From: a phage
Length of the DNA stretch: 27,839 nucleotides
Reading direction: 5' to 3' (one strand)
Assembly: GCA_023859445.1 (NCBI GenBank)
Contig: GCA_023859445.1_4337.1
Part shown: in pieces, positions 1 through 27,839 of the stretch
Layout of the letters: every line of letters starts with the position of its first letter
Position numbering within the stretch: position 1 is the stretch's first letter
Program-made: the position numbers and the translations under genes
The notes under the pieces: generated by a model
What the model was told of the DNA's origin: nothing
Database searches by the model: none
Seen by the model: only the letters and a program-made list of their open reading frames with translations

Positions 1-1408
1 CAATCGTCAGGGCCAGCGTCTGGTTAAGGGTGTCGAACGCAACCATGCCAATAGGCTCGTCACCCGAGGTTTCACGCATTAACTTAATCAGGCTTTTCAG
101 TTTTCCGACTTCACCCATGTCGATAACATGTACATAATCTTTACCTTCCTCGCCATACTTAGCCGCGAGTGCGTCAATACGTGTGCGTGTAGCGGCACCA
201 CCTTCACCGTCGATATAGAAATGGTGGCAACGCTGGGTGTCTGCCCCCGCAAACCGGTACCCGGCGGCGCTAAGGTACATCATCCCCAGCGTATAGAATG
301 ATTTATATGTGCCGGATTCCCCGACGATGTCCCAGATGCAATCCGACGGCATGTACCCTTCAACGACGAAATCAGCCTTTACCGGTTCAGGTAACTCGTC
401 ATCGTCTTCAAGGTCTTCCAGTGTACAAGTTACAGGCTCCTCGTTCTCTGTGCGGTGCAGTTCTTCAATCTCTTCATCCGGTAAATCAGGCAGAGCCGCA
501 CGAATGCTATTAATACTGATAGGTTGCTTGTCTACGTTAAGCTCGTCCGGAAGGCCGCACATACGCAGGGCCAAATGTTGTCGGCGGTTAAGCTCAGTGC
601 AAGCGCCGTTGTTTGTGTGCTGGCACACGAAGCGCACCTCTTTACCGTCAAGCATGATGCTGGTGGAGCCTTTGCCTGTATGCAGATGTTCATTAGGGCA
701 TGGCACTTCATACCCTCGGCCGGAAGATAAAGCGTCAAGGCCCAGCTCGGCTTCGCAGAAATGAGCTATATCTGCGTTAAGCCCGTGCTCATCGGCGGCA
801 AGTGTCTTAGCCTCGCGTTTACGCAGCCCCATTTCTTCGGCTTTCTTGATGTACCGCTCGGCACGGATAACACGCCCTTCTGTAACCGTTATCTTCGACT
901 CTTTATGCGGCAGGTAGATAAGGCGGTTGCCGTCTTCCGTGCAGTGGTCGCGCAGCGCTTCGTCTATCCCTAACTCTGCACAAATAGCACGTTGCACCAT
1001 CCACGCGTCGTTAGAGTTAAACGGCGTGCGAGCCGGAACCAGAACGCGGAATGCGTAATCCCCGTTTTTACACGCGTGCTGATGCGATGCCGTTGTGTGC
1101 AGAATATTGAAGAACGGCGCGTTCTTGAATTTGCGGGTAAGGTCGCGGTACTGAGTACGGTTGAGGTGGTCGAAGTCGAACTTAACAACACTGTCTTCCA
1201 GAATCGCGTTCTTACGGCGACCGCCAACAGGAGCAATAGCCTTCTGCTTAATCTTGGCAGCGTCGTACTCTTCCTTAGTCCACGACGGGTCTACGGTCAA
1301 ACGCTTCGATGTATCGCAGACATACTCTACGAACTGCTCCAGCGGCATTTCACGCGCTACAGGGTTTTTATCGAATGTGTTACGCAGCGTTGCAAAAACA
1401 ATATTCAT
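1..1408 (-). CDS. DNA primase-polymerase/helicase, N-terminal part (gene continues past window start)
   Basis: Uninterrupted minus-strand frame from ATG (complement of 1406-1408) to the window edge; absent from ORF track because no stop lies in the window. SD GGAGA 7 nt upstream. Translation shows AEP-primase-like motifs (KFDFDH, TASH), a Cys/His cluster (CPNEHLH...C...C) and P-loop GESGTYKS. Plus-strand ORFs 298-1613 in the track are antisense to it. Confidence 0.65.
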   Translation of the reverse strand, partial: MNIVFATLRNTFDKNPVAREMPLEQFVEYVCDTSKRLTVDPSWTKEEYDAAKIKQKAIAPVGGRRKNAILEDSVVKFDFDHLNRTQYRDLTRKFKNAPFFNILHTTASHQHACKNGDYAFRVLVPARTPFNSNDAWMVQRAICAELGIDEALRDHCTEDGNRLIYLPHKESKITVTEGRVIRAERYIKKAEEMGLRKREAKTLAADEHGLNADIAHFCEAELGLDALSSGRGYEVPCPNEHLHTGKGSTSIMLDGKEVRFVCQHTNNGACTELNRRQHLALRMCGLPDELNVDKQPISINSIRAALPDLPDEEIEELHRTENEEPVTCTLEDLEDDDELPEPVKADFVVEGYMPSDCIWDIVGESGTYKSFYTLGMMYLSAAGYRFAGADTQRCHHFYIDGEGGAATRTRIDALAAKYGEEGKDYVHVIDMGEVGKLKSLIKLMRETSGDEPIGMVAFDTLNQTLALTI

Positions 1409-1572
1409 TTCTTTTTCTCCGCGCGTTCTAAGGCTTCCTGCATACGGCGCATTGCGCGGTTCATCTTTACCGGTGCGAAGAAATCAGCGCCGTGTTTCTG
1501 GCGGCGTAGCTGTGGAACTATTAACTTCGTCATTGTATAATCCTTGTGCTTACTTTGATGATTTGTACTTTA

Positions 1573-1604
1573 GCCCCGACGTTCTGGCGTTGGGGTTTCT
1601 TTTT
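1573..1604 (+). terminator. Plus-strand hairpin with T-tract (intrinsic-terminator-like)
   Basis: Stem 1574-1581 pairs with 1588-1595 (one G-U), loop TTCTGG, followed by TTTCTTTTT (1596-1604). The minus-strand view lacks a U-tract. Confidence 0.4.
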
Positions 1605-1893
1605 ACCGTTTAGCCAACTCTTCCAGCAAATTTTTATACTCTTCAAAATATTCCTCGACCAAATCATCGCCGAAATAGAAGTCGATATACTCGAGATTAT
1701 CTCTTACGTTAAGCGACGCCGACATGGTGCTTAGTTGGCGTAAGCTAATTAGCTTCATTTCTGTTTCTACACAGAAAGGCCGGTAGGTATCGAGGTGGCA
1801 AGAGATGTTGAAGCATAAAGCGAACTCTCCCGCCACGGAGTGAACCATATACACTTCGTTTTCTGCTTTATTGTGGAAAATTACACCTTTCAT
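1603..1893 (-). CDS. Hypothetical protein (96 aa)
   Basis: ORF track; start overlaps stop of upstream gene in ATGA arrangement (1890-1893); lies directly upstream of primase gene on same strand. Confidence 0.5.
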   Translation of the reverse strand: MKGVIFHNKAENEVYMVHSVAGEFALCFNISCHLDTYRPFCVETEMKLISLRQLSTMSASLNVRDNLEYIDFYFGDDLVEEYFEEYKNLLEELAKR

Positions 1894-2072
1894 TTCACAT
1901 TCTCCTTAATCCATTCTTCAACTTTATTACGGTCAAATGTACCTGGTAAACGGCGACCCATAACCTTAATACAGCAGTCAGGGAATTTACCACTGCGCAA
2001 CCAGTTATTAATTGTCTGACGTGTTACCCCAATACGCTCTGCTACTTCATTCTGTGTCATGTAATGTTGCAT
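1890..2072 (-). CDS. Small HTH DNA-binding protein (AlpA/excisionase-like), 60 aa
   Basis: Start chosen at ATG complement 2070-2072 (SD AGGAG 8 nt upstream) rather than track start 2186. Helix-turn-helix-like segment TQNEVAERIGVTRQTINNWL. Confidence 0.55.
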   Translation of the reverse strand: MQHYMTQNEVAERIGVTRQTINNWLRSGKFPDCCIKVMGRRLPGTFDRNKVEEWIKENVK

Positions 2073-2103
2073 TTCTATATCTCCTGTTTGTTTGGTGAAA
2101 CCG

Positions 2104-2132
2104 AGTATAGGATAGCGGGAATGTAAAAGCAA
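2104..2132 (-). promoter_or_regulatory. Candidate sigma70 promoter for the minus-strand HTH gene (TTGCTT-17-TATACT)
   Basis: -35 complement of 2127-2132, -10 complement of 2104-2109, 17-nt spacer; about 30 nt upstream of the 2072 start. Confidence 0.4.
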
Positions 2133-2169
2133 CCAATCCCTGCAATATTTAATCTTTACAAAAAAGTTA

Positions 2170-2199
2170 TTGAAAGTTCTTGACACATGTTTGTATAAT
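2170..2199 (+). promoter_or_regulatory. Candidate sigma70 promoter (TTGAAA-18-TATAAT), divergent from 2104-2132
   Basis: TTGAAA 2170-2175, TATAAT 2194-2199, TG immediately upstream of the -10. Confidence 0.45.
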
Positions 2200-2226
2200 G
2201 GTTTTGGGACTTGTATATATTACGGA

Positions 2227-2258
2227 GTTGACGAACCCTCCCCGAGGGATTCGTCAAC
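2227..2258 (+). promoter_or_regulatory. Long imperfect inverted repeat/hairpin just downstream of the promoter
   Basis: GTTGACGAACCCTC (2227-2240) pairs with GAGGGATTCGTCAAC (2244-2258): 14 bp with one bulged A, 3-nt loop. Confidence 0.55.
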
Positions 2259-2491
2259 CCCTCCCATACGGCTGAGATGCTTGCCTTGGGGTTTAAGGAT
2301 AAGTGTATCTAAATCTCATTTAAAGAAGTAACCCACTGAAATATCTACTGTTTCTTAATGTGCCGTAGATTCGCAACCATAAAAATGTAACGATTATTGG
2401 GCAGGCTTAAGGCCCGCCCTTTAGTTACCAAGTAATAAGAATAAAGGCACAACCTTCCCTAAAGAATCACAACGGCAACGTAACTATTCTC

Positions 2492-2521
2492 TTGCACACC
2501 ACAACATAATAGGGTACTATT
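2492..2521 (+). promoter_or_regulatory. Conserved phage promoter, copy 1 (TTGCAC-N17-TACTAT; palindrome AATAGGGTACTATT)
   Basis: -35 2492-2497, -10 2515-2520, palindrome 2508-2521; 35 nt upstream of the 2555 gene. Confidence 0.5.
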
Positions 2522-2554
2522 CACTTATCGAAACGAGACAGAGGAGTGAGGGTT

Positions 2555-2746
2555 ATGTTTAAACGTGGTCAGTTGGTTAAATGCGCCGACGGTGAACACG
2601 GCATAATTGAATTAAAATCTAATTTATTTCCCGGTGAGTACGTAGTGACCGTGCAAAAGGTGAGAGGGGTAAATTCACAAATATACGTAGAAGAGGAGAA
2701 CTTAAAACTCATTGGCAACAATTTTAAATTCAAAGGGGCGAAGTGA
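2555..2746 (+). CDS. Hypothetical small protein (63 aa)
   Basis: ATG 2555 with SD GAGGAG (2541-2546); track ORF 2546-2746 begins at an upstream GTG. Confidence 0.55.
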   Translation: MFKRGQLVKCADGEHGIIELKSNLFPGEYVVTVQKVRGVNSQIYVEEENLKLIGNNFKFKGAK

Positions 2747-2946
2747 TGGAAGAATTATTTGAAGAACTGAAACATCATGATTTCGAGGAAATATATTTCG
2801 TAGCTGAACGCTACGAGGTGCATCTGGCGGACGGTATAACGGTTATTACATCTACCAGCGAGCGAATGTTAAATAGCTTACGAGCAATACGAACGGCATC
2901 GAATCGTGATGCTTGTGCCGACGACTCTGAGGGAGGTTGCCGTTAA
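2743..2946 (+). CDS. Hypothetical small acidic protein (67 aa)
   Basis: ORF track; ATGA overlap with upstream gene. Confidence 0.5.
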   Translation: MMEELFEELKHHDFEEIYFVAERYEVHLADGITVITSTSERMLNSLRAIRTASNRDACADDSEGGCR

Positions 2947-3125
2947 TGCGAATCCGTATAACTGACCGCAGGCTTGTACGTATAACTGACCGCAGGCTTA
3001 TAGATTTCGGTATCTCGGTAGGTGATGTTTTTCCGGCGTTCAGCATCAACCATTATGGTTTTATGATTGAGTACAAATGGTCGTTATTGTTCGTGTATCG
3101 GGATGAATGTGAGGTTCTGGTATGA
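2946..3125 (+). CDS. Hypothetical small protein (59 aa) containing an in-frame tandem repeat
   Basis: ATG 2946 overlapping upstream stop (TAATG), SD GAGGGAGG 2929-2936; encodes RITDRRLV/RITDRRLI from the 24-bp repeat. Confidence 0.4.
   Translation: MRIRITDRRLVRITDRRLIDFGISVGDVFPAFSINHYGFMIEYKWSLLFVYRDECEVLV
2955..3002. repeat. 24-bp tandem direct repeat, two copies (23/24 identical)
   Basis: CGTATAACTGACCGCAGGCTTGTA (2955-2978) and CGTATAACTGACCGCAGGCTTATA (2979-3002). Confidence 0.9.
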
Positions 3126-3277
3126 GAGAAGCATTTGAACGGTGGGCTGTGGTCGAGGGTCTGCCGGTTAACAAGGGTTCAAAGAAAGAGTACCTGAACG
3201 TTAAGACGCGTCTCGCGTGGCGGGCGTGGAAAGCTGGTGTGCAATCCTTGATTGAAAGAGGTGTGAGGTATGGGTGA
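3122..3277 (+). CDS. Hypothetical small protein (51 aa)
   Basis: ATG 3122 overlapping upstream stop (ATGA), SD GAGG upstream; ends TGA 3275-3277, overlapping next start; under the track length cutoff. Confidence 0.4.
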   Translation: MREAFERWAVVEGLPVNKGSKKEYLNVKTRLAWRAWKAGVQSLIERGVRYG

Positions 3278-3470
3278 GTGGATTAAGTGTAGTGAGATGC
3301 TGCCGGGTAATGGGTATACGGATAAAGAGTTCCTGGTGTATGAAACGTTAAATAACGCAGTTCAGCACGATTATTACATAGTTCCTGATGACGGGAGAAA
3401 GCCTTTCTGGAATCACTACGATAAGTACGTGACGCACTGGATGCCGTTACCCGAGCCGCCAGAAGTGTGA
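3270..3470 (+). CDS. DUF551-like phage protein (66 aa)
   Basis: ORF track; C-terminal HWMPLPEPP motif typical of DUF551 small phage proteins (recalled from memory). Confidence 0.6.
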   Translation: MGEWIKCSEMLPGNGYTDKEFLVYETLNNAVQHDYYIVPDDGRKPFWNHYDKYVTHWMPLPEPPEV

Positions 3471-3604
3471 TGCTCAATAGTTTGGGATTTTACTGAGTGA
3501 CTTACGCTGCTACACAGCAGCGTACAACTTTAACTTAGTGTCGTCAAAAGGCGACACTTTCATCAAACGCAACAATCGAAGCGACTATTGCAGGAGATGC
3601 AACA

Positions 3605-3778
3605 ATGATTACTAAAGAACAGGCTGAACGACTAATCACGTTAATCGACACGATGGTTGATGCGAAAACCGATTTAGCAACGGCAACAGAGGAATCCGCT
3701 ACCTGGTCGCTTGAAGAAAGAGAGGCAGAAGCGGAAAGGGAGTTACTGGCGTTCATCGACTCTATAACACACCAATAA
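3605..3778 (+). CDS. Hypothetical small acidic protein (57 aa)
   Basis: ATG 3605 with SD AGGAGA about 8 nt upstream; codon count verified to TAA 3776-3778; not in track. Confidence 0.4.
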   Translation: MITKEQAERLITLIDTMVDAKTDLATATEESATWSLEEREAEAERELLAFIDSITHQ

Positions 3779-3785
3779 AATTTAC

Positions 3786-3815
3786 TTGCACACTAAGATA
3801 GAATAGGCTACTATT
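3786..3815 (+). promoter_or_regulatory. Conserved phage promoter, copy 2 (TTGCAC-N17-TACTAT; palindrome AATAGGCTACTATT)
   Basis: -35 3786-3791, -10 3809-3814, palindrome 3802-3815; near-identical to copy 1 over about 35 bp including downstream AAACGAGA. Confidence 0.5.
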
Positions 3816-3963
3816 CATTTACACAAACGAGAGGAGAGACAGAAGGTGAAAGATTATAGCGAAGTGACTTTAGGTGAGTTGCAGGACGGGTACGAAGATA
3901 TGTGCTACCCGTTCATCTGCGACGGGGATTACAACGGCGGCTATAACGGAGTGAGCGAAGAAT

Positions 3964-4392
3964 ATGAATAACAAAAACGAAGTATTCGAGTACTTGGTAG
4001 CGGCAATGCACCTAACGCTGGACGAACGTAAGGCACACAAGCAACAGTGCGAAGACCTGGCGCATGAGGTGCTGTCACTTAAGAATCAGTTACGTGATGC
4101 GTCAGCGCAGATTAAGGAGCTACATATGGCGCTGGTCAAAGCTACGGGCGACGCGGAGGCGTACAAACTTATCCGCAAACAGGAGCAATCCGGTTGCCGT
4201 AAAGAGGATACCCAGGAATGCGAGCATGATTGGGTGCTAGATGAAAAAGGGGACTACTTCATTTGCGCTAAATGCGGTAAGCAAGAATCGGAATTGAGCG
4301 ATTGCCAACACGCTAATACCGTCGGTTTGCGCAAAGGCTTTGCGCCGGGTTTTACTAAAAAGTGTCTTGATTGCGGGGCTAAACTGAAATGA
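3964..4392 (+). CDS. Coiled-coil protein with C-terminal CxxC...CxxC zinc-ribbon-like motif (142 aa)
   Basis: ORF track; CAKCG and CLDCG pairs near the C-terminus. Confidence 0.55.
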   Translation: MNNKNEVFEYLVAAMHLTLDERKAHKQQCEDLAHEVLSLKNQLRDASAQIKELHMALVKATGDAEAYKLIRKQEQSGCRKEDTQECEHDWVLDEKGDYFICAKCGKQESELSDCQHANTVGLRKGFAPGFTKKCLDCGAKLK

Positions 4393-4592
4393 CCAGCATC
4401 CTTTTTATCTGGGTACTGTCCGCAGGCCAGATGCAACTAGCGGCATCAGAAACGTTTTATTCGATGGAGGCGTGCCAGTCAGCGGCACGCGCCGCAGAGA
4501 ACGCGCACTTCCTGTTTCAGGGCGACAAGCCCAACGATTCGGAGGTACGCGCTATCTGCTCACCTAAGCGACTTGGTAAACAGGAGAAATAA
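4389..4592 (+). CDS. Hypothetical small protein with hydrophobic N-terminus (67 aa)
   Basis: ORF track; ATGA overlap with upstream gene. Confidence 0.45.
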   Translation: MTSILFIWVLSAGQMQLAASETFYSMEACQSAARAAENAHFLFQGDKPNDSEVRAICSPKRLGKQEK

Positions 4593-4885
4593 TGTCGTTA
4601 GCAACTGACATCCTGAAACGAAGCGGCCTTGCGCCGCTGTCGCCGAGAGCGAATACGCGTATACACAAGCGCCGCCGTAATGCACTGTACCCCGAGATTC
4701 AGGCCAGACGCAAAGCGGTCCGCGCCTGTGGATTCCAGAACGGGAAGGCTGTGAATCTCGGTGAGTTCAAAACACAGGAACGTGCAGCTATAGCTAATCG
4801 GTTATTTAATTACTGGAAATCGCTTGGATACGATGATATTCCGACGAAACCACAGAGACGACAATACATCTGGCGGCACAAATAA
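4592..4885 (+). CDS. Hypothetical basic protein (97 aa)
   Basis: ORF track; start overlaps upstream stop; Arg/Lys-rich. Confidence 0.5.
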   Translation: MSLATDILKRSGLAPLSPRANTRIHKRRRNALYPEIQARRKAVRACGFQNGKAVNLGEFKTQERAAIANRLFNYWKSLGYDDIPTKPQRRQYIWRHK

Positions 4886-4915
4886 ACAACTATTAGGATA
4901 ATTCCTACCCGTGGT

Positions 4916-4955
4916 ATCCTCCAGTTACTGCATACTTAATACGCACCTGGAGGAT
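4916..4955 (+). promoter_or_regulatory. Hairpin sequestering the SD of the first lysis gene
   Basis: Perfect 9-bp inverted repeat ATCCTCCAG (4916-4924) / CTGGAGGAT (4947-4955), 22-nt loop; right arm contains SD GGAGGA (4949-4954), 6 nt before TTG 4961. Confidence 0.45.
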
Positions 4956-4960
4956 TCATC

Positions 4961-5269
4961 TTGGATAAATTTACTGAAACAGTGACGGGGTGGCTTCTCG
5001 CTGCCGCACTGGTCGGTGGATTGGTCGGGCTAAGACAACATAAAAAGTCTATATCCGGGCCGATTGACGGACTGGTATTTCTTCTCACCGGCTTCGCGTG
5101 TGCTATTTTCGGTGCACCTCTTGCCGCTCAATGGTTCGGTATTACCGGTGAGCGTGAGATAGCTGGCCTCGGATTCATCATTGCCATTCTCTGGATGCCT
5201 ATCTATTCCCGCCTTTCTGGCATCGTATCGGGTGGCGATATTGCCCGCCCAGGAGGACCGAATGACTGA
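4961..5269 (+). CDS. Putative holin, three predicted TM segments (102 aa from TTG; alternative GTG at 4982)
   Basis: ORF track; three hydrophobic stretches and charged C-terminus; directly upstream of the endolysin; non-ATG start. Confidence 0.55.
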   Translation: MDKFTETVTGWLLAAALVGGLVGLRQHKKSISGPIDGLVFLLTGFACAIFGAPLAAQWFGITGEREIAGLGFIIAILWMPIYSRLSGIVSGGDIARPGGPND

Positions 5270-5534
5270 GCTATTCTGGTTTGTCGTAATGCTGGCAATG
5301 GGCGCTTCGTCCCTGTTCAACGTGTATAATGAACGCGTGGACGACGGGCTGTTCGGGCGTGTTCTCTATATCCTGACTGCTATCGTCTGTGCCGCCGGAT
5401 GTATTCACCTGTTACAGGGCAGCATGTCGCCTACGCTGCCTGAGACATTAATCACATTAGTCGCGCTGCGCCAGATTCGCCAGGCGTGGCTGTCATACGG
5501 AGGGCATAAGCGTGTCTCGAAACATTTCAGATAA
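5262..5534 (+). CDS. Second small membrane protein of the lysis cassette, two TM segments (90 aa; holin or antiholin candidate)
   Basis: ATG 5262 with SD AGGAGG (5251-5256), overlapping the upstream stop; two hydrophobic segments. Confidence 0.5.
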   Translation: MTELFWFVVMLAMGASSLFNVYNERVDDGLFGRVLYILTAIVCAAGCIHLLQGSMSPTLPETLITLVALRQIRQAWLSYGGHKRVSKHFR

Positions 5535-6000
5535 TGGATTGCATTTTACCGCCGCGTTCGAGGGGTTCCGTGGAACCGCGTATCGTGCTACGTCGAACGA
5601 GAAGTACCTGACTATTGGCTACGGGCACTACGGACCGGACGTAACCCCGGGTAAGACCATCACCCCGGGGCAAGGCCTCCTGTTACTGAATCGTGATATG
5701 GCTAAGGCCGTAGCTGCGGTTGACGCAGCAGCACACCATTCATTGACACAGGCACAGTTCGACGCAGTGTGCGACCTGGTGTATAACGCGGGTGCCGGTG
5801 TGATTGCGGCTACTACTGGCACAGGTAAGGCACTGCGTTCTGGTGACGTCACGACTCTGCGGGCTAAGCTGGCGCTGTTCATCAACCAGAACGGCAAACC
5901 GATACTTGGACTGCGTCGTCGTACCGCCGGTCGTCTGGCGCTGTTCGACGGTAAACCGTGGCAGGAGGCTGAGGCTATCGGGCGCGCGGTGAAAGGTTGA
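5512..6000 (+). CDS. Endolysin, GH24 phage lysozyme (P22 gp19 / T4 E-like)
   Basis: ORF track; GTG start with SD GGAGGG (5499-5504); conserved N-terminal pattern FEGFRGTAYRATSNEKYLTIGYGHYG and C-terminal RR..ALF recalled from GH24 lysozymes. Confidence 0.85.
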   Translation: MSRNISDNGLHFTAAFEGFRGTAYRATSNEKYLTIGYGHYGPDVTPGKTITPGQGLLLLNRDMAKAVAAVDAAAHHSLTQAQFDAVCDLVYNAGAGVIAATTGTGKALRSGDVTTLRAKLALFINQNGKPILGLRRRTAGRLALFDGKPWQEAEAIGRAVKG

Positions 6001-6064
6001 CACCTGAGACTAATCCGACGATACTTAAATCACCTCCTGTTCCATACCTCTGCTCTCCAGTTTT

Positions 6065-6097
6065 ATCCCGGCCCTGACCCAGCCGGGATTTTTTTTA
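6065..6097 (+). terminator. Intrinsic terminator after the lysis cassette
   Basis: Stem TCCCGGC/GCCGGGA (6066-6072 / 6082-6088), 9-nt loop, followed by 8 T. Confidence 0.7.
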
Positions 6098-6118
6098 TCT
6101 ATTTTCTGCAATGACTAG

Positions 6119-6147
6119 TTGACTATTACCTACGACCCTATTATATT
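6119..6147 (+). promoter_or_regulatory. Candidate sigma70 promoter (TTGACT-17-TATATT)
   Basis: -35 6119-6124, -10 6142-6147; about 35 nt upstream of the 6181 gene. Confidence 0.45.
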
Positions 6148-6180
6148 TACTCCATCGACAACGAGAACGGAGTAGAGAAG

Positions 6181-6429
6181 ATGAGTAACGTACAGACAAT
6201 CGCAATAACCGAGGAACTTGAAGCCAAATGTATCGCATGGACTATGGGTAATGACCCGGTTGCTATGCGTAAATTTCCAATGAAAATCACAGACATCGAA
6301 GCATTCAAAGATGCACAACTGATGGCACGCATCGCCGTTAGTAACCTGAGCAATAGCATCCCTGCGGACGCGTTCTGGTTCGCTGCAATGCAGACCCTGA
6401 AGGCCGCTTATGCAGGAGAGAAGAAATGA
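6181..6429 (+). CDS. Hypothetical protein (82 aa)
   Basis: ORF track; SD GGAG upstream. Confidence 0.5.
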   Translation: MSNVQTIAITEELEAKCIAWTMGNDPVAMRKFPMKITDIEAFKDAQLMARIAVSNLSNSIPADAFWFAAMQTLKAAYAGEKK

Positions 6430-6623
6430 AAGTTAAAGCCGCTAAAATTCTCTGGTTAGCCGCCCTTGACTATGTGACAGAGGGTAAAGTGTATGATGTA
6501 TACAACCCGACAGCTACTGGTTTCGGTTATATAGACTCCGACGACGACTGCTGTATTTTCATAGACTTTGGTAACGATGAAGGTGATGGCTTCCACGGCG
6601 TTAAATGGGAGATTGTAGAATGA
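6426..6623 (+). CDS. Hypothetical acidic protein (65 aa)
   Basis: ORF track; ATGA overlap. Confidence 0.5.
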   Translation: MKVKAAKILWLAALDYVTEGKVYDVYNPTATGFGYIDSDDDCCIFIDFGNDEGDGFHGVKWEIVE

Positions 6624-6778
6624 GCGAACAAGGTCAAGTAAGCCAACCACTACGGGTAGGCCGTAAAGTCAGCCACACCCCGTTCCCGACACGCGAGGAA
6701 CTGATGAAACGTAACAGTTTCCCTGGGCCGGACAAGAACAAGTATCTCAATCGCATGTGGGGAGAGCGTAAAGAATGA
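6620..6778 (+). CDS. Hypothetical small protein (52 aa)
   Basis: ATG 6620 overlapping upstream stop (ATGA); codons counted to TGA 6776-6778; below track cutoff. Confidence 0.4.
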   Translation: MSEQGQVSQPLRVGRKVSHTPFPTREELMKRNSFPGPDKNKYLNRMWGERKE

Positions 6779-6948
6779 CTGACCGCGAATACGAGAAGGC
6801 ATGCGTAGAGTCGGCGCTAGGTATGTACGCTATTGAAGAGTGCGACAAGACGATTGCCGAATTAGAAAAGGCGTTATCTGTGGTACAGGAGCATCGTCGT
6901 GAATTGATTAACCGCTTCAACCTGAACAAAGGTGACACCAATGCCTAA
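6775..6948 (+). CDS. Hypothetical small protein (57 aa)
   Basis: ATG 6775 overlapping upstream stop (ATGA); codons counted to TAA 6946-6948. Confidence 0.4.
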   Translation: MTDREYEKACVESALGMYAIEECDKTIAELEKALSVVQEHRRELINRFNLNKGDTNA

Positions 6949-7231
6949 AATCACAATCGCGTCACTTGAGCGTCGTATTCTGGTCCTTGAGTCAGAGAAA
7001 CAGACGTTAGGCGGGCAACTGTCAATTAACGGTGAGTTTCAACTGGAGGCGTTTAAGGAGTTACTGGCTATTAAGACGCAAGAACCGAACGTGTACGCGG
7101 GGTTGTTCGTCGGTGAAGACAGTTCTTCGCTGGCTTATTACAACACGGCAACCGCAGCTTCAAAGGATGGGGCTGATGTGATAATCCCGCTGTACGACAA
7201 TGTTGTCGGACCAGAAGATGAAAGCGCCTGA
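6941..7231 (+). CDS. Hypothetical protein (96 aa)
   Basis: ATG 6941 in frame with track ORF 6932-7231; overlaps the upstream gene end. Confidence 0.5.
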   Translation: MPKITIASLERRILVLESEKQTLGGQLSINGEFQLEAFKELLAIKTQEPNVYAGLFVGEDSSSLAYYNTATAASKDGADVIIPLYDNVVGPEDESA

Positions 7232-7400
7232 ACCGGTAGTTATTGATGGCGTCCTGTGGAAACCATACTCGGTTAACCACATCGACGCCGACGGGAAGAA
7301 GTTTAGCTTCTACATTTTTGCAATTAGCCGTGAGCACGCCGCTTGCGTGGTTTCCGATATACGAGAAACGGCGTGGCTCGGTGATGAGATAGTGGGGTGA
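7218..7400 (+). CDS. Hypothetical small protein (60 aa)
   Basis: In-frame ATG 7218 within track ORF 7200-7400. Confidence 0.4.
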   Translation: MKAPEPVVIDGVLWKPYSVNHIDADGKKFSFYIFAISREHAACVVSDIRETAWLGDEIVG

Positions 7401-7404
7401 GAGT

Positions 7405-7488
7405 ATGAGTCTCGAGGTGGTTATCGGTCTGGTTGGTCTTAGTTACTTCGTTGGGCTGTTGGTTGGATTTCTGTGGGGTAGATACTAA
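7405..7488 (+). CDS. Tiny hydrophobic peptide (27 aa, single predicted TM)
   Basis: ATG 7405, SD GGTGAGAG upstream; encodes MSLEVVIGLVGLSYFVGLLVGFLWGRY; TAA 7486-7488 overlaps next ATG. Confidence 0.3.
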   Translation: MSLEVVIGLVGLSYFVGLLVGFLWGRY

Positions 7489-7658
7489 TGTTCAGCGACA
7501 TCAACGCGGCAATCGAAGAAGCAATCTGGCGTCGCTACAACGGCGAGCAGCAGCGGCACTTCTGCCTGGTACAACGCGGTAACATGATTGCTGTGGTACA
7601 GGACCGTGATAATAAATATCCGAATGCGATGTGGACAACGAGGAATTTTTTAGGATGA
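7488..7658 (+). CDS. Hypothetical small protein (56 aa)
   Basis: ATG 7488 (TAATG overlap); codons counted to TGA 7656-7658. Confidence 0.4.
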   Translation: MFSDINAAIEEAIWRRYNGEQQRHFCLVQRGNMIAVVQDRDNKYPNAMWTTRNFLG

Positions 7659-7891
7659 TTACCAGCATTCCGAACCTGATTAAAGAATTTGGCACGATGG
7701 CCGAGACATGCCGACAAACCGGCATCAACGAAATGACGATTGCGAAGTACAGCAAAGACGTCGATTGCGAGCGCCACGTAATTTATAACAATCGTCTGAT
7801 GACGCACGTTAAGACAAGCCCGGTGTTATTCACGCGCCGGGGTATTACTAAAACAGAGCAACGTATTGCTAAAGAGGGGAGTGGGGAATGA
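7655..7891 (+). CDS. Small putative DNA-binding protein (78 aa)
   Basis: ATG 7655 in frame with track ORF 7631-7891, ATGA overlap; helix-turn-helix-like segment CRQTGINEMTIAKYSKD. Confidence 0.45.
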   Translation: MITSIPNLIKEFGTMAETCRQTGINEMTIAKYSKDVDCERHVIYNNRLMTHVKTSPVLFTRRGITKTEQRIAKEGSGE

Positions 7892-8046
7892 TTAGTATTC
7901 TGGAGTTCATCGACAACCAAGTTTGGTACGAGCCAGAGTTAAATAAGTATTCAGTTAATGGGAAAATATTTCGGCGCAAAGGCCAGGCAGAGCGTTACGC
8001 AGCTAAACTATACCGTCAGCTTGTCAAGGATGGTTTCTTCAAATGA
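7888..8046 (+). CDS. Hypothetical small protein (52 aa)
   Basis: ATG 7888 (ATGA overlap); codons counted to TGA 8044-8046. Confidence 0.4.
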   Translation: MISILEFIDNQVWYEPELNKYSVNGKIFRRKGQAERYAAKLYRQLVKDGFFK

Positions 8047-8144
8047 GACTACTAATCATCCCTAACGCCTGGGCCATTCCCGTAGCTAACGACCATTACG
8101 GCGGCGATGGTAAAAGAGCACCACGCCACGGCCCATACAACTGA
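8043..8144 (+). CDS. Hypothetical tiny protein (33 aa)
   Basis: ATG 8043 (ATGA overlap); ends TGA 8142-8144 just before a terminator hairpin. Confidence 0.3.
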   Translation: MRLLIIPNAWAIPVANDHYGGDGKRAPRHGPYN

Positions 8145-8148
8145 TACA

Positions 8149-8169
8149 AGCCCTCTACCGAGGGCTTTT
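8149..8169 (+). terminator. Intrinsic terminator-like hairpin ending the small-ORF block
   Basis: Stem AGCCCTC/GAGGGCT (8149-8155 / 8160-8166), loop TACC, then TTT. Confidence 0.5.
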
Positions 8170-8206
8170 CTGTACATCCTGCCCAATCACCCTATATAAT
8201 CCCTTT

Positions 8207-8248
8207 AGACGCGTAGGGCGCGTCTGGTGCGCTCTGATGGTCAGACGC
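8207..8248. promoter_or_regulatory. Cluster of three AGACGCG/CGCGTCT elements in alternating orientation upstream of terS
   Basis: AGACGCG 8207-8213, CGCGTCT 8219-8225 (perfect 7-bp IR, 5-nt loop), CAGACGC 8242-8248; possible -10 TATAAT at 8195-8200 just upstream. Confidence 0.4.
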
Positions 8249-8265
8249 ATATGCAAGGGGATTAT

Positions 8266-8814
8266 ATGAAGCTGAAACTCAAGCAGCCATCGCCAGAGGT
8301 GGTGCAAGCTGCGCATGAAGAAGCTGTTAGCGCAAACCGTCGCCGTAAACGACCGCGCGGTAAACAGAGCCTTTATCAATCGTCCCGTAATTCCGCCGCG
8401 TTGTGGGACCCGGACTATTGCGACGAATTAATTCGTTTCTTCGACCGCACGTCATGGGAGGCTATGCCGACAGGAGCGCACGGAGACTACAAAGCAGTCA
8501 TTGCGGATAAACCACCATCACTGGCTCGCTTCGCCTTACACATCGGTGTAACTATCCCGATTATTAAGCTGTGGCTGCGTGAGATTCCCGCATTTGCAGA
8601 AGCCTATGAAACAGCACAGGCGCTGGAAGAGGCATATTTCACTGAGACAGGGGCCGCGGGCATCTCTGCTACGTTCTCCGCAGCTAAACTGGGCCTCGGT
8701 AAAGAGAAACCAGTCGAATCCACCGAAGAAACGGCACCGACTGAGATTATTTTTAGTGTTGCAGAGCCTGTAGGTAAAATTGTAACAACGAATATGGGTG
8801 AGGTAGAGGAATGA
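8266..8814 (+). CDS. Terminase small subunit (putative), 182 aa
   Basis: ATG 8266 with SD AAGGGGA; immediately upstream of and overlapping the large subunit; basic N-terminal region; assignment by position. Confidence 0.6.
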   Translation: MKLKLKQPSPEVVQAAHEEAVSANRRRKRPRGKQSLYQSSRNSAALWDPDYCDELIRFFDRTSWEAMPTGAHGDYKAVIADKPPSLARFALHIGVTIPIIKLWLREIPAFAEAYETAQALEEAYFTETGAAGISATFSAAKLGLGKEKPVESTEETAPTEIIFSVAEPVGKIVTTNMGEVEE

Positions 8815-10061
8815 GTATTCAGCTATCCGCACCGCAGGCACTGTTCCTGAATTGCGATAACAAATACAAAGCCTATGTCGGCGGCTTCGGCAGCGGAAAG
8901 ACATTTGTTGGCTGCCTTGACCTGCTTACGTTTATGCTCAAGCATCCAGGTACGCGCCTGGGTTACTTCGGCCCGACATACCCGGCTATCCGTGACATCT
9001 TCTACCCGACATTTGAGGAAGCCGCTAACCTGCTCGGCCTCGATGTGCTGGTTAAATCTGGCGACAAAGAAGTCGTGGTTACTCGCGGTAAGACGGTGCT
9101 CGGTACAGTTATCTGCCGTTCTATGGATAACCCAGGCTCGATAGTCGGCTTCAAAATCGCTGCTGCGGTCGTGGATGAGCTTGATGTATTGAGCCGTGAG
9201 AAAGCTGAGCTGGCGTGGAACAAAATAGTCGCCCGTATGCGTCTGGTTATCCCCGGCGTAACTAACCACATCTCTGTCACCACGACACCGGAAGGGTTCA
9301 AGTTCGTCTACGCCAAGTTCAAAGAGAACCCGACGCCGAGTTACTCGATGGTGCAGGCTTCTACACACGAGAACGCGCGATTCCTGCCGCCTGACTACAT
9401 TAGCTCACTGACCGAGACTTACCCCGCGCAACTGATTAACGCGTACCTGAACGGTGAGTTCGTTAACCTGACATCCGGCAGCGTGTATTATGCGTATGAC
9501 CGTCGCAAGCACCGCAGCAAAGAGACAATTCAACCGGGCGATACACTGTACATCGGGCAGGACTTCAACGTTACGAAGAACGCCAGCGCCGTGTATGTGC
9601 AACGTAAAGACGGCTGGCACGCGGTGGCAGAACTGAAAGGTCTGTTTGATACGCCGGACACCGTGCGTGTAATTACTGAGAAGTGGAAGTCGCAGGGCCA
9701 CCGCATAGTCGTTTACCCGGACGCCAGCGGCAAGAACCGCAAGACCAACTCGGCGTCAATCTCAGATATTGCGTTACTCCAGCAGGCCGGTTTCGATGTT
9801 CGCGCTAAATCCGCCAACCCTCCGGTTAAAGACCGTGTTTTAGCCGTGAATACCGCACTGGAAAAAGGTAAGCTGTGGGTTAATGACCACTTATGCCCCG
9901 AGATAGCGAAGACGCTGGAGCAGCAGGCATACGATGATAACGGAGAGCCAGCTAAAGACGGCATCATTGACCATATGGCGGATGCTCTCGGCTATCCTGT
10001 AGTTTACGAGATGCCGGTGGTTAAACCAGTAATCAACATCCCGGTGACTTTCGCACTTTAA
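8811..10061 (+). CDS. Terminase large subunit (416 aa)
   Basis: ORF track; Walker A GGFGSGKT near the N-terminus; ATGA overlap with upstream gene; followed by portal. Confidence 0.85.
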   Translation: MSIQLSAPQALFLNCDNKYKAYVGGFGSGKTFVGCLDLLTFMLKHPGTRLGYFGPTYPAIRDIFYPTFEEAANLLGLDVLVKSGDKEVVVTRGKTVLGTVICRSMDNPGSIVGFKIAAAVVDELDVLSREKAELAWNKIVARMRLVIPGVTNHISVTTTPEGFKFVYAKFKENPTPSYSMVQASTHENARFLPPDYISSLTETYPAQLINAYLNGEFVNLTSGSVYYAYDRRKHRSKETIQPGDTLYIGQDFNVTKNASAVYVQRKDGWHAVAELKGLFDTPDTVRVITEKWKSQGHRIVVYPDASGKNRKTNSASISDIALLQQAGFDVRAKSANPPVKDRVLAVNTALEKGKLWVNDHLCPEIAKTLEQQAYDDNGEPAKDGIIDHMADALGYPVVYEMPVVKPVINIPVTFAL

Positions 10062-10072
10062 GAGGACAACAA

Positions 10073-11566
10073 ATGGTTTCCGCAAACATTAACGCAGGGC
10101 AAGGGCAGAACGTTAAAACCCGCCACCGCCAGTACGAAGAGTATTTCCCTAAGTGGCAGAAGGTGCGACATGCGCTTTCTGGCGACCTGACATCGTATCT
10201 ACGTGACGTCAGTAAGAACGAGCCGGACCCGGTTTACGGTCGCCAGCGTCAGGCTGAATACGAAGCGGGGGCAATTTGCTACAACTTCACCAAGCGAACG
10301 CTTTCAGGCATGGTCGGCAGCGTAATGCGCAAAGACCCCGAGATGATTATTCCGTCTCAGATGGAATACCTGACCACTAACTGTGACGGGTCGGGCGTTG
10401 GCCTGTGGCAGCACGCACAGGATACTCTGTATGAGATTGATGCTGTTGGTCGCGGTGGTTTGCTGGTTGACGCCCCCGCGGTAGAAGTAGCTACCATGGC
10501 AGAGCAAAACGAGGGTTTACTAAACCCAACAATCGCTTTCTACACCGCAGAGAATATCATCAACTGGCGTCTCCAGCGCGTCGGGTCTGTTAATCGTGTG
10601 GTTATGGTTGTATTGCGTGAGGAATACGAGTACACCGATGGCGCGGATGAGTTCAGCCCCAACTACGGCGAGCAATACCGAGTCCTTGATATTTTCGAAG
10701 GCCAGTATCGCCAGCGTCTGTACCGCTTTAACCAGAAAGGTGCACTGACGGAAGGTGGCTATATCGAAATATTCCCGAAACTCGGTAATATTCCGGTCGG
10801 GGTGATTCCGTTCACGTTCATCGGCGCGGGAAATAACGACTCAACCCCTGACGATGCACCTTTGCTGCCGTTGGCTGAACTTAATATCGGGCACTTCCGC
10901 AACAGCGCGGACAATGAGGAGTCCAGCTTCGTCGTAGGCCAGCCTACTCTGTTCATCGCCCCCGGTGAGAACATGAGCATGGGACAATGGAAAGAAGCCA
11001 ACCCTCACGGAGTGCGTATGGGGTCACGTTCTGGCCATAACATCGGTTACGGCGGCAATGCGTTTCTGGTCCAGGCCGGTGAGAACAACCTAGCCAAGCA
11101 GAACATGTTGGATAAAGAGAACCAGGCAATCCAGATTGGTGCACAGCTTATTACCCCGACGCAGCAAATCACCGCGGAATCGGCACGCCTGCAACGCGGC
11201 GCTGATACGTCCGTTATGGCAACAATCGCACGTAACGTAAGCATGGCGTATACCGATGCGCTGAAATGGGTTGCAGGCATGCTTGGGCTTAGTGACGGTA
11301 CTGAGATTGAGTTTAAGCTGAATATGGAGTTCTTCCTGCAACCGATGACCGCTCAGGACCGTGCGCAGTGGATGGCTGATATAAACGCAGGCCTGTTACC
11401 AGCGACCGCTTACTATGCTGCATTGCGCAAGGCGGGTGTAACTGACTGGACGGACGAGGACATTCAGAATGCTATCGAGGACGCACCTCTGCCGATTGGT
11501 GCGGTTACTCAGGTAGCGGGGGAGATTCCGCAGTCGGCGCAGCAAAAAGACCCCACCCAGCAGTAA
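10073..11566 (+). CDS. Portal protein (497 aa)
   Basis: ORF track; SD AAGAGGA; size and position between terminase and head morphogenesis gene. Confidence 0.75.
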   Translation: MVSANINAGQGQNVKTRHRQYEEYFPKWQKVRHALSGDLTSYLRDVSKNEPDPVYGRQRQAEYEAGAICYNFTKRTLSGMVGSVMRKDPEMIIPSQMEYLTTNCDGSGVGLWQHAQDTLYEIDAVGRGGLLVDAPAVEVATMAEQNEGLLNPTIAFYTAENIINWRLQRVGSVNRVVMVVLREEYEYTDGADEFSPNYGEQYRVLDIFEGQYRQRLYRFNQKGALTEGGYIEIFPKLGNIPVGVIPFTFIGAGNNDSTPDDAPLLPLAELNIGHFRNSADNEESSFVVGQPTLFIAPGENMSMGQWKEANPHGVRMGSRSGHNIGYGGNAFLVQAGENNLAKQNMLDKENQAIQIGAQLITPTQQITAESARLQRGADTSVMATIARNVSMAYTDALKWVAGMLGLSDGTEIEFKLNMEFFLQPMTAQDRAQWMADINAGLLPATAYYAALRKAGVTDWTDEDIQNAIEDAPLPIGAVTQVAGEIPQSAQQKDPTQQ

Positions 11567-11576
11567 GTTCACATAT

Positions 11577-11597
11577 AGCCCCGAAAGGGGCTTTCTT
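11577..11597 (+). terminator. Weak terminator-like hairpin after portal
   Basis: Stem AGCCCC/GGGGCT, GAAA loop, then TTCTTAT; overlaps start region of next gene so probably leaky. Confidence 0.35.
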
Positions 11598-11602
11598 ATA
11601 GT

Positions 11603-12679
11603 ATGCTATTAACTTTAGCGCCACAGGGTTTATCTATGAGCTTACTTACATCACTAATCAGCCACCAGATATGGCTGCAACGCACCGCATCCGGTGAGGT
11701 GAAAGACCTCGCGCCGTTCATTAAGGAGATGCGGGACGAAATCAAACGGCAGGTGCTGCTATTCGGCGACGACGGTCGCAGCACTGCGCGACTGAATAAA
11801 CTGTTACGTGACCTTGAAGAAGTACTGACAGGACTTACTGGTGACTGGCAAACAAAGCTGGCAGAAGACCTCAAGGAACTGGCGGTGTATGAAGCTGAGT
11901 GGAACGTAAAGACCCTGACCGCCAACGTAGATGCGGAATTTGTTACGCCCACCGCCGAACAGGTGTGGGCCGCTGCTGAGTTTCAGCCATTATCATTGAG
12001 TGGCAAGCCAGTTGATTTCACTAAACTGATGTCAGGTTGGGGTGAAACGGAAGTAGCACGTCTTGTAACCGGCGTTAAGATGGGCTTTGTACAAGGTCAA
12101 ACAACACGGCAGATTGTTAAGAATGTAGTAGGCGCCGGTGGGCTGGCTGACATCTCTGAGCGTAACGCCGCTACCGTCATCCGCACCGCGCTGTCTCACG
12201 TGTCCAACGAAGCCCGTAACGAGACGTACCGCCAGAACGACGACATCATAGAGAAGTACGAGTGGGTGTCAACGCTTGACAGCCGCACCAGTACGATTTG
12301 CAGGGTCAGAGACGGGATGACGTGGGAAATTGGTAAGGGGCCGATGCCCCCTGCCCATCCGAACTGCCGGTCGTGCACGGCTCCGGTAATCAGTTCCGAG
12401 TTCGACTTCCTCGATAAAGGCGCAAAACGCGCGGCTAAAGGCGCGGAAGGTGGCACTCAGGTAAGCGTAGACACCACTTACTACGAGTTCCTTAAACAAC
12501 AACCGGCGTGGTTTCAGGACCAGGCGCTCGGCCCGGTGCGAGGTAAGATTTTCCGTAACAGCGGTATATCGCCGGAAGAGTTTCGCGTAATATCTGTAGA
12601 TGGTTTCGGGAATCCGCTCACGCTTAAGCAGATGGCGGAACTCGATAAACGTGTTGCTGATTATCTGAAAGGGGAATAA
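11603..12679 (+). CDS. Head morphogenesis protein (SPP1 gp7 / Mu F-like minor head protein)
   Basis: ORF track; motif region DSRTSTICRVRDGMTWEIGKGPMPPAHPNCRSC characteristic of this family (from memory); alternative start ATG 11636. Confidence 0.8.
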   Translation: MLLTLAPQGLSMSLLTSLISHQIWLQRTASGEVKDLAPFIKEMRDEIKRQVLLFGDDGRSTARLNKLLRDLEEVLTGLTGDWQTKLAEDLKELAVYEAEWNVKTLTANVDAEFVTPTAEQVWAAAEFQPLSLSGKPVDFTKLMSGWGETEVARLVTGVKMGFVQGQTTRQIVKNVVGAGGLADISERNAATVIRTALSHVSNEARNETYRQNDDIIEKYEWVSTLDSRTSTICRVRDGMTWEIGKGPMPPAHPNCRSCTAPVISSEFDFLDKGAKRAAKGAEGGTQVSVDTTYYEFLKQQPAWFQDQALGPVRGKIFRNSGISPEEFRVISVDGFGNPLTLKQMAELDKRVADYLKGE

Positions 12680-13140
12680 TGATGGGCTTTTTCAAAGTAA
12701 CTGACGTACCGTCTCGTCGCGTAGTCCAGTACGCCCGCGTGTCTGGCTCTGGAGAGAACGTGGTGTTTATTGATGATGAAAGTGTACTCGGTACACCCGA
12801 AGACGATATGCCGTTTGCAGATAAAACCGGTATTGCGTTACCCGCGGCGGGCATGCTTTATGAAATTCCGTATCTGGCGGATGCAGGTGACGTGTATTTC
12901 TCGGTGCAACCGAAAGACACCGAGCTGGTCGACGGTAGCGCCACCATCACCGTCGAAGTTAAGGCGGGTAAAGCGCCGTGTGTACTGACCTGGTACAAAG
13001 ACGGTAAGGAAGTGGTAAACGCCCCGGAAGAGGCTTTGTCTCTAACGGTTAATGCAGTTGGCGAATACTTTGTTAAAGTTACTGATGCCGATGGTGTAGA
13101 GGCCGTAAGCAAAGCGGCGAAGGTTACTAAGCCAGAATGA
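12679..13140 (+). CDS. Hypothetical protein with C-terminal Ig-like (beta-sandwich) segment, 153 aa
   Basis: ORF track; C-terminal pattern TITVEVKAGKAPCVLTWYKDGKEV...GEYFVKVTDADG resembles Ig-like/BIG domains; possibly virion decoration. Confidence 0.45.
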   Translation: MMGFFKVTDVPSRRVVQYARVSGSGENVVFIDDESVLGTPEDDMPFADKTGIALPAAGMLYEIPYLADAGDVYFSVQPKDTELVDGSATITVEVKAGKAPCVLTWYKDGKEVVNAPEEALSLTVNAVGEYFVKVTDADGVEAVSKAAKVTKPE

Positions 13141-13144
13141 TAAA

Positions 13145-13169
13145 AGGCCCCTTTCGGGGCCTTATTTTT
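13145..13169. terminator. Bidirectional intrinsic terminator
   Basis: Stem AGGCCCC/GGGGCCT, loop TTTC, flanked by AAAA upstream and TTATTTTT downstream; lies between convergent genes ending at 13140 (+) and 13172 (-). Confidence 0.75.
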
Positions 13170-13171
13170 CA

Positions 13172-13273
13172 TCAAAGTTCACCATTCCCGCTATCTGCGT
13201 CCTCGACCCCGCTAACAGCCCACACAAACAATCCTAAATTAACCAGTAACACAAATGAAATTGCTACCATCAT
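13172..13273 (-). CDS. Small single-pass membrane peptide (33 aa: MMVAISFVLLVNLGLFVWAVSGVEDADSGNGEL)
   Basis: Minus-strand ATGATG at 13273/13270, SD GGAGG 5 nt upstream, own copy of the conserved promoter upstream and the bidirectional terminator downstream; hydrophobic core with acidic tail. Confidence 0.5.
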   Translation of the reverse strand: MMVAISFVLLVNLGLFVWAVSGVEDADSGNGEL

Positions 13274-13298
13274 AACCACCTCCACTATACGTTTACTT

Positions 13299-13328
13299 AA
13301 TAGTACCCTATTATGTTGGTGTCTGCAA
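13299..13328 (-). promoter_or_regulatory. Conserved phage promoter, copy 3 (TTGCAG-N17-TACTAT, minus strand)
   Basis: -35 complement of 13323-13328, -10 complement of 13300-13305; palindrome AATAGTACCCTATT at 13299-13312. Confidence 0.5.
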
Positions 13329-13342
13329 ACTATTTGTTTACG

Positions 13343-13394
13343 TATTCCAGTTATTCCACTCAATTGTAAATGTTGGAATAAGCTATTCGAATAG
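13343..13394. promoter_or_regulatory. Operator-like array of TATTCCA/TGGAATA half-sites plus 12-bp palindrome CTATTCGAATAG
   Basis: TATTCCA 13343-13349 and 13352-13358, TGGAATA 13374-13380 (8-bp IR with 15-nt spacer), palindrome 13383-13394; lies between divergent promoters. Confidence 0.4.
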
Positions 13395-13423
13395 TTGACT
13401 TTTCACCAAAAATGTGCTAAGCT
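13395..13423 (+). promoter_or_regulatory. Candidate sigma70 promoter with extended -10 (TTGACT-17-TGcTAAGCT)
   Basis: -35 13395-13400, TG 13415-13416, -10 TAAGCT 13418-13423. Confidence 0.45.
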
Positions 13424-13603
13424 CCACCTGAGCTTGTGAAGTATGAACAAGCGACCGCGGCGCGGGCAGGTAACGGAGCGGGACGTAAGTCCTGAGTGTA
13501 GTTACGCTGACGCGTTCGGAAGGGCAATACTCTATTGCTTGTGTAAAAAGTAACTGGTTTACTGAGATTACGCCGTTTCTATGTTTAAATGATAAGGACT
13601 AGC

Positions 13604-13630
13604 GCCCCGCTTTAAGGCGGGGCTTTACTT
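13604..13630 (+). terminator. GC-rich hairpin with weak T-tract just upstream of Rz
   Basis: Stem GCCCCGC/GCGGGGC (13604-13610 / 13617-13623), loop TTTAAG, then TTTACTT. Confidence 0.35.
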
Positions 13631-13647
13631 ATCGAGAAAGGGGAAAC

Positions 13648-14034
13648 ATGAATCTTAAAGCAACTGTCGTAGCGGGAGCATGTTTCATCATCCTGGCTTA
13701 CGCACACGGCATCTACCAGTATCGCAGCGGCTGGAACGGAGGCCGGGCGAATCTCGTTTCGCAGCAACAGCAGAAAGCACAGGCTGAGCTTGTGAAGAAA
13801 ACACAACGGCAGCAGCAGGATGAATCAAAGGCCGCAGCCGCCGATAACGAAGGCAAGACGAAATCAGAGGTGATCACCCGTGAAGTCGTTAAGTACATTA
13901 AAACGCCTGGCCGCAGCGTGTGCACTTTTGACCCTGAGCGCGTGCAGCTCAAGTCCCGCGCCGTCGCAAACGCCAATTCCATCCCCGGATACGACGATGA
14001 TGCAGCCGCCGTGCAAACTGGCACTGCCAAGTAA
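13648..14034 (+). CDS. Rz: Inner-membrane spanin (Rz-like i-spanin), 128 aa
   Basis: ORF track; N-terminal TM segment, then Gln/Lys/Glu-rich predicted coiled coil; contains an embedded lipoprotein gene in the +1 frame. Confidence 0.7.
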   Translation: MNLKATVVAGACFIILAYAHGIYQYRSGWNGGRANLVSQQQQKAQAELVKKTQRQQQDESKAAAADNEGKTKSEVITREVVKYIKTPGRSVCTFDPERVQLKSRAVANANSIPGYDDDAAAVQTGTAK

Positions 14035-14143
14035 CGACGCGGACGAGGATTTAGCTATTGACGTCCAGAACGCAGAATGTGTACGGCAACTGAGACTTAA
14101 AGTGTTCATGTTGCAGGATTACGTGAGGAATATTCTGGAATAG
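13880..14143 (+). CDS. Rz1: Outer-membrane lipoprotein spanin (Rz1-like o-spanin), 87 aa
   Basis: ORF track (GTG start, SD AGAGGTGA); signal peptide with lipobox LSAC followed by Pro-rich mature region; starts inside Rz in the +1 frame and extends 109 nt past the Rz stop. Confidence 0.7.
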   Translation: MKSLSTLKRLAAACALLTLSACSSSPAPSQTPIPSPDTTMMQPPCKLALPSNDADEDLAIDVQNAECVRQLRLKVFMLQDYVRNILE

Positions 14144-14222
14144 TTGCCTTGTATGTTGGAATAATTTATTCTTGACATGTAAATCCGGGTGGCCCGGATT
14201 CCAACGTCCAGGGGACATACTG

Positions 14223-14849
14223 ATGAGCGAAGAAGTGAAAGACGAAACTATCGAACAACAAGAGACTAAGACCACGTTTACCAAAGAAGAAGTTGACGCG
14301 CTGGTATCCGGTCTTAAAGCTAACAACGAGAAGCTCTTGTCTGAAAAGAAAGCTGCTGCCGCTGCTGCGAAAGAAGCCGCAGATGCGAAGCTGAAAGCCG
14401 AACAGGAACGCGCAAAACAGAACGGCGAACTTGAGGCATTCGAGAAAACGTTGCGCAGTCAGTATGAGCCAGTACTCGCCGAGAAAGACGGTAAGATTAG
14501 CAAAATGGCTGAGCGTATCCTCGGCGCAGAACGTAAATCAGTTATCAGCCAGTTGTCTGGCATGTTGATTGATGAGAGCGCAGCGGATATTATCGCTATG
14601 ATGGTCAAGACCGAGTTCGACGGCGATGACGTTGTGACCAAGTTCACAGGTGCAGATGGTAATGTCATCACCACCGACGCAGAGCAATTTAAAAAGTATC
14701 TGCGTGAGCACAAAGCATTTTCGCATCTGATTAAAGCAGATGCAGCAACCGGCGGCGGGGCTTCCGGTAACAAAAATTCTACTGGCGGGGCCGGTGGTAC
14801 GGACGTAATTCAACAAAAACTTAACGCCAAATACGGCAAACGAGGATAA
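14223..14849 (+). CDS. Scaffolding protein (putative), 208 aa
   Basis: ATG 14223 (SD AGGGGA) in frame with track ORF 14172-14849; acidic, Ala/Lys/Glu-rich helical sequence; immediately upstream of major capsid gene. Confidence 0.6.
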   Translation: MSEEVKDETIEQQETKTTFTKEEVDALVSGLKANNEKLLSEKKAAAAAAKEAADAKLKAEQERAKQNGELEAFEKTLRSQYEPVLAEKDGKISKMAERILGAERKSVISQLSGMLIDESAADIIAMMVKTEFDGDDVVTKFTGADGNVITTDAEQFKKYLREHKAFSHLIKADAATGGGASGNKNSTGGAGGTDVIQQKLNAKYGKRG

Positions 14850-14855
14850 GAGATT

Positions 14856-15824
14856 ATGGCTCTGTCAGATATGAAGGTTTATAACGACGATATCGTCGGT
14901 ACCACTATCGAACTGCTTGGTCAGAAAACTGACCAGTTTAACGCGGCCTCCGGTGGCGCAATTGTACTGTCTACTGCCTCATGGCGCGGTGATTTCTCCC
15001 GTGAGTCTTTCTTTAACCAGATTGCCTCCGCTAAACGCCGCGTTGACCGTTACGCCGCTATCGCGTCTCAGGCAGCTACCGCGCTGACTCAGGGCGAGCA
15101 TGTAGGCGTTAAAGTCGCTGGCGGCTTCGGACCGGTACTGTTCGAGCCTGCGCAAATGACCTGGCTTAACGAAGACCCGGCAAGCGCGATTCGTGCTATT
15201 TCCGAAGGGTTCTCTGACGCACTGTTAGCTGACCAGCTTAACACCGCTGTTGGTGCCGCCGTTGCCGCGGTATCAGGTCAGACTGCACTGGTTAACAATG
15301 TATCCGCGACCGCTGGCTTGTCCCTGAACGTGCTGAACAACAGCCACGCTAAATTCGGCGACCAGTCTCAGCTGCTGATTACCGACATCATGACTGGTGC
15401 TGCTTATCACACGCTGGTAGATAAAGCGCTGACTAACGCAAACCAGCTGTTCGTTGCCGGTAACGTTATGGTTGTCGATGTTCTCGGCAAGCGTTACGTA
15501 ATCTCTGACATTCCTGCGCTGTACGAGGCCGGTGCTCCGAACAAGACTAAGGTCCTGTCCGTAGTTGCAAACGGCATCATCGTTGATAATGCTTCTGATA
15601 TTATCAGCAACATTGATACCAGCAACGGTAACACCCGCATCCAGACCACCTGGCAGGCGGATTACAGCTTCGGCCTGAAACTGAAAGGCTATAGCTGGGA
15701 TGTCGCCAACGGCGGTAAATCTCCGCTGGACGCAGAACTGTTCACCGCGACCAACTGGGACAAAGCTGTTGCCGAGAGCAAACACACCCTCGGTACTCTG
15801 GCAATCGCCGACGCGGACAAGTGA
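14856..15824 (+). CDS. Major capsid protein (putative), 322 aa
   Basis: ORF track; position after scaffold and before a strong terminator; assignment by synteny. Confidence 0.7.
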   Translation: MALSDMKVYNDDIVGTTIELLGQKTDQFNAASGGAIVLSTASWRGDFSRESFFNQIASAKRRVDRYAAIASQAATALTQGEHVGVKVAGGFGPVLFEPAQMTWLNEDPASAIRAISEGFSDALLADQLNTAVGAAVAAVSGQTALVNNVSATAGLSLNVLNNSHAKFGDQSQLLITDIMTGAAYHTLVDKALTNANQLFVAGNVMVVDVLGKRYVISDIPALYEAGAPNKTKVLSVVANGIIVDNASDIISNIDTSNGNTRIQTTWQADYSFGLKLKGYSWDVANGGKSPLDAELFTATNWDKAVAESKHTLGTLAIADADK

Positions 15825-15845
15825 TACAGTTAGTGGTAAAAACAA

Positions 15846-15865
15846 AGGGGCTACGGCCCCTTTTT
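15846..15865 (+). terminator. Intrinsic terminator after major capsid gene
   Basis: Stem AGGGGC/GCCCCT with TACG loop, followed by TTTTT (15861-15865). Confidence 0.7.
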
Positions 15866-15881
15866 ACTAGGAGAAATTAAA

Positions 15882-16049
15882 GTGGAAATTAAATATGTAC
15901 CAATGCCGATTACCATCGAGCAGAAGCGAGAATATAACCGTCGGGGGTTCCGTGTAGTAGATGCTCGTTTCGCACCAGAAGGTGCCGTGGTAGAATCGGC
16001 TAAAGAAGAGACACCGCGCCGCCAGCGCCGGGCGAAATCAGAGGAATAA
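15882..16049 (+). CDS. Small basic protein (55 aa; GTG start, in-frame ATG at 15903)
   Basis: SD AGGAG 15869-15873; codons counted to TAA 16047-16049; below track cutoff. Confidence 0.35.
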   Translation: MEIKYVPMPITIEQKREYNRRGFRVVDARFAPEGAVVESAKEETPRRQRRAKSEE

Positions 16050-16052
16050 TTT

Positions 16053-16565
16053 ATGCCGCTAATCGTGGAAGATGGGTCGATAGTACCTGATGCCGACAGT
16101 TACGTTAGTCTGGCCGACGCCCGCGCGTTAGCGGCTAATTACGGTCTTGTGTTGCCGGCAGACGATACCGCCGCAGAGGTGGCCCTGCGCAACGGTGCTA
16201 CTTATGTTGGGCTTGCAGAACCTCAGATGTGCGGGCGTCGCGTATCCGCTGAACAGTCTCTGGCGTACCCACGTACAGGAACAACACTAAACGGCTTCAC
16301 CGTAGCGGATAATGTTATCCCGTCGCAGTTAATCCGGGCACAAGTAATCGCTGCGGTTACGTATGGTGCGGGTACTGATGTTCGGGCTAACTCAGATGGG
16401 CGTTCCGTGCAGACTGAGCGTGTTGAGGGTGCTGTGACAGTGACATACTTCAACAACGGCAACAGTGGCGCCACAACCGCTATTACCGCTGCGGACGACG
16501 CATTACGCCCGTTACTGTGTGGTGGTCTTAACAATGGCTTCTCATTTAACGTGTACCGGGGTTAA
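16053..16565 (+). CDS. Head completion / head-tail connector protein (putative), 170 aa
   Basis: ORF track; position in the connector block; no specific motif recognised. Confidence 0.45.
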   Translation: MPLIVEDGSIVPDADSYVSLADARALAANYGLVLPADDTAAEVALRNGATYVGLAEPQMCGRRVSAEQSLAYPRTGTTLNGFTVADNVIPSQLIRAQVIAAVTYGAGTDVRANSDGRSVQTERVEGAVTVTYFNNGNSGATTAITAADDALRPLLCGGLNNGFSFNVYRG

Positions 16566-16567
16566 AA

Positions 16568-17182
16568 ATGGCAAAGACCAAAACAGAGATGTTTGCCCTT
16601 ATCGGCGCTAACCTTCCCGATAACACCACCGGGCTTATCACACCCGAGAAGTTACGCGAAGTAATGACGCAGATGGCAGATTCGCCTATCTATGCCACTC
16701 CCGGGGTGAAAGAGGTTGAAGTTCTCCGTGCCGCGTCCACTGTAATACAAGCACCATCCGCAGTGAACACAGCATTGCAGTTAACTTTCGGTCCCGCGCA
16801 GGGTAGCGCATCTGACCCGGTAATGATTAATGCAGCGGGTCTGGTTACGTTCAACACTGCAGGCAACTACGCCGTTCGCATCAAGTTACAGGCGGGGCGC
16901 ACTGGAGCGAGCGGGACGTCCGTCCTGTTATCGCGCATTCTTCTTAACGGCGCACAGTACGGCTCGCCAGCAGCTACTAAACTGGTAAGTGCTGATACTA
17001 CAATCCCGATTGAATCTCGCGTCGTTATTAACACAACCGCAGGCCAGACGTTTGCCGTTCAGATTATGCGGGATAGTGCCGGGACCAACTTCGGCGGCGT
17101 ATATCCGCAAGTTGCTACCGTAACCGCATGGGGTACAGCACCATCCGCATTACTGGTTATTTCGAGACTGGAGGCCGCCTGA
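16568..17182 (+). CDS. Virion structural protein (putative), 204 aa
   Basis: ORF track; tightly packed after previous gene; function by position only. Confidence 0.45.
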   Translation: MAKTKTEMFALIGANLPDNTTGLITPEKLREVMTQMADSPIYATPGVKEVEVLRAASTVIQAPSAVNTALQLTFGPAQGSASDPVMINAAGLVTFNTAGNYAVRIKLQAGRTGASGTSVLLSRILLNGAQYGSPAATKLVSADTTIPIESRVVINTTAGQTFAVQIMRDSAGTNFGGVYPQVATVTAWGTAPSALLVISRLEAA

Positions 17183-17276
17183 TGAATAAGTTCACATGTG
17201 GTGTAGTTTTTGGTTTTCTTACCGCGGTAGTCTTGCACAGTTACGGTGTTCTTTTGACGCTGCAAGAGGTGCTAAA

Positions 17277-17636
17277 ATGAGCACCGCTTTCAGTAAACGT
17301 ATGCAAGGCGTCGGTACACGCCTGCTAACCAAATTCGGTAGCACGGTATCTCTGATTCGCGCTGGTTCAAAAGTATGGGATGAAGTTCTCGGTGAGTACG
17401 TCTGGTCTGCGGATGAAGTGATGCCGTTGAAGGCCGTTCCGGTTCCGGTAAACGCGGGACTGGTAAACGGTACGACGATTCAGGCTGGCGACATGATTGT
17501 TAAAGCCGATTACAGCGTCGTTCCGAAGATGGAAGACAAGGTGCAATTCGGCGGCGAGCAATGGTCCATCGTAGCTATTGAGAAGAAGATGGTTAACGAT
17601 GACGTCGTGGCGTACTTTATTCAGGTGAGAAAATGA
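17277..17636 (+). CDS. Head-tail joining protein (putative), 119 aa
   Basis: ATG 17277 with SD AAGAGGTG, in frame with track ORF 17196-17636 whose N-terminal extension looks spurious. Confidence 0.45.
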   Translation: MSTAFSKRMQGVGTRLLTKFGSTVSLIRAGSKVWDEVLGEYVWSADEVMPLKAVPVPVNAGLVNGTTIQAGDMIVKADYSVVPKMEDKVQFGGEQWSIVAIEKKMVNDDVVAYFIQVRK

Positions 17637-18028
17637 GTTTCGCGCTCGATGTCTCTAAGTTCGTGGAAAAGGCGAAGAAGAACCCTGAGAAGGTGATGCG
17701 TCAGGTGTCTATCAAGCTGTTTTCCGCTATTATAAAGGCGAGTCCGGTAGACACGGGCCGCTTTCGTATGAACTGGATGGCATCTGGCGGTACTCCTGCT
17801 TCCGGGATTACGGACGCTACGGATAAATCAGGAAACACAGCAACCGGAAACGCTACGAGTTTCGTGCTGAAAGCCGCTGACTGGCATGAGTTCACGCTGA
17901 CAAATAATCTGCCGTATGCGCAACGGCTGGAGTATGGTTGGTCGCAACAGGCGCCAGCCGGGGTTGTCAGGACTAATGTGTCTCGCTTCCAGCAACTCAT
18001 TAACGAAGAAGCCAACAAGGTGAAATGA
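17633..18028 (+). CDS. HK97 gp10-like neck / tail-completion protein (131 aa)
   Basis: ORF track; motif PVDTGRFRMNW resembles the conserved DTG...W signature of the HK97 gp10 family (from memory). Confidence 0.55.
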   Translation: MSFALDVSKFVEKAKKNPEKVMRQVSIKLFSAIIKASPVDTGRFRMNWMASGGTPASGITDATDKSGNTATGNATSFVLKAADWHEFTLTNNLPYAQRLEYGWSQQAPAGVVRTNVSRFQQLINEEANKVK

Positions 18029-18441
18029 TGGGCTACTTTGAGGACTTAACAAAAGCGTTCGATGTTCCGCTGGTAGCCTTCGGAACCGCCAACGGCATCA
18101 AGGTCGCGCTTGAAAACATCGACGCGCCGACGTCAACCGATACGCCATATCTGGCAAGTTACATGTTACTGGCGGATACCGAGCAAGCAGATTTGTTCTT
18201 CACGGAACAACGCGCGGGTGTTTATCAGGTCGACATTAACTACGCATCGGTGAAAGGTAGCGCGCCAATCAATAAAATGGCAGACTTACTTAACACGGCA
18301 TTCAAAGCAGGTAAGTCATTTTCTCGTAACGACATCTGCGCCGAGGTTCAATCGGTTAGCCTGGGGCCGCTGATTGTAGAAAACGGATGGGCCAAACGAC
18401 CATTGTCAATTAACTTTATTGCATTCACCAAGAGGCTGTGA
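18025..18441 (+). CDS. Tail terminator / tail completion protein (putative), 138 aa
   Basis: ORF track; ATGA overlap; located immediately before the major tail gene. Confidence 0.4.
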   Translation: MMGYFEDLTKAFDVPLVAFGTANGIKVALENIDAPTSTDTPYLASYMLLADTEQADLFFTEQRAGVYQVDINYASVKGSAPINKMADLLNTAFKAGKSFSRNDICAEVQSVSLGPLIVENGWAKRPLSINFIAFTKRL

Positions 18442-18443
18442 AT

Positions 18444-19610
18444 ATGGCTACAACTCCTTTTAAGGGCGCGAATACTGCGCAATTCTATGTGGCAGAAACT
18501 ACCCCTGGCGTAACACCGACTAACCCGGTCTGGTCGCCATTGCGTAACACAGGTGGCGTTCCTGCCATTACCCGCGACACGCTGACCTCCAACGAACTGG
18601 ACGGCAGCCGTGAAACTACATCCATCCGCACCGGTAACAAACAGGTTAGCGGTGAATACGCGATCGAGCTTAGCTCGAAAAGCCAGGATGACTGGCTGGC
18701 TGGTGCTTTAGGCTCTACGTGGCAATCCGGTGTTTCCCTGTCCAGTCTGTCGATTACCGTCGCACCCGCGGGCAAGACGTTCACACGCGCTACCGGCAGT
18801 TTTATCACTGACGGAGTTGGGGTAGGCGACCTGATTGCATTTACCGATTTAACAGGCGATAACGCAAAACCATTTATTGTTACTGCAGTAACGGCTACGG
18901 TTGTTACCGGTGCGGGCATCCAACACACCCTGACCACCGAGACAAAAACTAGTAAGGCTAAAACCGGCGACACGCTGGAAACCGGTAACACGTGTAAGAC
19001 GTTCTCTATCCTTACCTGGTACAAAGGCCAGTGCGGCGGTACTGACGCGTACACGTTAACCAAAGGCGTGGAAGTTTCTGGTTTTACCATCGAACAGGCT
19101 GTTAACGCGATGGTAACTGGCAGCTTCCCATTCATCGGTCGCAGTCAGGAGATTCTCACTACGCCGCCGACCGGTTCCAACTTCTCATCTGTTACTTTTG
19201 GTGATGAGCCGTTCTCTTCGGTTGACGTTTCCGTGTTCGATGGCTCTACGCCGTTGCGTTGTGATAGCCTTACCATCACCAACGACAACAGCGCGTCCGC
19301 ACAGTTCGAACTCGGCAACACTAACGTAGCGTTTGTGGAGCGTAGCCGAGCAGCTAACACCTTCTCCATCTCCGGTAAGCTGTACGACATGGCGATGATT
19401 CAGAAGTTTATCAACGAGCAGCAGGTGGAGATTAACTCTATTCTGGCGGGGGTAAACGGGGCTATGTCTTTCAGTTTGAAACGTGCAGAACTTACGGCGG
19501 TTACACCTGAGATTGGAGGACCTGAGTCAATCACTCAGTCTATTGAAGGCCAGGCTACTGGCAACCAGTACCAGTCGTCTATTGTTATTCAGCGTATCAC
19601 ATACGCATAA
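18444..19610 (+). CDS. Major tail (tube) protein (putative), 389 aa
   Basis: ATG 18444 (SD AAGAGG 8 nt upstream) within track ORF 18438-19610; followed by strong terminator; by synteny. Confidence 0.55.
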   Translation: MATTPFKGANTAQFYVAETTPGVTPTNPVWSPLRNTGGVPAITRDTLTSNELDGSRETTSIRTGNKQVSGEYAIELSSKSQDDWLAGALGSTWQSGVSLSSLSITVAPAGKTFTRATGSFITDGVGVGDLIAFTDLTGDNAKPFIVTAVTATVVTGAGIQHTLTTETKTSKAKTGDTLETGNTCKTFSILTWYKGQCGGTDAYTLTKGVEVSGFTIEQAVNAMVTGSFPFIGRSQEILTTPPTGSNFSSVTFGDEPFSSVDVSVFDGSTPLRCDSLTITNDNSASAQFELGNTNVAFVERSRAANTFSISGKLYDMAMIQKFINEQQVEINSILAGVNGAMSFSLKRAELTAVTPEIGGPESITQSIEGQATGNQYQSSIVIQRITYA

Positions 19611-19614
19611 AACT

Positions 19615-19637
19615 AAGGCCCCGTTTGGGGCCTTTTT
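19615..19637. terminator. Bidirectional intrinsic terminator between convergent major tail gene and minus-strand operon
   Basis: Stem AAGGCCCC/GGGGCCTT, loop GTTT, flanked by AAAACT and TTTTT; stop of minus gene (19639) sits in the T-tract. Confidence 0.75.
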
Positions 19638-19638
19638 C

Positions 19639-20193
19639 TTACAAACCTAATCTTAAAGCAATGCCTATAGCGTTCGATTTAACGTAACCCGGTATGATGT
19701 AGGTGTCATAATCTTTTACACCATCAATATCGTACAGGTAACCGCGGCTGTCCCCTTCAAACGTATGGCCGTCTCTGTGCAAGCGGACGATTCTCACATC
19801 ATGCCACGCGGCAACGATAGGGGCTACTTCGCTGGCGAACCCGCCATCAGACACCACAAAAACTTCGTCGCCGTCGGGCAAGTTTCCGGCAAGATACTTA
19901 CCGAAATAATCATCACCGAATACCGGTTTAATGAATTGCTCGGAAATGGCAATCATGAACTGACGCCGAGACAACCCGTTAAGGAAACCCTCTGGCTTTT
20001 CTTTCCGCGCCCGGTCGTCGTAGCCGTCGAGAAACTCGCGGTAAGCATCCTGGCCTAACGCAGCCATAGCAATATTGAACATCGGATTCTTGAAACTGGC
20101 GACACCCTTCGCAAAGCCCATTTCTACCAGCGCCCTAGCAAGTGTGTCTTTCCCGCAGCCCGCAGGACCATTAAGAATAATTACCTTAGCCAT
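19639..20193 (-). CDS. P-loop nucleotide kinase (dNMP kinase-like; possibly polynucleotide 5'-kinase), 184 aa
   Basis: ORF track; N-terminal Walker A LNGPAGCGKDT, similar in pattern to phage dNMP kinase GKDT P-loops. Confidence 0.65.
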   Translation of the reverse strand: MAKVIILNGPAGCGKDTLARALVEMGFAKGVASFKNPMFNIAMAALGQDAYREFLDGYDDRARKEKPEGFLNGLSRRQFMIAISEQFIKPVFGDDYFGKYLAGNLPDGDEVFVVSDGGFASEVAPIVAAWHDVRIVRLHRDGHTFEGDSRGYLYDIDGVKDYDTYIIPGYVKSNAIGIALRLGL

Positions 20194-20678
20194 TATTTAT
20201 CACTCCCATGTGGTTTTAAGTGTGTAGAGTTCCCGTTACAGTCGTATTCAGTAACTGCGTGAGTGGTTATGCCGAGTTCGCGGAAATGCTTTATTACCGC
20301 TGGAGAGTCGTCGAATGCACACAAGATTCTCTCCGGCCCAATAGCACGCAACACCTCTTCTTTAATTACGATGTCTTTTCTGTTGTCGTGTTTGCTGCGC
20401 ATGATTAACTGATAAAATTCGACGCGGTGGCGCTGCAACCACATTCTGGTTTCTTTTTCCGCGTCATCACTACGGCCTGTTAAGATAATAACGGCATAGC
20501 GACGATTAAGGGCGTTACACAGTTCGATGTTATCTTTAATGGGTGCATCGTCTTTGCACGCCATGTTAAATGGTTTCCACGCCCAGGTTTCGCCGTAGTT
20601 ATCTTTCGGCAGCAGGTGTAAACGATGAGTACCATCTGCCAATGTCCCGTCTAAATCGAAAATCACAATATCTTTCAT
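20193..20678 (-). CDS. HAD-superfamily phosphatase (polynucleotide 3'-phosphatase / nucleotidase-like), 161 aa
   Basis: ORF track; HAD motif I FDLDGTL, motif II ILTGRS, C-terminal FDDS; pattern resembles the T4 Pnk phosphatase domain as recalled from memory. Confidence 0.65.
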   Translation of the reverse strand: MKDIVIFDLDGTLADGTHRLHLLPKDNYGETWAWKPFNMACKDDAPIKDNIELCNALNRRYAVIILTGRSDDAEKETRMWLQRHRVEFYQLIMRSKHDNRKDIVIKEEVLRAIGPERILCAFDDSPAVIKHFRELGITTHAVTEYDCNGNSTHLKPHGSDK

Positions 20679-21805
20679 CCAAGCATCTCCGGTGAAATAG
20701 TTAAACGTGCGACCTCGCCATATTCGGCGCTATAAGTAATTACGTTTGCACTGCGGCCCGACATCCACCCACCGCGGGAGGCATATGCATCTTTAGCCGC
20801 GAGAGTGCGGTGTTGCTCAACAATCATGTTACGGCTTTCTATAATCTTTTGGTGGTGCAGGTGACCCACGTGGGCGTAGCTGTAAACACTCTCGCCGAAC
20901 GCTTTGCGGAACTTGGCGATCATAACCGGTTCGATAGCGTCGAATCGTGCTTTATGCCCATGATGGAAGAACAGCGTCGTTTTGCCGTGTTGCACCATCT
21001 TGTAAACATCCGGCGACGTATCGACGAACACACGCGGCTCATTGTCGTACAGCGTACTAAACATCTCAGCTAACCAAATCATTCCGCTTTCGTCGTGGTT
21101 ACCTTGCACGATAAGCAAGCGAACATTTTTATGTTTAACGAGAGCCATATCAATGACACGGCGGACCATACGAATCATGTAGCGTACAAGTTTCTGATAG
21201 CGGGTGTCAGCGTCAAGAACATGACCACTGGCAGGTGTAACGGCGTCCAGACTATCGAAATGCGCAAGGTCGCCCAGCAGATTAATAACTCCTGTTCCGG
21301 CATCCGGTGCTTTCTGGAACGCTGCGTCGAACCAGCGGGAGAACAGGTCTTCCGCAATCTTCATGTCCCAGTCGTCGCCGCTCTCGTCAGCCCAGGCCAG
21401 CATACCGAGATGGAAATCAGACACAGTGTAAAGGTTGAGTAGCTTGTCGTCTCGTTTGGCGCGAACGGCTTTAACAGGTGCAACTGGTGTAATCTCCGAC
21501 TTCATGCCTTCGATTACGGCTTTCATCAATTCAACCTGACGTTCGGCATCGGTGTCGGTCTTAACCCATTGCAACTTGGTGTTGCCAAACTCATCCACCA
21601 GTGATGACGTTCCTTTAATCTTGTAGCCGTCCGGCACAAGGTGACTAACGTCGCGCCCGTGGCCTACGCCTTTCTTAGCCAGCTTCGCTTTACGGATACG
21701 GATAACGCGGTCAGAGATGCCGTATTTACGGGCGATGTCGATATTCTTCATACCGGCGTTCAATTCTTCCTGTAACTGTTCGTCGGTTATTTTCTTCCTG
21801 GCCAT
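20675..21805 (-). CDS. Calcineurin-like metallophosphoesterase with N-terminal HTH-like domain (376 aa)
   Basis: ORF track; phosphoesterase motifs D-x-H (SDFHLG), GD..D (GDLAHFD), GNHDE, HHGH, GHLHH; N-terminal segment NIDIARKYGISDRVIRIRKAKL looks helix-turn-helix. Confidence 0.7.
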   Translation of the reverse strand: MARKKITDEQLQEELNAGMKNIDIARKYGISDRVIRIRKAKLAKKGVGHGRDVSHLVPDGYKIKGTSSLVDEFGNTKLQWVKTDTDAERQVELMKAVIEGMKSEITPVAPVKAVRAKRDDKLLNLYTVSDFHLGMLAWADESGDDWDMKIAEDLFSRWFDAAFQKAPDAGTGVINLLGDLAHFDSLDAVTPASGHVLDADTRYQKLVRYMIRMVRRVIDMALVKHKNVRLLIVQGNHDESGMIWLAEMFSTLYDNEPRVFVDTSPDVYKMVQHGKTTLFFHHGHKARFDAIEPVMIAKFRKAFGESVYSYAHVGHLHHQKIIESRNMIVEQHRTLAAKDAYASRGGWMSGRSANVITYSAEYGEVARLTISPEMLG

Positions 21806-21849
21806 GCTTATTCCTCGTGTTTAGGATTTGTCTTATTTAACTACAATAG

Positions 21850-22176
21850 CTATTTACTTTCCACTCCCGCCGCCCAAGCTAGAGAGACGATTTGTAAGCG
21901 AGTAGCCACCAATGCGCTGCTGTAGCCTGGTGATTTCATGTCCACAGAACTCATGACAAGGCCTGTTACAAGGTCGAAGCTAACCCCTGCTGCTCCTGCT
22001 GAATACGCGGCCTCACATTCTTTAATAACCGCATTTTTAAACATTTTTTGCGCGGCTACAGGGGCGCTTTCTATTAAACCCGCAGTTATTAATGGGGTTT
22101 CAGAATAAATCTGCTCACAAGTGGAACCTACCGCAGTAAAAGATATGAAACCTAAAGCTAAGATTAATGTACGCAT
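21850..22176 (-). CDS. Small secreted/periplasmic protein with N-terminal signal peptide (108 aa)
   Basis: ORF track; MRTLILALGFISFTAVGSTCEQ looks like a cleavable signal peptide (no canonical lipobox); SD AAGGAA; first gene after conserved promoter copy 4. Confidence 0.5.
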   Translation of the reverse strand: MRTLILALGFISFTAVGSTCEQIYSETPLITAGLIESAPVAAQKMFKNAVIKECEAAYSAGAAGVSFDLVTGLVMSSVDMKSPGYSSALVATRLQIVSLAWAAGVESK

Positions 22177-22217
22177 TTGTTAATTCCTTATTTGAGATAA
22201 CATTGTTGGTGTAAGTG

Positions 22218-22247
22218 AATAGTACCCTATTATATTTGGGTGCGCAA
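22218..22247 (-). promoter_or_regulatory. Conserved phage promoter, copy 4 (TTGCGC-N17-TACTAT, minus strand)
   Basis: -35 complement of 22242-22247, -10 complement of 22219-22224, palindrome AATAGTACCCTATT 22218-22231; drives the minus-strand accessory operon. Confidence 0.5.
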
Positions 22248-22355
22248 GTAGTGTGTTAGAATAATTTTGCACCTAGTGTCGCGCACGAAAAGCGGATGGT
22301 TACCGCCTGGTGCATTTAAGCCAAACCAACAACCTCTTAACCAAAGGATTAAAGA

Positions 22356-22772
22356 ATGAAACTGTCAGACTTCTACTTTGCGTCCAAACACGCAGCAGGA
22401 ACCAAGATGCCGATTCTGTTGCCAGACGGCAGCGATTCCGGCGAATGGCTACAGGTCATGGGGCCAGATTGCGACGACTCCATCGCAGCTGCTAAAGACT
22501 TCATCTCTGCTTATCGCGACATCCTGGACAACCTGAAGCCGCTTGACGCTGAGTGCCGCGAGAAAGGCGACTGGGCTAGATATAACACTGAGTTGAACAG
22601 TGAACTGGCGAAGCTGAATGATGCGCTTGCCGCCGTTGTAGTGATAGGCTGGTCCTTCGACGAGAAGTTCACTAAGAAGGCGCTTGTTAAACTACTCAAG
22701 GAATACAAAGGCTTAGGTGGTGCAGTGGCCCAGCATCACGCAGAGAGCCGCAAAGCGCTGTCGGTAAAGTAG
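22356..22772 (+). CDS. Tail assembly chaperone (putative), 138 aa
   Basis: ORF track; SD AAAGGA; acidic protein immediately upstream of tape measure region; by synteny. Confidence 0.5.
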   Translation: MKLSDFYFASKHAAGTKMPILLPDGSDSGEWLQVMGPDCDDSIAAAKDFISAYRDILDNLKPLDAECREKGDWARYNTELNSELAKLNDALAAVVVIGWSFDEKFTKKALVKLLKEYKGLGGAVAQHHAESRKALSVK

Positions 22773-22804
22773 AGGCGCTCTACGAATATGCGCGGTATCG
22801 CTGG

Positions 22805-23122
22805 GTGATACGTCAGAAGCGCCGGGAGTTCGACTCCATCGCGGACGGTCACAAAGCGGCTCTGACGGCGATGGGATTACCAGTCCCGCCAGAGCCGGAA
22901 GAAGACCCTCCAGAATGCCCGGCTGATATGATGCGAATCATGGACAAATACTACGCATTGAAGTTTGTAAGTCGCAATAACGTACTAATACCGAGGGAGA
23001 TGCTTCAATACCATCACCTGACAGCATATGCTGAACTACACAAGCAACCGTTCACGCTATTGGAGGTGGATTTAATCATGGGCCTTGACGCATTGTTCGA
23101 AGGCCGTAACGAGGATGAATAG
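22805..23122 (+). CDS. Second tail-chaperone-region ORF in the -1 frame (105 aa; independent gene or frameshift extension)
   Basis: ORF track (GTG start, weak SD); its frame is open from 22691 and overlaps the end of the upstream gene by about 80 nt; ends 2 nt before the tape measure start. Confidence 0.4.
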   Translation: MIRQKRREFDSIADGHKAALTAMGLPVPPEPEEDPPECPADMMRIMDKYYALKFVSRNNVLIPREMLQYHHLTAYAELHKQPFTLLEVDLIMGLDALFEGRNEDE

Positions 23123-23123
23123 A

Positions 23124-25121
23124 ATGGCAGATACCGCAAGTTTAATCGTAAAGGTACAGGCTACCGGGGCAGAGCAGGCCGCCAAGCAGCTTGATAGCCT
23201 GAGCAGTTCCGCGGGTAAGGCGGATACCAGTACCAAGAAGATGACTGACACCACATCGGCAGCGGCACCGAAGATGAACGCGCTCAAAGCGTCCATCGGC
23301 AACGCTGGATATCAGGTACAGGACTTCATCGTACAGATTCAGGGCGGGCAATCGGCCCTCACCGCGTTCACCCAGCAGGGTAGCCAGTTAGTATCAGCGT
23401 TTAACCCGATTGCAGGTACTGTGTTGACGCTGGCTACGGTTATCGGCGGCGCGCTATACGCTTCGATGTCCGACGCGAAGGACACCGCAAAGGAACTGGA
23501 AGACGCGACCAAGTTCCTCGATGATGCACTGAACGAAGCAACGCCGGGCGTGTATGAAATGAACGACGCACTGGAGAAGCTCGACGCTATCGGTGCTACC
23601 ACGGCGGAGAAGATGGCATTTCTCAACAAGGCACTGGAAGCTACTGCCGTGCAAGCCAACGCTACCGCTGACAAGATTGTAGAAGCAATCGACAAGGTGA
23701 CTAAGGCGCAGTCCATCTTCCAGAAGCTTACGACCAACCTTGCCGCGTCGCAGATAGCGCAGGGCGGTAATGCTGCTGGGGCGGTGGCGTTCCAGTACGA
23801 AGCAGCAGCAGAGGCCGCTGGACTTACCGCAAAAGAGATGCGTAGTATTGAGGTCGCACAGAAAGCTATCGCCGCTGGAGTTCCGGGCGCTCGTGAAGGA
23901 CTGATTGCGTACCTCGACGGCATCAAAGCTAAGACGCCGGAAGCGCAAATCGAGCTTAACAAGCTGCGTAATGAACTGAACTACCTAGGCGTAGAGGAGA
24001 AGACACGCGCCGCTGAACGTAAGGGCGTAGAACAGGCTGAGAAGACATACGAGAAGGACAAAGCGGACCGGGCGCAGAAGGAAATCGACCGCCAGAATCG
24101 AATCAGTGCTGCCGCCGTGAAACGTGCGTCCGCGCAGGCACGAGCAGAGGCTAAAGCGCAGGAGAGCGCACAGAAAGCCGCTGACCAGTTCATCGCGCAA
24201 CTCGATACCAACACAGGTACCGAGTTAGACAAAATCGATGCTAAAGAGAAGCAGAAGCTAGCTAAGTTGCAGGAATACCATGACAAGCAACTGGTAAGCG
24301 ACGCTGAGTATGAGCAGTCGAAAAGCGACATCATGGCCGAGTTTCAGGCACAGCGGGACGCCCTCTACAACAACGCCGATGTGTATTTACAGAAGTTACA
24401 AGCGCTTGGCGGCACTGAGTACGAGGAAATCCAACGGCAGAATGACGCCAAACTCAAGCAACTGGATGACTTCCTGAAACAGAAGCTGATTAGCGAAGAA
24501 CAGTACGCCAACGCAGTTACCGCGCTGAATGAGCAAAGCAACATTGCGCAGGCTAACGCTACAGCCAACGCGTTCGGAAGCATGGCTGCCGATGCTAAAT
24601 CCGCATTGGGTGAAACGTCCGCCGCGTATAAAGCGTTCGCAATCACCCAGGCGACCATCGCCACCTACACCGCAGCTATAGAGGCGTACAAGTCCACGGC
24701 AGCTATCCCGATTGTTGGCCCGGCGCTAGCCCCGGTTGCCGCCGGTCTGGCAGTTGCCGCAGGTGTGGCTAACATCGCCAAGATTAGCGGTGCGCGTGAG
24801 CAGGGCGGGCAGATGAACGCAGGCGGTAGCTATCTTGTCGGGGAACGTGGTCCAGAGATTATTAAGATGGGTGGTGCCGGTCGTGCAAGTAATGCAAGCC
24901 AGACGCGGGCTGAGCTGTCAGGCAGTGGTAACAGCGGCCCGGCTAACATCAGCATCATTAACAACACTAGTGCACAAATCGGCAACGTATCTACTGAACA
25001 GGATGATGAAGGGCGTCTGCGCATCATTATCTCTGAGCAGGTGGCTTCTGAGCTAATGAACAGCAACAGTCGGATTAGCAAGGCCCGCAAGTCTACGCGA
25101 AATGCACCCGGCTTTAAGTGA
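23124..25121 (+). CDS. Tape measure protein (666 aa)
   Basis: ATG 23124 (SD GAGG 9 nt upstream) within track ORF 23085-25121; long Ala/Gln/Lys-rich helical protein with hydrophobic Gly/Ala-rich segment near the C-terminus. Confidence 0.8.
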   Translation: MADTASLIVKVQATGAEQAAKQLDSLSSSAGKADTSTKKMTDTTSAAAPKMNALKASIGNAGYQVQDFIVQIQGGQSALTAFTQQGSQLVSAFNPIAGTVLTLATVIGGALYASMSDAKDTAKELEDATKFLDDALNEATPGVYEMNDALEKLDAIGATTAEKMAFLNKALEATAVQANATADKIVEAIDKVTKAQSIFQKLTTNLAASQIAQGGNAAGAVAFQYEAAAEAAGLTAKEMRSIEVAQKAIAAGVPGAREGLIAYLDGIKAKTPEAQIELNKLRNELNYLGVEEKTRAAERKGVEQAEKTYEKDKADRAQKEIDRQNRISAAAVKRASAQARAEAKAQESAQKAADQFIAQLDTNTGTELDKIDAKEKQKLAKLQEYHDKQLVSDAEYEQSKSDIMAEFQAQRDALYNNADVYLQKLQALGGTEYEEIQRQNDAKLKQLDDFLKQKLISEEQYANAVTALNEQSNIAQANATANAFGSMAADAKSALGETSAAYKAFAITQATIATYTAAIEAYKSTAAIPIVGPALAPVAAGLAVAAGVANIAKISGAREQGGQMNAGGSYLVGERGPEIIKMGGAGRASNASQTRAELSGSGNSGPANISIINNTSAQIGNVSTEQDDEGRLRIIISEQVASELMNSNSRISKARKSTRNAPGFK

Positions 25122-25129
25122 CAACAGAA

Positions 25130-25151
25130 AGGCCCTCAGGGCCTTTATTTT
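25130..25151. terminator. Bidirectional intrinsic terminator after tape measure gene
   Basis: Stem AGGCCC/GGGCCT, short loop, then TTATTTT; stop of the minus-strand gene (25145) lies within it. Confidence 0.7.
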
Positions 25152-25903
25152 CTCCAGCCTCTGGGTTTATGCCCCTCGTTACACAATTTGGTAAACTCCG
25201 CGATGATTGCGGTATCGGCTACCATCCACTCACTTGCTCCGTCAAAGTTGCTTAGCTCCGCTGATACGTGTGCGCGGTGGAAATATCGCTCCAACATACG
25301 GCAACGAGCACCATTAGCGTCTTGGTATACGCTAAGCACATGGAACTCGAATGGGGTGGCACGCTCTAGCTGGGCAAGGCGTTGCTTTAACTTGTTAGTG
25401 ATACCTATTTTGAGATATTTACCACATGCGGAAAGAAGCCCGTAAATATATCCCGGTTTGTTAGAATTGTAGCCGTGCTTGGCACATGAGGGGCATCCAT
25501 GCCCATGCACTAAAATGTTATTAACTCCCGTGACAAACACCCCGTGGTCCTTACAGACCCGTATCGCTTTTGAATTTTTGTTAAGGTACGCCCCGCCCTC
25601 AAAACCCACGAACGTATATCGAACATCCGCTGATTTTATTTGCTCAATAACCGCATTTGTATTCTTGCGGTACGCAACAGACGCGGCCTCCCTGCTGCAT
25701 TTCATGCACCCGTGACCTCCGGCGATGCTACGGGCTATAGCCGCAAATTCGCCGTGTTCTGGGCAAGTAATTCTAATCTTACTGGTCGAGTTGATATACT
25801 CGCTACCATCATAACTTGGGGATATTGTGTACTTCCCGCCGTGTTTCTTTAAATCTAACTCGACCATTTTCTTCCGTTCTTCCCAACCAATTTTAGCGCT
25901 CAT
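25145..25903 (-). CDS. Homing-endonuclease-like protein (GIY-YIG / T5orf172-MUG113-like C-terminal domain with two N-terminal Cys/His zinc-ribbon repeats), 252 aa
   Basis: ORF track; repeats CPEHGEF...GHGCMKC and CKDHGVF...GHGCPSC; C-terminal GYIYGLL...KIGIT...R pattern resembles GIY-YIG-type domains (from memory); opposite strand inside the tail module. Confidence 0.55.
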   Translation of the reverse strand: MSAKIGWEERKKMVELDLKKHGGKYTISPSYDGSEYINSTSKIRITCPEHGEFAAIARSIAGGHGCMKCSREAASVAYRKNTNAVIEQIKSADVRYTFVGFEGGAYLNKNSKAIRVCKDHGVFVTGVNNILVHGHGCPSCAKHGYNSNKPGYIYGLLSACGKYLKIGITNKLKQRLAQLERATPFEFHVLSVYQDANGARCRMLERYFHRAHVSAELSNFDGASEWMVADTAIIAEFTKLCNEGHKPRGWRK

Positions 25904-25923
25904 ACCAACCTCGCCCTTGTTTT

Positions 25924-25958
25924 AATAGCATACTATTCAACCATATGGTATCTGTCAA
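25924..25958 (-). promoter_or_regulatory. Promoter for the endonuclease-like gene (TTGACA-17-TAGTAT) carrying the palindrome AATAGCATACTATT
   Basis: -35 complement of 25953-25958, -10 complement of 25930-25935; palindrome 25924-25937 (copy 5 of the family). Confidence 0.5.
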
Positions 25959-26032
25959 CTTAAATGCAATGACGCTATGCTTCTCCCCATGATACCATTG
26001 ACCTTAACATCCAATCTATCGAGGTTTTAATA

Positions 26033-27433
26033 ATGGGTGACTTATATTTCCCACGTAGCCTTAAGCCAATTGTATCGAAAGGCTACTCAATGACCAGACG
26101 TAACAACGTCTGGAGTGTAGATTTAGCCGGTGGCGGGGTGCGTCAGGGCCGTGACACGTATTACGACGTGTTCCCTGTTAGCGTAACCCTGATTACATCC
26201 GCAATGGGGCGACAGGCGTTTCTGTCGTTCCTCGAAAAAGTAGACGGCGGTGCGTCAAGTTTCTGGATGGCGCACGACTTCGGCATGGGCATCGAAGATT
26301 ATCAGGTAACCATTACGTCCACTATCGCCGAGTCCACCGAAGACGGGATTAACTGGACAATCACCTTCACGGCAACCGCCGAGAAATCGCCGTTCCAGGA
26401 CCTTGAGAACCAGTGCCTGATTAACAATCTGCCAGATTTGTACGGCTGTTACGGGGATTGTCTGGGTAGTTTCCTGAAAATATACGCGAACTATGAGACG
26501 ACATTCCCTCGCATCTGGAGCGACGAAGGTCCTGCCGGATATCCGCCGATTAACATGCTGGCATCTACGCTTGATAGCCGCATTGTTTATGAGGGGCCGC
26601 AGGTTTATTACATCAACCACAACGGTAATCTTGTGCAGTCCGCCGTCAATGAATGGCCTCTTACGTTTATTGACGGGGTTGCTGTCGGGCGTGTGCCGCC
26701 AGAGGTATCAGTAACTAACAGATTCCTATATTCAAGCAATTTCTCTTCGTCAAACTGGAACAAAGGTTTGGTTAGTGTATCAGTATCTGAAACAGGTGTT
26801 TTAACAGCCGCGGGCACGTACGACGTAACTGCTACCGCCACAAGCGGTAACCACCTAATAAACCAGACTGTAGATGTTAGCGTCGGTGTTGGCGACAAGG
26901 TGACTTTTAGTTTCTTCGCAAAAGCAAACGGATACAATTTCATACGGATGTACGTGCGAGAACTTCCTACAGCATTAGGCTCAGCAGTTGTAGATTTGCG
27001 GGATGGTAGCATTTATTCCGGCCCAGGCGGTACAGATGTAACCGACGTAGGCGGAGGGTGGTTCCGAATATCGGAGACGGTCAACGCGACAGAAGATAAA
27101 ACAATGAGCATACGGATGGACGCATGGATATATTCAGACGGAGTTACCGGGACATTTACGGGGGATGGCGTTTCAGGGATTAAATTATCCGCGGCTACTG
27201 TAGAGGTAAACCAAAATACAACATCACCAATAATTACGGCGGCGTCTCCTGTAACACGCCCCGCGGCATCGGCAAAAGTAGTAATGAACGGCGCAACAAG
27301 CATCGGCATTACCTACTCCGACGGCTCTGTGGTAGACGTTCAGGCTGTTGACGGTTACGCCACCATCCCACAGGCGGATTCTGCGTGGGGTAGTAAATAC
27401 GTCACCCGTATTGATTTTAATGTGGACGGTTAA
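26033..27433 (+). CDS. Minor tail protein, lambda gpM-like N-terminal domain with long C-terminal extension (466 aa)
   Basis: ORF track; N-terminal pattern SVTL...FLSFLEKVDGGASSFWM resembles lambda gpM (recalled); first tail-tip gene after tape measure. Confidence 0.5.
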   Translation: MGDLYFPRSLKPIVSKGYSMTRRNNVWSVDLAGGGVRQGRDTYYDVFPVSVTLITSAMGRQAFLSFLEKVDGGASSFWMAHDFGMGIEDYQVTITSTIAESTEDGINWTITFTATAEKSPFQDLENQCLINNLPDLYGCYGDCLGSFLKIYANYETTFPRIWSDEGPAGYPPINMLASTLDSRIVYEGPQVYYINHNGNLVQSAVNEWPLTFIDGVAVGRVPPEVSVTNRFLYSSNFSSSNWNKGLVSVSVSETGVLTAAGTYDVTATATSGNHLINQTVDVSVGVGDKVTFSFFAKANGYNFIRMYVRELPTALGSAVVDLRDGSIYSGPGGTDVTDVGGGWFRISETVNATEDKTMSIRMDAWIYSDGVTGTFTGDGVSGIKLSAATVEVNQNTTSPIITAASPVTRPAASAKVVMNGATSIGITYSDGSVVDVQAVDGYATIPQADSAWGSKYVTRIDFNVDG

Positions 27434-27436
27434 CTT

Positions 27437-27839
27437 ATGAGCCAGGAATCAGTAGAAGCAGCCTACCGCCGTAAGCTGGCCTCAAATCCCGACGGCGAGA
27501 TGGACTACATCACGTTGCAAATCAGCCACCCGTTGCTGTCAAAGACGTATTATCTTGTGCGCGGGCTACAGGAACTTACAGCAACACTGGAGACGGGTGA
27601 AACAATCACATTCGAGCCAACCCCGATGGAGGCGTCGGGCGCGGCTAACAACAGTGACATGGACCAGACGACGACGTTTACTCTACCGGATATCCTCAAT
27701 CAACTTGATGATGAGATGGATAAAATCCCGATGAGTAACACCGAGTTGCCGAAGTTCGTATTTCGCCGTTACGTCAGCACCGACCTGTCTTACCCGGCTG
27801 ACGGCCCGGTCGTGTACGAGTTACAGGCCATCAACCAGG
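27437..27839 (+). CDS. Minor tail protein, gpL-like (N-terminal part; continues past window end)
   Basis: ATG 27437 four nt after upstream stop; open to the window edge (134 codons); follows the gpM-like gene as in lambda-type tail tips. Confidence 0.4.
   Translation, partial: MSQESVEAAYRRKLASNPDGEMDYITLQISHPLLSKTYYLVRGLQELTATLETGETITFEPTPMEASGAANNSDMDQTTTFTLPDILNQLDDEMDKIPMSNTELPKFVFRRYVSTDLSYPADGPVVYELQAINQ

Follow-up and report, generated by a model that had tools for sequence, protein, structure and literature searches.

An antisense gene unit in the tail module of a Kagunavirus: a constant HTH-metallophosphoesterase gene flanked by two exchangeable slots

A group of minus-strand genes located in the tail module of a Kagunavirus was found to consist of a constant metallophosphoesterase (MPE) gene flanked by two exchangeable slots, and not of a fixed four-gene operon. 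It is best explained, with about an even chance of being correct, as an antisense accessory transcription unit for DNA and nucleotide metabolism in which DNA breakdown would be combined with deoxynucleotide supply for replication. The genes lie in a window (the whole stretch of DNA analysed, 27,839 nucleotides) from a K1G-type coliphage with 99.5 % identity to Escherichia phage MirsaeidiM_Esher4. The minus-strand region matched 199 phage records and, among the matches listed, the annotations were metallophosphoesterase or DNA repair exonuclease, polynucleotide kinase/phosphatase and dNMP kinase. Annotations of the gene set exist in dozens of records, and the cassette has been described earlier in T1-like phages; for phages of the K1G/Jersey and T1 types, the unit is an ordinary feature that has been annotated before.

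The ORFs of the four genes were recovered at the positions given in an initial annotation of the window, antisense to the tail genes (Table 1), and the four domain labels assigned there (secreted protein, HTH-metallophosphoesterase, HAD phosphatase and P-loop kinase) were all correct. Inspection of the sequence confirmed stop/start overlaps among the last three genes, with 4 nt (ATGA) shared by the MPE and HAD genes and 1 nt (TAATG) by the HAD and kinase genes. A 44 nt spacer containing a GAGGAA ribosome-binding site separates the 108 aa gene from the MPE gene. Co-transcription of the four genes is plausible.

Table 1. Positions of the minus-strand genes, the flanking plus-strand genes and the putative regulatory elements in the window
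Feature	Position	Strand	Remarks
Tail tube gene	18438-19610	+	Flanks the minus-strand genes and is antisense to them
G+C-rich hairpin, terminator-like	19615-19634	Both	Scanner match on both strands; 8 bp, 6 G-C
P-loop kinase, 184 aa	19639-20193	-	ORF
HAD phosphatase, 161 aa	20193-20678	-	ORF
HTH-MPE (metallophosphoesterase), 376 aa	20675-21805	-	ORF
Signal-like protein, 108 aa	21850-22176	-	ORF
Promoter-like copy	22218-22247 (hexamers span 22219-22247)	-	-35 TTGCGC 22247-22242; 17 nt spacer; -10 TACTAT 22224-22219
Chaperone and tape-measure genes	Starts 22356, 22805, 23085	+	Antisense to the minus-strand genes

The HTH-MPE gene was the constant component among close relatives (n=38). The slot on its downstream side contained the HAD and kinase genes in 16 of these and a gene for a 76 aa protein in 21, while the upstream slot was occupied by the 108 aa gene (n=10), by a gene for an Imm_superinfect membrane protein (n=26) or by neither (n=2). 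The HAD and kinase genes were always inherited together, and slot contents were exchanged among otherwise near-identical phages. The four-gene operon proposed initially is thus upheld as a gene layout but not as a fixed unit. Because 21 of the 38 relatives carry the 76 aa gene instead of the HAD and kinase genes, the role of this pair is optional. The 108 aa protein has an N-terminal signal-like h-region and two cysteines, lacks a canonical lipobox and matched phrog_14165 (2e-24), with no match in Pfam, NCBIfam or PADLOC. The alternative 76 aa product matched phrog_2452 only. Its interpretation as a T7 gp1.7/DUF3310-type nucleotide kinase, which would replace the kinase, found no support in Pfam (even at E 10) or the PDB, and derivation from the extension seen in longer kinase homologues was excluded, as that extension is N-terminal.

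Both boundaries of the unit agree with the initial annotation, with a repeated promoter element at one end and a hairpin terminator at the other. A 16 nt core, AATAGTACCCTATTAT, occurred five times with three or fewer mismatches, against 0.15 occurrences expected by chance. Four strong copies of a conserved element of about 35 nt could be aligned, and the element core, AATAG-N4-CTATT, is palindromic. Every strong copy lies 27–42 nt upstream of a start codon when read in the orientation of the minus-strand copy, with the copy at 22218–22247 being 42 nt upstream of the first ATG (22176), and copies of this element are also found ahead of early small-gene clusters in a close relative whose genome is complete. 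The consensus promoter scanner did not report the 22218–22247 copy because its -35 hexamer matches at just three of six positions; we therefore infer its role as promoter of the minus-strand unit, both activity and direction, from the placement of all copies relative to start codons. A reading of this motif as a plus-strand promoter of the chaperone gene was rejected on comparison of all copies, including one at position 35889 of a relative (L005) that has solely plus-strand neighbours and a start codon 30 nt away in the reverse-complement direction. A literature search for Guernseyvirinae transcriptomes found nothing relevant. The hairpin sits between the convergent tail tube and kinase genes and has folding energies of -15.5 kcal/mol on the plus strand (z -3.9; followed by UUUUUCUU) and -19.1 kcal/mol on the minus strand (z -5.2; followed by AGUUUUAU). 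These strong energies on both strands fit the bidirectional terminator proposed earlier; of the two U-tracts, that of the plus strand is good and that of the minus strand (UUUU) weaker.

In the MPE protein, an N-terminal three-helix HTH (GerE/LuxR-like, residues ~5–45) is joined through a beta-hairpin/helix linker to a calcineurin-type metallophosphoesterase domain with a complete set of metal-binding motifs (DxH, GD, GNHD/E, H, GH and GHxH). Homologues were aligned using a T1-like homologue as query; the window protein alone retrieved only proteins with at least 97 % identity. Across 47 representatives (31–50 % identity), residues D129, H131, G177, D178, N235, H236, H281, G313 and H316 were invariant, and G234, D237 and H314 were kept in at least 90 %. 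A single-sequence PDB search returned nothing useful, a profile search gave weak matches to GerE and SbcD, and a BFVD fold search identified uncharacterised phage MPEs only. The predicted fold appears closer to nuclease-type MPEs (PolD-DP1, SbcD and Mre11) than to lambda phosphatase, and neither a Rad50/SbcC ATPase nor a polymerase catalytic partner is annotated in the complete genome of the relative. The protein most likely acts as a metal-dependent phosphodiesterase or exonuclease on DNA, to which its HTH would bring it.

Two large siphovirus groups have the HTH-MPE as a core gene; it was detected in 2035 of 50,697 records of sequenced phage genomes (about 4 %), and in metagenomic clusters numbering in the thousands. 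In temperate-like contigs, it is found between lysis or nin-type genes and the terminase, a position compatible with roles other than DNA breakdown, and in T1-like phages it directly precedes the lysis cassette (PMC13164509). These positions, the family's own N-terminal HTH of the GerE/sigma-70 region 4 type and a weak match to a ‘late transcriptional activator’ PHROG would suit a protein acting mainly as a DNA-binding regulator or as a packaging or late-function factor, with the flanking genes as unrelated cargo on the same transcript. Such a role is nevertheless highly improbable, the least favoured of the explanations considered; the metal-binding residues are conserved across thousands of homologues, which argues for catalysis, and the position of the gene varies widely between lineages.

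The kinase carries the P-loop GPAGCGKDT. Single-sequence and profile PDB searches returned only P-loop matches to AAA+ proteins and were uninformative; structure prediction was therefore needed. The protein was found to be homologous to T4 gp1 in full-length sequence and in fold, with the GxxxxGKD/T P-loop, and belongs firmly to the T4 gp1 dNMP kinase family (PHROG 139), with dNMPs as its presumed substrates. It is not of the Pnk type, having no Pnk-type 5′-OH polynucleotide kinase domain. Genes for three distant homologues (39–44 % identity) adjoin DNA polymerase A; dCMP deaminase adjoins two of the three, and DUF4406 and DNA ligase are near one. Nothing relevant was found in the literature on defence links of dNMP kinases.

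The HAD protein is stand-alone, with motif I formed by D8-L-D10-G-T12. It matched Pfam family PF25109 (HAD_PNKP, 6.7e-20) and, among sequences in the PDB, Pnkp1 (4xrp, 1.7e-6) and T4 Pnkp. Alignment to residues 158–298 of T4 Pnkp with hhalign extended over 128 columns (probability 97.7 %, E 1.9e-12), with the invariant residues D8, D10, R19, R69, D102, K106, D123 and D124 aligned to T4 D165, D167, R176, R213, D254, K258, D277 and D278. Residues essential in T4 Pnkp were reportedly listed by Wang and Shuman in 2002. Alignment to the T5 dNMPase Dmp covered 69 N-terminal columns only (probability 80 %, E 1.5e-5). An insertion of ~16 residues after motif I in the phage HAD proteins is common to Dmp and absent from T4, and a T1-like homologue has a precomputed weak match to PF26880 (Phage_T5_dNMPase). 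By these comparisons the HAD protein is truly a Pnkp-type phosphatase, alone among the three enzymes. The initial designation as a 3′-phosphatase-like HAD enzyme holds for the family, and the closer relationship to the T4 Pnkp phosphatase domain than to Dmp makes a nucleic-acid end an equally possible substrate.

Judged by the neighbouring genes, the genomic contexts of HAD homologues are those of DNA and nucleotide metabolism. In T7-RNAP podovirus-like contigs, the MPE gene, a small ORF and the HAD gene are followed by a gene whose product has a dATP/dGTP diphosphohydrolase domain (PF18909, 2e-33). The MPE-HAD-kinase triad of T1-like Klebsiella phage contigs follows helicase, VRR_NUC and Dam genes. 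In two related contigs of another lineage (L067 and L071), the order is EndoVII, MPE, HAD, kinase and, directly after the kinase, an ATP-dependent DNA ligase.

This last arrangement bears on DNA end repair, in which the HAD enzyme would take 3′-phosphates off, and the MPE would trim damaged or blocked ends of, phage DNA in which replication, recombination or host attack has left nicks or breaks. Sealing would fall to host LigA or to a phage DNA ligase where one is encoded, and the kinase would either serve an unrelated nucleotide supply or act as a 5′-end kinase. The HAD protein, as a close structural-family member of the T4 3′-phosphatase with all of the aligned catalytic residues, and the modelled MPE fold, apparently nearest to repair and proofreading nucleases, are also consistent with repair. 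However, the kinase is of the wrong type for a Pnk, adjacency to a ligase gene is also normal for replication modules, the HAD and kinase pair is dispensable among close relatives and a ligase is lacking. The statement in the initial annotation that no ligase is seen in the window holds also for a close relative with a complete genome (MT711525); neither yielded an RNA or DNA ligase, none is annotated in that relative, and a tblastn search in which T4 RnlA (as the one RNA ligase) and two phage DNA ligases served as queries gave nothing better than E 0.17. End repair in this form is unlikely, although it is the strongest competitor of the favoured reading.

The initial annotation had also proposed that the kinase, HAD and MPE proteins supply the three activities of Pnk/Pnkp end healing. 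This fails for two of the three, with a gp1-type kinase, an apparently DP1/SbcD/Mre11-like MPE and no ligase. The kinase and phosphatase are encoded by separate ORFs and not by one polypeptide, and the layout of bacterial Pnkp/Hen1 from Clostridium thermocellum, in which a lambda-phosphatase-type MPE is fused to a kinase and a ligase-like adenylyltransferase and accompanied by Hen1, was not found. The healing of 5′-OH and 2′,3′-cyclic-phosphate RNA ends left by anticodon nucleases or other RNA-targeting defences is accordingly very improbable, even though RNA repair is the function of the best-scoring solved relatives of the HAD protein (T4 Pnkp, and Pnkp1 from the Pnkp1-Rnl-Hen1 complex) and the kinase and HAD genes are translationally coupled. 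A related possibility, rated only a shade higher and still very doubtful, is that the HAD protein and the gp1-family kinase form a split, non-orthologous Pnkp, in which a dNMP-kinase fold has been recruited to phosphorylate 5′-OH nucleic-acid ends. With the HTH-MPE as nuclease and a DNA ligase from host or phage as partners, such a pair would heal ends of phage DNA (or RNA) that host defences have damaged, and would represent a new end-healing architecture that is exchangeable with a 76 aa protein.

The findings named in advance as evidence against end healing included a kinase firmly among dNMP kinases and a HAD protein among 5′-nucleotidases acting only on mononucleotides. Of these two, the first was obtained. 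Of the functions suggested at that stage, a role in the nucleotide pool is the better supported, and RNA end-healing counter-defence is mostly unsupported. One form of pool-directed activity would be selective remodelling or nucleotide-level counter-defence, whereby the HAD enzyme destroys certain (deoxy)nucleotides or a nucleotide signal and the kinase boosts others, as in PBS2/SPO1-type phages or T5 Dmp/Dnk, or offsets dNTP-depleting host defences. The post-motif-I insertion, the PF26880 match, the adjoining diphosphohydrolase domain protein in other phages and a patchy accessory distribution typical of counter-defence cargo point in this direction. On the other hand, the genome of the relative is annotated with no base-modification pathway beyond methyltransferases, and PADLOC gave zero matches for all four proteins, with no similarity to known defence or anti-defence families. 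Selective remodelling is improbable, less so than RNA end healing or a split Pnkp and more so than DNA end repair.

In the favoured reading, that of an accessory unit for DNA breakdown and deoxynucleotide supply, transcription would run leftward from the type of element that also precedes early small-gene clusters and end at the hairpin common to the tail tube gene. The MPE would degrade or trim DNA, with host DNA as the obvious source, the HAD enzyme would remove 3′-phosphates from DNA ends or (deoxy)nucleotides, and the kinase would turn 5′-dNMPs into dNDPs. The products of all three would feed the phage's own DNA polymerase A in a putative salvage pathway. Were the phosphatase and the kinase to share dNMPs as substrates, their actions would be futile, and the model therefore needs different substrates for each. 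The upstream slot would be a cell-envelope slot, holding the 108 aa secreted protein here and an Imm-type superinfection-immunity protein elsewhere, and the downstream slot would here provide the translationally coupled Pnkp-type phosphatase and T4 gp1-type dNMP kinase. The either/or exchange of the HAD and kinase genes with the 76 aa gene in near-identical genomes offers natural isogenic comparisons, which could tell nucleotide supply, DNA repair and counter-defence apart as the role of the cassette. If the MPE proves to degrade the host chromosome like T5 A1 or Gp48 (see below), this strategy would extend to many therapeutic coliphage and Salmonella phage lineages.

The closest known counterpart is found in the T1-like Drexlerviridae (loci L003/L004), which have the same three families in the same order (HTH-MPE of ~375 aa, HAD_PNKP of ~168 aa and kinase of ~192 aa), with about 41–55 % identity to the window proteins. 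A ‘DNA repair exonuclease’ is persistent there, in 508 of 522 genomes, and PNK and dNMP kinase are the commonest variable genes after it, interpreted by the authors as ‘enhancing nucleotide supply’ (PMC13164509). A persistent MPE and a variable HAD/kinase pair are thus common to both groups. However, the Drexlerviridae cassette lies, on the same strand, downstream of the replication genes and upstream of the lysis cassette, whereas the window unit is antisense within the tail module and has an extra envelope-protein slot and its own putative promoter and terminator. The window HAD protein is homologous to the whole phosphatase domain of T4 Pnkp (pseT), with the catalytic residues kept, but is unfused, has a neighbouring kinase that is not of the Pnk type and is without an Rnl partner. 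The window kinase differs from T4 gp1 (PDB 1DEK) in its low identity (~20 %), its length (184 versus 241 aa) and the absence of the large T4 insertion. In phage T5, A1 is necessary and sufficient for digestion of the host chromosome and shares its pre-early coding region with the HAD-type dNMPase Dmp (bioRxiv 10.64898/2026.04.02.716235). The T5 and window systems would be alike in that a single early transcription region encodes both an MPE protein (A1 being a predicted metallophosphatase) and a HAD phosphatase, the latter from one broad clade, although homology of the window MPE to A1 was not demonstrable (hhalign probability 15 %, 21 columns around GNHD...S.WL). T5 also encodes a separate dNMP kinase but, unlike the proposed salvage, dephosphorylates dNMPs. 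In mycobacteriophage A10ZJ24, the MPE Gp48 is expressed early, has phosphodiesterase activity and disrupts the genomic DNA of the host (PMC12287305). Both A1 and Gp48 are experimental precedents for the destruction of host DNA by phage MPEs, in line with the favoured reading. Gp48 belongs to a different phage group, is likened to the window MPE by description and is presented in the passage describing it with no mention of an HTH fusion.

Over its full length, the region 19400-22500 shares 99.5 % identity with Escherichia phage MirsaeidiM_Esher4. It matched 199 phage records, most of them from Kagunavirus/Guernseyvirinae-type phages of Escherichia and Salmonella (K1G, K1H and fKuEco01 among them). 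Genes of the unit are labelled in these records as 'metallophosphoesterase / DNA repair exonuclease', 'polynucleotide kinase/phosphatase' and 'deoxynucleotide kinase / ATP-binding protein', with 'superinfection immunity protein' in the first position. The four minus-strand ORFs lie between tail genes exactly where the initial annotation had placed them, its domain labels were right, and the overlaps it described among the last three genes are ATGA (metallophosphoesterase, MPE/HAD) and TAATG (HAD/kinase). A Shine-Dalgarno-like GGAG lies ~10 nt upstream of both junctions, and the MPE gene is preceded by a 44-nt spacer with GAGGAA. A strong hairpin on either strand (-15.5 and -19.1 kcal/mol; 0 of 200 shuffles folded as well) bore out the bidirectional terminator. 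With such a plus-strand terminator behind the tail tube gene, transcription of the chaperone, tape-measure and distal tail genes would have to start from a separate promoter within the 180-nt divergent region, where no good match to a plus-strand sigma-70 promoter was found.

Coordinates in the window of the unit, its flanks and the promoter-like element
Feature	Position	Strand	Paired start
Kinase ORF	19639-20193	minus	
HAD ORF	20193-20678	minus	
MPE ORF	20675-21805	minus	
108-aa protein ORF	21850-22176	minus	
Tail tube gene	ends 19610	plus	
Chaperone gene	starts 22356	plus	
Terminator hairpin	19615-19634	both	
Divergent region	22177-22355		
Core copy 1	2506-2521		2546 (+)
Core copy 2	3800-3815		3846 (+)
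Core copy 3	13299-13314		~13272 (-)
Core copy 4	22218-22233		22176 (-)
Weaker core copy	25922-25937		
Small hydrophobic ORF (inside ORF 13172-13363)	~13172-13272	minus	
Palindrome AATAGCTATT	21845-21854		

The fourth copy of a conserved promoter had been proposed to head the unit. The repeat is real, with five occurrences of its 16-nt core against 0.15 expected, and belongs to a conserved promoter-like element of ~35 nt (CTTGCACAC...ATAATAGGGTACTATTCACTTA in functional orientation). Read as the reverse complement of AATAGTACCCTATTAT, every strong copy has a start codon 27-42 nt away. In the complete genome of a close relative (MT711525) there are two more copies, both ahead of small early-type gene clusters and one surrounded by same-direction genes only. 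Comparison of all copies settled the orientation: the copy at 22219-22247 reads TTGCGC-17-TACTAT on the minus strand and, judged from sequence, would drive the four genes. It was not listed by a simple consensus promoter scan, and a literature search for Guernseyvirinae transcriptomes found no transcript data. Despite its location in the late tail module, the unit appears to use an early-type promoter.

The element is common to the antisense unit and the early small-gene clusters, and its palindromic core (AATAG-N4-CTATT) may serve as an operator for one of the phage's regulators, e.g. the DicA-like repressor annotated in relatives. Copy 3 faces an unannotated small hydrophobic ORF (MMVAISFVLLVNLGLFVWAVSGVEDADSGNGEL) with a ribosome-binding site (GGAGGTGG) ahead; antisense within the head module, it is a candidate for a second small antisense moron. 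The spacer ahead of the MPE gene contains the palindrome AATAGCTATT, which comprises the promoter-core half-sites without the 4 nt between them and overlaps the 108-aa gene's stop codon.

The HAD protein matched Pfam HAD_PNKP (6.7e-20), its only significant PDB sequence matches were Pnkp1 (4xrp) and T4 Pnkp, and its family profile (ten members) matched T4 Pnkp residues 158-298 with a probability of 97.7 %. Residues aligned with T4 D165, D167, R176, R213, D254, K258, D277 and D278 are all invariant. On these matches and residues, it genuinely belongs to the Pnkp phosphatase clade. However, T4 Pnkp lacks a ~16-residue insertion found directly after motif I in phage stand-alone HADs, a segment that they share with the characterised dNMP phosphatase T5 Dmp, and a T1-like homologue has a weak precomputed match to the Pfam T5 dNMPase family. 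On homology, either a polynucleotide 3'-end or a mononucleotide could be the substrate.

The kinase matched PHROG 139 'dNMP kinase' (2.3e-44), and its AlphaFold2 model reached pLDDT 94 (64-sequence alignment). In profile comparisons 137 columns aligned with T4 gp1 (E 2e-5), pairing GPAGCGKDT with GVKRSGKDT, against just 28 P-loop columns with T4 Pnkp. Three homologues on long contigs (39-44 % identity) all adjoin DNA polymerase A; dCMP deaminase is a further neighbour in two cases and DUF4406 in one, where a DNA ligase also lies two genes downstream. Together these results place the kinase, by homology and neighbourhood, in the gp1 dNMP kinase family; T4 gene 1 likewise sits among structural genes.

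The MPE gave a full-length match to PHROG 704 (1.5e-167), and its metal-binding motifs are all invariant or almost so in alignments down to 31 % identity. Its model (pLDDT 78) comprises an N-terminal HTH of three helices, a small beta/alpha linker and an MPE sandwich. The family has 4628 representatives at 50 % clustering and matches in 2035 of 50,697 phage records; BFVD matches were all uncharacterised proteins. Destruction of host DNA has been demonstrated by experiment for two phage MPEs: T5 A1, which acts alongside the dNMPase Dmp and is both required and sufficient for chromosome digestion (bioRxiv 10.64898/2026.04.02.716235), and mycobacteriophage Gp48 (PMC12287305). Direct homology between the MPE and T5 A1 could not be shown. 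Residues 181-197 form a family-specific, near-invariant segment (H-x-D...T-P-x-S-G-H-x-L-D) between motifs II and III; predicted at pLDDT <50, it could act as a mobile substrate or capping loop. The protein is unusually conserved, its best 120 database matches all being at least 97 % identical, compared with 82 to 99 % for the adjacent kinase in the same phage group.

The initial annotation had likened the kinase, HAD protein and MPE to the three activities of nucleic-acid end-healing (Pnk/Pnkp-type) systems. RNA end-healing by this trio is unlikely, as it loses the kinase, which is of gp1 type, the MPE analogy and the ligase. With T4 RnlA and two phage DNA ligases as queries, tblastn found nothing in the window, as first noted, or in the relative's complete genome, where no ligase is annotated; the ligase accompanying the cassette in other lineages is a DNA ligase. 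The second candidate of the initial annotation, nucleotide-pool remodelling, is favoured.

All four genes of the proposed operon are present in the window, but its composition varies among relatives. A search with the MPE recovered 80 viral contigs, and the MPE was present in 80/80; 38 close Kagunavirus-level loci among them had adequate flanks. Their downstream slot is occupied by HAD plus kinase in 16 cases, by a 76-aa gene (phrog_2452) in 21 and by neither in one; the upstream slot holds the 108-aa secreted protein in 10, an Imm_superinfect protein in 26 and neither in two. The two slots assort independently, and the unit is a mosaic. The 11 adequately flanked loci at ~60-85 % MPE identity, mostly Jersey-type (~75 %), lacked all four accessory genes, while 21 more distant ones (below ~60 %) had the HAD gene in eight and the kinase in three. 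An MPE at least 80 % identical occurs in 292 phage records, a kinase at least 80 % identical in only 53. Being optional among relatives, the HAD-kinase pair is not essential. The 76-aa gene, absent from the window, strictly alternates with this pair downstream of the MPE (related loci L009, 7315-7545, and L012, 6385-6615, and 19 further Kagunavirus loci). Its product had no Pfam or PDB match and is similar to the C-terminal portion of phage proteins of ~235-250 aa, some of which are labelled ATPase.

Protein identities and genomic contexts point to DNA and deoxynucleotide metabolism. In the most economical mechanism, a DNA-directed metallophosphoesterase, a Pnkp-type phosphatase and a dNMP kinase would act together: DNA would be broken down or trimmed, and dNMPs then recovered as dNDPs for the phage DNA polymerase A. 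The main rival is DNA end repair by the HAD protein and MPE. One other lineage has the order EndoVII, MPE, HAD, kinase and ATP-dependent DNA ligase; another has MPE, a small ORF, HAD and a dATP/dGTP diphosphohydrolase domain protein, with a T7-type RNA polymerase downstream. Temperate-like contigs carry a lone MPE between lysis or nin-type genes and terminase. The finding matters mainly for its very widespread HTH-MPE and for the tidy natural slot exchanges, which make experiments straightforward.

The unit belongs to an already known, annotated kind of cassette. T1-like phages carry the MPE-HAD-kinase triad at ~41-55 % identity, preceded by helicase, VRR_NUC and Dam and followed by the lysis genes. 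In a 2026 survey of Drexlerviridae (n=522), 'DNA repair exonuclease' was persistent (508/522), PNK and dNMP kinase were the commonest variable genes after it, and the authors' guess was that these two enhance nucleotide supply (PMC13164509).

Follow-up and report, generated by a model that had tools for sequence, protein, structure and literature searches.

Overlapping genes for a predicted Pnkp-clade phosphatase and a predicted gp1-family kinase in a Kagunavirus

Gene organization of the locus

The window, that is, the whole stretch of 27,839 nucleotides analysed, derives from a Kagunavirus, a K1G/K1H-like coliphage, and is 99.4% identical to deposited genomes. Its minus strand carries two overlapping genes, predicted to encode a stand-alone, kinase-less HAD phosphatase of the Pnkp family (161 residues; 20193..20678) and a P-loop kinase of the T4 gp1 family, which is of the dNMP-kinase type (184 residues; 19639..20193). 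Both reading frames lie exactly where the first-pass annotation of this DNA had placed them, and the 1-nt overlap that it described was read directly in the sequence as TAATG (20191..20195, minus strand). Specifically, the phosphatase stop codon TAA (20195-20193) and the kinase start codon ATG (20193-20191) have the single base 20193 in common. The junction reads GGGAGTGATAAATAATGGCT on the minus strand, and a Shine-Dalgarno-like GGAG lies 9 nt 5' of the kinase ATG.

The pair forms the distal part of a three-gene unit headed by a minus-strand gene (20675..21805) for a 376-residue protein, in which an N-terminal LuxR/GerE-type HTH is combined with a calcineurin-like metallophosphoesterase labelled 'DNA repair exonuclease'. 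The start and stop codons of the HAD and metallophosphoesterase genes overlap in ATGA at 20675..20678 (minus strand ...GGAGATGCTTGGATGAAAG). The unit is inverted, with tail-tube and tail-chaperone genes on its two sides. Its three genes, with their overlapping reading frames, would be co-transcribed leftward; upstream of them, a simple scan for promoters revealed no convincing sigma-70 site. A GC-rich hairpin at 19615..19634, predicted by a consensus scan only, is flanked by the convergent tail-tube and kinase genes. It has an 8-bp stem with 6 GC pairs and a T-run on the plus strand, and is terminator-like on both strands.

A variable small-gene slot adjoins the cassette and, in fKuEco01, carries a superinfection-immunity gene. 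The annotation of a near-identical Kagunavirus genome includes the phage's own DNA polymerase, no ligase and no further nucleotide-synthesis gene. Both the HAD gene and the kinase gene are conserved across phage records numbering from the hundreds to the thousands, 2,995 being positive for the HAD gene and 1,544 for the kinase. Given this conservation and the profile matches described below, the gene pair and its motifs are far more than the product of chance. NCBIfam yielded no meaningful match for any cassette protein.

The HAD phosphatase

The HAD protein matched Pfam PF25109 (HAD_PNKP) with an E-value of 6.7e-20 and a score of 72.1 bits (cut-off 27.6), the match spanning residues 3-144 of the protein and positions 2-140 of the 143 in the model. 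It also matched phrog_415 (E 8e-67), and its predicted fold was nearest to solved Pnkp phosphatase domains. The solved structures closest to it are enzymes of nucleic-acid ends, and the closest known systems are T4 PseT/Pnkp (1LTQ, 5UJ0) and Capnocytophaga Pnkp1 (4XRP). The motifs noticed in the first pass were all located by script on the minus strand: FDLDGTL (motif I; residues 7-13, 20640..20660), with nucleophile Asp8 and acid/base Asp10, ILTGRS (residues 65-70, 20469-20486) and FDDS (residues 122-125, 20304-20315).

Residues Asp8 and Asp10 align with Asp165 and Asp167 of T4 Pnkp, Thr67, Lys106, Asp123 and Asp124 align with T4 Ser211, Lys258, Asp277 and Asp278, and Thr12 of the DxDxT motif is likewise aligned. 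Among 24 family members (alignment A2), Asp8, Asp10, Thr12, Lys106, Asp123 and Asp124 are invariant, and Thr67 is conserved in at least 90%. Mutagenesis of T4 Pnkp identified Arg176, Arg213 and Asp254 as clade-specific essential residues. Their counterparts, Arg19, Arg69 and Asp102, are invariant in A2, and Arg19 sits 11 residues past the nucleophile, the spacing being identical in T4. In the T4 enzyme, Asp165, Asp167, Ser211, Lys258 and Asp278 have nucleophile/acid-base, phosphate-binding and Mg-binding roles (PMC3592404).

Sequence, profile, predicted fold and catalytic residues thus agree with the likeness to the T4 Pnk phosphatase domain that had been proposed for this protein. As judged from its sequence, the HAD protein belongs to the T4 Pnkp phosphatase clade, lacks a kinase domain and would act as a Mg-dependent DxDxT acyl-phosphatase. 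Since its nearest relatives act on polynucleotide ends, a role at DNA or RNA ends is possible. The locus nevertheless differs from T4 Pnkp in several respects. A Pnk-type kinase domain is absent from the HAD polypeptide, from the neighbouring gene and from 80 related loci (23 clusters; see below), the adjacent kinase belongs to another family, and a Rnl-type ligase partner is not annotated here. The HAD family also adds conserved features of its own, namely a cap segment (HRLHLLP...W..FN) and a C-terminal SHG motif. An assignment to the 5'(3')-deoxyribonucleotidases (PF06941, NT5C) was rejected because the score, 19.5 bits, was below the cut-off of 24.8 and the match was partial, covering residues 45-107 only.

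The gp1-family kinase

The kinase matched phrog_139 at 2.3e-44, as compared with 1.3e-65 for T4-type gp1, and was aligned with gp1 over 137 columns using hhalign. In a fold search, dNMP, adenylate and phosphomevalonate kinases were nearest, and gp1 was the best structural match. The P-loop GPAGCGKDT (residues 9-17; 20143..20169, minus strand), located by script, aligns with GVKRSGKDT of gp1, GKDT being a variant typical of gp1 and phosphomevalonate kinases. Among 39 family members (alignment A1), its Gly14, Lys15 and Asp16 do not vary. Searching the PDB with the kinase, by sequence and by profile, returned P-loop-level matches only (AAA+ ATPases, adenylate kinase 9). The first-pass view that this P-loop resembles that of dNMP kinases was borne out.

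The acceptor site was compared with that of gp1 using the residue roles in 1DEK, as tabulated in PMC10653934. Residues Arg68, Arg132, Met135, Asp175, Glu181 and Arg197 of gp1 correspond to Arg61, Arg77, Met80, Asp116, Glu122 and Arg140 of the kinase, all of which are invariant, near-invariant or consensus in A1. At the positions that contact base and sugar, the kinase has an invariant Asp116, an invariant Glu122 and Met80 as the consensus; an invariant Glu85 stands where gp1 has Thr140. The dNMP phosphate-binding set of gp1 comprises Lys37, Arg68, Arg132 and Arg177. Arg68 and Arg132 are kept, but Lys37 is replaced by Phe39 and Arg177 by Gly118, the DTR motif of gp1 and phosphomevalonate kinases having become DGG. 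Because two of these four residues are changed, the acceptor may not be a canonical dNMP. The invariant Lys35, Lys64, Lys89 and Arg150 might stand in for the missing phosphate-binding residues.

The relatives of the kinase include T4 gp1 (1DEK/1DEL), T5 Dnk and the island-encoded dNMPK of P. putida, PP_1964, a member of the same dNMP-kinase family that provides thymidylate kinase function in vivo (PMC10653934). The kinase shares only about 20% identity with gp1 and is shorter (184 versus 241 residues), a large insert between aligned gp1 residues 64 and 75 being missing. Moreover, its P-loop is a classical GxxGxGK without a counterpart of gp1 Arg11, and its family has an invariant GDSR. From its profile and predicted fold, the protein is best described as a member of the T4 gp1-type nucleoside-monophosphate kinase family.

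Comparison with T4 Pnk

The first-pass annotation had suggested that the two genes represent a split Pnkp in which the T4 order of the domains is reversed. The order is indeed the reverse of that in T4, and the phosphatase half is of the Pnkp type; the kinase, however, is not of the Pnk family. Its alignment with T4 Pnk is confined to the 25-residue P-loop, and no profile or structural similarity to T4 Pnk was found outside this segment. The essential kinase residues of T4 Pnk include Ser16 and Asp35 (PMC2831316). The former is replaced by Asp16, invariant in the 39 family members, and the latter, the general base, by an invariant Lys35 within the motif SFKNPMF. An RDxxR-type Asp/Arg pair (T4 Asp35 and Arg38), sought approximately 20 residues past the P-loop Lys, is absent from the kinase. 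The true Pnkp encoded at locus L084, on a viral contig, carries GKST...NRDNAR.

Three protein searches were inspected for a HAD-kinase fusion; none was present among the best 120 proteins listed in each, nor in 160 loci. A 338-residue PB1-like 'polynucleotide kinase' was evaluated as a candidate fusion and rejected: it consists of a HAD domain and a C-terminal domain that has no P-loop. The latter domain showed no significant similarity to the MazZ-like protein (BLASTP E 0.59) and was therefore not counted as evidence.

Gene neighbourhood in related phages

Close relatives of the HAD gene were surveyed at 80 IMG/VR loci, grouped into 23 clusters. A gp1-like kinase lay downstream of the HAD gene in 15 of the clusters, with an overlap of 1 nt or 4 nt in 7 of these 15. 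In the other 8 it was replaced by a MazZ-like dATP/dGTP pyrophosphohydrolase (PF18909), and no cluster had neither enzyme. A constant kinase partner, as expected of a fission-derived Pnkp, was thus not seen. Because the dNTP pyrophosphohydrolase runs opposite to the kinase, a single common pathway is not obvious. Within 4 kb of the HAD gene, a recognisable metallophosphoesterase gene was present in no more than about half of these 23 clusters.

Pairing with the HAD gene is not obligatory for the kinase, since 24 of the sampled kinase clusters contained no HAD gene. The neighbours of the kinase at kinase-only loci are ThyA, RNR, ligase and polymerase genes, a setting that points to ordinary DNA precursor metabolism; at two of these loci, L039 and L066, a DNA ligase gene adjoins the kinase. 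At L063, a T5 Dmp-like 5'-dNMP phosphatase precedes the kinase in the cluster ThyA-Dmp-kinase-MazG-RNR. As in the window, a phosphatase is encoded directly upstream of a gp1-family kinase, in this case in a nucleotide-metabolism cluster. The T5-type Dmp is an HD-domain 5'-deoxyribonucleotidase, whereas the window phosphatase is a Pnkp-clade HAD protein whose characterised relatives are 3'-specific. At L084, a gp1-like kinase gene is adjoined by genes for Rnl1 and for a full-length Pnkp, which includes a kinase domain of its own. Because a mononucleotide enzyme accompanies the HAD gene in all 23 clusters and L084 encodes a separate Pnkp, the idea of a split Pnkp is supported in part only, and its central point, a single Pnkp divided between two genes, is not supported. 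Best matches to mononucleotide enzymes, named in the first pass as the outcome that would speak against the split, were found for the kinase but not for the HAD protein.

Drexlerviridae share the three gene families and their order (PMC13164509; TLS Gp09/Gp14, PMC11447400). There the locus lies beside the lysis genes, whereas the window cassette is inverted within the tail-gene block of a member of the Guernseyvirinae. A nucleotide-supply role was proposed by the authors for the exonuclease-PNK-dNMP kinase locus of Drexlerviridae, in which the metallophosphoesterase gene is near-universal and the PNK/dNMP-kinase pair accessory (PMC13164509, 2026). Both papers are descriptive, without biochemistry, and our literature search turned up no biochemical work on the proteins in question, whether from Kagunavirus or from Drexlerviridae.

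The metallophosphoesterase

The product of the first gene matched phrog_704 at 1.5e-167; the Pfam Metallophos and GerE matches were weak. The motifs DxH, GDxxH, GNHD and GHxH were seen in its translation and alignment. In Webervirus, Ahphunavirus and Kotilavirus, too, the HAD gene has this gene upstream of it. When the family profile was searched against the PDB, the N-terminal HTH alone was matched, and there was no match to the solved Pnkp phosphatase. The nuclease label derives from the PHROG name and from the depositors' HHpred note, and the protein is a putative Mre11/DP1-like exonuclease. The bacterial Pnkp-Hen1 RNA repair system similarly encodes a P-loop kinase and a calcineurin-type metallophosphoesterase together. 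It differs in that the window genes are separate, the kinase is of the gp1 family, a HAD phosphatase is added, and there is neither a ligase module nor Hen1.

Discussion

A functional Pnkp divided between two genes would use the HAD protein to heal 3'-phosphate or 2',3'-cyclic phosphate ends and the kinase to heal 5'-OH ends, for tRNA or DNA ligation, for example in response to anticodon nucleases. We consider this very improbable. The kinase resembles T4 Pnk in the P-loop only, having Asp16, Lys35 and no Arg38-type motif, and its fold is nearest to those of dNMP, adenylate and phosphomevalonate kinases. The MazZ-like partner in 8 of the 23 HAD clusters would be unable to heal 5' ends, and the occurrence of a complete Pnkp with Rnl1 alongside a gp1-like kinase at L084 argues in the same direction, as do the lack of an annotated ligase in the near-identical genome and the absence of fusions from the searches above. 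Set against these are the truly Pnkp-clade phosphatase, the 1-base overlap, the recurrence of the phosphatase-then-kinase order in three phage families, and a DGG variant compatible with another acceptor. The upstream metallophosphoesterase is also loosely like the phosphatase module of bacterial Pnkp (PMC3675462), and a ligase gene adjoins the kinase at L039 and L066. These ligase genes prompted consideration of a bacterial Pnkp-like triad of kinase, metallophosphoesterase and ligase. It was set aside because both loci are podophage-like DNA-metabolism clusters, in which a ligase and a nucleotide kinase occur together anyway, and because the near-identical Kagunavirus genome has no annotated ligase.

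It is rather unlikely that the HAD protein and the metallophosphoesterase clean polynucleotide 3'-phosphates, in phage repair and recombination or in unblocking host DNA, with the dNMP kinase merely co-located or co-expressed. The activity of the nearest solved HAD relatives on nucleic-acid ends is consistent with such a role, as are the DNA-binding-type HTH and intact catalytic motifs of the metallophosphoesterase, the adjacency of the two genes in four genera and the frequent occurrence of the kinase without the HAD gene, beside replication genes. However, a mononucleotide enzyme downstream of the HAD gene in every sampled cluster is hard to credit to chance. In the survey, moreover, a recognisable metallophosphoesterase gene accompanied no more than about half of the clusters, and in Drexlerviridae that gene is near-universal and the pair accessory. 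Less probable again is a counter-defence or small-molecule role, in which the enzymes would act on a non-canonical nucleotide, be it an immune signalling nucleotide, an alarmone or a dNMP bearing damage or a modification, and would neutralise host immunity or reshape the pool instead of salvaging nucleotides in bulk. The cassette behaves like a mobile accessory module found in varied genome regions, here inverted in the tail module, and the adjoining slot can hold a superinfection-immunity gene. The kinase acceptor site differs from that of gp1, whose fold family includes a non-nucleotide kinase, phosphomevalonate kinase, and MazG/MazZ-like partners are often pool-sanitising enzymes. Against this, none of the cassette proteins matched PADLOC or a named anti-defence family, nothing points to any particular signalling molecule, and the kinase-only loci lie among DNA-precursor and replication genes.

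We therefore favour, as probable, the reading that the phosphatase and the kinase are distinct enzymes, encoded in a conserved and horizontally mobile phage cassette that recycles DNA and nucleotides, rather than the halves of a Pnkp. The pair is most likely part of a three-gene cassette for nucleotide recycling. This reading builds on the family membership of both proteins, on catalytic residues that are intact, on the organisation of the genes as an operon and on a neighbourhood that is conserved; from these we infer which substrates are used, that the metallophosphoesterase is a nuclease and how the pathway runs. The putative nuclease would degrade DNA, probably that of the host. The phosphatase would then take off 3'-phosphate blocks or clear 3'-phosphorylated products, its substrates most likely being the 3'-phosphates of deoxynucleotides, whether DNA ends or mononucleotides. 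Finally, the kinase, most likely converting (d)NMPs to (d)NDPs with ATP as the donor, would feed 5'-dNMPs back to the dNTP pool for the family-A DNA polymerase of the phage.

A consideration against recycling is that an adjacent phosphatase and kinase could work in a futile cycle if the phosphatase were not 3'-specific. More tentatively, the kinase-less HAD protein, which thousands of phage genomes carry under the name 'polynucleotide kinase', may be a mononucleotide-directed, obligate partner of either a gp1-type kinase or a MazZ-type enzyme, forming with the HTH-metallophosphoesterase a mobile recycling or pool-editing cassette. The DGG/GDSR acceptor site would then reflect a non-standard nucleotide, either 3'-phosphorylated or modified. 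We regard this as a possibility of lower probability than recycling by two separate enzymes.

The overlapping HAD and kinase genes are a common phage pair that is already annotated, and the three-gene cassette has already been noted in the T1-like family Drexlerviridae. The pair represents neither a new type of enzyme nor a new type of system, and the main value of the analysis lies in annotation. Indeed, in this phage group the 161-residue HAD protein, which lacks a kinase domain, is widely annotated as 'polynucleotide kinase' or 'kinase-phosphatase', and the kinase gene bears labels as varied as 'RFC large subunit' and 'GTP-binding protein Era'. The strict pairing of the HAD protein with a mononucleotide enzyme suggests a nucleotide-recycling role in phage DNA synthesis. 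For T1 and TLS, the question of which phage genes mediate the reuse of host DNA has been raised (PMC11447400), and a nucleotide-recycling role of the pair would bear on it.

Locus organization and annotation

Both genes of interest lie on the minus strand, one encoding a 161-aa HAD phosphatase (20678..20193) and the other a 184-aa P-loop kinase (20193..19639). A script located every motif quoted in the first-pass annotation: FDLDGTL (20640-20660), ILTGRS (20469-20486) and FDDS (20304-20315) in the HAD protein, GPAGCGKDT (20143-20169) in the kinase, and TAATG at the junction where the two reading frames overlap (20191-20195), all on the same strand. A Shine-Dalgarno-like GGAG precedes the kinase ATG by 9 nt. 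The HAD start overlaps, through ATGA, a gene for a 376-aa HTH-metallophosphoesterase (21805..20675, minus strand). The resulting leftward cassette has a GC-rich hairpin at its end (19615-19634) and lies in inverted orientation, flanked by the tail-tube gene and the tail-assembly-chaperone genes.

Window positions 19400-21900 were 99.4% identical to Escherichia phages MirsaeidiM_Esher4 and fKuEco01 and 99.2% identical to K1H, all Kagunavirus of the subfamily Guernseyvirinae; related DNA occurred in 199 phage records. As near-identical genes have been deposited and annotated and the locus has been described in the literature, the gene pair is already known. The labels in fKuEco01 are 'putative deoxynucleotide kinase' and 'putative polynucleotide kinase/phosphatase'; 'polynucleotide kinase' on a HAD-only protein is an over-annotation. 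GenBank names vary among near-identical phages: the kinase appears as 'replication factor C large subunit', 'GTP-binding protein era' or 'ATPase', the HAD protein as 'acid phosphatase' or 'kinase-phosphatase', and the metallophosphoesterase as 'DNA polymerase II small subunit'. In a near-identical Kagunavirus genome, genes for helicase-primase and family-A DNA polymerase are annotated, with none for ligase, ribonucleotide reductase or thymidylate synthase.

A 108-aa ORF (21850-22176, minus strand), oriented like the metallophosphoesterase gene and just upstream of it, has a signal-peptide-like N-terminus and belongs to phrog_14165, a family with no assigned function. This slot looks like a variable accessory-gene position, since fKuEco01 has there a gene for superinfection immunity (Imm) together with a small ORF. 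Plus-strand ORFs at 22356-22772 and 22805-23122, just upstream of the tape-measure gene, occupy the site of the fKuEco01 tail-assembly chaperone with its programmed-frameshift product and look like the usual tail-chaperone arrangement.

The HAD protein and the metallophosphoesterase

The HAD protein matched the full Pfam HAD_PNKP model (PF25109) at 72.1 bits (cut-off, 27.6). NT5C deoxyribonucleotidase was rejected, as the match was partial and scored 19.5 bits against a threshold of 24.8. Sequence searches found no solved relatives other than Pnkp1 (4xrp) and T4 Pnkp (5uj0, 1ltq), and a profile built from 24 HAD relatives aligned with residues 151-298 of T4-type Pnkp at 97.9% probability. Mutagenesis of T4 Pnkp identified Arg176, Arg213 and Asp254 as essential; their aligned counterparts are Arg19, Arg69 and Asp102. 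Similarly, the T4 residues Asp165, Asp167, Ser211, Lys258, Asp277 and Asp278, whose roles have been described (PMC3592404), correspond to Asp8, Asp10, Thr67, Lys106, Asp123 and Asp124. All mapped positions are invariant across the HAD family save Thr67, where conservation is at least 90%. The resemblance to the T4 Pnk phosphatase domain, initially noted from motifs, was thus borne out: judged from its sequence, the protein genuinely belongs to the Pnkp phosphatase clade, lacks a kinase domain and is probably active. Unlike T4 Pnkp, the family has a C-terminal tail (residues 146-161; 20196-20243, minus strand), predicted with low confidence, in which Ser-His-Gly (S156, H157, G158) is nearly invariant and which could serve in partner binding or active-site capping.

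The metallophosphoesterase is named 'DNA repair exonuclease' in PHROGs, and its catalytic motifs are all intact. According to the depositors' note, the PolD small subunit is a strong HHpred match.

The kinase

No Pfam family scored above threshold for the kinase, and sequence matches in the PDB were limited to the P-loop. It matched phrog_139, 'deoxynucleoside monophosphate kinase', at 2.3e-44; T4-type gp1, the dNMP kinase, of phage RB51 matched at 1.3e-65 and hence belongs to the same family. A 39-sequence kinase profile aligned with gp1 over 137 columns (E 1.4e-5) and with T4-type Pnkp over the first 25 residues only. Named matches among predicted viral structures were dNMP or phosphomevalonate kinases. 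Using residue roles listed for gp1 (1DEK; PMC10653934), we found Arg68, Arg132, Met135, Asp175, Glu181 and Arg197 conserved as Arg61, Arg77, Met80, Asp116, Glu122 and Arg140. In contrast, Phe39 stands in place of gp1 Lys37 and Gly118 in place of Arg177, which turns the gp1 'DTR' motif into 'DGG'. Other invariant basic residues, Lys35, Lys64, Lys89 and Arg150 (in GDSR), might compensate. Based on the family match, profile alignment and conserved residues, membership of the gp1 dNMP-kinase family is clear, in agreement with the initial view of this protein as dNMP-kinase-like; its acceptor may differ from a canonical dNMP.

The structural relatives of the kinase included BFVD A0A6J5RPH7 and A0A7S6HV70. 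One, of 297 aa and named 'nucleoside 2-deoxyribosyltransferase', may be fused to a second nucleotide enzyme; the other, a copy from phage JEP1, is 518 aa long and has a DOD-type homing-endonuclease (intein-like) insert.

Gene neighbourhoods

The kinase and HAD families occurred in 1,544 and 2,995 phage records, respectively. The metallophosphoesterase-HAD-kinase order, with overlapping reading frames, recurs in Klebsiella Webervirus (Drexlerviridae) and Aeromonas Ahphunavirus (Autographiviridae). The kinase retrieved 80 IMG/VR loci: in 36 a HAD gene precedes it on the same strand, and in 44 (24 clusters) none does. These kinase-only loci are set among replication and nucleotide genes: one (L063) encodes ThyA, a T5 Dmp-like dNMP phosphatase, the kinase, MazG and RNR, and in two (L039 and L066) a DNA ligase gene adjoins the kinase gene.

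A second sample comprised 80 loci (L089-L168) encoding close relatives of the HAD protein, which grouped into 23 clusters at 90% identity. A gp1-like kinase lay downstream in 15 clusters; in 8, from podophages, a MazZ-like dATP/dGTP pyrophosphohydrolase (PF18909) took its place, as in the podophage Pectobacterium phage PP16 (L087 3018-5031), whose orf34 matched PF18909 at E 1e-34. No sampled locus combined the two partners, no cluster had neither, and none of the 23 contained a Pnk-type kinase domain. No HAD-kinase fusion was seen among the matches listed in three large protein searches.

In Pseudomonas phage phiKT28 (Pbunavirus; L002 2477-3493), a 338-aa 'polynucleotide kinase' has no P-loop; an acidic linker joins its HAD_PNKP domain to a helical C-terminal domain. 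The helical domain showed no significant similarity to the MazZ-like protein. The phiKT28 gene lies near that for thymidylate synthase, with one small ORF between, and upstream of DNA polymerase III genes.

Function of the cassette

The first-pass annotation had proposed a polynucleotide kinase-phosphatase split between two genes. This stood for the Pnkp-type phosphatase half and failed for the kinase half, whose likeness to T4 Pnk is confined to the P-loop. T4 Pnk kinase activity needs Lys15, Ser16, Asp35, Arg38, Asp85 and Arg126 (PMC2831316); in the kinase family, Ser16 is replaced by an invariant Asp and Asp35 by an invariant Lys (Lys35, in SFKNPMF). The genes encode a stand-alone Pnkp-type phosphatase beside a dNMP-kinase-type enzyme, not one Pnkp in two pieces, and a working split Pnkp, in which the gp1-like kinase acts on 5'-OH ends, is very improbable. 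An environmental viral contig (L084 18-6510) carries, in a row, DNA ligase, Hsp20, T4-type RNA ligase 1 (Rnl1), full-length Pnkp (34% identical to T4-type PseT over 296 aa), gp1-like kinase and a clamp-loader subunit. Here a complete tRNA-repair pair is immediately beside a member of the kinase family, with the Pnkp gene directly upstream of it, and the gp1-like kinase is not needed for Pnk kinase function.

The cassette most likely functions in nucleotide recycling. The metallophosphoesterase would act as a DNA-digesting nuclease, the phosphatase would clear 3'-phosphates from blocked ends or from the products, and the kinase would return 5'-dNMPs towards dNTPs. A 2026 Drexlerviridae paper describes the same exonuclease-PNK-dNMP kinase locus and advances the same hypothesis (PMC13164509); in T1 and TLS, host-DNA reuse is documented, the responsible genes being not known (PMC11447400). 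Set against recycling are the absence from the kinase of gp1 Lys37 and Arg177 equivalents, the MazZ-like partner, which works in the opposite direction to the kinase, and the preference of the nearest HAD relatives for polynucleotides. A phosphatase purely for DNA ends, its neighbouring kinase unrelated, appears rather unlikely. Counter-defence or a different small-molecule role is improbable; PADLOC gave no matches. In each of the 23 clusters sampled, the HAD phosphatase is followed by a mononucleotide enzyme, suggesting a directly testable role for this phosphatase in the nucleotide pool.

Follow-up and report, generated by a model that had tools for sequence, protein, structure and literature searches.

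A helix-turn-helix metallophosphoesterase common in phages is a candidate DNA-tethered DNase remotely related to T5 A1

We analysed a window of phage DNA 27,839 nucleotides long (GenBank assembly GCA_023859445.1, contig GCA_023859445.1_4337.1), in which a gene on the minus strand encodes a protein of 376 residues. We propose that this protein is a stand-alone, DNA-tethered binuclear metallophosphoesterase and most likely a divalent-metal-dependent DNase, a reading to which we give a probability of roughly one half. In profile comparisons its catalytic domain shows a distant yet specific relationship to the C-terminal domain of the A1 protein of phage T5.

Results

The gene occupies positions 20675..21805 of the minus strand as a single open reading frame with an ATG start, as originally predicted, and an AGGA sequence lies 7–8 nt 5' of the start codon. 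Over its full length the protein belongs to family PHROG 704: the family HMM matched it with an E-value of 1.5e-167, residues 4–375 corresponding to profile positions 2–389 of 390. Relatives are annotated as 'DNA repair exonuclease', and the names 'metallophosphoesterase' and 'winged HTH domain protein' are also in use. At the DNA level the gene was 99.6% identical to that of phage MirsaeidiM_Esher4 and about 97% identical to K1G gp22, and hundreds of deposited proteins are 97–99% identical to its product. The source of the window is a Kagunavirus, that is, a K1G-like coliphage.

PHROG 704 is present in about 2,000 phage genomes, T1 among them. In the Drexlerviridae it is a core gene, found in 508 of 522 genomes (PMC13164509), and it is also core in the Guernseyvirinae. 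The fusion of a helix-turn-helix (HTH) to a phosphoesterase had been called unusual, but the full-length architecture is encoded in 1,959 phage records, and the same N-terminal region of at least 90 residues was found in 144 of 150 diverse representatives, the remaining six being fragments. The fusion is thus the standard layout of a very common and already catalogued phage family. In our literature searches we found no paper that characterises the family.

The binuclear metallophosphoesterase core comprises codons 119–376 (20678..21451, minus strand). Its five motifs can be read in the translation as SD130-F-H132-LG, G178-D179-LAH182-FD, G235-N236-H237-D-E, FHH282-GH and G314-H315-L-H317-H; they supply the seven metal-ligand and catalytic residues of the calcineurin-like superfamily, and the core has the beta-alpha-beta-alpha-beta sandwich fold of that superfamily. 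Among 142 full-length representatives of clusters formed at 50% identity, D130, H132, D179, N236, H237 and H282 were each invariant, H317 was kept in 141, the motif-II residue His182 in 138 and H315 in 134 (it is replaced by Asp in seven). The same motifs were invariant or nearly so in a set of 61 diverse relatives. It is clear that the canonical motifs are all present, as had been claimed, and their conservation predicts an active enzyme across the family. In sequence, PHROG 704 is very divergent: the 376-residue protein scored below the Pfam gathering thresholds for Metallophos (22.0 bits vs 27) and Metallophos_2 (18.8 vs 21.5), and only 15 of 61 family members matched PF00149 at E<=0.01.

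Codons 8–44 (21674..21784, minus strand) encode a three-helix HTH of the resolvase, LuxR/GerE or sigma-70 region 4 type. In AlphaFold2 models its helices span residues 8–16, 21–28 and 32–44 with pLDDT values of 92–95, and they agree between the full-length model (mean pLDDT 93.4) and a model of the N-terminal part (87.5). The HTH character assigned to the first 50 or so residues therefore held in structure prediction, which returned a fold of the DNA-binding type with three or four helices that superposes on known DNA-binding domains. Family profiles matched GerE, DesR, RhlR, NarL and region 4 of sigma-H at E-values of about 1e-3, and individual members matched Sigma70_r4_2 and GerE at up to 1.5e-9 and 2.4e-8, respectively; the protein itself scored 15.7 bits against GerE, below the Pfam gathering cutoff of 23.5. 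We conclude that the N-terminus truly adopts an HTH fold, which is predicted from the models to bind DNA. The recognition helix has a mean net charge of +4.2 (n = 31 diverse members). Of all parts of the protein the HTH varies most, with a mean column identity of 33% vs 57% for the core. In some family variants the HTH is of another type or is a tandem one, which suggests selection for nucleic-acid binding as such.

A beta-hairpin and a long helix join the HTH to the catalytic core (codons 61–104; 21494..21625, minus strand). The AlphaFold2 model places the strands at residues 61–70 and 76–85 and the helix at 87–104. This connector was kept in 146 of 150 representatives, with G74 and W80 nearly invariant, and it is retained in an HTH-less homologue from a Campylobacter phage, whose match begins at residue 65. 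In that phage, F357, the homologue (F357_148) lies 3' of genes for a DNA ligase and a Holliday-junction resolvase.

The phosphoesterase gene belongs to a cassette on the minus strand. The start of the following gene (20193..20678) overlaps its stop by 4 nt and encodes a HAD phosphatase of 161 residues, of the 3'-phosphatase type of T4 Pnkp and Pnkp1 (Pfam HAD_PNKP, 6.7e-20; in the PDB, Pnkp1 at 1.7e-6 and T4 PNK at 1.8e-4). The stop of the HAD gene is in turn overlapped by the start of a gene for a P-loop kinase of 184 residues (19639..20193, minus strand), which resembles dNMP kinases; it matched PHROG 139, 'deoxynucleoside monophosphate kinase', at 2.3e-44, while its Pfam and PDB matches identified a P-loop only. 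The three genes are, as judged from their layout, probably co-transcribed and translationally coupled here. The first gene of the cassette (21850..22176, minus strand) encodes 108 residues with a hydrophobic, signal-like N-terminal segment and matches PHROG 14165 (2e-24), a family of unknown function; the gene is variable among close loci, and relatives carry genes annotated as 'superinfection immunity' at this position. A probable promoter of the cassette lies at 22218..22234 of the minus strand, where a TATAAT (22234->22229) overlaps one copy of the palindrome AATAG-N4-CTATT. This is a promoter palindrome of the Guernseyvirinae, and the homologous copy lies upstream of the K1G cassette. A bidirectional intrinsic terminator (19615..19634) with an 8-bp stem, in which six pairs are GC, and with runs of T on either strand separates the end of the cassette from a tail-tube gene on the plus strand.

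The surroundings of the gene vary. In K1G it shares a strand with the replication module, and the cassette of the window likewise points the same way as the replication genes; in Dhillonvirus it is just upstream of terS/terL, and in the Drexlerviridae it lies directly upstream of the lysis cassette in 508 of 522 genomes, PNK and dNMP kinase genes being the commonest just downstream of it (PMC13164509). The order phosphoesterase–HAD–kinase recurred in five distant IMG/VR loci. The HAD gene is missing from about half of the close Kagunavirus loci, where it and the kinase gene are present or absent together; two distant loci have the HAD gene without the kinase. Across about 40 diverse loci we found no conserved partner gene; endolysin, HNH and HAD/kinase genes occurred, but only sporadically. 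Since most genomes that carry the PHROG 704 gene lack the HAD/kinase pair, the pair cannot define the core function, and we rejected it as the function-defining element.

In fold, the core comes closest to the 3'-5' exonuclease DP1 and to Mre11/SbcD. A Foldseek search of the PDB did not discriminate among phosphoesterases, since Mre11, Rv0805, DP1, SMPDL3A and YfcE were all found at E-values of 1e-8 to 1e-6. A single-sequence search of the PDB with the protein gave nothing relevant. Alignment of the family profiles by hhalign to single phosphoesterases of E. coli and lambda (SbcD, LpxH, YfcE, CpdA, PrpA and lambda PP) was likewise not discriminating, as all probabilities were below 15%. An Mre11/SbcD-like nuclease had been one of the original suggestions. 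In its favour, besides the nearness of the fold, GDLAH182 aligns with GDLLH of Thermotoga maritima Mre11 and conforms to the GD-x-x-H motif II of the Mre11 type; we take His182 to be the counterpart of the functional motif-II His of Mre11. Against it, profile similarity to Mre11/SbcD was not significant (T. maritima Mre11, the best PDB profile match, gave E-values of 0.6–2.4, E. coli SbcD an hhalign probability of 2.6–3.6%, and the HMM score was 1.1 bits), the chain has no capping domain, and a Rad50/SbcC-type partner is missing. No Rad50/SbcC-like gene was found in the window, in the roughly 40 diverse related loci or in the complete genomes of K1G, AG11 and BF9, which bears out the original remark that no such partner is adjacent. 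Membership of Mre11/SbcD proper was rejected for these reasons.

A more specific link was found to T5 A1. This predicted metallophosphatase was reported to be both required and sufficient for the degradation of host DNA (preprint 10.64898/2026.04.02.716235), and no in vitro nuclease activity of it has been published (10.1101/866236; 10.64898/2026.04.02.716235). It is a pre-early, membrane-associated protein that acts with A2 and is also required for second-step DNA transfer (10.1101/866236). When the catalytic domains alone were compared by hhalign, the probability was 58.5% with an E-value of 9.6e-5, and cross-domain controls gave 0.1–0.2%; with full-length profiles it was only 26%. Reciprocal HMM scores were 14.5–17.3 bits, compared with at most 6.9 bits for the controls SbcD, YfcE, CpdA, LpxH, PrpA and lambda PP and at most 4.1 bits for shuffled sequences. 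The two families have in common the order of the motifs, the signatures NHD-x3-S-x-WL, HGH and GHxH, and a terminal ITY strand. PHROGs keeps them apart, A1 belonging to PHROG 1745 ('DNA transfer protein'): the 376-residue protein did not match PHROG 1745, nor did A1 match PHROG 704. These signatures and scores thus indicate remote homology and not membership of PHROG 1745.

Discussion

The original prediction of a nucleic-acid-directed phosphoesterase is supported in part, by the HTH fold and by the role of A1 in host DNA breakdown; its Mre11/SbcD assignment did not hold. In the mechanism that we favour, the HTH would tether the protein to double-stranded DNA, and an Mre11-like active site that includes His182 would cleave phosphodiester bonds with no need of a Rad50-type ATPase. 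If A1 is a guide, the protein would most likely degrade host DNA or process DNA ends in the early or middle stage of infection. Where present, the HAD phosphatase and the kinase may clean 3'-phosphate ends, channel the released dNMPs back into dNTP synthesis, or both.

Other functions have to be weighed against a DNase. The neighbouring genes would fit an enzyme of RNA or DNA end healing, a 2',3'-cyclic phosphodiesterase or 3'-phosphatase like bacterial Pnkp. For end healing, Clostridium thermocellum Pnkp relies on a metallophosphoesterase domain. Such an enzyme could, with the HAD phosphatase and the kinase, repair tRNAs or nicked nucleic acid after attack by host defence nucleases. Coupling to a HAD phosphatase of the T4 Pnkp/Pnkp1 type and to a P-loop kinase speaks for it, as does the recurrence of the three-gene order in Drexlerviridae (PMC13164509) and in distant loci; direct support for this alternative, which the original prediction had also named, ends with these optional neighbours, and we consider it quite unlikely. 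A small-molecule phosphodiesterase or pyrophosphatase acting on nucleotides, cyclic (oligo)nucleotides or nucleotide-sugars seems unlikely to us. Examples of what such an enzyme might do are remodelling of the nucleotide pool and destruction of host immune second messengers, the HTH then serving localisation or regulation only. A Ser/Thr/Tyr protein phosphatase of the lambda PPase or PPP type, with host or phage phosphoproteins as its substrates, is disfavoured and in our judgement very improbable. Such phosphatases belong to the same superfamily, and in lambda, too, the PPase gene (ninI) is found shortly upstream of Q and the genes for lysis, but the 376-residue protein did not show the PPP/lambda-PPase combination of GDxHG, GDxVDRG and GNHE motifs with the closest fold.

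The HTH could also be that of a transcription regulator, acting on phage promoters as a late activator or an early repressor, with the phosphoesterase as a sensor or second activity. The LuxR/GerE/sigma-r4 class of the HTH, a weak match to PHROG 836 'late transcriptional activator' (E 8.6e-4), the location of the gene upstream of the lysis cassette in Drexlerviridae and of terS/terL in Dhillonvirus, and the operator-like palindrome that the cassette promoter has in common with several phage promoters are consistent with such a role. Nevertheless, we assign it a low probability. The invariance of the catalytic residues in all 142 members indicates that the protein is not a pseudoenzyme, the HTH is the part that is least conserved and is dispensable in homologues such as F357_148, and the position of the gene differs among phage families. 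Moreover, the palindrome is absent from BF9 despite a similar recognition helix and present in AG11 despite changes at 7 of 14 positions of that helix, and AG11 encodes further small HTH proteins, one of which occupies the locus of K1G's two palindrome copies. Binding of the HTH to AATAG-N4-CTATT was rejected for want of support, given the lack of co-variation and the availability of other small HTH proteins.

A more far-reaching version of the DNase reading, which we offer only tentatively and consider rather doubtful, is that PHROG 704 is the equivalent of A1: a host-chromosome-degrading DNase, Mre11/DP1-like, Rad50-independent and aimed by its HTH, with the HAD/kinase pair as a plug-in for nucleotide salvage, and with PHROG 704 and A1 as two branches of one ancient lineage. 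The phages concerned would include T1-like, Jersey/Kaguna-like, Dhillon-like and many marine siphoviruses. If this were true, current catalogues would split one ancient phage lineage of HTH-metallophosphoesterase DNases. As a database object the gene is ordinary; its worth lies in its being a core gene of common phages and in the A1 link, which, remote but specific, gives a concrete and cheap hypothesis, namely that the PHROG 704 protein degrades host DNA. It could identify the enzyme by which these common therapeutic and contaminant phages degrade host DNA, and it would be relevant to bacterial defences, Metis and PUA-Cal-HAD among them, that detect the products of degradation.

In these defence systems, as in the cassette, a calcineurin-like phosphoesterase is combined with a HAD phosphatase (MisA/MisB in Metis), and their biology centres on phage-induced genome degradation and dNMPs. 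They differ in being host defences that act on nucleotides or NAD and carry PUA sensor domains, whereas the HAD protein of the window is of the Pnkp type; PADLOC matched none of the cassette proteins, and no sequence link to Metis or PUA-Cal-HAD was found. Among nucleases, Mre11, SbcD and T4 gp47 have a capping domain after the nuclease domain and a Rad50/SbcC-type ATPase partner, whereas the 376-residue chain stops at the core and has an N-terminal HTH instead. DP1, the small subunit of archaeal PolD and a 3'-5' proofreading exonuclease, is 11% identical to the protein; it works within the DP1–DP2 polymerase and has an OB fold, whereas the PHROG 704 core stands alone behind an HTH, and the K1G polymerase is one annotated gene. 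The nuclease MPE of Pseudomonas putida (6NVO/6NVP) is, like the enzyme proposed here, a stand-alone metallophosphoesterase DNA nuclease, dependent on Mn. A public MAG gives the name nuclease MPE to a protein 98% identical to ours. The P. putida enzyme matched the family profile weakly (E 0.56) and showed no close similarity in sequence or fold.

T5 A1 offers the most specific comparison. At 556 residues it is longer, and a middle region of about 240 residues (about residues 50–290) has no counterpart in the 376-residue protein. Like the PHROG 704 protein, it is a phage-encoded, Rad50-independent metallophosphoesterase, and many members of its family carry an N-terminal HTH of the resolvase/LuxR type at residues 3–48. 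Its reported structural neighbours, nucleases of double-strand break repair and proofreading (10.64898/2026.04.02.716235), are the same as those found here. Finally, A1 is paired in T5 with the HAD-type nucleotide phosphatase Dmp, which is locally similar to the HAD phosphatase of the window (E 1e-4).

Gene neighbourhood

The region shares 99.6% identity with Escherichia phage MirsaeidiM_Esher4 and about 97% with K1G, a Kagunavirus of the Guernseyvirinae, where the counterpart of the phosphoesterase ORF, gp22, is annotated as a 'DNA repair exonuclease'. The protein is encoded by a single minus-strand ORF (20675-21805, 376 aa), with an ATG start and an AGGA Shine-Dalgarno sequence ahead of it, and belongs to a four-gene minus-strand cassette flanked by the plus-strand genes for the tail tube (18438-19610, Phage_tube_2) and the tail assembly chaperone. 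The cassette begins with a 108-aa protein with a hydrophobic, signal-like N-terminal segment (21850-22176, PHROG 14165, function unassigned), followed by the HTH-phosphoesterase (PHROG 704), a 161-aa HAD phosphatase (20193-20678) and a 184-aa P-loop kinase (19639-20193); stop-to-start overlaps join these last three. A TATAAT box precedes it on the minus strand (22234->22229) and a bidirectional terminator (19615-19634) lies at its end. In K1G the entire replication module is co-oriented with the corresponding cassette. What fills the first slot varies: in K1G it is a 63-aa 'immunity to superinfection' gene, and the 108-aa version was seen in only some close loci.

The HAD protein is of the T4 Pnkp/Pnkp1 3'-phosphatase type (Pfam HAD_PNKP, 6.7e-20; PDB matches, 1.7e-6 and 1.8e-4) and has weak local similarity to T5 Dmp; the kinase matched the dNMP-kinase family PHROG 139 (2.3e-44). 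The pair was absent from about half of the Kagunavirus loci at least 94% identical to ours and was not found in T1, AG11, BF9, or the Vibrio and Rhodobacter phages examined. Where it occurred, five distant loci included, it was always immediately downstream of the phosphoesterase in constant order, and this gene order is common in Drexlerviridae (PMC13164509). The pair (19639-20678, minus strand) is optional and behaves as a mobile accessory cassette among near-identical Kagunaviruses. Our neighbourhood survey found no other conserved neighbour of the phosphoesterase.

A gene for a DNA methyltransferase lies one to four genes from the homologue in several distant phages (T1 Dam four genes upstream; in RcPutin two genes downstream; in Ruegeria phage V18 adjacent). 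Should the enzyme degrade DNA, methylation could bear on self-protection. The T4-like myovirus Campylobacter phage F357 (locus L085, 3998-4951) encodes a 317-aa HTH-less PHROG 704 member (9e-103), annotated as 'recombination endonuclease', immediately behind the DNA ligase gene and not far from a Holliday-junction resolvase; it has no gp46/Rad50 neighbour.

Distribution and domain architecture

The fusion had been thought unusual, a view that the survey overturned: the protein matched PHROG 704 along its full length (E 1.5e-167), and of the 2,051 phage records in which tblastn found a homologue, 1,959 have it complete; the records include T1, Dhillonvirus and Webervirus as well as Vibrio, Rhodobacter and Campylobacter phages. 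When 1.84 billion cluster representatives were scanned exhaustively with HMMER, 4,630 clusters matched at E<=1e-3; among the best 150 of these, 144 had an N-terminal region of at least 90 aa (the other six were fragments) and 123 matched the HTH part of the N-terminal profile. Public records name such proteins 'winged helix-turn-helix domain-containing protein', 'HTH luxR-type domain-containing protein' or 'sigma-70 region 4 domain-containing protein'. An independent pangenome analysis describes the gene as persistent in Drexlerviridae, with an exonuclease-holin-endolysin-spanin module in 508 of 522 genomes (PMC13164509). The protein belongs to a very common, already catalogued phage family whose function is only predicted.

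The predicted N-terminal HTH was confirmed by the AlphaFold2 full-length model (61-sequence alignment; mean pLDDT 93.4, pTM 0.80), which has three helices (8-16, 21-28, 32-44), a beta-hairpin (61-85), a helix (87-104) and the catalytic core (119-376). Residues 1-118 modelled separately gave the same elements. Family profiles matched GerE, DesR, RhlR, NarL and sigma-H region 4 at E of about 1e-3, individual members passed Pfam HTH models strongly, and the net charge of the recognition helix averaged +4.2. Where the N-terminus is longer, members have HTHs of other types or in tandem, and the hairpin-helix persists in homologues that lack the HTH; this makes the HTH an add-on module, predicted to bind DNA, and the hairpin-helix a part of the catalytic unit.

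All the canonical metallophosphoesterase motifs of the original prediction could be read in the translation (SD130FH132LG, G178D179LAH182FD, G235N236H237DE, FHH282GH, G314H315LH317H), and the original description of the ORF holds at the coordinates it gave. Since the metal ligands were conserved in 142 of 142 full-length representatives, a degenerate, purely regulatory domain was ruled out. Judged by sequence, the catalytic domain is distant from every characterised phosphoesterase: Pfam phosphoesterase matches were below the gathering score, and hhalign against E. coli SbcD, LpxH, YfcE, CpdA, PrpA and lambda PPase was uninformative. The only PDB sequence touched by the catalytic profile was T. 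maritima Mre11, and this match was not significant (E 1.3), although DxHLG, GD-phi-phi-H, GNHD and GHxH aligned in register. The protein does not belong to Mre11/SbcD in the strict sense: significant profile similarity and the capping domain were lacking, and no Rad50/SbcC partner was found in the window, in about 40 diverse related loci or in the whole K1G genome.

Promoter-like palindromes and other genes

The palindrome AATAG-N4-CTATT (core ATAATAGGGTACTATT) occurred in 5-6 copies per genome against about 0.03-0.15 expected: at 2508-2521, 3802-3815, 13299-13312, 22218-22231 and 25924-25937 in the window, at 14752, 27637, 31191, 33340, 37059 and 38382 in K1G, and at 14512, 25613, 29823, 36012 and 37219 in AG11. 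Five of the six K1G copies are intergenic, and copy 27637 is at the 3' end of gp37 (27629-27928). Read on the opposite strand, K1G copies give TTGACA-17-TATAGT, the spacer containing the palindrome, and annotated RpoD promoters of AG11 contain two copies. The sites resemble a family of Guernseyvirinae promoters in which an operator-like element is embedded. The palindrome was absent from Dhillonvirus BF9 and did not co-vary with the phosphoesterase HTH.

Two copies lie in a stretch of about 1.8 kb (2186-3964) without any ORF of at least 90 aa, which also contains a perfect or near-perfect 24-nt tandem duplication (2955-2978 and 2979-3002); annotation is likewise missing from the homologous part of K1G (36452-38611). 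The head-decoration/spanin intergenic gap holds a minus-strand promoter-like repeat (13290-13328) and, about 120 nt away, a strong, GC-rich hairpin that has T-runs (13142-13169); a short antisense or non-coding transcript could arise from 13142-13328.

The chaperone appears as two plus-strand ORFs (22356-22772 and 22805-23122) matching the N- and C-terminal halves of PHROG 15027, respectively, consistent with the programmed frameshift (G/GT) annotated in K1G as a joined CDS. The tape measure (23085-25121, 678 aa) is shorter than that of K1G (15664-17937). Between it and the next tail gene (26033-27433), on the opposite strand, is a 252-aa HNH/homing-endonuclease-like ORF (25145-25903, minus strand; PHROG 681, 6e-51), probably a mobile insertion; no gene occupies this position in K1G.

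Proposed function and comparison with T5 A1

The C-terminal half of the T5 pre-early protein A1 contains GDIH, HDVHD, SNHD-LAL-S-R-WL, HGH, GHTH and a terminal IITY strand, and its motif positions were all invariant in a 30-sequence A1-family alignment. Full-length profile-profile comparison of the two families aligned motifs III-V and ITY (26%, E 7e-4); with catalytic domains only, the values were 58.5% and E 9.6e-5, against 0.1-0.2% for cross-domain controls. Reciprocal HMM searches gave 14.5-17.3 bits, compared with at most 6.9 bits for six other phosphoesterases and at most 4.1 bits for shuffled sequences.

The analysis shows that the protein has a nuclease-like fold with an intact binuclear active site, carries an HTH and is remotely homologous to A1. 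The original reading as a nucleic-acid-directed phosphoesterase is partly supported. We put the probability that it is a DNA nuclease at about 0.5. The HTH would tether the enzyme to duplex DNA, where the active site would hydrolyse phosphodiester bonds without an ATPase partner, and its biological role may be breakdown of host DNA or processing of DNA ends; the 3'-phosphatase and dNMP kinase, where present, might tidy the ends and recycle nucleotides. A specific role in host-DNA degradation is a tentative proposal. Among the alternatives, a small-molecule phosphodiesterase seems unlikely, and an end-healing enzyme is less likely still. To the same low degree we would expect a transcription regulator, and a protein phosphatase is highly improbable.

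Returning to the nuclease reading, the nearest comparison is A1, a predicted metallophosphatase according to a 2026 preprint, which reports it to be both necessary and sufficient for the degradation of host DNA (10.64898/2026.04.02.716235); its in vitro nuclease activity is so far unreported (10.1101/866236). The motif order is identical in both families, and the spacing between motifs II and III is 56 residues versus 57. An N-terminal HTH (HTH_23, HTH_38, resolvase HTH_7, GerE) is also present, at residues 3-48, in A1-family members with about 45% identity to T5 A1; its class and position are the same as in our protein. PHROGs places A1 in a separate family, 1745. We treat the two as remote homologues with a shared architecture, not as members of the same family.

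What the first reader, a model, noticed from the sequence alone, without database searches (positions are those of the whole stretch)
21850..22176. Small signal-peptide protein as first gene of the accessory operon: candidate superinfection-exclusion or envelope-targeting factor
This 108-aa protein has an N-terminal signal peptide, sits in the tail/receptor-binding region and is transcribed opposite to the tail genes from an early-looking promoter. That arrangement is reminiscent of phage receptor-blocking or exclusion proteins (such as T5 Llp or Cor-type factors). The sequence lacks a canonical lipobox, so it is more likely periplasmic than lipid-anchored.
Basis: inference. Interest (0 to 1): 0.5.

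Follow-up and report, generated by a model that had tools for sequence, protein, structure and literature searches.

The report
Secreted phage protein, likely superinfection blocker
This small exported protein of an E. coli Kagunavirus belongs to an uncharacterised phage family that sits in the same genome slot, beside the tape-measure genes, where most relatives carry a T4 Imm-type superinfection-immunity gene, so it is probably a new kind of periplasmic blocker of secondary infection, though nobody has tested this.

Summary
The ORF at 21850-22176 (minus strand, 108 aa) is a real gene. It has a Shine-Dalgarno site, matches phrog_14165 at E=2e-24, has full-length homologues in about 100 Guernseyvirinae genomes, and shows dN/dS of 0.04-0.26.

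All members have a signal peptide with a charged start, a hydrophobic core and a small-residue cleavage motif. That motif lies 1-7 residues before an invariant cysteine. A second cysteine is also invariant, and the main family has no lipobox. The AlphaFold model (pLDDT 78.6) is a small helical bundle. It resembles nothing in PDB, Pfam, NCBIfam or PADLOC, and it does not resemble T4 Spackle.

The strongest clue is position. In every context examined the gene lies between the tail-tube gene and the tail-assembly-chaperone/tape-measure genes, reading away from the chaperone. In some relatives it is the only gene there.

In about 78% of Guernseyvirinae the same slot holds a T4 Imm homologue. The two gene types together account for nearly all genomes. 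T4 Imm was recently reported to bind the tape-measure protein.

The gene is inherited with the chaperone/tape-measure module, with one known recombinant (SETP3). Its protein sequence changes 6-15 times faster than theirs.

Best reading: a periplasmic factor that blocks genome entry after adsorption. This is an inference, not a demonstration. The Llp/Cor receptor-blocking analogy and the "early promoter" are not supported.

The parts
21850..22176 (-). CDS of the 108-aa secreted protein (phrog_14165 family), stop codon included
   Evidence: ORF list and sequence. phrog_14165 E=2e-24 over the full length. 99 phage records with full-length homologues. dN/dS 0.04-0.26.
22123..22176 (-). Codons 1-18, the predicted Sec signal peptide MRTLILALGFISFTAVGS. 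Candidate signal peptidase I sites are AVG|S and VGS|T, just before invariant Cys20.
   Evidence: Hydropathy and -3/-1 rule. The same architecture appears in 14 of 14 members, with small-residue sites 1-7 aa before the Cys. There is no lipobox at that Cys. SignalP was not run.
21853..22122 (-). Mature domain of about 90 aa. It is predicted as a helical bundle (helices at residues 19-31, 40-62, 67-77, 87-106) with invariant Cys20 and Cys54 and a conserved C-terminal helix, ATRLQ.V...W..G.ESK.
   Evidence: AlphaFold2 model with pLDDT 78.6 and pTM 0.71. Invariant columns in alignments A2 and A4.
22185..22189 (-). Shine-Dalgarno AAGGA, 8 nt upstream of the ATG
   Evidence: Read from the sequence.
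22177..22355 (.). Divergent intergenic control region between the slot gene and the chaperone gene. It holds a conserved TATAAT (22234-22229, minus strand), an alternative TTGCGC-17 nt-TACTAT (22247-22219, minus strand), and a small hairpin followed by a T run (about 22304-22284, minus strand).
   Evidence: About 81-88% nucleotide identity across Kagunaviruses, although both flanking genes are only 45-57% identical in protein. The consensus scan did not call a promoter here. The SETP3 record annotates a BPROM promoter upstream of its slot gene.
20675..21805 (-). Second gene of the leftward cassette: helix-turn-helix plus metallophosphoesterase ('DNA repair exonuclease', phrog_704)
   Evidence: It is 99% identical to K1H and K1G although the slot gene is only 45% identical.
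20193..20678 (-). Third cassette gene: HAD-type polynucleotide kinase/phosphatase domain protein (PF25109)
19639..20193 (-). Fourth cassette gene: P-loop dNMP-kinase-like protein (phrog_139)
19615..19634 (.). GC-rich hairpin that reads as a terminator on both strands. It ends the leftward cassette and the rightward tail-tube transcript.
22356..23122 (+). Tail assembly chaperone genes (G at 22356-22772; second-frame ORF at 22805-23122, which relatives annotate as a joined product). They are transcribed divergently from the slot gene.
   Evidence: PF08748 match. Annotation of K1G and K1H.
23124..25121 (+). Tape measure protein (about 665 aa, the short type), the proposed target module. It is co-inherited with the slot gene.
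   Evidence: Annotation of the near-identical Esher4 genome. Identity table. Linkage searches. Saturated dS shared by slot, chaperone and tape-measure genes.

Best explanation
The gene encodes a pre-protein exported through Sec and cut by signal peptidase I. This releases a soluble helical protein of about 90 aa into the periplasm of the infected cell, probably held by a Cys20-Cys54 disulfide.

There it acts as a superinfection-exclusion factor working after adsorption. It stops later-arriving phages of the same group from delivering their DNA. The most likely route is binding the ejected tape-measure/tail-tip assembly, or whatever that assembly needs, before a channel forms in the inner membrane.

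It would be a non-homologous functional replacement for the Imm-type membrane protein that most Guernseyvirinae carry at the same position.

Shown here: the gene is real, the export signal is conserved, the slot alternates with Imm, and the gene is linked to the chaperone/tape-measure module. Inferred: periplasmic location, the disulfide, exclusion activity and the target.
For: 1. Export signal.
- All 14 members checked have the charged-start, hydrophobic-core, cleavage-motif layout, with small-residue sites 1-7 aa before an invariant Cys.
- Two Cys are invariant across 15 sequences, down to the most divergent member (14% by the alignment tool's count).

2. Same slot as Imm.
- K1G and SETP3 carry a 59-63-aa protein at the identical position. 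The K1G protein matches PF14373 at E=7.5e-13 and T4 Imm at E=2e-10.
- By my count of that alignment, the K1G protein keeps the residues equivalent to T4 Imm R33 and W50. Mutating those residues weakens exclusion in T4 (bioRxiv 10.64898/2026.03.06.709160).

3. The two gene types divide the genomes between them.
- 99 records have the family and 352 have Imm.
- These roughly sum to all records that share the slot's intergenic region: 124 in Kagunavirus and 328 in Jerseyvirus.
- The complete genome of the closest relative has the family gene and no Imm.

4. Position is the invariant feature.
- In ten contexts spanning 100% to about 14% identity, the gene always lies beside and divergent from the chaperone gene.
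- In L019 and L021 it is the only gene between the tube and chaperone genes.
- The rest of the cassette varies or is absent.

5. Linkage to the tape-measure module.
- The window's metallophosphoesterase, phosphatase, kinase and tube proteins are 96-100% identical to K1H and K1G.
- The slot protein (45% to K1H; K1G has Imm), the chaperones (52-57% and 41-43%) and the tape measure (42-44%) are all divergent.
- All 33 Kagunavirus records that match most of the K1H query carry slot, chaperone and tape-measure N-terminus together. The other records listed match only the intergenic island, with one record cut by its genome end.
- 63 Jerseyvirus records show the same pattern.
- dS is saturated for slot, chaperone and tape-measure genes, but only 0.3-0.5 for the tube and kinase genes in the L017 comparison.

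6. Precedent.
- T4 Imm binds the tape measure directly.
- HK97 gp15, an exclusion gene, lies between the chaperone and tape-measure genes, and its specificity maps to the tail (PMC3594210).

7. Fast evolution. dN is 0.37-0.40, against 0.03-0.06 for the adjacent chaperone and tape-measure genes in the same genome pairs. This fits an interface under conflict.

8. Base composition. GC in windows over the gene is 0.41-0.45, against roughly 0.48-0.58 in flanking genes, as expected for an added accessory gene.
Against: - There is no functional data for any family member. No homology or fold match exists to any characterised exclusion protein.
- Sharing a slot with Imm shows interchangeability, not identity of function. 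Variable slots in phage genomes can hold unrelated cargo.
- Linkage to the chaperone/tape-measure module could simply reflect adjacency. SETP3 combines the Jersey-type module with Imm, so pairing is not obligatory.
- The part of the tape measure that differs between types is mainly the N-terminal two-thirds. The window's hydrophobic segment region is the best-conserved part between types, which weakens any argument from type-specific co-variation.
- Expression timing is unknown. In one relative the gene in this slot was classed as late.
- The Cys-Cys distance in the model could not be inspected.
Confidence: 0.45

Rival explanations
1. Receptor masking in the manner of T5 Llp or Cor. The exported protein binds an outer-membrane receptor or component and prevents adsorption or triggering of incoming phages.
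For: - The protein is exported to the envelope.
- Two distant members (P0031 and the Hafnia TS33 homologue) have an L/I-G-C lipobox-like motif earlier in the signal peptide, with Ser at +2. They could therefore be outer-membrane lipoproteins.
- Virulent phages such as T5 do use this strategy (PMC9586334, listed).
Against: - The window protein and the main family have no lipobox.
- The gene is never next to a receptor-binding protein or tailspike gene. It is always next to the chaperone/tape-measure genes.
- Kagunavirus and Jerseyvirus phages depend on O-antigen or capsule glycans through tailspikes. No protein receptor is described for them in the paper read (PMC11990801).
- There are no sequence or fold hits to any solved structure.
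Confidence: 0.1
2. A periplasmic lysis-timing regulator or superinfection sensor, like the T4 RI antiholin. It would be a small helical periplasmic protein that binds the holin's periplasmic part, or senses material ejected by superinfecting phages, and delays lysis.
For: - Its size, helical content and hydrophobic N-terminus resemble T4 RI (from my own knowledge of RI, not tested here).
- The glycine-, serine- and threonine-rich second half of the hydrophobic core could in principle act as a releasable signal anchor.
- The gene in this slot in a relative was classed as late.
Against: - The gene is not near the holin, endolysin or spanin genes, which lie elsewhere in the genome.
- Conserved small-residue cleavage motifs favour a cleaved signal.
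- No RI-like hit appears in the PDB fold or sequence searches.
- The protein that alternates with it in the slot is Imm, not a lysis protein.
Confidence: 0.07
3. Some other periplasmic accessory function unrelated to exclusion of related phages. Examples are inhibition of a host periplasmic enzyme or envelope stress pathway, protection against colicins or unrelated phages, or modification of the envelope to aid progeny release.
For: - Only export and accessory status are actually shown.
- The family has no recognisable domain.
- Fast protein evolution fits any host-interaction interface.
Against: This does not explain why the gene is invariably glued to the chaperone/tape-measure junction across very divergent phages. 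It also does not explain why it alternates with an Imm homologue.
Confidence: 0.25
4. Not exported. The hydrophobic N-terminus is an uncleaved membrane anchor or a buried helix, and the protein acts in the cytoplasm or inner membrane. One possibility is a role as a tail-assembly accessory working with the neighbouring chaperone.
For: - SignalP was not run.
- The AlphaFold model leaves residues 1-18 unstructured with low confidence.
- The gene is adjacent to and co-inherited with the chaperone/tape-measure module.
Against: - The signal peptide layout is conserved while its sequence drifts. The invariant Cys pair suits an oxidising compartment.
- The gene is replaced by Imm in most relatives that assemble the same kind of tail, so it cannot be essential for assembly.
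Confidence: 0.08

Closest known systems
T4 Imm / Pfam PF14373 Imm_superinfect (including the 59-63-aa proteins of K1G, SETP3 and about 350 other Guernseyvirinae)
   Same: It occupies exactly the same slot: first gene of the leftward cassette, divergent from the chaperone gene, behind the same conserved intergenic region. It alternates with the family. It is a small envelope-located accessory protein of virulent phages.
   Different: There is no sequence relationship and no PF14373 hit. Imm is an integral membrane protein of about 60-83 aa. This protein has a cleavable signal peptide and a soluble helical domain of about 90 aa with two conserved Cys. Its function has not been demonstrated.
T4 Spackle (Sp), a periplasmic superinfection-exclusion protein (PDB 6X6O, 6XC0, 7CN6)
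   Same: Both are about 100 aa, carry a signal peptide, are small helical periplasmic proteins of virulent coliphages, and have an Imm-type counterpart (T4 carries both; here the two alternate).
HK97 gp15 (YebO-like exclusion gene added to the tail operon)
   Same: It is an exclusion gene embedded in the tail operon right at the chaperone/tape-measure junction. It blocks DNA entry without touching the receptor, and its specificity depends on the incoming tail (PMC3594210).
   Different: gp15 is an inner-membrane protein expressed from a prophage. This protein is secreted, belongs to virulent phages, is unrelated in sequence and is transcribed divergently.
T5 Llp and Cor (phi80/N15/T1) receptor-blocking lipoproteins
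   Same: They are small, signal-peptide-bearing envelope proteins of phages that prevent reinfection.
   Different: Those are lipoproteins with a lipobox Cys, are encoded beside the receptor-binding protein gene, and act on FhuA. Here there is no lipobox, the gene is not adjacent to a receptor-binding gene, and the phage group depends on glycan receptors.
Ltp of Streptococcus phage TP-J34
   Same: It is an extracytoplasmic helical exclusion protein. Its target is reported to be the tape measure (PMC3952083, listed, plus my own knowledge).
   Different: Ltp is a lipoprotein of a Gram-positive temperate phage. It has tandem helix-turn-helix-like repeats and is not among the fold-search hits.
PHROG phrog_14165 (function unknown)
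   Same: The protein is a member: full-length match at E=2e-24, and the K1H homologue matches at 1.1e-55.
   Different: The window allele is an outlier. It is 45-47% identical to the common K1H type and 58% to its nearest relatives, P0021 and P0022.

Membership tests
phrog_14165 (uncharacterised Guernseyvirinae protein family) | Full-length match to the family HMM | tested here: met
   E=2e-24, residues 1-108 against profile positions 1-109 of 109.
phrog_14165 (uncharacterised Guernseyvirinae protein family) | Conserved position beside and divergent from the tail assembly chaperone gene | tested here: met
   Window and ten related contexts.
Sec / signal peptidase I secretory proteins | Positive start, hydrophobic core of 10-20 residues, small residues at -3/-1, no Pro at +1 | tested here: met
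   R2; core TLILALGFISFTAV; sites AVG|S and VGS|T. The same layout is found in 14 of 14 members. This is rule-based only, since SignalP was not available.
Bacterial lipoproteins (signal peptidase II substrates; includes Llp, Cor, Ltp) | Lipobox [LVI][ASTVI][GAS]-C at the end of the signal peptide | tested here: not met
   The sequence before Cys20 is G-S-T. Across the main family the -1 residue is T, P or V. Only P0031 and the Hafnia TS33 homologue have an extra L/I-G-C motif.
T5 Llp / Cor receptor-blocking proteins | Gene adjacent to the receptor-binding protein gene | tested here: not met
   The gene lies between the tube and chaperone genes. The tailspike and J-like genes lie elsewhere in the closest complete genome.
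T5 Llp / Cor receptor-blocking proteins | Binds and inactivates an outer-membrane protein receptor (FhuA) | not testable with these tools
   Needs binding and adsorption assays. In the paper read, the phage group is glycan-dependent and no protein receptor is described.
Imm_superinfect (PF14373, T4 Imm) | Match to PF14373 and a membrane-embedded helical core | tested here: not met
   No Pfam hit at E<=1. The mature part has no segment of transmembrane-level hydropathy. The K1G protein in the same slot does match (E=7.5e-13).
T4 Spackle | Sequence or profile similarity to Spackle | tested here: not met
   hhalign probability 2.7%, with only the signal peptides aligned. No PDB sequence hit with the single sequence or the family profile.
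T4 Spackle | Fold similarity to PDB 6X6O / 7CN6 | tested here: not met
T4 Spackle | Inhibits a tail-associated lysozyme of the incoming phage | not tested
   No lysozyme domain in the tail genes was looked for. This needs biochemistry.
DUF3718 (annotation given to the S4lw homologue) | Match to the Pfam model | tested here: not met
   No such hit for the S4lw, Jersey, SGPC or Bas76 homologues at E<=10, nor for the 15 members of A4 at E<=1.
Superinfection-exclusion proteins (functional class) | Expression reduces infection by the same or related phages after or at adsorption | not testable with these tools
   Support is indirect only: the slot alternates with Imm and the gene is linked to the tape-measure module.
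Known anti-phage defence proteins (PADLOC) and NCBIfam families | HMM match | tested here: not met
   No hits at E<=1 for the window protein, P0002, P0018 or P0031.

The most novel reading that the evidence does not exclude
phrog_14165 would be a new family of soluble, disulfide-bonded periplasmic exclusion proteins. They would intercept the ejected tape-measure/tail-tip complex of siphoviruses before it reaches the inner membrane. With the Imm-type membrane proteins they would form two interchangeable, non-homologous answers to the same problem, swapped at one locus that travels with the tape-measure gene. To my knowledge no soluble periplasmic tape-measure-directed blocker has been described for phages of Gram-negative bacteria.
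Probability: 0.28. Interest if true: 0.65.

Novelty: new variant of a known kind. Interest (0 to 1): 0.45.

Why it matters
If the protein is an exclusion factor, Guernseyvirinae offer a natural experiment. About 450 sequenced virulent phages carry either an Imm homologue or this unrelated secreted protein at one locus next to the tape-measure gene.

Comparing the two could show how genome entry by siphoviruses can be blocked from the periplasm as opposed to from the membrane. It could also show which part of the tape-measure/tail-tip complex is exposed there.

There is a practical side. Kagunavirus and Jerseyvirus phages are widely proposed for therapy and biocontrol cocktails. Cross-exclusion between cocktail members would depend on which allele each one carries. 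The phenotype is cheap to test with BASEL phages Bas70-76, which include both alleles.

Tried and rejected
- **Family and structure searches, all empty.**
  - Pfam found nothing.
  - NCBIfam found nothing.
  - PADLOC found nothing.
  - PDB sequence searches with the single sequence and the family profile found nothing.
- **Fold searches gave nothing convincing.**
  - Foldseek-PDB: best E 1.8.
  - BFVD: only the K1H homologue was convincing. Three proteins of about 105-110 aa (A0A0K2FIX5, Serratia Tsm2, Salmonella SE1Kor) at 23-24% identity and TM 0.57-0.63 were not followed up.
  - The afdb50 library was unavailable.
- **DUF3718.** The label in the S4lw record could not be reproduced. No paper mentions DUF3718.
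- **Word-indexed protein search.** With the single protein it found only the identical sequence. The alignment search and the exhaustive search were needed.
- **P0029.** This 1128-aa repetitive, Cys-rich protein (sequence) is judged a spurious hit.
- **Distant members in the phage collection.**
  - tblastn with P0030 found nothing.
  - The Serratia Smarc2 match (E=0.5) lies in a different context and was dismissed.
- **Other phage groups.** I checked whether the slot follows the metallophosphoesterase gene in Dhillonvirus, Drexlerviridae and an Acinetobacter phage. It does not, so the association is with the chaperone junction.
- **Promoter.** The consensus scan gave no call in the intergenic region.
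- **Spackle.** Homology is rejected.
- **Not attempted.** The Cys20-Cys54 distance in the model could not be read.
Full report
**Source of the window.** The window comes from an E. coli siphovirus of the Kagunavirus type (subfamily Guernseyvirinae). The region 21400-22800 is 99.6% identical to Escherichia phage MirsaeidiM_Esher4. It matches 116 other, mostly Kagunavirus, records over only about half its length. The window is a mosaic relative to Esher4: 98% identical over 16110-25126 and 83-97% elsewhere.

**The observation**
- An ATG ORF of 108 codons lies at 21850-22176 on the minus strand. An AAGGA Shine-Dalgarno sits 8 nt upstream.
- It is the first gene of a leftward cassette set inside the rightward tail operon. 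The order is:
  - tail-tube gene (18438-19610, plus strand)
  - hairpin terminator (19615-19634)
  - P-loop kinase-like gene, HAD phosphatase gene and helix-turn-helix/metallophosphoesterase gene (19639-21805, minus strand)
  - the target gene
  - a 179-bp intergenic region
  - tail assembly chaperone genes (22356-23122, plus strand)
  - tape-measure gene (to 25121)
It is not in the receptor-binding region. In the closest complete genome the J-like tail protein and the tailspike are encoded far away.

**Is it a gene?** Yes.
- It matches PHROG phrog_14165 (function unknown) over its full length at E=2e-24.
- tblastn finds full-length homologues in 99 phage records: 64 Salmonella Jerseyvirus-type and about 35 E. 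coli or Shigella Kagunavirus-type. Apart from Esher4 they are 38-47% identical.
- The 5.8-billion-protein collection adds variants at 58% identity (P0021, P0022).
- An exhaustive HMMER scan of 1.84 billion cluster representatives found eight hits at E<=0.001. One (P0029) is judged spurious. Five are more distant relatives of 111-121 aa.
- dN/dS between alleles is 0.04-0.26.
- The family is therefore narrow. Every genomic context I could examine is a Guernseyvirinae-like phage contig.

**Signal peptide and lipobox**
- The N-terminus MRTLILALGFISFTAVGS has one positive charge, a hydrophobic core (mean hydropathy about 2.3 over 14 residues) and small residues at -3/-1 (AVG|S, VGS|T). Cys20 follows directly.
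- The same layout holds in all 14 members tested, although the sequence drifts.
- Small-residue cleavage motifs always lie 1-7 residues before the invariant Cys. Examples are SFA|T, SFA|H, ALA|S, AKA|T, AIA|G, ASA|M and AGA|S.
- The residue just before that Cys is T, P or V, so the Cys is not a lipobox Cys.
- Two distant members (P0031, Hafnia TS33) have an additional L/I-G-C motif earlier and may be lipoproteins.
- The mature part never reaches transmembrane-level hydropathy (maximum 1.41 over 19 residues).
- Cys20 and Cys54 are invariant in 15 sequences, down to the most divergent member. This suits a disulfide formed in the periplasm.
- SignalP and LipoP were not available, and I could not read the Cys-Cys distance from the model.

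**Structure and homology**
- AlphaFold2 with a 23-sequence alignment gives pLDDT 78.6 and pTM 0.71. The model has helices at residues 19-31, 40-62, 67-77 and 87-106.
- None of the searches gave a meaningful match:
  - Foldseek-PDB: best E 1.8.
  - BFVD: only the K1H homologue.
  - Pfam, NCBIfam, PADLOC and PDB sequence searches: no hit.
- A 'DUF3718' label on one homologue in GenBank could not be reproduced.
- I tested T4 Spackle directly, since it is the obvious periplasmic analogue. The hhalign probability is 2.7%, with only the signal peptides aligned. Spackle structures are in the PDB copy but are absent from the listed fold hits.

**The slot: the decisive evidence**
- In K1G, SETP3 and many others the same position holds a 59-63-aa membrane protein. 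The K1G protein matches Pfam Imm_superinfect at E=7.5e-13 and aligns to T4 Imm at E=2e-10.
- By my count of that alignment, it keeps the residues equivalent to T4 Imm R33 and W50.
- A five-way DNA alignment shows what is swapped. The upstream control region and the ribosome-binding site and start of the next gene are conserved. Exactly one ORF between them is exchanged.
- Counts in the phage collection:
  - The family is in 99 records and Imm in 352.
  - The conserved intergenic island is found in 124 Kagunavirus-type and 328 Jerseyvirus-type records.
  - The two gene types therefore account for essentially all genomes: about 22% family and 78% Imm.
- The complete Esher4 genome has the family gene and no Imm.

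**Position is more conserved than cargo**
- The family gene always sits directly beside and divergent from the chaperone gene. This holds in the following contexts:

| Context |
|---|
| K1H, Bas76, Jersey, S4lw and SGPC |
| P0021 and P0022 contigs |
| P0026, P0027, P0028, P0030 and P0031 contigs |
| Hafnia TS33 |

- What follows the gene varies:
  - The three enzyme genes in the window and in K1H.
  - The metallophosphoesterase gene plus other ORFs (an HNH gene in S4lw and L016) in other relatives.
  - Small ORFs only in Hafnia TS33 and L020.
  - Nothing at all in L019 and L021, where the family gene is the only gene between the tube and chaperone genes.
- In other phage groups the metallophosphoesterase gene sits in unrelated contexts.
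- The gene is thus a self-contained unit attached to the chaperone/tape-measure junction. HK97 gp15, the first described gene of this added-on kind and an exclusion protein, lies at that same junction (PMC3594210).

**Linkage with the tape-measure module**
- Protein identities of the window against K1H and K1G:

| Protein | Identity to K1H / K1G |
|---|---|
| Tube, kinase, phosphatase, metallophosphoesterase | 96-100% |
| Slot protein | 45% to K1H (K1G has Imm instead) |
| Chaperones | 52-57% and 41-43% |
| Tape measure | 42-44% |

- The P0021 and P0022 contigs share the window's short tape measure (667 aa, 90% identical) and chaperones (90-97%). They carry the nearest slot alleles, at 58%.
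- A query spanning the K1H slot, chaperone and tape-measure N-terminus covers 100% in 32 Kagunavirus records and 91% in one more that is cut by its genome end. In every other record listed it covers only the roughly 230-bp intergenic island.
- The Jersey equivalent covers at least 80% in 63 records. The one recombinant seen is SETP3, which has a Jersey-type module with Imm.
- Against the P0021 and P0022 contigs, synonymous divergence is saturated for the slot, chaperone and tape-measure genes. It is 0.30 and 0.47 for the tube and kinase genes against L017, and 0.65 for tube against L016.
- The slot gene therefore belongs to the old, separately inherited chaperone/tape-measure module. Within that module its protein changes much faster: dN is 0.37-0.40 against 0.03-0.06.

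**Mechanistic reading**
- A 2026 preprint reports that T4 Imm binds the tape measure's helical-bundle domain and so blocks formation of the DNA conduit. Imm mutants R33A and W50A are weakened. The authors draw the parallel to HK97 gp15 (10.64898/2026.03.06.709160).
- The slot here is next to the tape-measure gene. It usually carries an Imm homologue that keeps those residues, and it travels with the tape-measure module.
- The simplest reading is that phrog_14165 is a non-homologous alternative that blocks entry of related phages after adsorption, acting from the periplasm rather than from within the membrane.
- Its conserved N-terminal segment (PCEQ.FSE..L.TSG) and C-terminal helix (ATRLQMV..GWA.GAESK) are candidates for binding a conserved partner. 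The variable middle (residues about 36-45 and 58-86) may set specificity.
- This is inference. I put about 0.45 on exclusion in general and about 0.28 on a tape-measure or tail-tip target.

**Caveats**
- Sharing a slot is not proof of shared function.
- Adjacency alone could explain the linkage, and SETP3 shows the pairing can be broken.
- The tape-measure regions that differ most between types are N-terminal. The window's hydrophobic segment region is the best conserved between types.
- Timing is unknown. No consensus promoter is called, although a conserved TATAAT is present. A transcriptome of phage K1B4 classed the Imm gene in this slot as late.

- Export, the absence of a lipobox and 'candidate exclusion factor' hold up.
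- The Llp/Cor receptor-blocking analogy does not. There is no lipobox and no receptor-binding gene nearby. The group uses glycan receptors through tailspikes (PMC11990801).

**Verdict.** This is a real, exported, fast-evolving accessory protein of an uncharacterised family. It is most likely a new, non-homologous kind of superinfection-exclusion protein that alternates with Imm. Interest is moderate: the hypothesis is testable with phages already in hand, but nothing about function is yet demonstrated.

Noticed in passing
window 25145-25903 (minus strand): A 252-aa ORF directly after the tape-measure gene, on the opposite strand, matches endonuclease families (phrog_681 E=6e-51; HNH phrog_559 E=2e-16). 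It looks like a homing-endonuclease insert in the tail operon. Esher4 annotates only a 381-nt ORF at the equivalent place, and the P0021 contig has a different 216-aa gene there.
   Followed up: partly
window 22177-22355: The intergenic region is an island of 81-88% nucleotide identity across Kagunaviruses, yet both flanking genes are only 45-57% identical in protein. It contains a conserved TATAAT (22234-22229, minus strand), what I read by eye as a TGnTAGAAT-like extended -10 on the plus strand near 22254-22262 (not checked with a tool), and a small hairpin followed by a T run (about 22304-22284, minus strand). Its regulatory logic and its possible role as a recombination joint are unexplained.
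   Followed up: partly
window 19615-19634: A perfect 8-bp GC-rich hairpin reads as an intrinsic terminator on both strands. It lies between the convergent tail-tube gene and the last gene of the leftward cassette.
   Followed up: no
window 19639-21805 (minus strand): The cassette cargo is a helix-turn-helix/metallophosphoesterase protein (phrog_704), a PNKP-type HAD phosphatase (PF25109) and a P-loop dNMP-kinase-like protein (phrog_139). It resembles a split polynucleotide kinase-phosphatase repair set, and no ligase gene lies within the cassette. The cargo differs or is absent in relatives (Hafnia TS33, L019, L021, S4lw).
   Followed up: partly
window 22356-25121 compared with K1H, K1G, L016 and L017: At least three deeply diverged chaperone/tape-measure types circulate among otherwise 96-99% identical Kagunavirus backbones: the window's short 665-667-aa type and the K1H and K1G types (757-770 aa as annotated). 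Synonymous sites are saturated while dN is only 0.03-0.06 within the window's type.
   Followed up: partly
P0031 (L020:2617-2982) and Hafnia phage TS33 (L014:3501-3857): Two distant family members carry an L/I-G-C lipobox-like motif inside the signal peptide, with Ser at +2. Part of the family may therefore be lipid-anchored, while the main family appears soluble.
   Followed up: no
L009:4876-5073 and L008:5760-5957: In two distant relatives a 65-aa ORF lies between the chaperone gene and the family gene. The one in L009 looks like a small protein with two transmembrane helices, possibly a second envelope factor. The one in L008 looks soluble.
   Followed up: no
window as a whole compared with PQ579973 (L010): The window is 98% identical to Esher4 only over 16110-25126, and 83-97% elsewhere with gaps. 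It therefore represents a different mosaic relative, not the same phage.
   Followed up: no

Follow-up and report, generated by a model that had tools for sequence, protein, structure and literature searches.

The window analysed here is the whole 27,839-nucleotide stretch of phage DNA (NCBI GenBank assembly GCA_023859445.1, contig GCA_023859445.1_4337.1). Just upstream of its tape measure protein gene lie two overlapping open reading frames, ORF1 and ORF2, for which we propose a single expression unit: a tail assembly chaperone, G, and a longer product, GT, which would arise by programmed -1 ribosomal frameshifting at the end of G. The features that the argument draws on are the following.

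18438..19610, + strand: tail tube protein gene (phrog_290), 390 aa, 94% identity to the Shashou 'tail tube protein'
22356..22772, + strand: gene G (ORF1), tail assembly chaperone, 138 aa in frame 0, C-terminus ...ALSVK and then UAG
22691..22765, + strand: -1 frame open upstream of the shift site, unconserved and probably untranslated in that frame
22763..22769, + strand: proposed shift site G_GUA_AAG, with its A_AAG core at 22766-22769 and a proposed tRNA-Lys slip from AAG to AAA
22770..22772, + strand: UAG stop codon that ends G immediately after the shift site and may act as a 'shifty stop' stimulator
22769..23122, + strand: T segment, 117 codons plus stop in the -1 frame, the predicted C-terminal part of GT
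22805-23122, + strand: ORF2 as called from a GTG, 105 aa in frame 2 (-1 with respect to ORF1)
22805..22807, + strand: GTG called as the start of ORF2, likewise in PQ579973, most likely an internal valine codon of GT
23115..25121, + strand: tape measure protein gene (phrog_1538, E 6e-103; annotated in PQ579973)

The original prediction placed ORF1 in the 0 frame and ORF2 in the -1 frame and likened the pair to the G/GT arrangement that precedes tape measure genes. The frames are confirmed by the ORF list and the sequence, and the arrangement is borne out by PHROG and Pfam matches and by gene order. G matches phrog_15027 over positions 1-138 (E 3.7e-51), phrog_313, and Pfam PF08748 (Phage_TAC_4) above the gathering score; its identity to aligned homologues of equal length, which without exception have a terminal lysine, is 49-61%. 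The T part, read as ORF2, matches positions 153-258 of the same phrog_15027, together with phrog_4557 and Pfam PF23812 (Phage_TAC_18, E 5e-11). Since the 259 positions of phrog_15027 span both ORFs, this profile was built from fusion-length proteins. By these matches, G and T are members of recognised tail-assembly-chaperone protein families.

The genes stand in the order tail tube, G, T, tape measure, as expected of a lambda-type G/GT pair, with a 2.7-kb minus-strand cassette (19639-22176) between the tail tube gene and G. The tail tube protein of Shashou is annotated with HHpred similarity to T5 5NGJ. The tape measure gene has two candidate starts, ATG 23115, from which the gene, as in relatives, would overlap the T stop by 8 nt, and ATG 23124, which is preceded by GAGGA and is the GenBank call. 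Over segment 22200-23400, identity to Escherichia phage MirsaeidiM_Esher4 (PQ579973) reaches 99.9%, which points to E. coli as the host, and the further relatives belong to the Guernseyvirinae (Kagunavirus, Jerseyvirus, phiEap-2). A search by sequence for relatives with a solved structure found none.

Within the window, the -1 frame is closed by a TAA at 22688-22690 and is open from 22691, as had been proposed. The resulting overlap with ORF1, put at about 80 nt in the original prediction, is 79 nt up to the ORF1 stop and 82 nt with the stop counted. An in-frame scan of the whole of ORF1 found no X_XXY_YYZ heptamer, in agreement with the earlier statement for the overlap. What had been overlooked is A_AAG at 22766-22769, which on the same scan is the sole in-frame Z_ZZN tetramer inside the overlap and is directly adjoined by the TAG at 22770-22772. 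When ORFs of at least 60 aa were called mechanically across the window, only one of 125, namely ORF1, ended in A_AAG plus a stop. Nothing in the relatives corresponds to the -1 peptide encoded ahead of the shift site (TTQGIQRLRWCSGPASRREPQSAV), and since the -1 frame of many relatives opens just 7-25 nt ahead of the stop, the roughly 80-nt overlap of the window is, on this sequence comparison, incidental.

To compare the end of G across relatives, 71 loci were collected from IMG/VR through alignment of the G protein, and several GenBank loci were added. The 69 analysable loci comprise Guernseyvirinae and relatives, and 65 unique sequences were used for column statistics. G is 138 aa long throughout, except in one locus where it has 141 aa (L068). 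In every case it ends in NNA_AAG, and the stop that comes next is TAG in 45 loci and TAA in 24. TGA is found in 0 of 69; in the window it is the commonest stop, closing 22 of 45 crude ORFs. The heptamers at the end of G are GGAAAAG (47), GGTAAAG (8, window included), CGCAAAG (6), AGCAAAG (6), AAAAAAG (2), GTCAAAG (1) and GGGAAAG (1), with a canonical heptamer in three of the 69 relatives (AAAAAAG twice, GGGAAAG once). The codon before AAG may be GAA, GUA, GCA, UCA, AAA or GGA, and the residue before the terminal lysine accordingly E, V, A, S, K or G, while the third base of that codon is always A and the lysine codon is AAG, not AAA, in all 69 loci. Positions -4 to +1 (AAAG TA) are invariant in the 65 unique sequences, and the base after the stop of G is A or C only. 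That A_AAG stays fixed while the preceding residue varies indicates selection on the nucleotide sequence rather than on the protein.

The relatives also restrict where a shift could take place. In two loci (L046 and L049) the -1 frame opens just 7 nt before the stop of G, which limits any shift there to the last two sense codons, and in many others it opens 16-25 nt before the stop. A tblastn search with the conceptual fusion matched 497 phage records, 488 of them with at least 80% of the fusion at one place, and in 60 of 60 sampled rows G and T were aligned as two separate pieces. Unique among the 125 window ORFs, kept in 69 of 69 relatives and accompanied by these two-piece matches, the arrangement of A_AAG and stop is more than chance.

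On the far side of the site, the T frame of the 69 loci extends over 117-122 codons, as far as the start of the tape measure gene. Its -1-frame peptide, KV-x-ALY-x-(F/Y)A-x-(W/Y)-x-(F/Y)V-D..., is conserved from the first post-slip codon. Counted from that codon, entropy by codon position is 0.62/0.63/1.32, so that the third position has twice the entropy of positions 1 and 2. As judged from this codon pattern, the T frame is under purifying selection.

The original prediction had left two options, a non-canonical shift or independent translation of ORF2. The comparative evidence and the A_AAG at the stop favour the shift, and the independent start has fared poorly. On the latter account, ORF2 would be translated alone from GTG 22805, either de novo or by re-initiation after the stop of G, to give a free 105-aa protein and no fusion. 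A GTG is indeed present 33 nt after the G stop, and some independent or re-initiated T is possible. Moreover, PQ579973, which lists both ORFs as separate hypothetical proteins, annotates exactly that CDS, many related records list a separate 'hypothetical protein', and the genome announcement of Shashou reports 'no canonical slippery sequence' (PMC6776780). However, the weak Shine-Dalgarno sequence noted earlier for this GTG is in fact no AGGAGG-like element at all in the 4-17 nt upstream. The GTG falls in a column that encodes a conserved internal valine (59 of 65 sequences; GTC, GTT, GTG or GTA, with GTC, GTT or GTA in most relatives), and the 12 codons upstream of it, which include those for VEALYEYAR, are conserved as protein in the -1 frame. 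The T starts annotated in relatives lie at differing, non-homologous positions, and some relatives have hardly any start to offer: in L011 and L012 the T frame lacks any ATG, GTG or TTG ahead of codon 108 of 121 and so offers no possible start for 107 codons, and the first such codon is codon 94 in L031, 57 in L040 and 50 in L037. Independent translation would also leave the invariance of the A_AAG and stop motif without a reason. The aligned sequences suggest that T lacks a conserved start and that GTG 22805 is most likely an internal valine codon, and we consider separate expression of ORF2 unlikely.

Three further accounts were considered. A ribosomal shift could occur elsewhere in the 79-nt overlap, at a site private to the window phage; the overlap is unusually long here and other positions are formally allowed, but A_AAG is the only in-frame Z_ZZN there and X_XXY_YYZ is absent, the -1 peptide encoded before A_AAG is unconserved, and in relatives the shift is restricted to the final two codons, which makes a private site very unlikely. 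Transcriptional slippage, in which RNA polymerase omits or inserts a base within the A run while the ribosome stays in frame, would yield the same protein; A runs are its usual substrate, and in two relatives the G is preceded by six A's (AAAAAAG). Appreciable slippage by RNA polymerase needs 7-9 or more residues, yet the run is far shorter here, with three A's in the window (GGTAAAG) and four in most relatives, and a conserved A_AAG in a fixed frame beside a stop matters to ribosomes, not to RNA polymerase; we give this account a slim chance at best. Finally, ORF2 might be a decaying remnant, or a sequencing or assembly indel might have split one 255-aa gene, and in a single genome a one-base homopolymer indel would look alike. 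Against this, the two-frame layout is seen across 497 phage records (60/60 sampled rows) and in 69 loci inspected base by base, and T is under purifying selection and has a Pfam domain. In addition, a low-sensitivity search of a large protein database gave seven matches, all of them G-only (149-181 aa) and none a natural in-frame G-T fusion. We regard a remnant or an indel as having next to no likelihood. The +1 frame was also considered as the source of an extension and rejected: its open stretch covers just 4-51 codons in most loci, and it is unconserved.

Among the GenBank records whose annotation was inspected, a joined 'frameshift product' is present in only two, MT711526 (Escherichia phage vB_EcoS_fPoEco01, Kagunavirus), where G ends in GGAAAAG-TAG, and KJ018214 (Shewanella phage 3/49), where it ends in AAAAAAG-TAG. 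We found no published analysis of the shift site of either in the literature. Shashou itself carries G_GAA_AAG_UAG, and its record includes a note that cites a 2015 Jerseyvirinae paper (PMID 25663216) for the prediction in type phages. The Shashou announcement was the only literature found on a frameshift in these phages, and the literature searched yielded no experimental data on a trans-frame GT in the window phage or its relatives.

Together, these findings lead us to propose, with a probability of about 85%, that T is made as part of a GT fusion by a programmed -1 frameshift at G_GUA_AAG and that ORF2 is not a separate gene. The bulk of ribosomes would translate G and terminate at the UAG at 22770, while a small fraction would slip back by one base at G_GUA_AAG. 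In the slip, the single tRNA-Lys of E. coli (mnm5s2UUU), which decodes both AAA and AAG, would move from AAG (22767-22769) to AAA (22766-22768), and decoding would resume with GUA-GAG-GCG... in the -1 frame until the UAG at 23120. The predicted product, GT, is join(22356..22769,22769..23122), a protein of 255 aa that would read ...ALSVK-VEALYEYARYRWVIRQ... across the junction. A GT junction peptide would be expected, for example ALSVKVEALYEYAR, from digestion with Glu-C or chymotrypsin or from a missed cleavage. We infer that the slip occurs, probably with an efficiency of a few per cent or less.

The slip could take place in either of two ways, which would yield the same protein. The tRNA-Lys may slip in the A site (the 'hexanucleotide' mode of NNA_AAG), aided by a wobble-prone tRNA-Val in the P site. 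Alternatively, it may slip once it is in the P site, while a slowly decoded stop waits in the A site (the 'shifty stop' mode). Of the P-site codons in these loci, GUA, GCA and UCA are decoded by tRNAs with cmo5U34, a wobble-prone type that Licznar et al. in 2003 reportedly linked to higher shifting. As for the function of the fusion, we infer a role in assembly from the analogous lambda system: the tape measure protein would be coated by G and by the G part of GT, the tail tube protein would be recruited by the T part, and both G and GT would be absent from the virion.

The search for stimulators gave no conserved RNA element. Across 20 diverse relatives, RNAalifold found no conserved downstream RNA structure (-0.08 kcal/mol, no covarying pairs), the fold of the window was no better than that of shuffled sequences (z = -0.32), and single-sequence minimum free energy structures differ among relatives. 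The window can form a hairpin, GUAGAG-GCG-CUCUAC, which we rejected as a stimulator because it begins within the slip site and needs a C at +10 that only this phage has. Upstream, inspection of columns -24 to -8 found them variable, with no conserved Shine-Dalgarno-like element. A stretch at +5 to +11, GCGCUGU, is near-invariant in the IMG/VR set, synonymous sites included; it too was rejected, since the element varies outside that set (GCGUUG in Jerseyvirus and Shashou loci, GCCCUG in Shewanella phage 3/49) and has no conserved pairing partner. With no RNA structure or upstream element, the efficiency of the shift either rests on a putative effect of the stop codon or may be very low.

The stop codon beside the site (UAG or UAA, then A or C), the one flanking feature that is conserved, suggests a 'shifty stop' contribution. 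On this tentative reading, which we think possible but rather doubtful, the stop codon itself would be the stimulator and would take the place of both a second slippery codon and an RNA structure. A stop read by RF1 after A_AAG (UAG or UAA, never UGA, then A or C) would promote slipping of the peptidyl-tRNA-Lys in the P site. UAG and UAA followed by A or C are reportedly weaker termination contexts, a result attributed to Poole et al. in 1995. Were the stop codon a stimulator, the GT:G ratio would be set by, and responsive to, release-factor activity in the infected cell, and the site would be, to our knowledge, an unusual natural and conserved -1 'shifty stop' in a phage structural gene.

The G/GT chaperone system itself is well known, and its slip site here is slightly unusual. 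The proposal bears on annotation, in that most of the records inspected, out of approximately 500 Guernseyvirinae-like genomes, list a 'tail assembly chaperone' and a 'hypothetical protein' with arbitrary starts. For these genomes the precise join would be after the AAG that precedes the stop, and back by one base. The loci also form a natural series in which A_AAG and the stop are fixed while the P-site codon drifts, and this series could be used to probe both the need for P-site re-pairing in a -1 shift and the stop codon as a stimulator.

Among known systems, the 'shifty stop' resembles the window in having a stop immediately 3' of the slippery codon, which would give a slow A-site step and re-pairing of the peptidyl-tRNA. 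The classic natural cases are +1 shifts (prfB at CUU_UGA, antizyme; Weiss et al. 1987), whereas the shift in the window phage would be -1 and its dependence on the stop is putative. Slow A-site decoding generally has more weight in +1 shifting than in -1 shifting (PMC5009743).

Another likeness is to IS1222, B. subtilis cdd and the IS3 reporter construct, where slippage from AAG to AAA involves a single tRNA-Lys, and where the P-site codon has A as its third base and cannot re-pair. Among E. coli tetramers A_AAG shifts by far the most readily, with 5.6% shifting in a reporter that carries the IS3 pseudoknot and approximately 0.15% when no stimulator is present (PMC4066793). The sole tRNA-Lys of E. 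coli pairs weakly with AAG, and NNA_AAG sites are used by IS1222 (G_CGA_AAG) and present in cdd (A_CGA_AAG) (PMC5009743). Their efficiency depends on how prone to wobble the tRNA reading the 5' codon is (PMC5009743; PMC10861913). An in vitro study treated G_GAA_AAG as 'less slippery' than G_GGA_AAG, owing to a second-position mismatch for tRNA-Glu (PMC6924986), and this same 'less slippery' G_GAA_AAG is the commonest heptamer among the related loci. Unlike the IS3 construct, with its pseudoknot stimulator (PMC4066793), the window has no detectable stimulator of this kind and has a stop directly 3' of the site. Neither RNAalifold nor the window fold gave the hairpin or pseudoknot 5-9 nt after the site that would be expected of IS1222- and cdd-type sites.

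Functionally, the counterpart is the lambda G/GT system (Levin, Hendrix, Casjens 1993; Xu, Hendrix, Duda 2004, 2013, 2014; summarised in PMC5009743). As in lambda, the tape measure gene is closely preceded by two overlapping ORFs, of which the second is in the -1 frame and lacks its own start. The shift would again be near the end of G, with an A-site AAG read by tRNA-Lys, and a low level of fusion is expected (the lambda G/GT ratio is approximately 30:1; PMC5009743); the absence of a stimulatory RNA structure in the window phage is a further likeness. On the other hand, lambda has a canonical G_GGA_AAG some codons before the stop of G (PMC5009743), whereas in the window phage the P-site GUA cannot re-pair properly, the site adjoins the stop codon, and the tail tube gene is set apart from G by the 2.7-kb minus-strand cassette. 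The G and T families of the window are Phage_TAC_4 and Phage_TAC_18, and the likeness to lambda drawn here is one of gene arrangement and site. In silico, the window system thus has every testable hallmark of a lambda-type G/GT pair except the canonical heptamer, and its site and fusion fit known kinds, namely G/GT chaperones, A_AAG sites and the joins annotated by depositors.

We found that the stop codon of G, the tail assembly chaperone ORF, was UAG in 45 of the 69 family loci and UAA in the other 24, raw counts from loci that share ancestry, while UGA, the commonest stop in the window, yet occurred at this position in none of them. The base immediately 3' of the stop, together with which the stop occupies 22770-22773 in the window, was restricted as well: among the 65 unique sequences, uncorrected for shared ancestry, it was A in 51 and C in 14, with nothing else represented. 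Further downstream, GCGCUGU, at +5 to +11 from the first base of the stop, was near-invariant across the same 65 sequences, with the same offset in loci L002-L072, including the synonymous positions of its Ala and Leu codons. The window carries its own version:

22775-22781, plus strand, GCGCUCU, the counterpart of GCGCUGU

In its place, the Jerseyvirus and Shashou loci have GCGUUG, and Shewanella phage 3/49 has GCCCUG. A pairing partner for GCGCUGU was sought and none was found.

Two distant G homologues with 26-35% identity, L073 (G stop at ~2023) and L075 (G stop at ~1803), end G without A_AAG plus a stop, reading GGCAGCG-TGA and CGGTGGT-TAG, respectively. In L073, it is the +1 frame rather than the -1 frame that stays open past the G stop, for 126 codons, which hints at either another direction of recoding or a separate gene.

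At the other end of the T segment, the tape measure start is ambiguous between two ATG codons (window 23115-23126). ATG 23115 gives an 8-nt overlap with the T stop, a geometry common to the relatives, while ATG 23124 is the start used in GenBank and has better GAGGA spacing.

A cassette on the opposite strand separates the tail tube gene from G:

19639-22176, minus strand, four-gene cassette comprising:
within 19639-22176, minus strand, P-loop kinase-like protein, 184 aa, weak AAA_18 match
within 19639-22176, minus strand, HAD phosphatase of PNKP type, 161 aa, PF25109, E 7e-20
within 19639-22176, minus strand, calcineurin-like metallophosphoesterase, 376 aa
within 19639-22176, minus strand, 108-aa protein

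The 108-aa protein shares 45% identity with the Kagunavirus protein of equivalent position, and the gene at this position is labeled "superinfection immunity protein" in the records fPoEco01, EnJE1, and Psm147. The phiEap-2, Kagunavirus, and Shashou loci lack the kinase and phosphatase genes. These two genes might represent a split polynucleotide kinase-phosphatase, with a putative role in nucleic-acid end repair.

The region 18438-25121 appears, from its sequence, to be mosaic, with G, GT, and the tape measure gene seemingly exchanged as one unit. The tail tube protein shares 94% identity with its counterpart in Kagunavirus Shashou, while G shows only 49-61% with the relatives found and the GT fusion ~50% with Kagunavirus. 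The tape measure protein is also shorter, at 665-678 aa in the window compared to ~778 aa in Shashou. Downstream of its gene, and before the next tail gene, is one further ORF:

25145-25903, minus strand, 252-aa ORF with T5orf172/MUG113, CapR, and zinc-ribbon matches

This looks like an inserted gene, possibly a mobile one of GIY-YIG-like or homing type; in Shashou, by contrast, the minor tail protein gene directly follows the tape measure gene.

Follow-up and report, generated by a model that had tools for sequence, protein, structure and literature searches.

A putative homing endonuclease gene of the phage T5orf172 class inserted at the tape measure gene junction of an E. coli Kagunavirus

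Between two tail genes of an E. coli phage lies a reading frame of the opposite orientation, which raises the question of what it encodes and how it came to this position. The original prediction proposed a free-standing mobile endonuclease or, alternatively, a domesticated DNA-binding regulator. We analysed the whole stretch of 27,839 nucleotides (the window), which belongs to a K1ind-like siphovirus of the genus Kagunavirus (Guernseyvirinae). The predicted 252-residue frame was recovered in the open reading frame listing and by Pfam and PHROG matches as an ATG-started gene on the minus strand (25145..25903, including the stop codon). One flank is the tape measure gene (23085..25121, plus strand, 678 aa), which has a weak Pfam match to TMP_2, lies downstream of two tail assembly chaperone genes and carries the same label in the annotation of relatives. 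The other flank is the next tail gene (26033..27433, plus strand, 466 aa), which had been called gpM-like. Its position after the tape measure gene and before a DUF1833 (gpL-like) gene supports this label, as does the annotation 'tail tip protein M' in fEg-Eco06, but the Pfam search gave no match for its product. The C-terminal part of the product matches PDB 9occ_C, a 'tail fiber protein gp17'. Relatives label the flanking pair as tape measure protein followed by minor tail protein or 'tail tip protein M'.

The two tail genes are normally adjacent, as had been assumed. In K1ind2 and fEg-Eco06 the tape measure stop codon overlaps the start codon of the next gene (TAATG, within GGGGTTTAAATAATG), and the uninterrupted junction is present in 72 phage records, counted with a 401-bp probe across the junction of which at least 80% had to be covered in one piece. 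Homology of the window to these two empty-site genomes ends at 25117 and restarts at 26020, so the inserted cassette spans about 25122..26019 (~898 bp). It contains a hairpin, the endonuclease gene and the promoter region, and its insertion point is precisely where the stop and start codons of the two tail genes overlap. The right junction GGTTTTAATAATG (26020..26032, plus strand) is a near-copy of the tape measure end GGCTTTAAGTGA, compared with GGGGTTTAAATAATG at the empty site. It gives the next tail gene back its ribosome-binding context, and both flanking reading frames are intact. The cassette therefore occupies an intergenic site adjoining conserved essential genes and disrupts neither of them, as expected of a free-standing homing gene.

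The occurrence of the gene among relatives is sporadic. Against the 72 empty records, close copies were found in only two other phages, fFiEco02 (two records) and DUEC01, which makes three records in total. Both copies have about 91% protein identity to the window protein and lie at the same junction on the same strand. Presence and absence are thus polymorphic at one precise site in close relatives, as homing would predict. Homologues in phages outside the genus are below 60% identical in the phage collection, and 33-40% identical among the matches listed. In unrelated contigs, two distant homologues (51% and 60% identity) are likewise oriented convergently to a tape measure homologue, at its 3' end, which suggests that the endonuclease lineage tracks the tape measure gene end. 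The homing target may lie within the conserved 3' end of the tape measure gene. The spread is not demonstrably recent, since two lineages of the gene are old (dS 0.74).

Other kinds of mobile DNA were considered for the insert. An intron- or intein-encoded endonuclease is ruled out by the intergenic position, the opposite strand and the lack of an intron match, as no Rfam family, group I and group II introns included, matched the insert at E <= 1. An insertion sequence or transposon is likewise ruled out. A transposase domain is lacking, and the repeat search of the insert gave no terminal repeats, inverted ones included, and short repeats at chance level only. The likeness of about 12 nt between the ends of the insert is an imperfect copy of the gene junction.

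The N-terminal 145 residues of the protein are filled by two repeats of the form C-x2-H...C-x2-C, with 31% mutual identity (E 9e-9). These correspond to the two zinc-ribbon-like repeats noticed at first sight. Repeat 1 (residues ~19-70; 25694..25849, minus strand) has the ligands C47, H50, C66, and C69. It was delimited by the homologue alignment, the internal repeat and the structure model, in which it is predicted to form a beta-hairpin and a helix. Repeat 2 (residues ~89-141; 25481..25639, minus strand) is a CapR homology domain with the ligands C117, H120, C137, and C140. Pfam matches this domain at residues 95-141 (E 1e-7, 32.4 bits with a cut-off of 24.2), and weaker matches to DUF4379 and DUF723 stay under their cut-offs. 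Residue conservation was read from an alignment of 34 homologues with 24-88% identity. All six cysteines (C47, C66, C69, C117, C137, and C140) are invariant, and at least 90% of the homologues keep H50; the ligands of both modules are all either invariant or at least 90% conserved. Two zinc-finger modules of the CapR/DUF723/DUF4379 type would probably confer DNA binding on the protein.

The C-terminal part (residues ~150-235; 25199..25456, minus strand) contains a T5orf172/MUG113 domain of the GIY-YIG superfamily, in agreement with the predicted domain type. The Pfam families MUG113 (residues 164-217, E 1.2e-8, 35.8 bits with a cut-off of 22.3) and T5orf172 (residues 152-233, E 1.5e-5, 25.9 bits with a cut-off of 20) are both matched above their cut-offs, whereas the GIY-YIG Pfam model itself stays under its cut-off (E 0.098). 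PHROG 681, labelled 'endonuclease', is matched with E 6e-51. The catalytic core that had been proposed for checking is Y154, K165-I-G167, R175, E205, and E225, and in the 34 aligned homologues Y154, K165, G167, R175, E205, G222, and E225 are invariant. By their spacing against Y6, Y17, R27, and E75 of I-TevI, we take Y154 to be the GIY tyrosine, R175 the catalytic arginine and E225 the metal-binding glutamate, with the KIG element between the first two. The second tyrosine of the classical YIG is replaced by lysine, which is typical of T5orf172 domains. A gene present in all relatives and devoid of conserved catalytic residues would have spoken against an endonuclease of this kind, and neither is the case here.

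The structure model is consistent with this assignment. The predicted C-terminal fold has the alpha/beta character of GIY-YIG domains, and its best matches are GIY-YIG nucleases. The scores were 6.3, 6.2, and 5.8 for SLX1, 5.2 for EF2693 (presumably also of GIY-YIG type), 4.8 for the I-TevI catalytic domain, 4.7 for a 5hmC-specific GIY-YIG restriction enzyme, 4.4 for UvrC, 4.1 for Eco29kI, and 3.7 for T4 EndoII. A sequence search of the endonuclease against solved structures gave no meaningful match.

Purifying selection on the gene is strong, and it is strongest on the nuclease domain. Compared with the DUEC01 and fFiEco02 copies, dN/dS is 0.05-0.06 (0.058 at dS 0.74), and by region it is 0.09 for the zinc-finger part and 0.03 for the nuclease domain. 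These low values indicate that the protein, above all its nuclease domain, has been maintained. Homing endonuclease genes often degenerate once fixed, which would allow that the gene is already inactive and persists only for want of deletion, and a degenerate gene is indeed seen in the phage Esher4, which carries an endonuclease of another type at this site. We find such a decaying remnant hardly credible here. The reading frame is intact and the core residues are complete, dN/dS has stayed near 0.05 across a dS of 0.74, and the three copies of the window, DUEC01, and fFiEco02 are equal in length except at the extreme C-terminus.

Strong purifying selection would also suit the domesticated regulator, in which CapR-like zinc fingers would shut down or adjust transcription (that of the tail operon, for instance) and the protein would no longer be a mobile nuclease. 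The protein has a CapR homology domain, and CapR is a proven repressor from the same gene family (PMC8096241). The consensus-like promoter of the host type and the antisense placement within the late operon would be in line with such a role. However, CapR, from the PLE satellite of Vibrio cholerae (Netter et al. 2021, PMC8096241), is a 15.5-kDa repressor which shares the type of zinc-finger DNA-binding domain and resembles only the N-terminal domains of phage T5orf172 proteins. In the window protein, by contrast, the nuclease domain is intact and under selection. This domain has the lowest dN/dS of the protein (0.03) and an entirely invariant core. Nor would about 90% of the close relatives be expected to lack a useful regulator. 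The retained, most constrained nuclease domain and the absence of the gene from most relatives make the regulator very unlikely.

A further observation concerns what occupies the site in other phages. In five Kagunaviruses (XY1, VIPECOTH07, fEg-Eco19, SHAK7693, and MirsaeidiM_Esher4; seven records), the same junction carries, on the same strand, an unrelated gene of 216 aa for an HNH-AP2 endonuclease. Its product has a weak AP2 match and is annotated as 'HNH endonuclease' in two of the records; the domain search detected no HNH domain in it. NCBIfam has no family matched by either the T5orf172-type or the HNH-AP2 endonuclease. The copy in Esher4 is frameshifted by a 55-bp tandem duplication, a decay of the kind expected for homing endonuclease genes. 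A regulator would not be swapped for an unrelated endonuclease at the same site, which further disfavours that explanation. Within the window itself, we found neither an HNH-AP2 gene nor a further copy of the T5orf172-type gene.

The insertion site is also a boundary of relatedness. A block of 9 kb (16110..25160) with 98.2% identity to Esher4 stops at the insert. Outside this block, the identity to Esher4 is 91-93% on the right and, where alignable, 72-97% on the left. The tape measure region up to the stop codon (23000-25126) is 99.9% identical to Esher4, a carrier of the HNH-AP2 gene, whereas the tape measure gene of DUEC01, a phage with the window's own endonuclease type, is only 57-68% identical. 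The endonuclease type is therefore incongruent with the relatedness of the tape measure genes. For the next tail gene, the nearest relatives are LF7074P3 (97% identity) and the K1ind phages (93%). A mosaic boundary thus coincides with the insertion site, as homing would produce, and the coincidence is correlative only.

Taken with the sporadic presence, the alternative endonuclease at the site, the invariant core, the GIY-YIG-like predicted fold and the selection, this boundary argues for the free-standing mobile endonuclease that was first suggested. The gene most probably encodes a free-standing homing endonuclease of the phage T5orf172 class, in which the zinc-finger modules would bind DNA and the C-terminal T5orf172 domain would cut it. 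Such genes have been surveyed in phages, and 87% of 229 phage T5orf172 genes encode at least one zinc-finger domain of the CapR/DUF723/DUF4379 type (Barth, Dunham & Seed 2023, PMC10448857). They mostly adjoin essential genes, tape measure neighbourhoods among them, often have endonucleases of other classes nearby or at the same locus, and flank 'HEG islands' of high identity (PMC10448857). In one case, the nuclease activity was dependent on a conserved Glu (PMC10448857). The window protein shares with gp165 and gp174 of the Vibrio phage ICP1 the N-terminal repeated zinc-finger modules and the C-terminal T5orf172/MUG113 domain. Its gene also shares with the ICP1 class the free-standing position by an essential structural gene, the variable presence in close relatives, the other endonuclease class at the locus and the edge of a high-identity exchange. 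It thus has every testable feature of the class described by Barth et al. and differs only in host lineage, identity and site. The ICP1 genes are an expanded family in a Vibrio phage, whereas the window gene has one copy per genome in an E. coli Kagunavirus, a small siphovirus.

The same survey raises the possibility that the gene encodes an active, sequence-specific nuclease which mainly serves to destroy rival DNA, for instance that of a co-infecting phage, a satellite or the host. The T5orf172 nuclease Odn of ICP1 is a precedent for such redeployment, in its case against satellites (PMC10448857). The intact nuclease domain under selection is in line with this role too, and the host-type promoter would permit early expression. 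However, Odn has a borrowed replication-initiator domain, whereas the fingers of the window protein are the ordinary CapR/DUF723 type of the homing class. The intergenic position between essential genes, the polymorphism, the turnover of endonucleases and the mosaic boundary also have the signature of homing. We therefore consider a dedicated conflict nuclease improbable. The two functions overlap, because cutting the DNA of co-infecting relatives is a part of homing.

The homing reading can be set beside the T4 Seg proteins and I-TevI. The free-standing intergenic gene between conserved genes is a common feature. However, the nuclease is N-terminal in I-TevI and the Seg proteins and C-terminal in the window protein, so that the domain order is reversed. 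The DNA-binding modules are different as well, and the window protein has lysine in place of the YIG tyrosine (KIG). For a Seg-like system, marker exclusion or gene conversion is the expectation in a mixed infection.

The signals that would express such a gene were inspected on the minus strand. A Shine-Dalgarno-like GAGG (25909..25912), read directly from the letters, lies 5 nt upstream of the endonuclease ATG. Further upstream, the pattern scan found a sigma-70-like promoter (25930..25958) with the boxes TTGACA (25958..25953) and TAGTAT (25935..25930) and a 17-nt spacer, which matches 10 of the 12 consensus positions. DUEC01 and fFiEco02 have TTGCCA-17-TAGCAT at the homologous position. The strong promoter proposed for the gene is therefore present as a consensus match, but promoter-like sites are no more frequent in the 2-kb region than in shuffled sequences (2 observed and 2.0 in shuffles). 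As the count equals this expectation, the support for the candidate lies in its position and its quality. The promoter scan found no plus-strand promoter for the downstream tail genes inside the insert.

At the other end of the cassette, the scan and the folds of both strands gave a GC-rich hairpin with an 8-bp stem, AAAGGCCC-TCA-GGGCCTTT (25128..25146). It starts 7 nt past the tape measure stop codon and extends into that of the endonuclease gene. A T-run follows on the plus strand, and the minus strand has a T-rich tail, TTTCTGTTGT; the scan scored the hairpin as a terminator on the plus strand alone. The comparison with empty sites showed no hairpin at the same junction in genomes without the insert, so the hairpin came with the insert. 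The earlier view that the endonuclease gene shares the terminator of the tape measure gene is thus not sustained, as the hairpin is not ancestral to the junction. Both the promoter and the terminator of the cassette are pattern matches and putative. A plus-strand terminator that separates the tape measure gene from the distal tail genes would come at a considerable cost to the phage, and this point counts against the preferred explanation.

If the gene is a homing endonuclease, the events could be as follows. Host RNA polymerase would transcribe the gene from its own promoter, opposite to the tail operon. Transcription would end at the hairpin before an antisense run into the tape measure gene, which would spare the latter antisense transcripts. 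In a mixed infection, the protein would find its target in the uninterrupted junction of a co-infecting relative, or close to it, and cut there. The break would be repaired by recombination from the gene-carrying genome, and the cassette and the flanking tail gene sequence would be copied to the recipient. Copying of the cassette together with its flanks would explain why the insertion site is a boundary of genetic exchange. At the other end of the block shared with Esher4, that phage has a further HNH endonuclease gene directly abutting the block; the window has no homologue of it.

The locus is a clean but ordinary example of its class and leaves the current understanding unchanged. Among the papers searched, we found no description of the Kagunavirus tape measure junction as an endonuclease insertion site. 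Homing of the ICP1 T5orf172 genes was not verified experimentally, according to Barth et al. 2023 (PMC10448857). Because an experimental demonstration is lacking for the T5orf172 class, the Kagunavirus system would be convenient for homing tests. Sequenced isolates of a small tractable group, including phages of the BASEL collection, provide all three alleles: empty, occupied and alternatively occupied. For annotation, we suggest the label putative homing endonuclease in place of hypothetical protein or a '30S ribosomal protein'-like match. Recombination boundaries in the tail modules of Kagunaviruses used in therapy or engineering may stem from such genes.

The two cassette types have more in common than the junction and the strand. 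The HNH-AP2 ('IPA-HNH') protein is unrelated to the window protein and has neither zinc-finger repeats nor a T5orf172 domain, yet the cassettes share a homologous 3' module, which consists of the hairpin and about 35 nt upstream of it. The junction might therefore be a contested homing site at which the zinc-finger-T5orf172 and HNH-AP2 genes displace each other via the shared module, an idea we regard as possible but rather doubtful. If true, one endonuclease may target alleles occupied by the other type in addition to empty ones, and the cassettes' own promoter and terminator would split the transcription of the tail operon. XY1 offers a possible trace of such a displacement. Past its HNH-AP2 stop codon the sequence reads PRGWRN, and the C-terminus of the window protein is ...NEGHKPRGWRK. 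Homologues from other contigs, at 51-63% identity, have the tail ...KPRGWRK as well. Borrowing of the window tail from an HNH-AP2 cassette is ruled out by these homologues, which share the tail in other contexts, and for the same reason the XY1 sequence is more likely a relic of a T5orf172 gene; we infer that this gene was displaced by the HNH-AP2 gene. Variants of the hairpin also recur in the HNH-AP2 cassettes, that of the window in XY1 and that of DUEC01 in Esher4.

The 9-kb block of the window at 16110-25160 shares 98.2% identity with phage MirsaeidiM_Esher4 (Esher4), and the endonuclease site at the junction of the tape-measure and tail genes forms its right end. Outside this block, the identity between the two genomes is 91-93% to the right and 72-97% to the left where the sequences can be aligned. 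The left end adjoins, in Esher4, a further HNH endonuclease gene (record 9565-10314) which is not present in the window. The pattern is similar to that of the 'HEG islands' described by Barth et al. (2023). Beyond its left end, window positions 14774-16110, which include a 322-aa ORF (14856-15824), have no detectable nucleotide similarity to Esher4 while both flanks are similar. This looks like the replacement of a module among the head genes.

The promoter-like element of the window cassette, TTGACA-17-TAGTAT, has a counterpart in DUEC01 and fFiEco02, two phages with T5orf172-type copies at the junction. Both have TTGCCA-17-TAGCAT in its place (DUEC01 locus, L001:3440-3480; fFiEco02 locus, L004:3480-3520). 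The position of this putative promoter is conserved, yet by its sequence the element is weaker in these relatives than in the window. The unrelated HNH-AP2 cassette, which occupies the same junction in other phages, differs in its start region: only ~35 bp lies between the starts of the endonuclease and tail genes, which are on opposite strands (XY1 locus, L007:3420-3460; Esher4 likewise), compared with the ~130-bp region in the window cassette, and this leaves no space for a separate promoter. In XY1 and in the same region of Esher4, the two starts are separated by an inverted repeat, TAGTATCTCCTA...TAGGAGTATCTT, which supplies TAGGAG as a ribosome-binding site on both strands.

A perfect tandem duplication of 55 bp (CCTTTGCCACCC...TTTTTA, twice) interrupts the HNH-AP2 gene of Esher4, and the annotation covers only a 127-aa fragment. 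The disrupted gene lies where L003:5120-5614 joins the reverse complement of L006 (1-490 and 44107-44409 of the Esher4 record). The duplication could be true decay or an artefact of assembly.

A metagenomic contig (L009:4607-7810) encodes a 51% identical homologue of the window endonuclease, convergent to a tape-measure homologue. An additional 90-aa gene separates the two, and non-tail genes lie on the far side of the endonuclease homologue. The endonuclease family seems to track the tape-measure 3' end through differing genome layouts.

Several homologues carry unrelated labels, namely 'similar to 30S ribosomal protein' (RefSeq note for fFiEco02 gp29, NC_073316.1 18807-19553), 'ribosomal protein L3-like' (a Citrobacter phage) and 'type 2 secretion system protein' (others). 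These look like misannotations driven by the zinc ribbons. The record OR594180.1 (L012, vB_EcoM_SHAK7693) is probably mislabelled; its taxonomy line gives Autographiviridae, Kayfunavirus, and the 'M' in its name denotes a myovirus, while the locus is a Kagunavirus siphovirus tail module including the tape-measure gene.

The tail gene following the insert (window 26033-27433) occurs in a long form of 466 aa in the window, K1ind2, DUEC01, and XY1, and in a short form of 166 aa in Esher4, fFiEco02, VIPECOTH07, and fEg-Eco19. The long form aligns to PDB 9occ_C, 'tail fiber protein gp17', over residues 159-464 (E 2.7e-91); in some phages, therefore, the protein at the gpM position has a fibre-like extension at its C-terminus.
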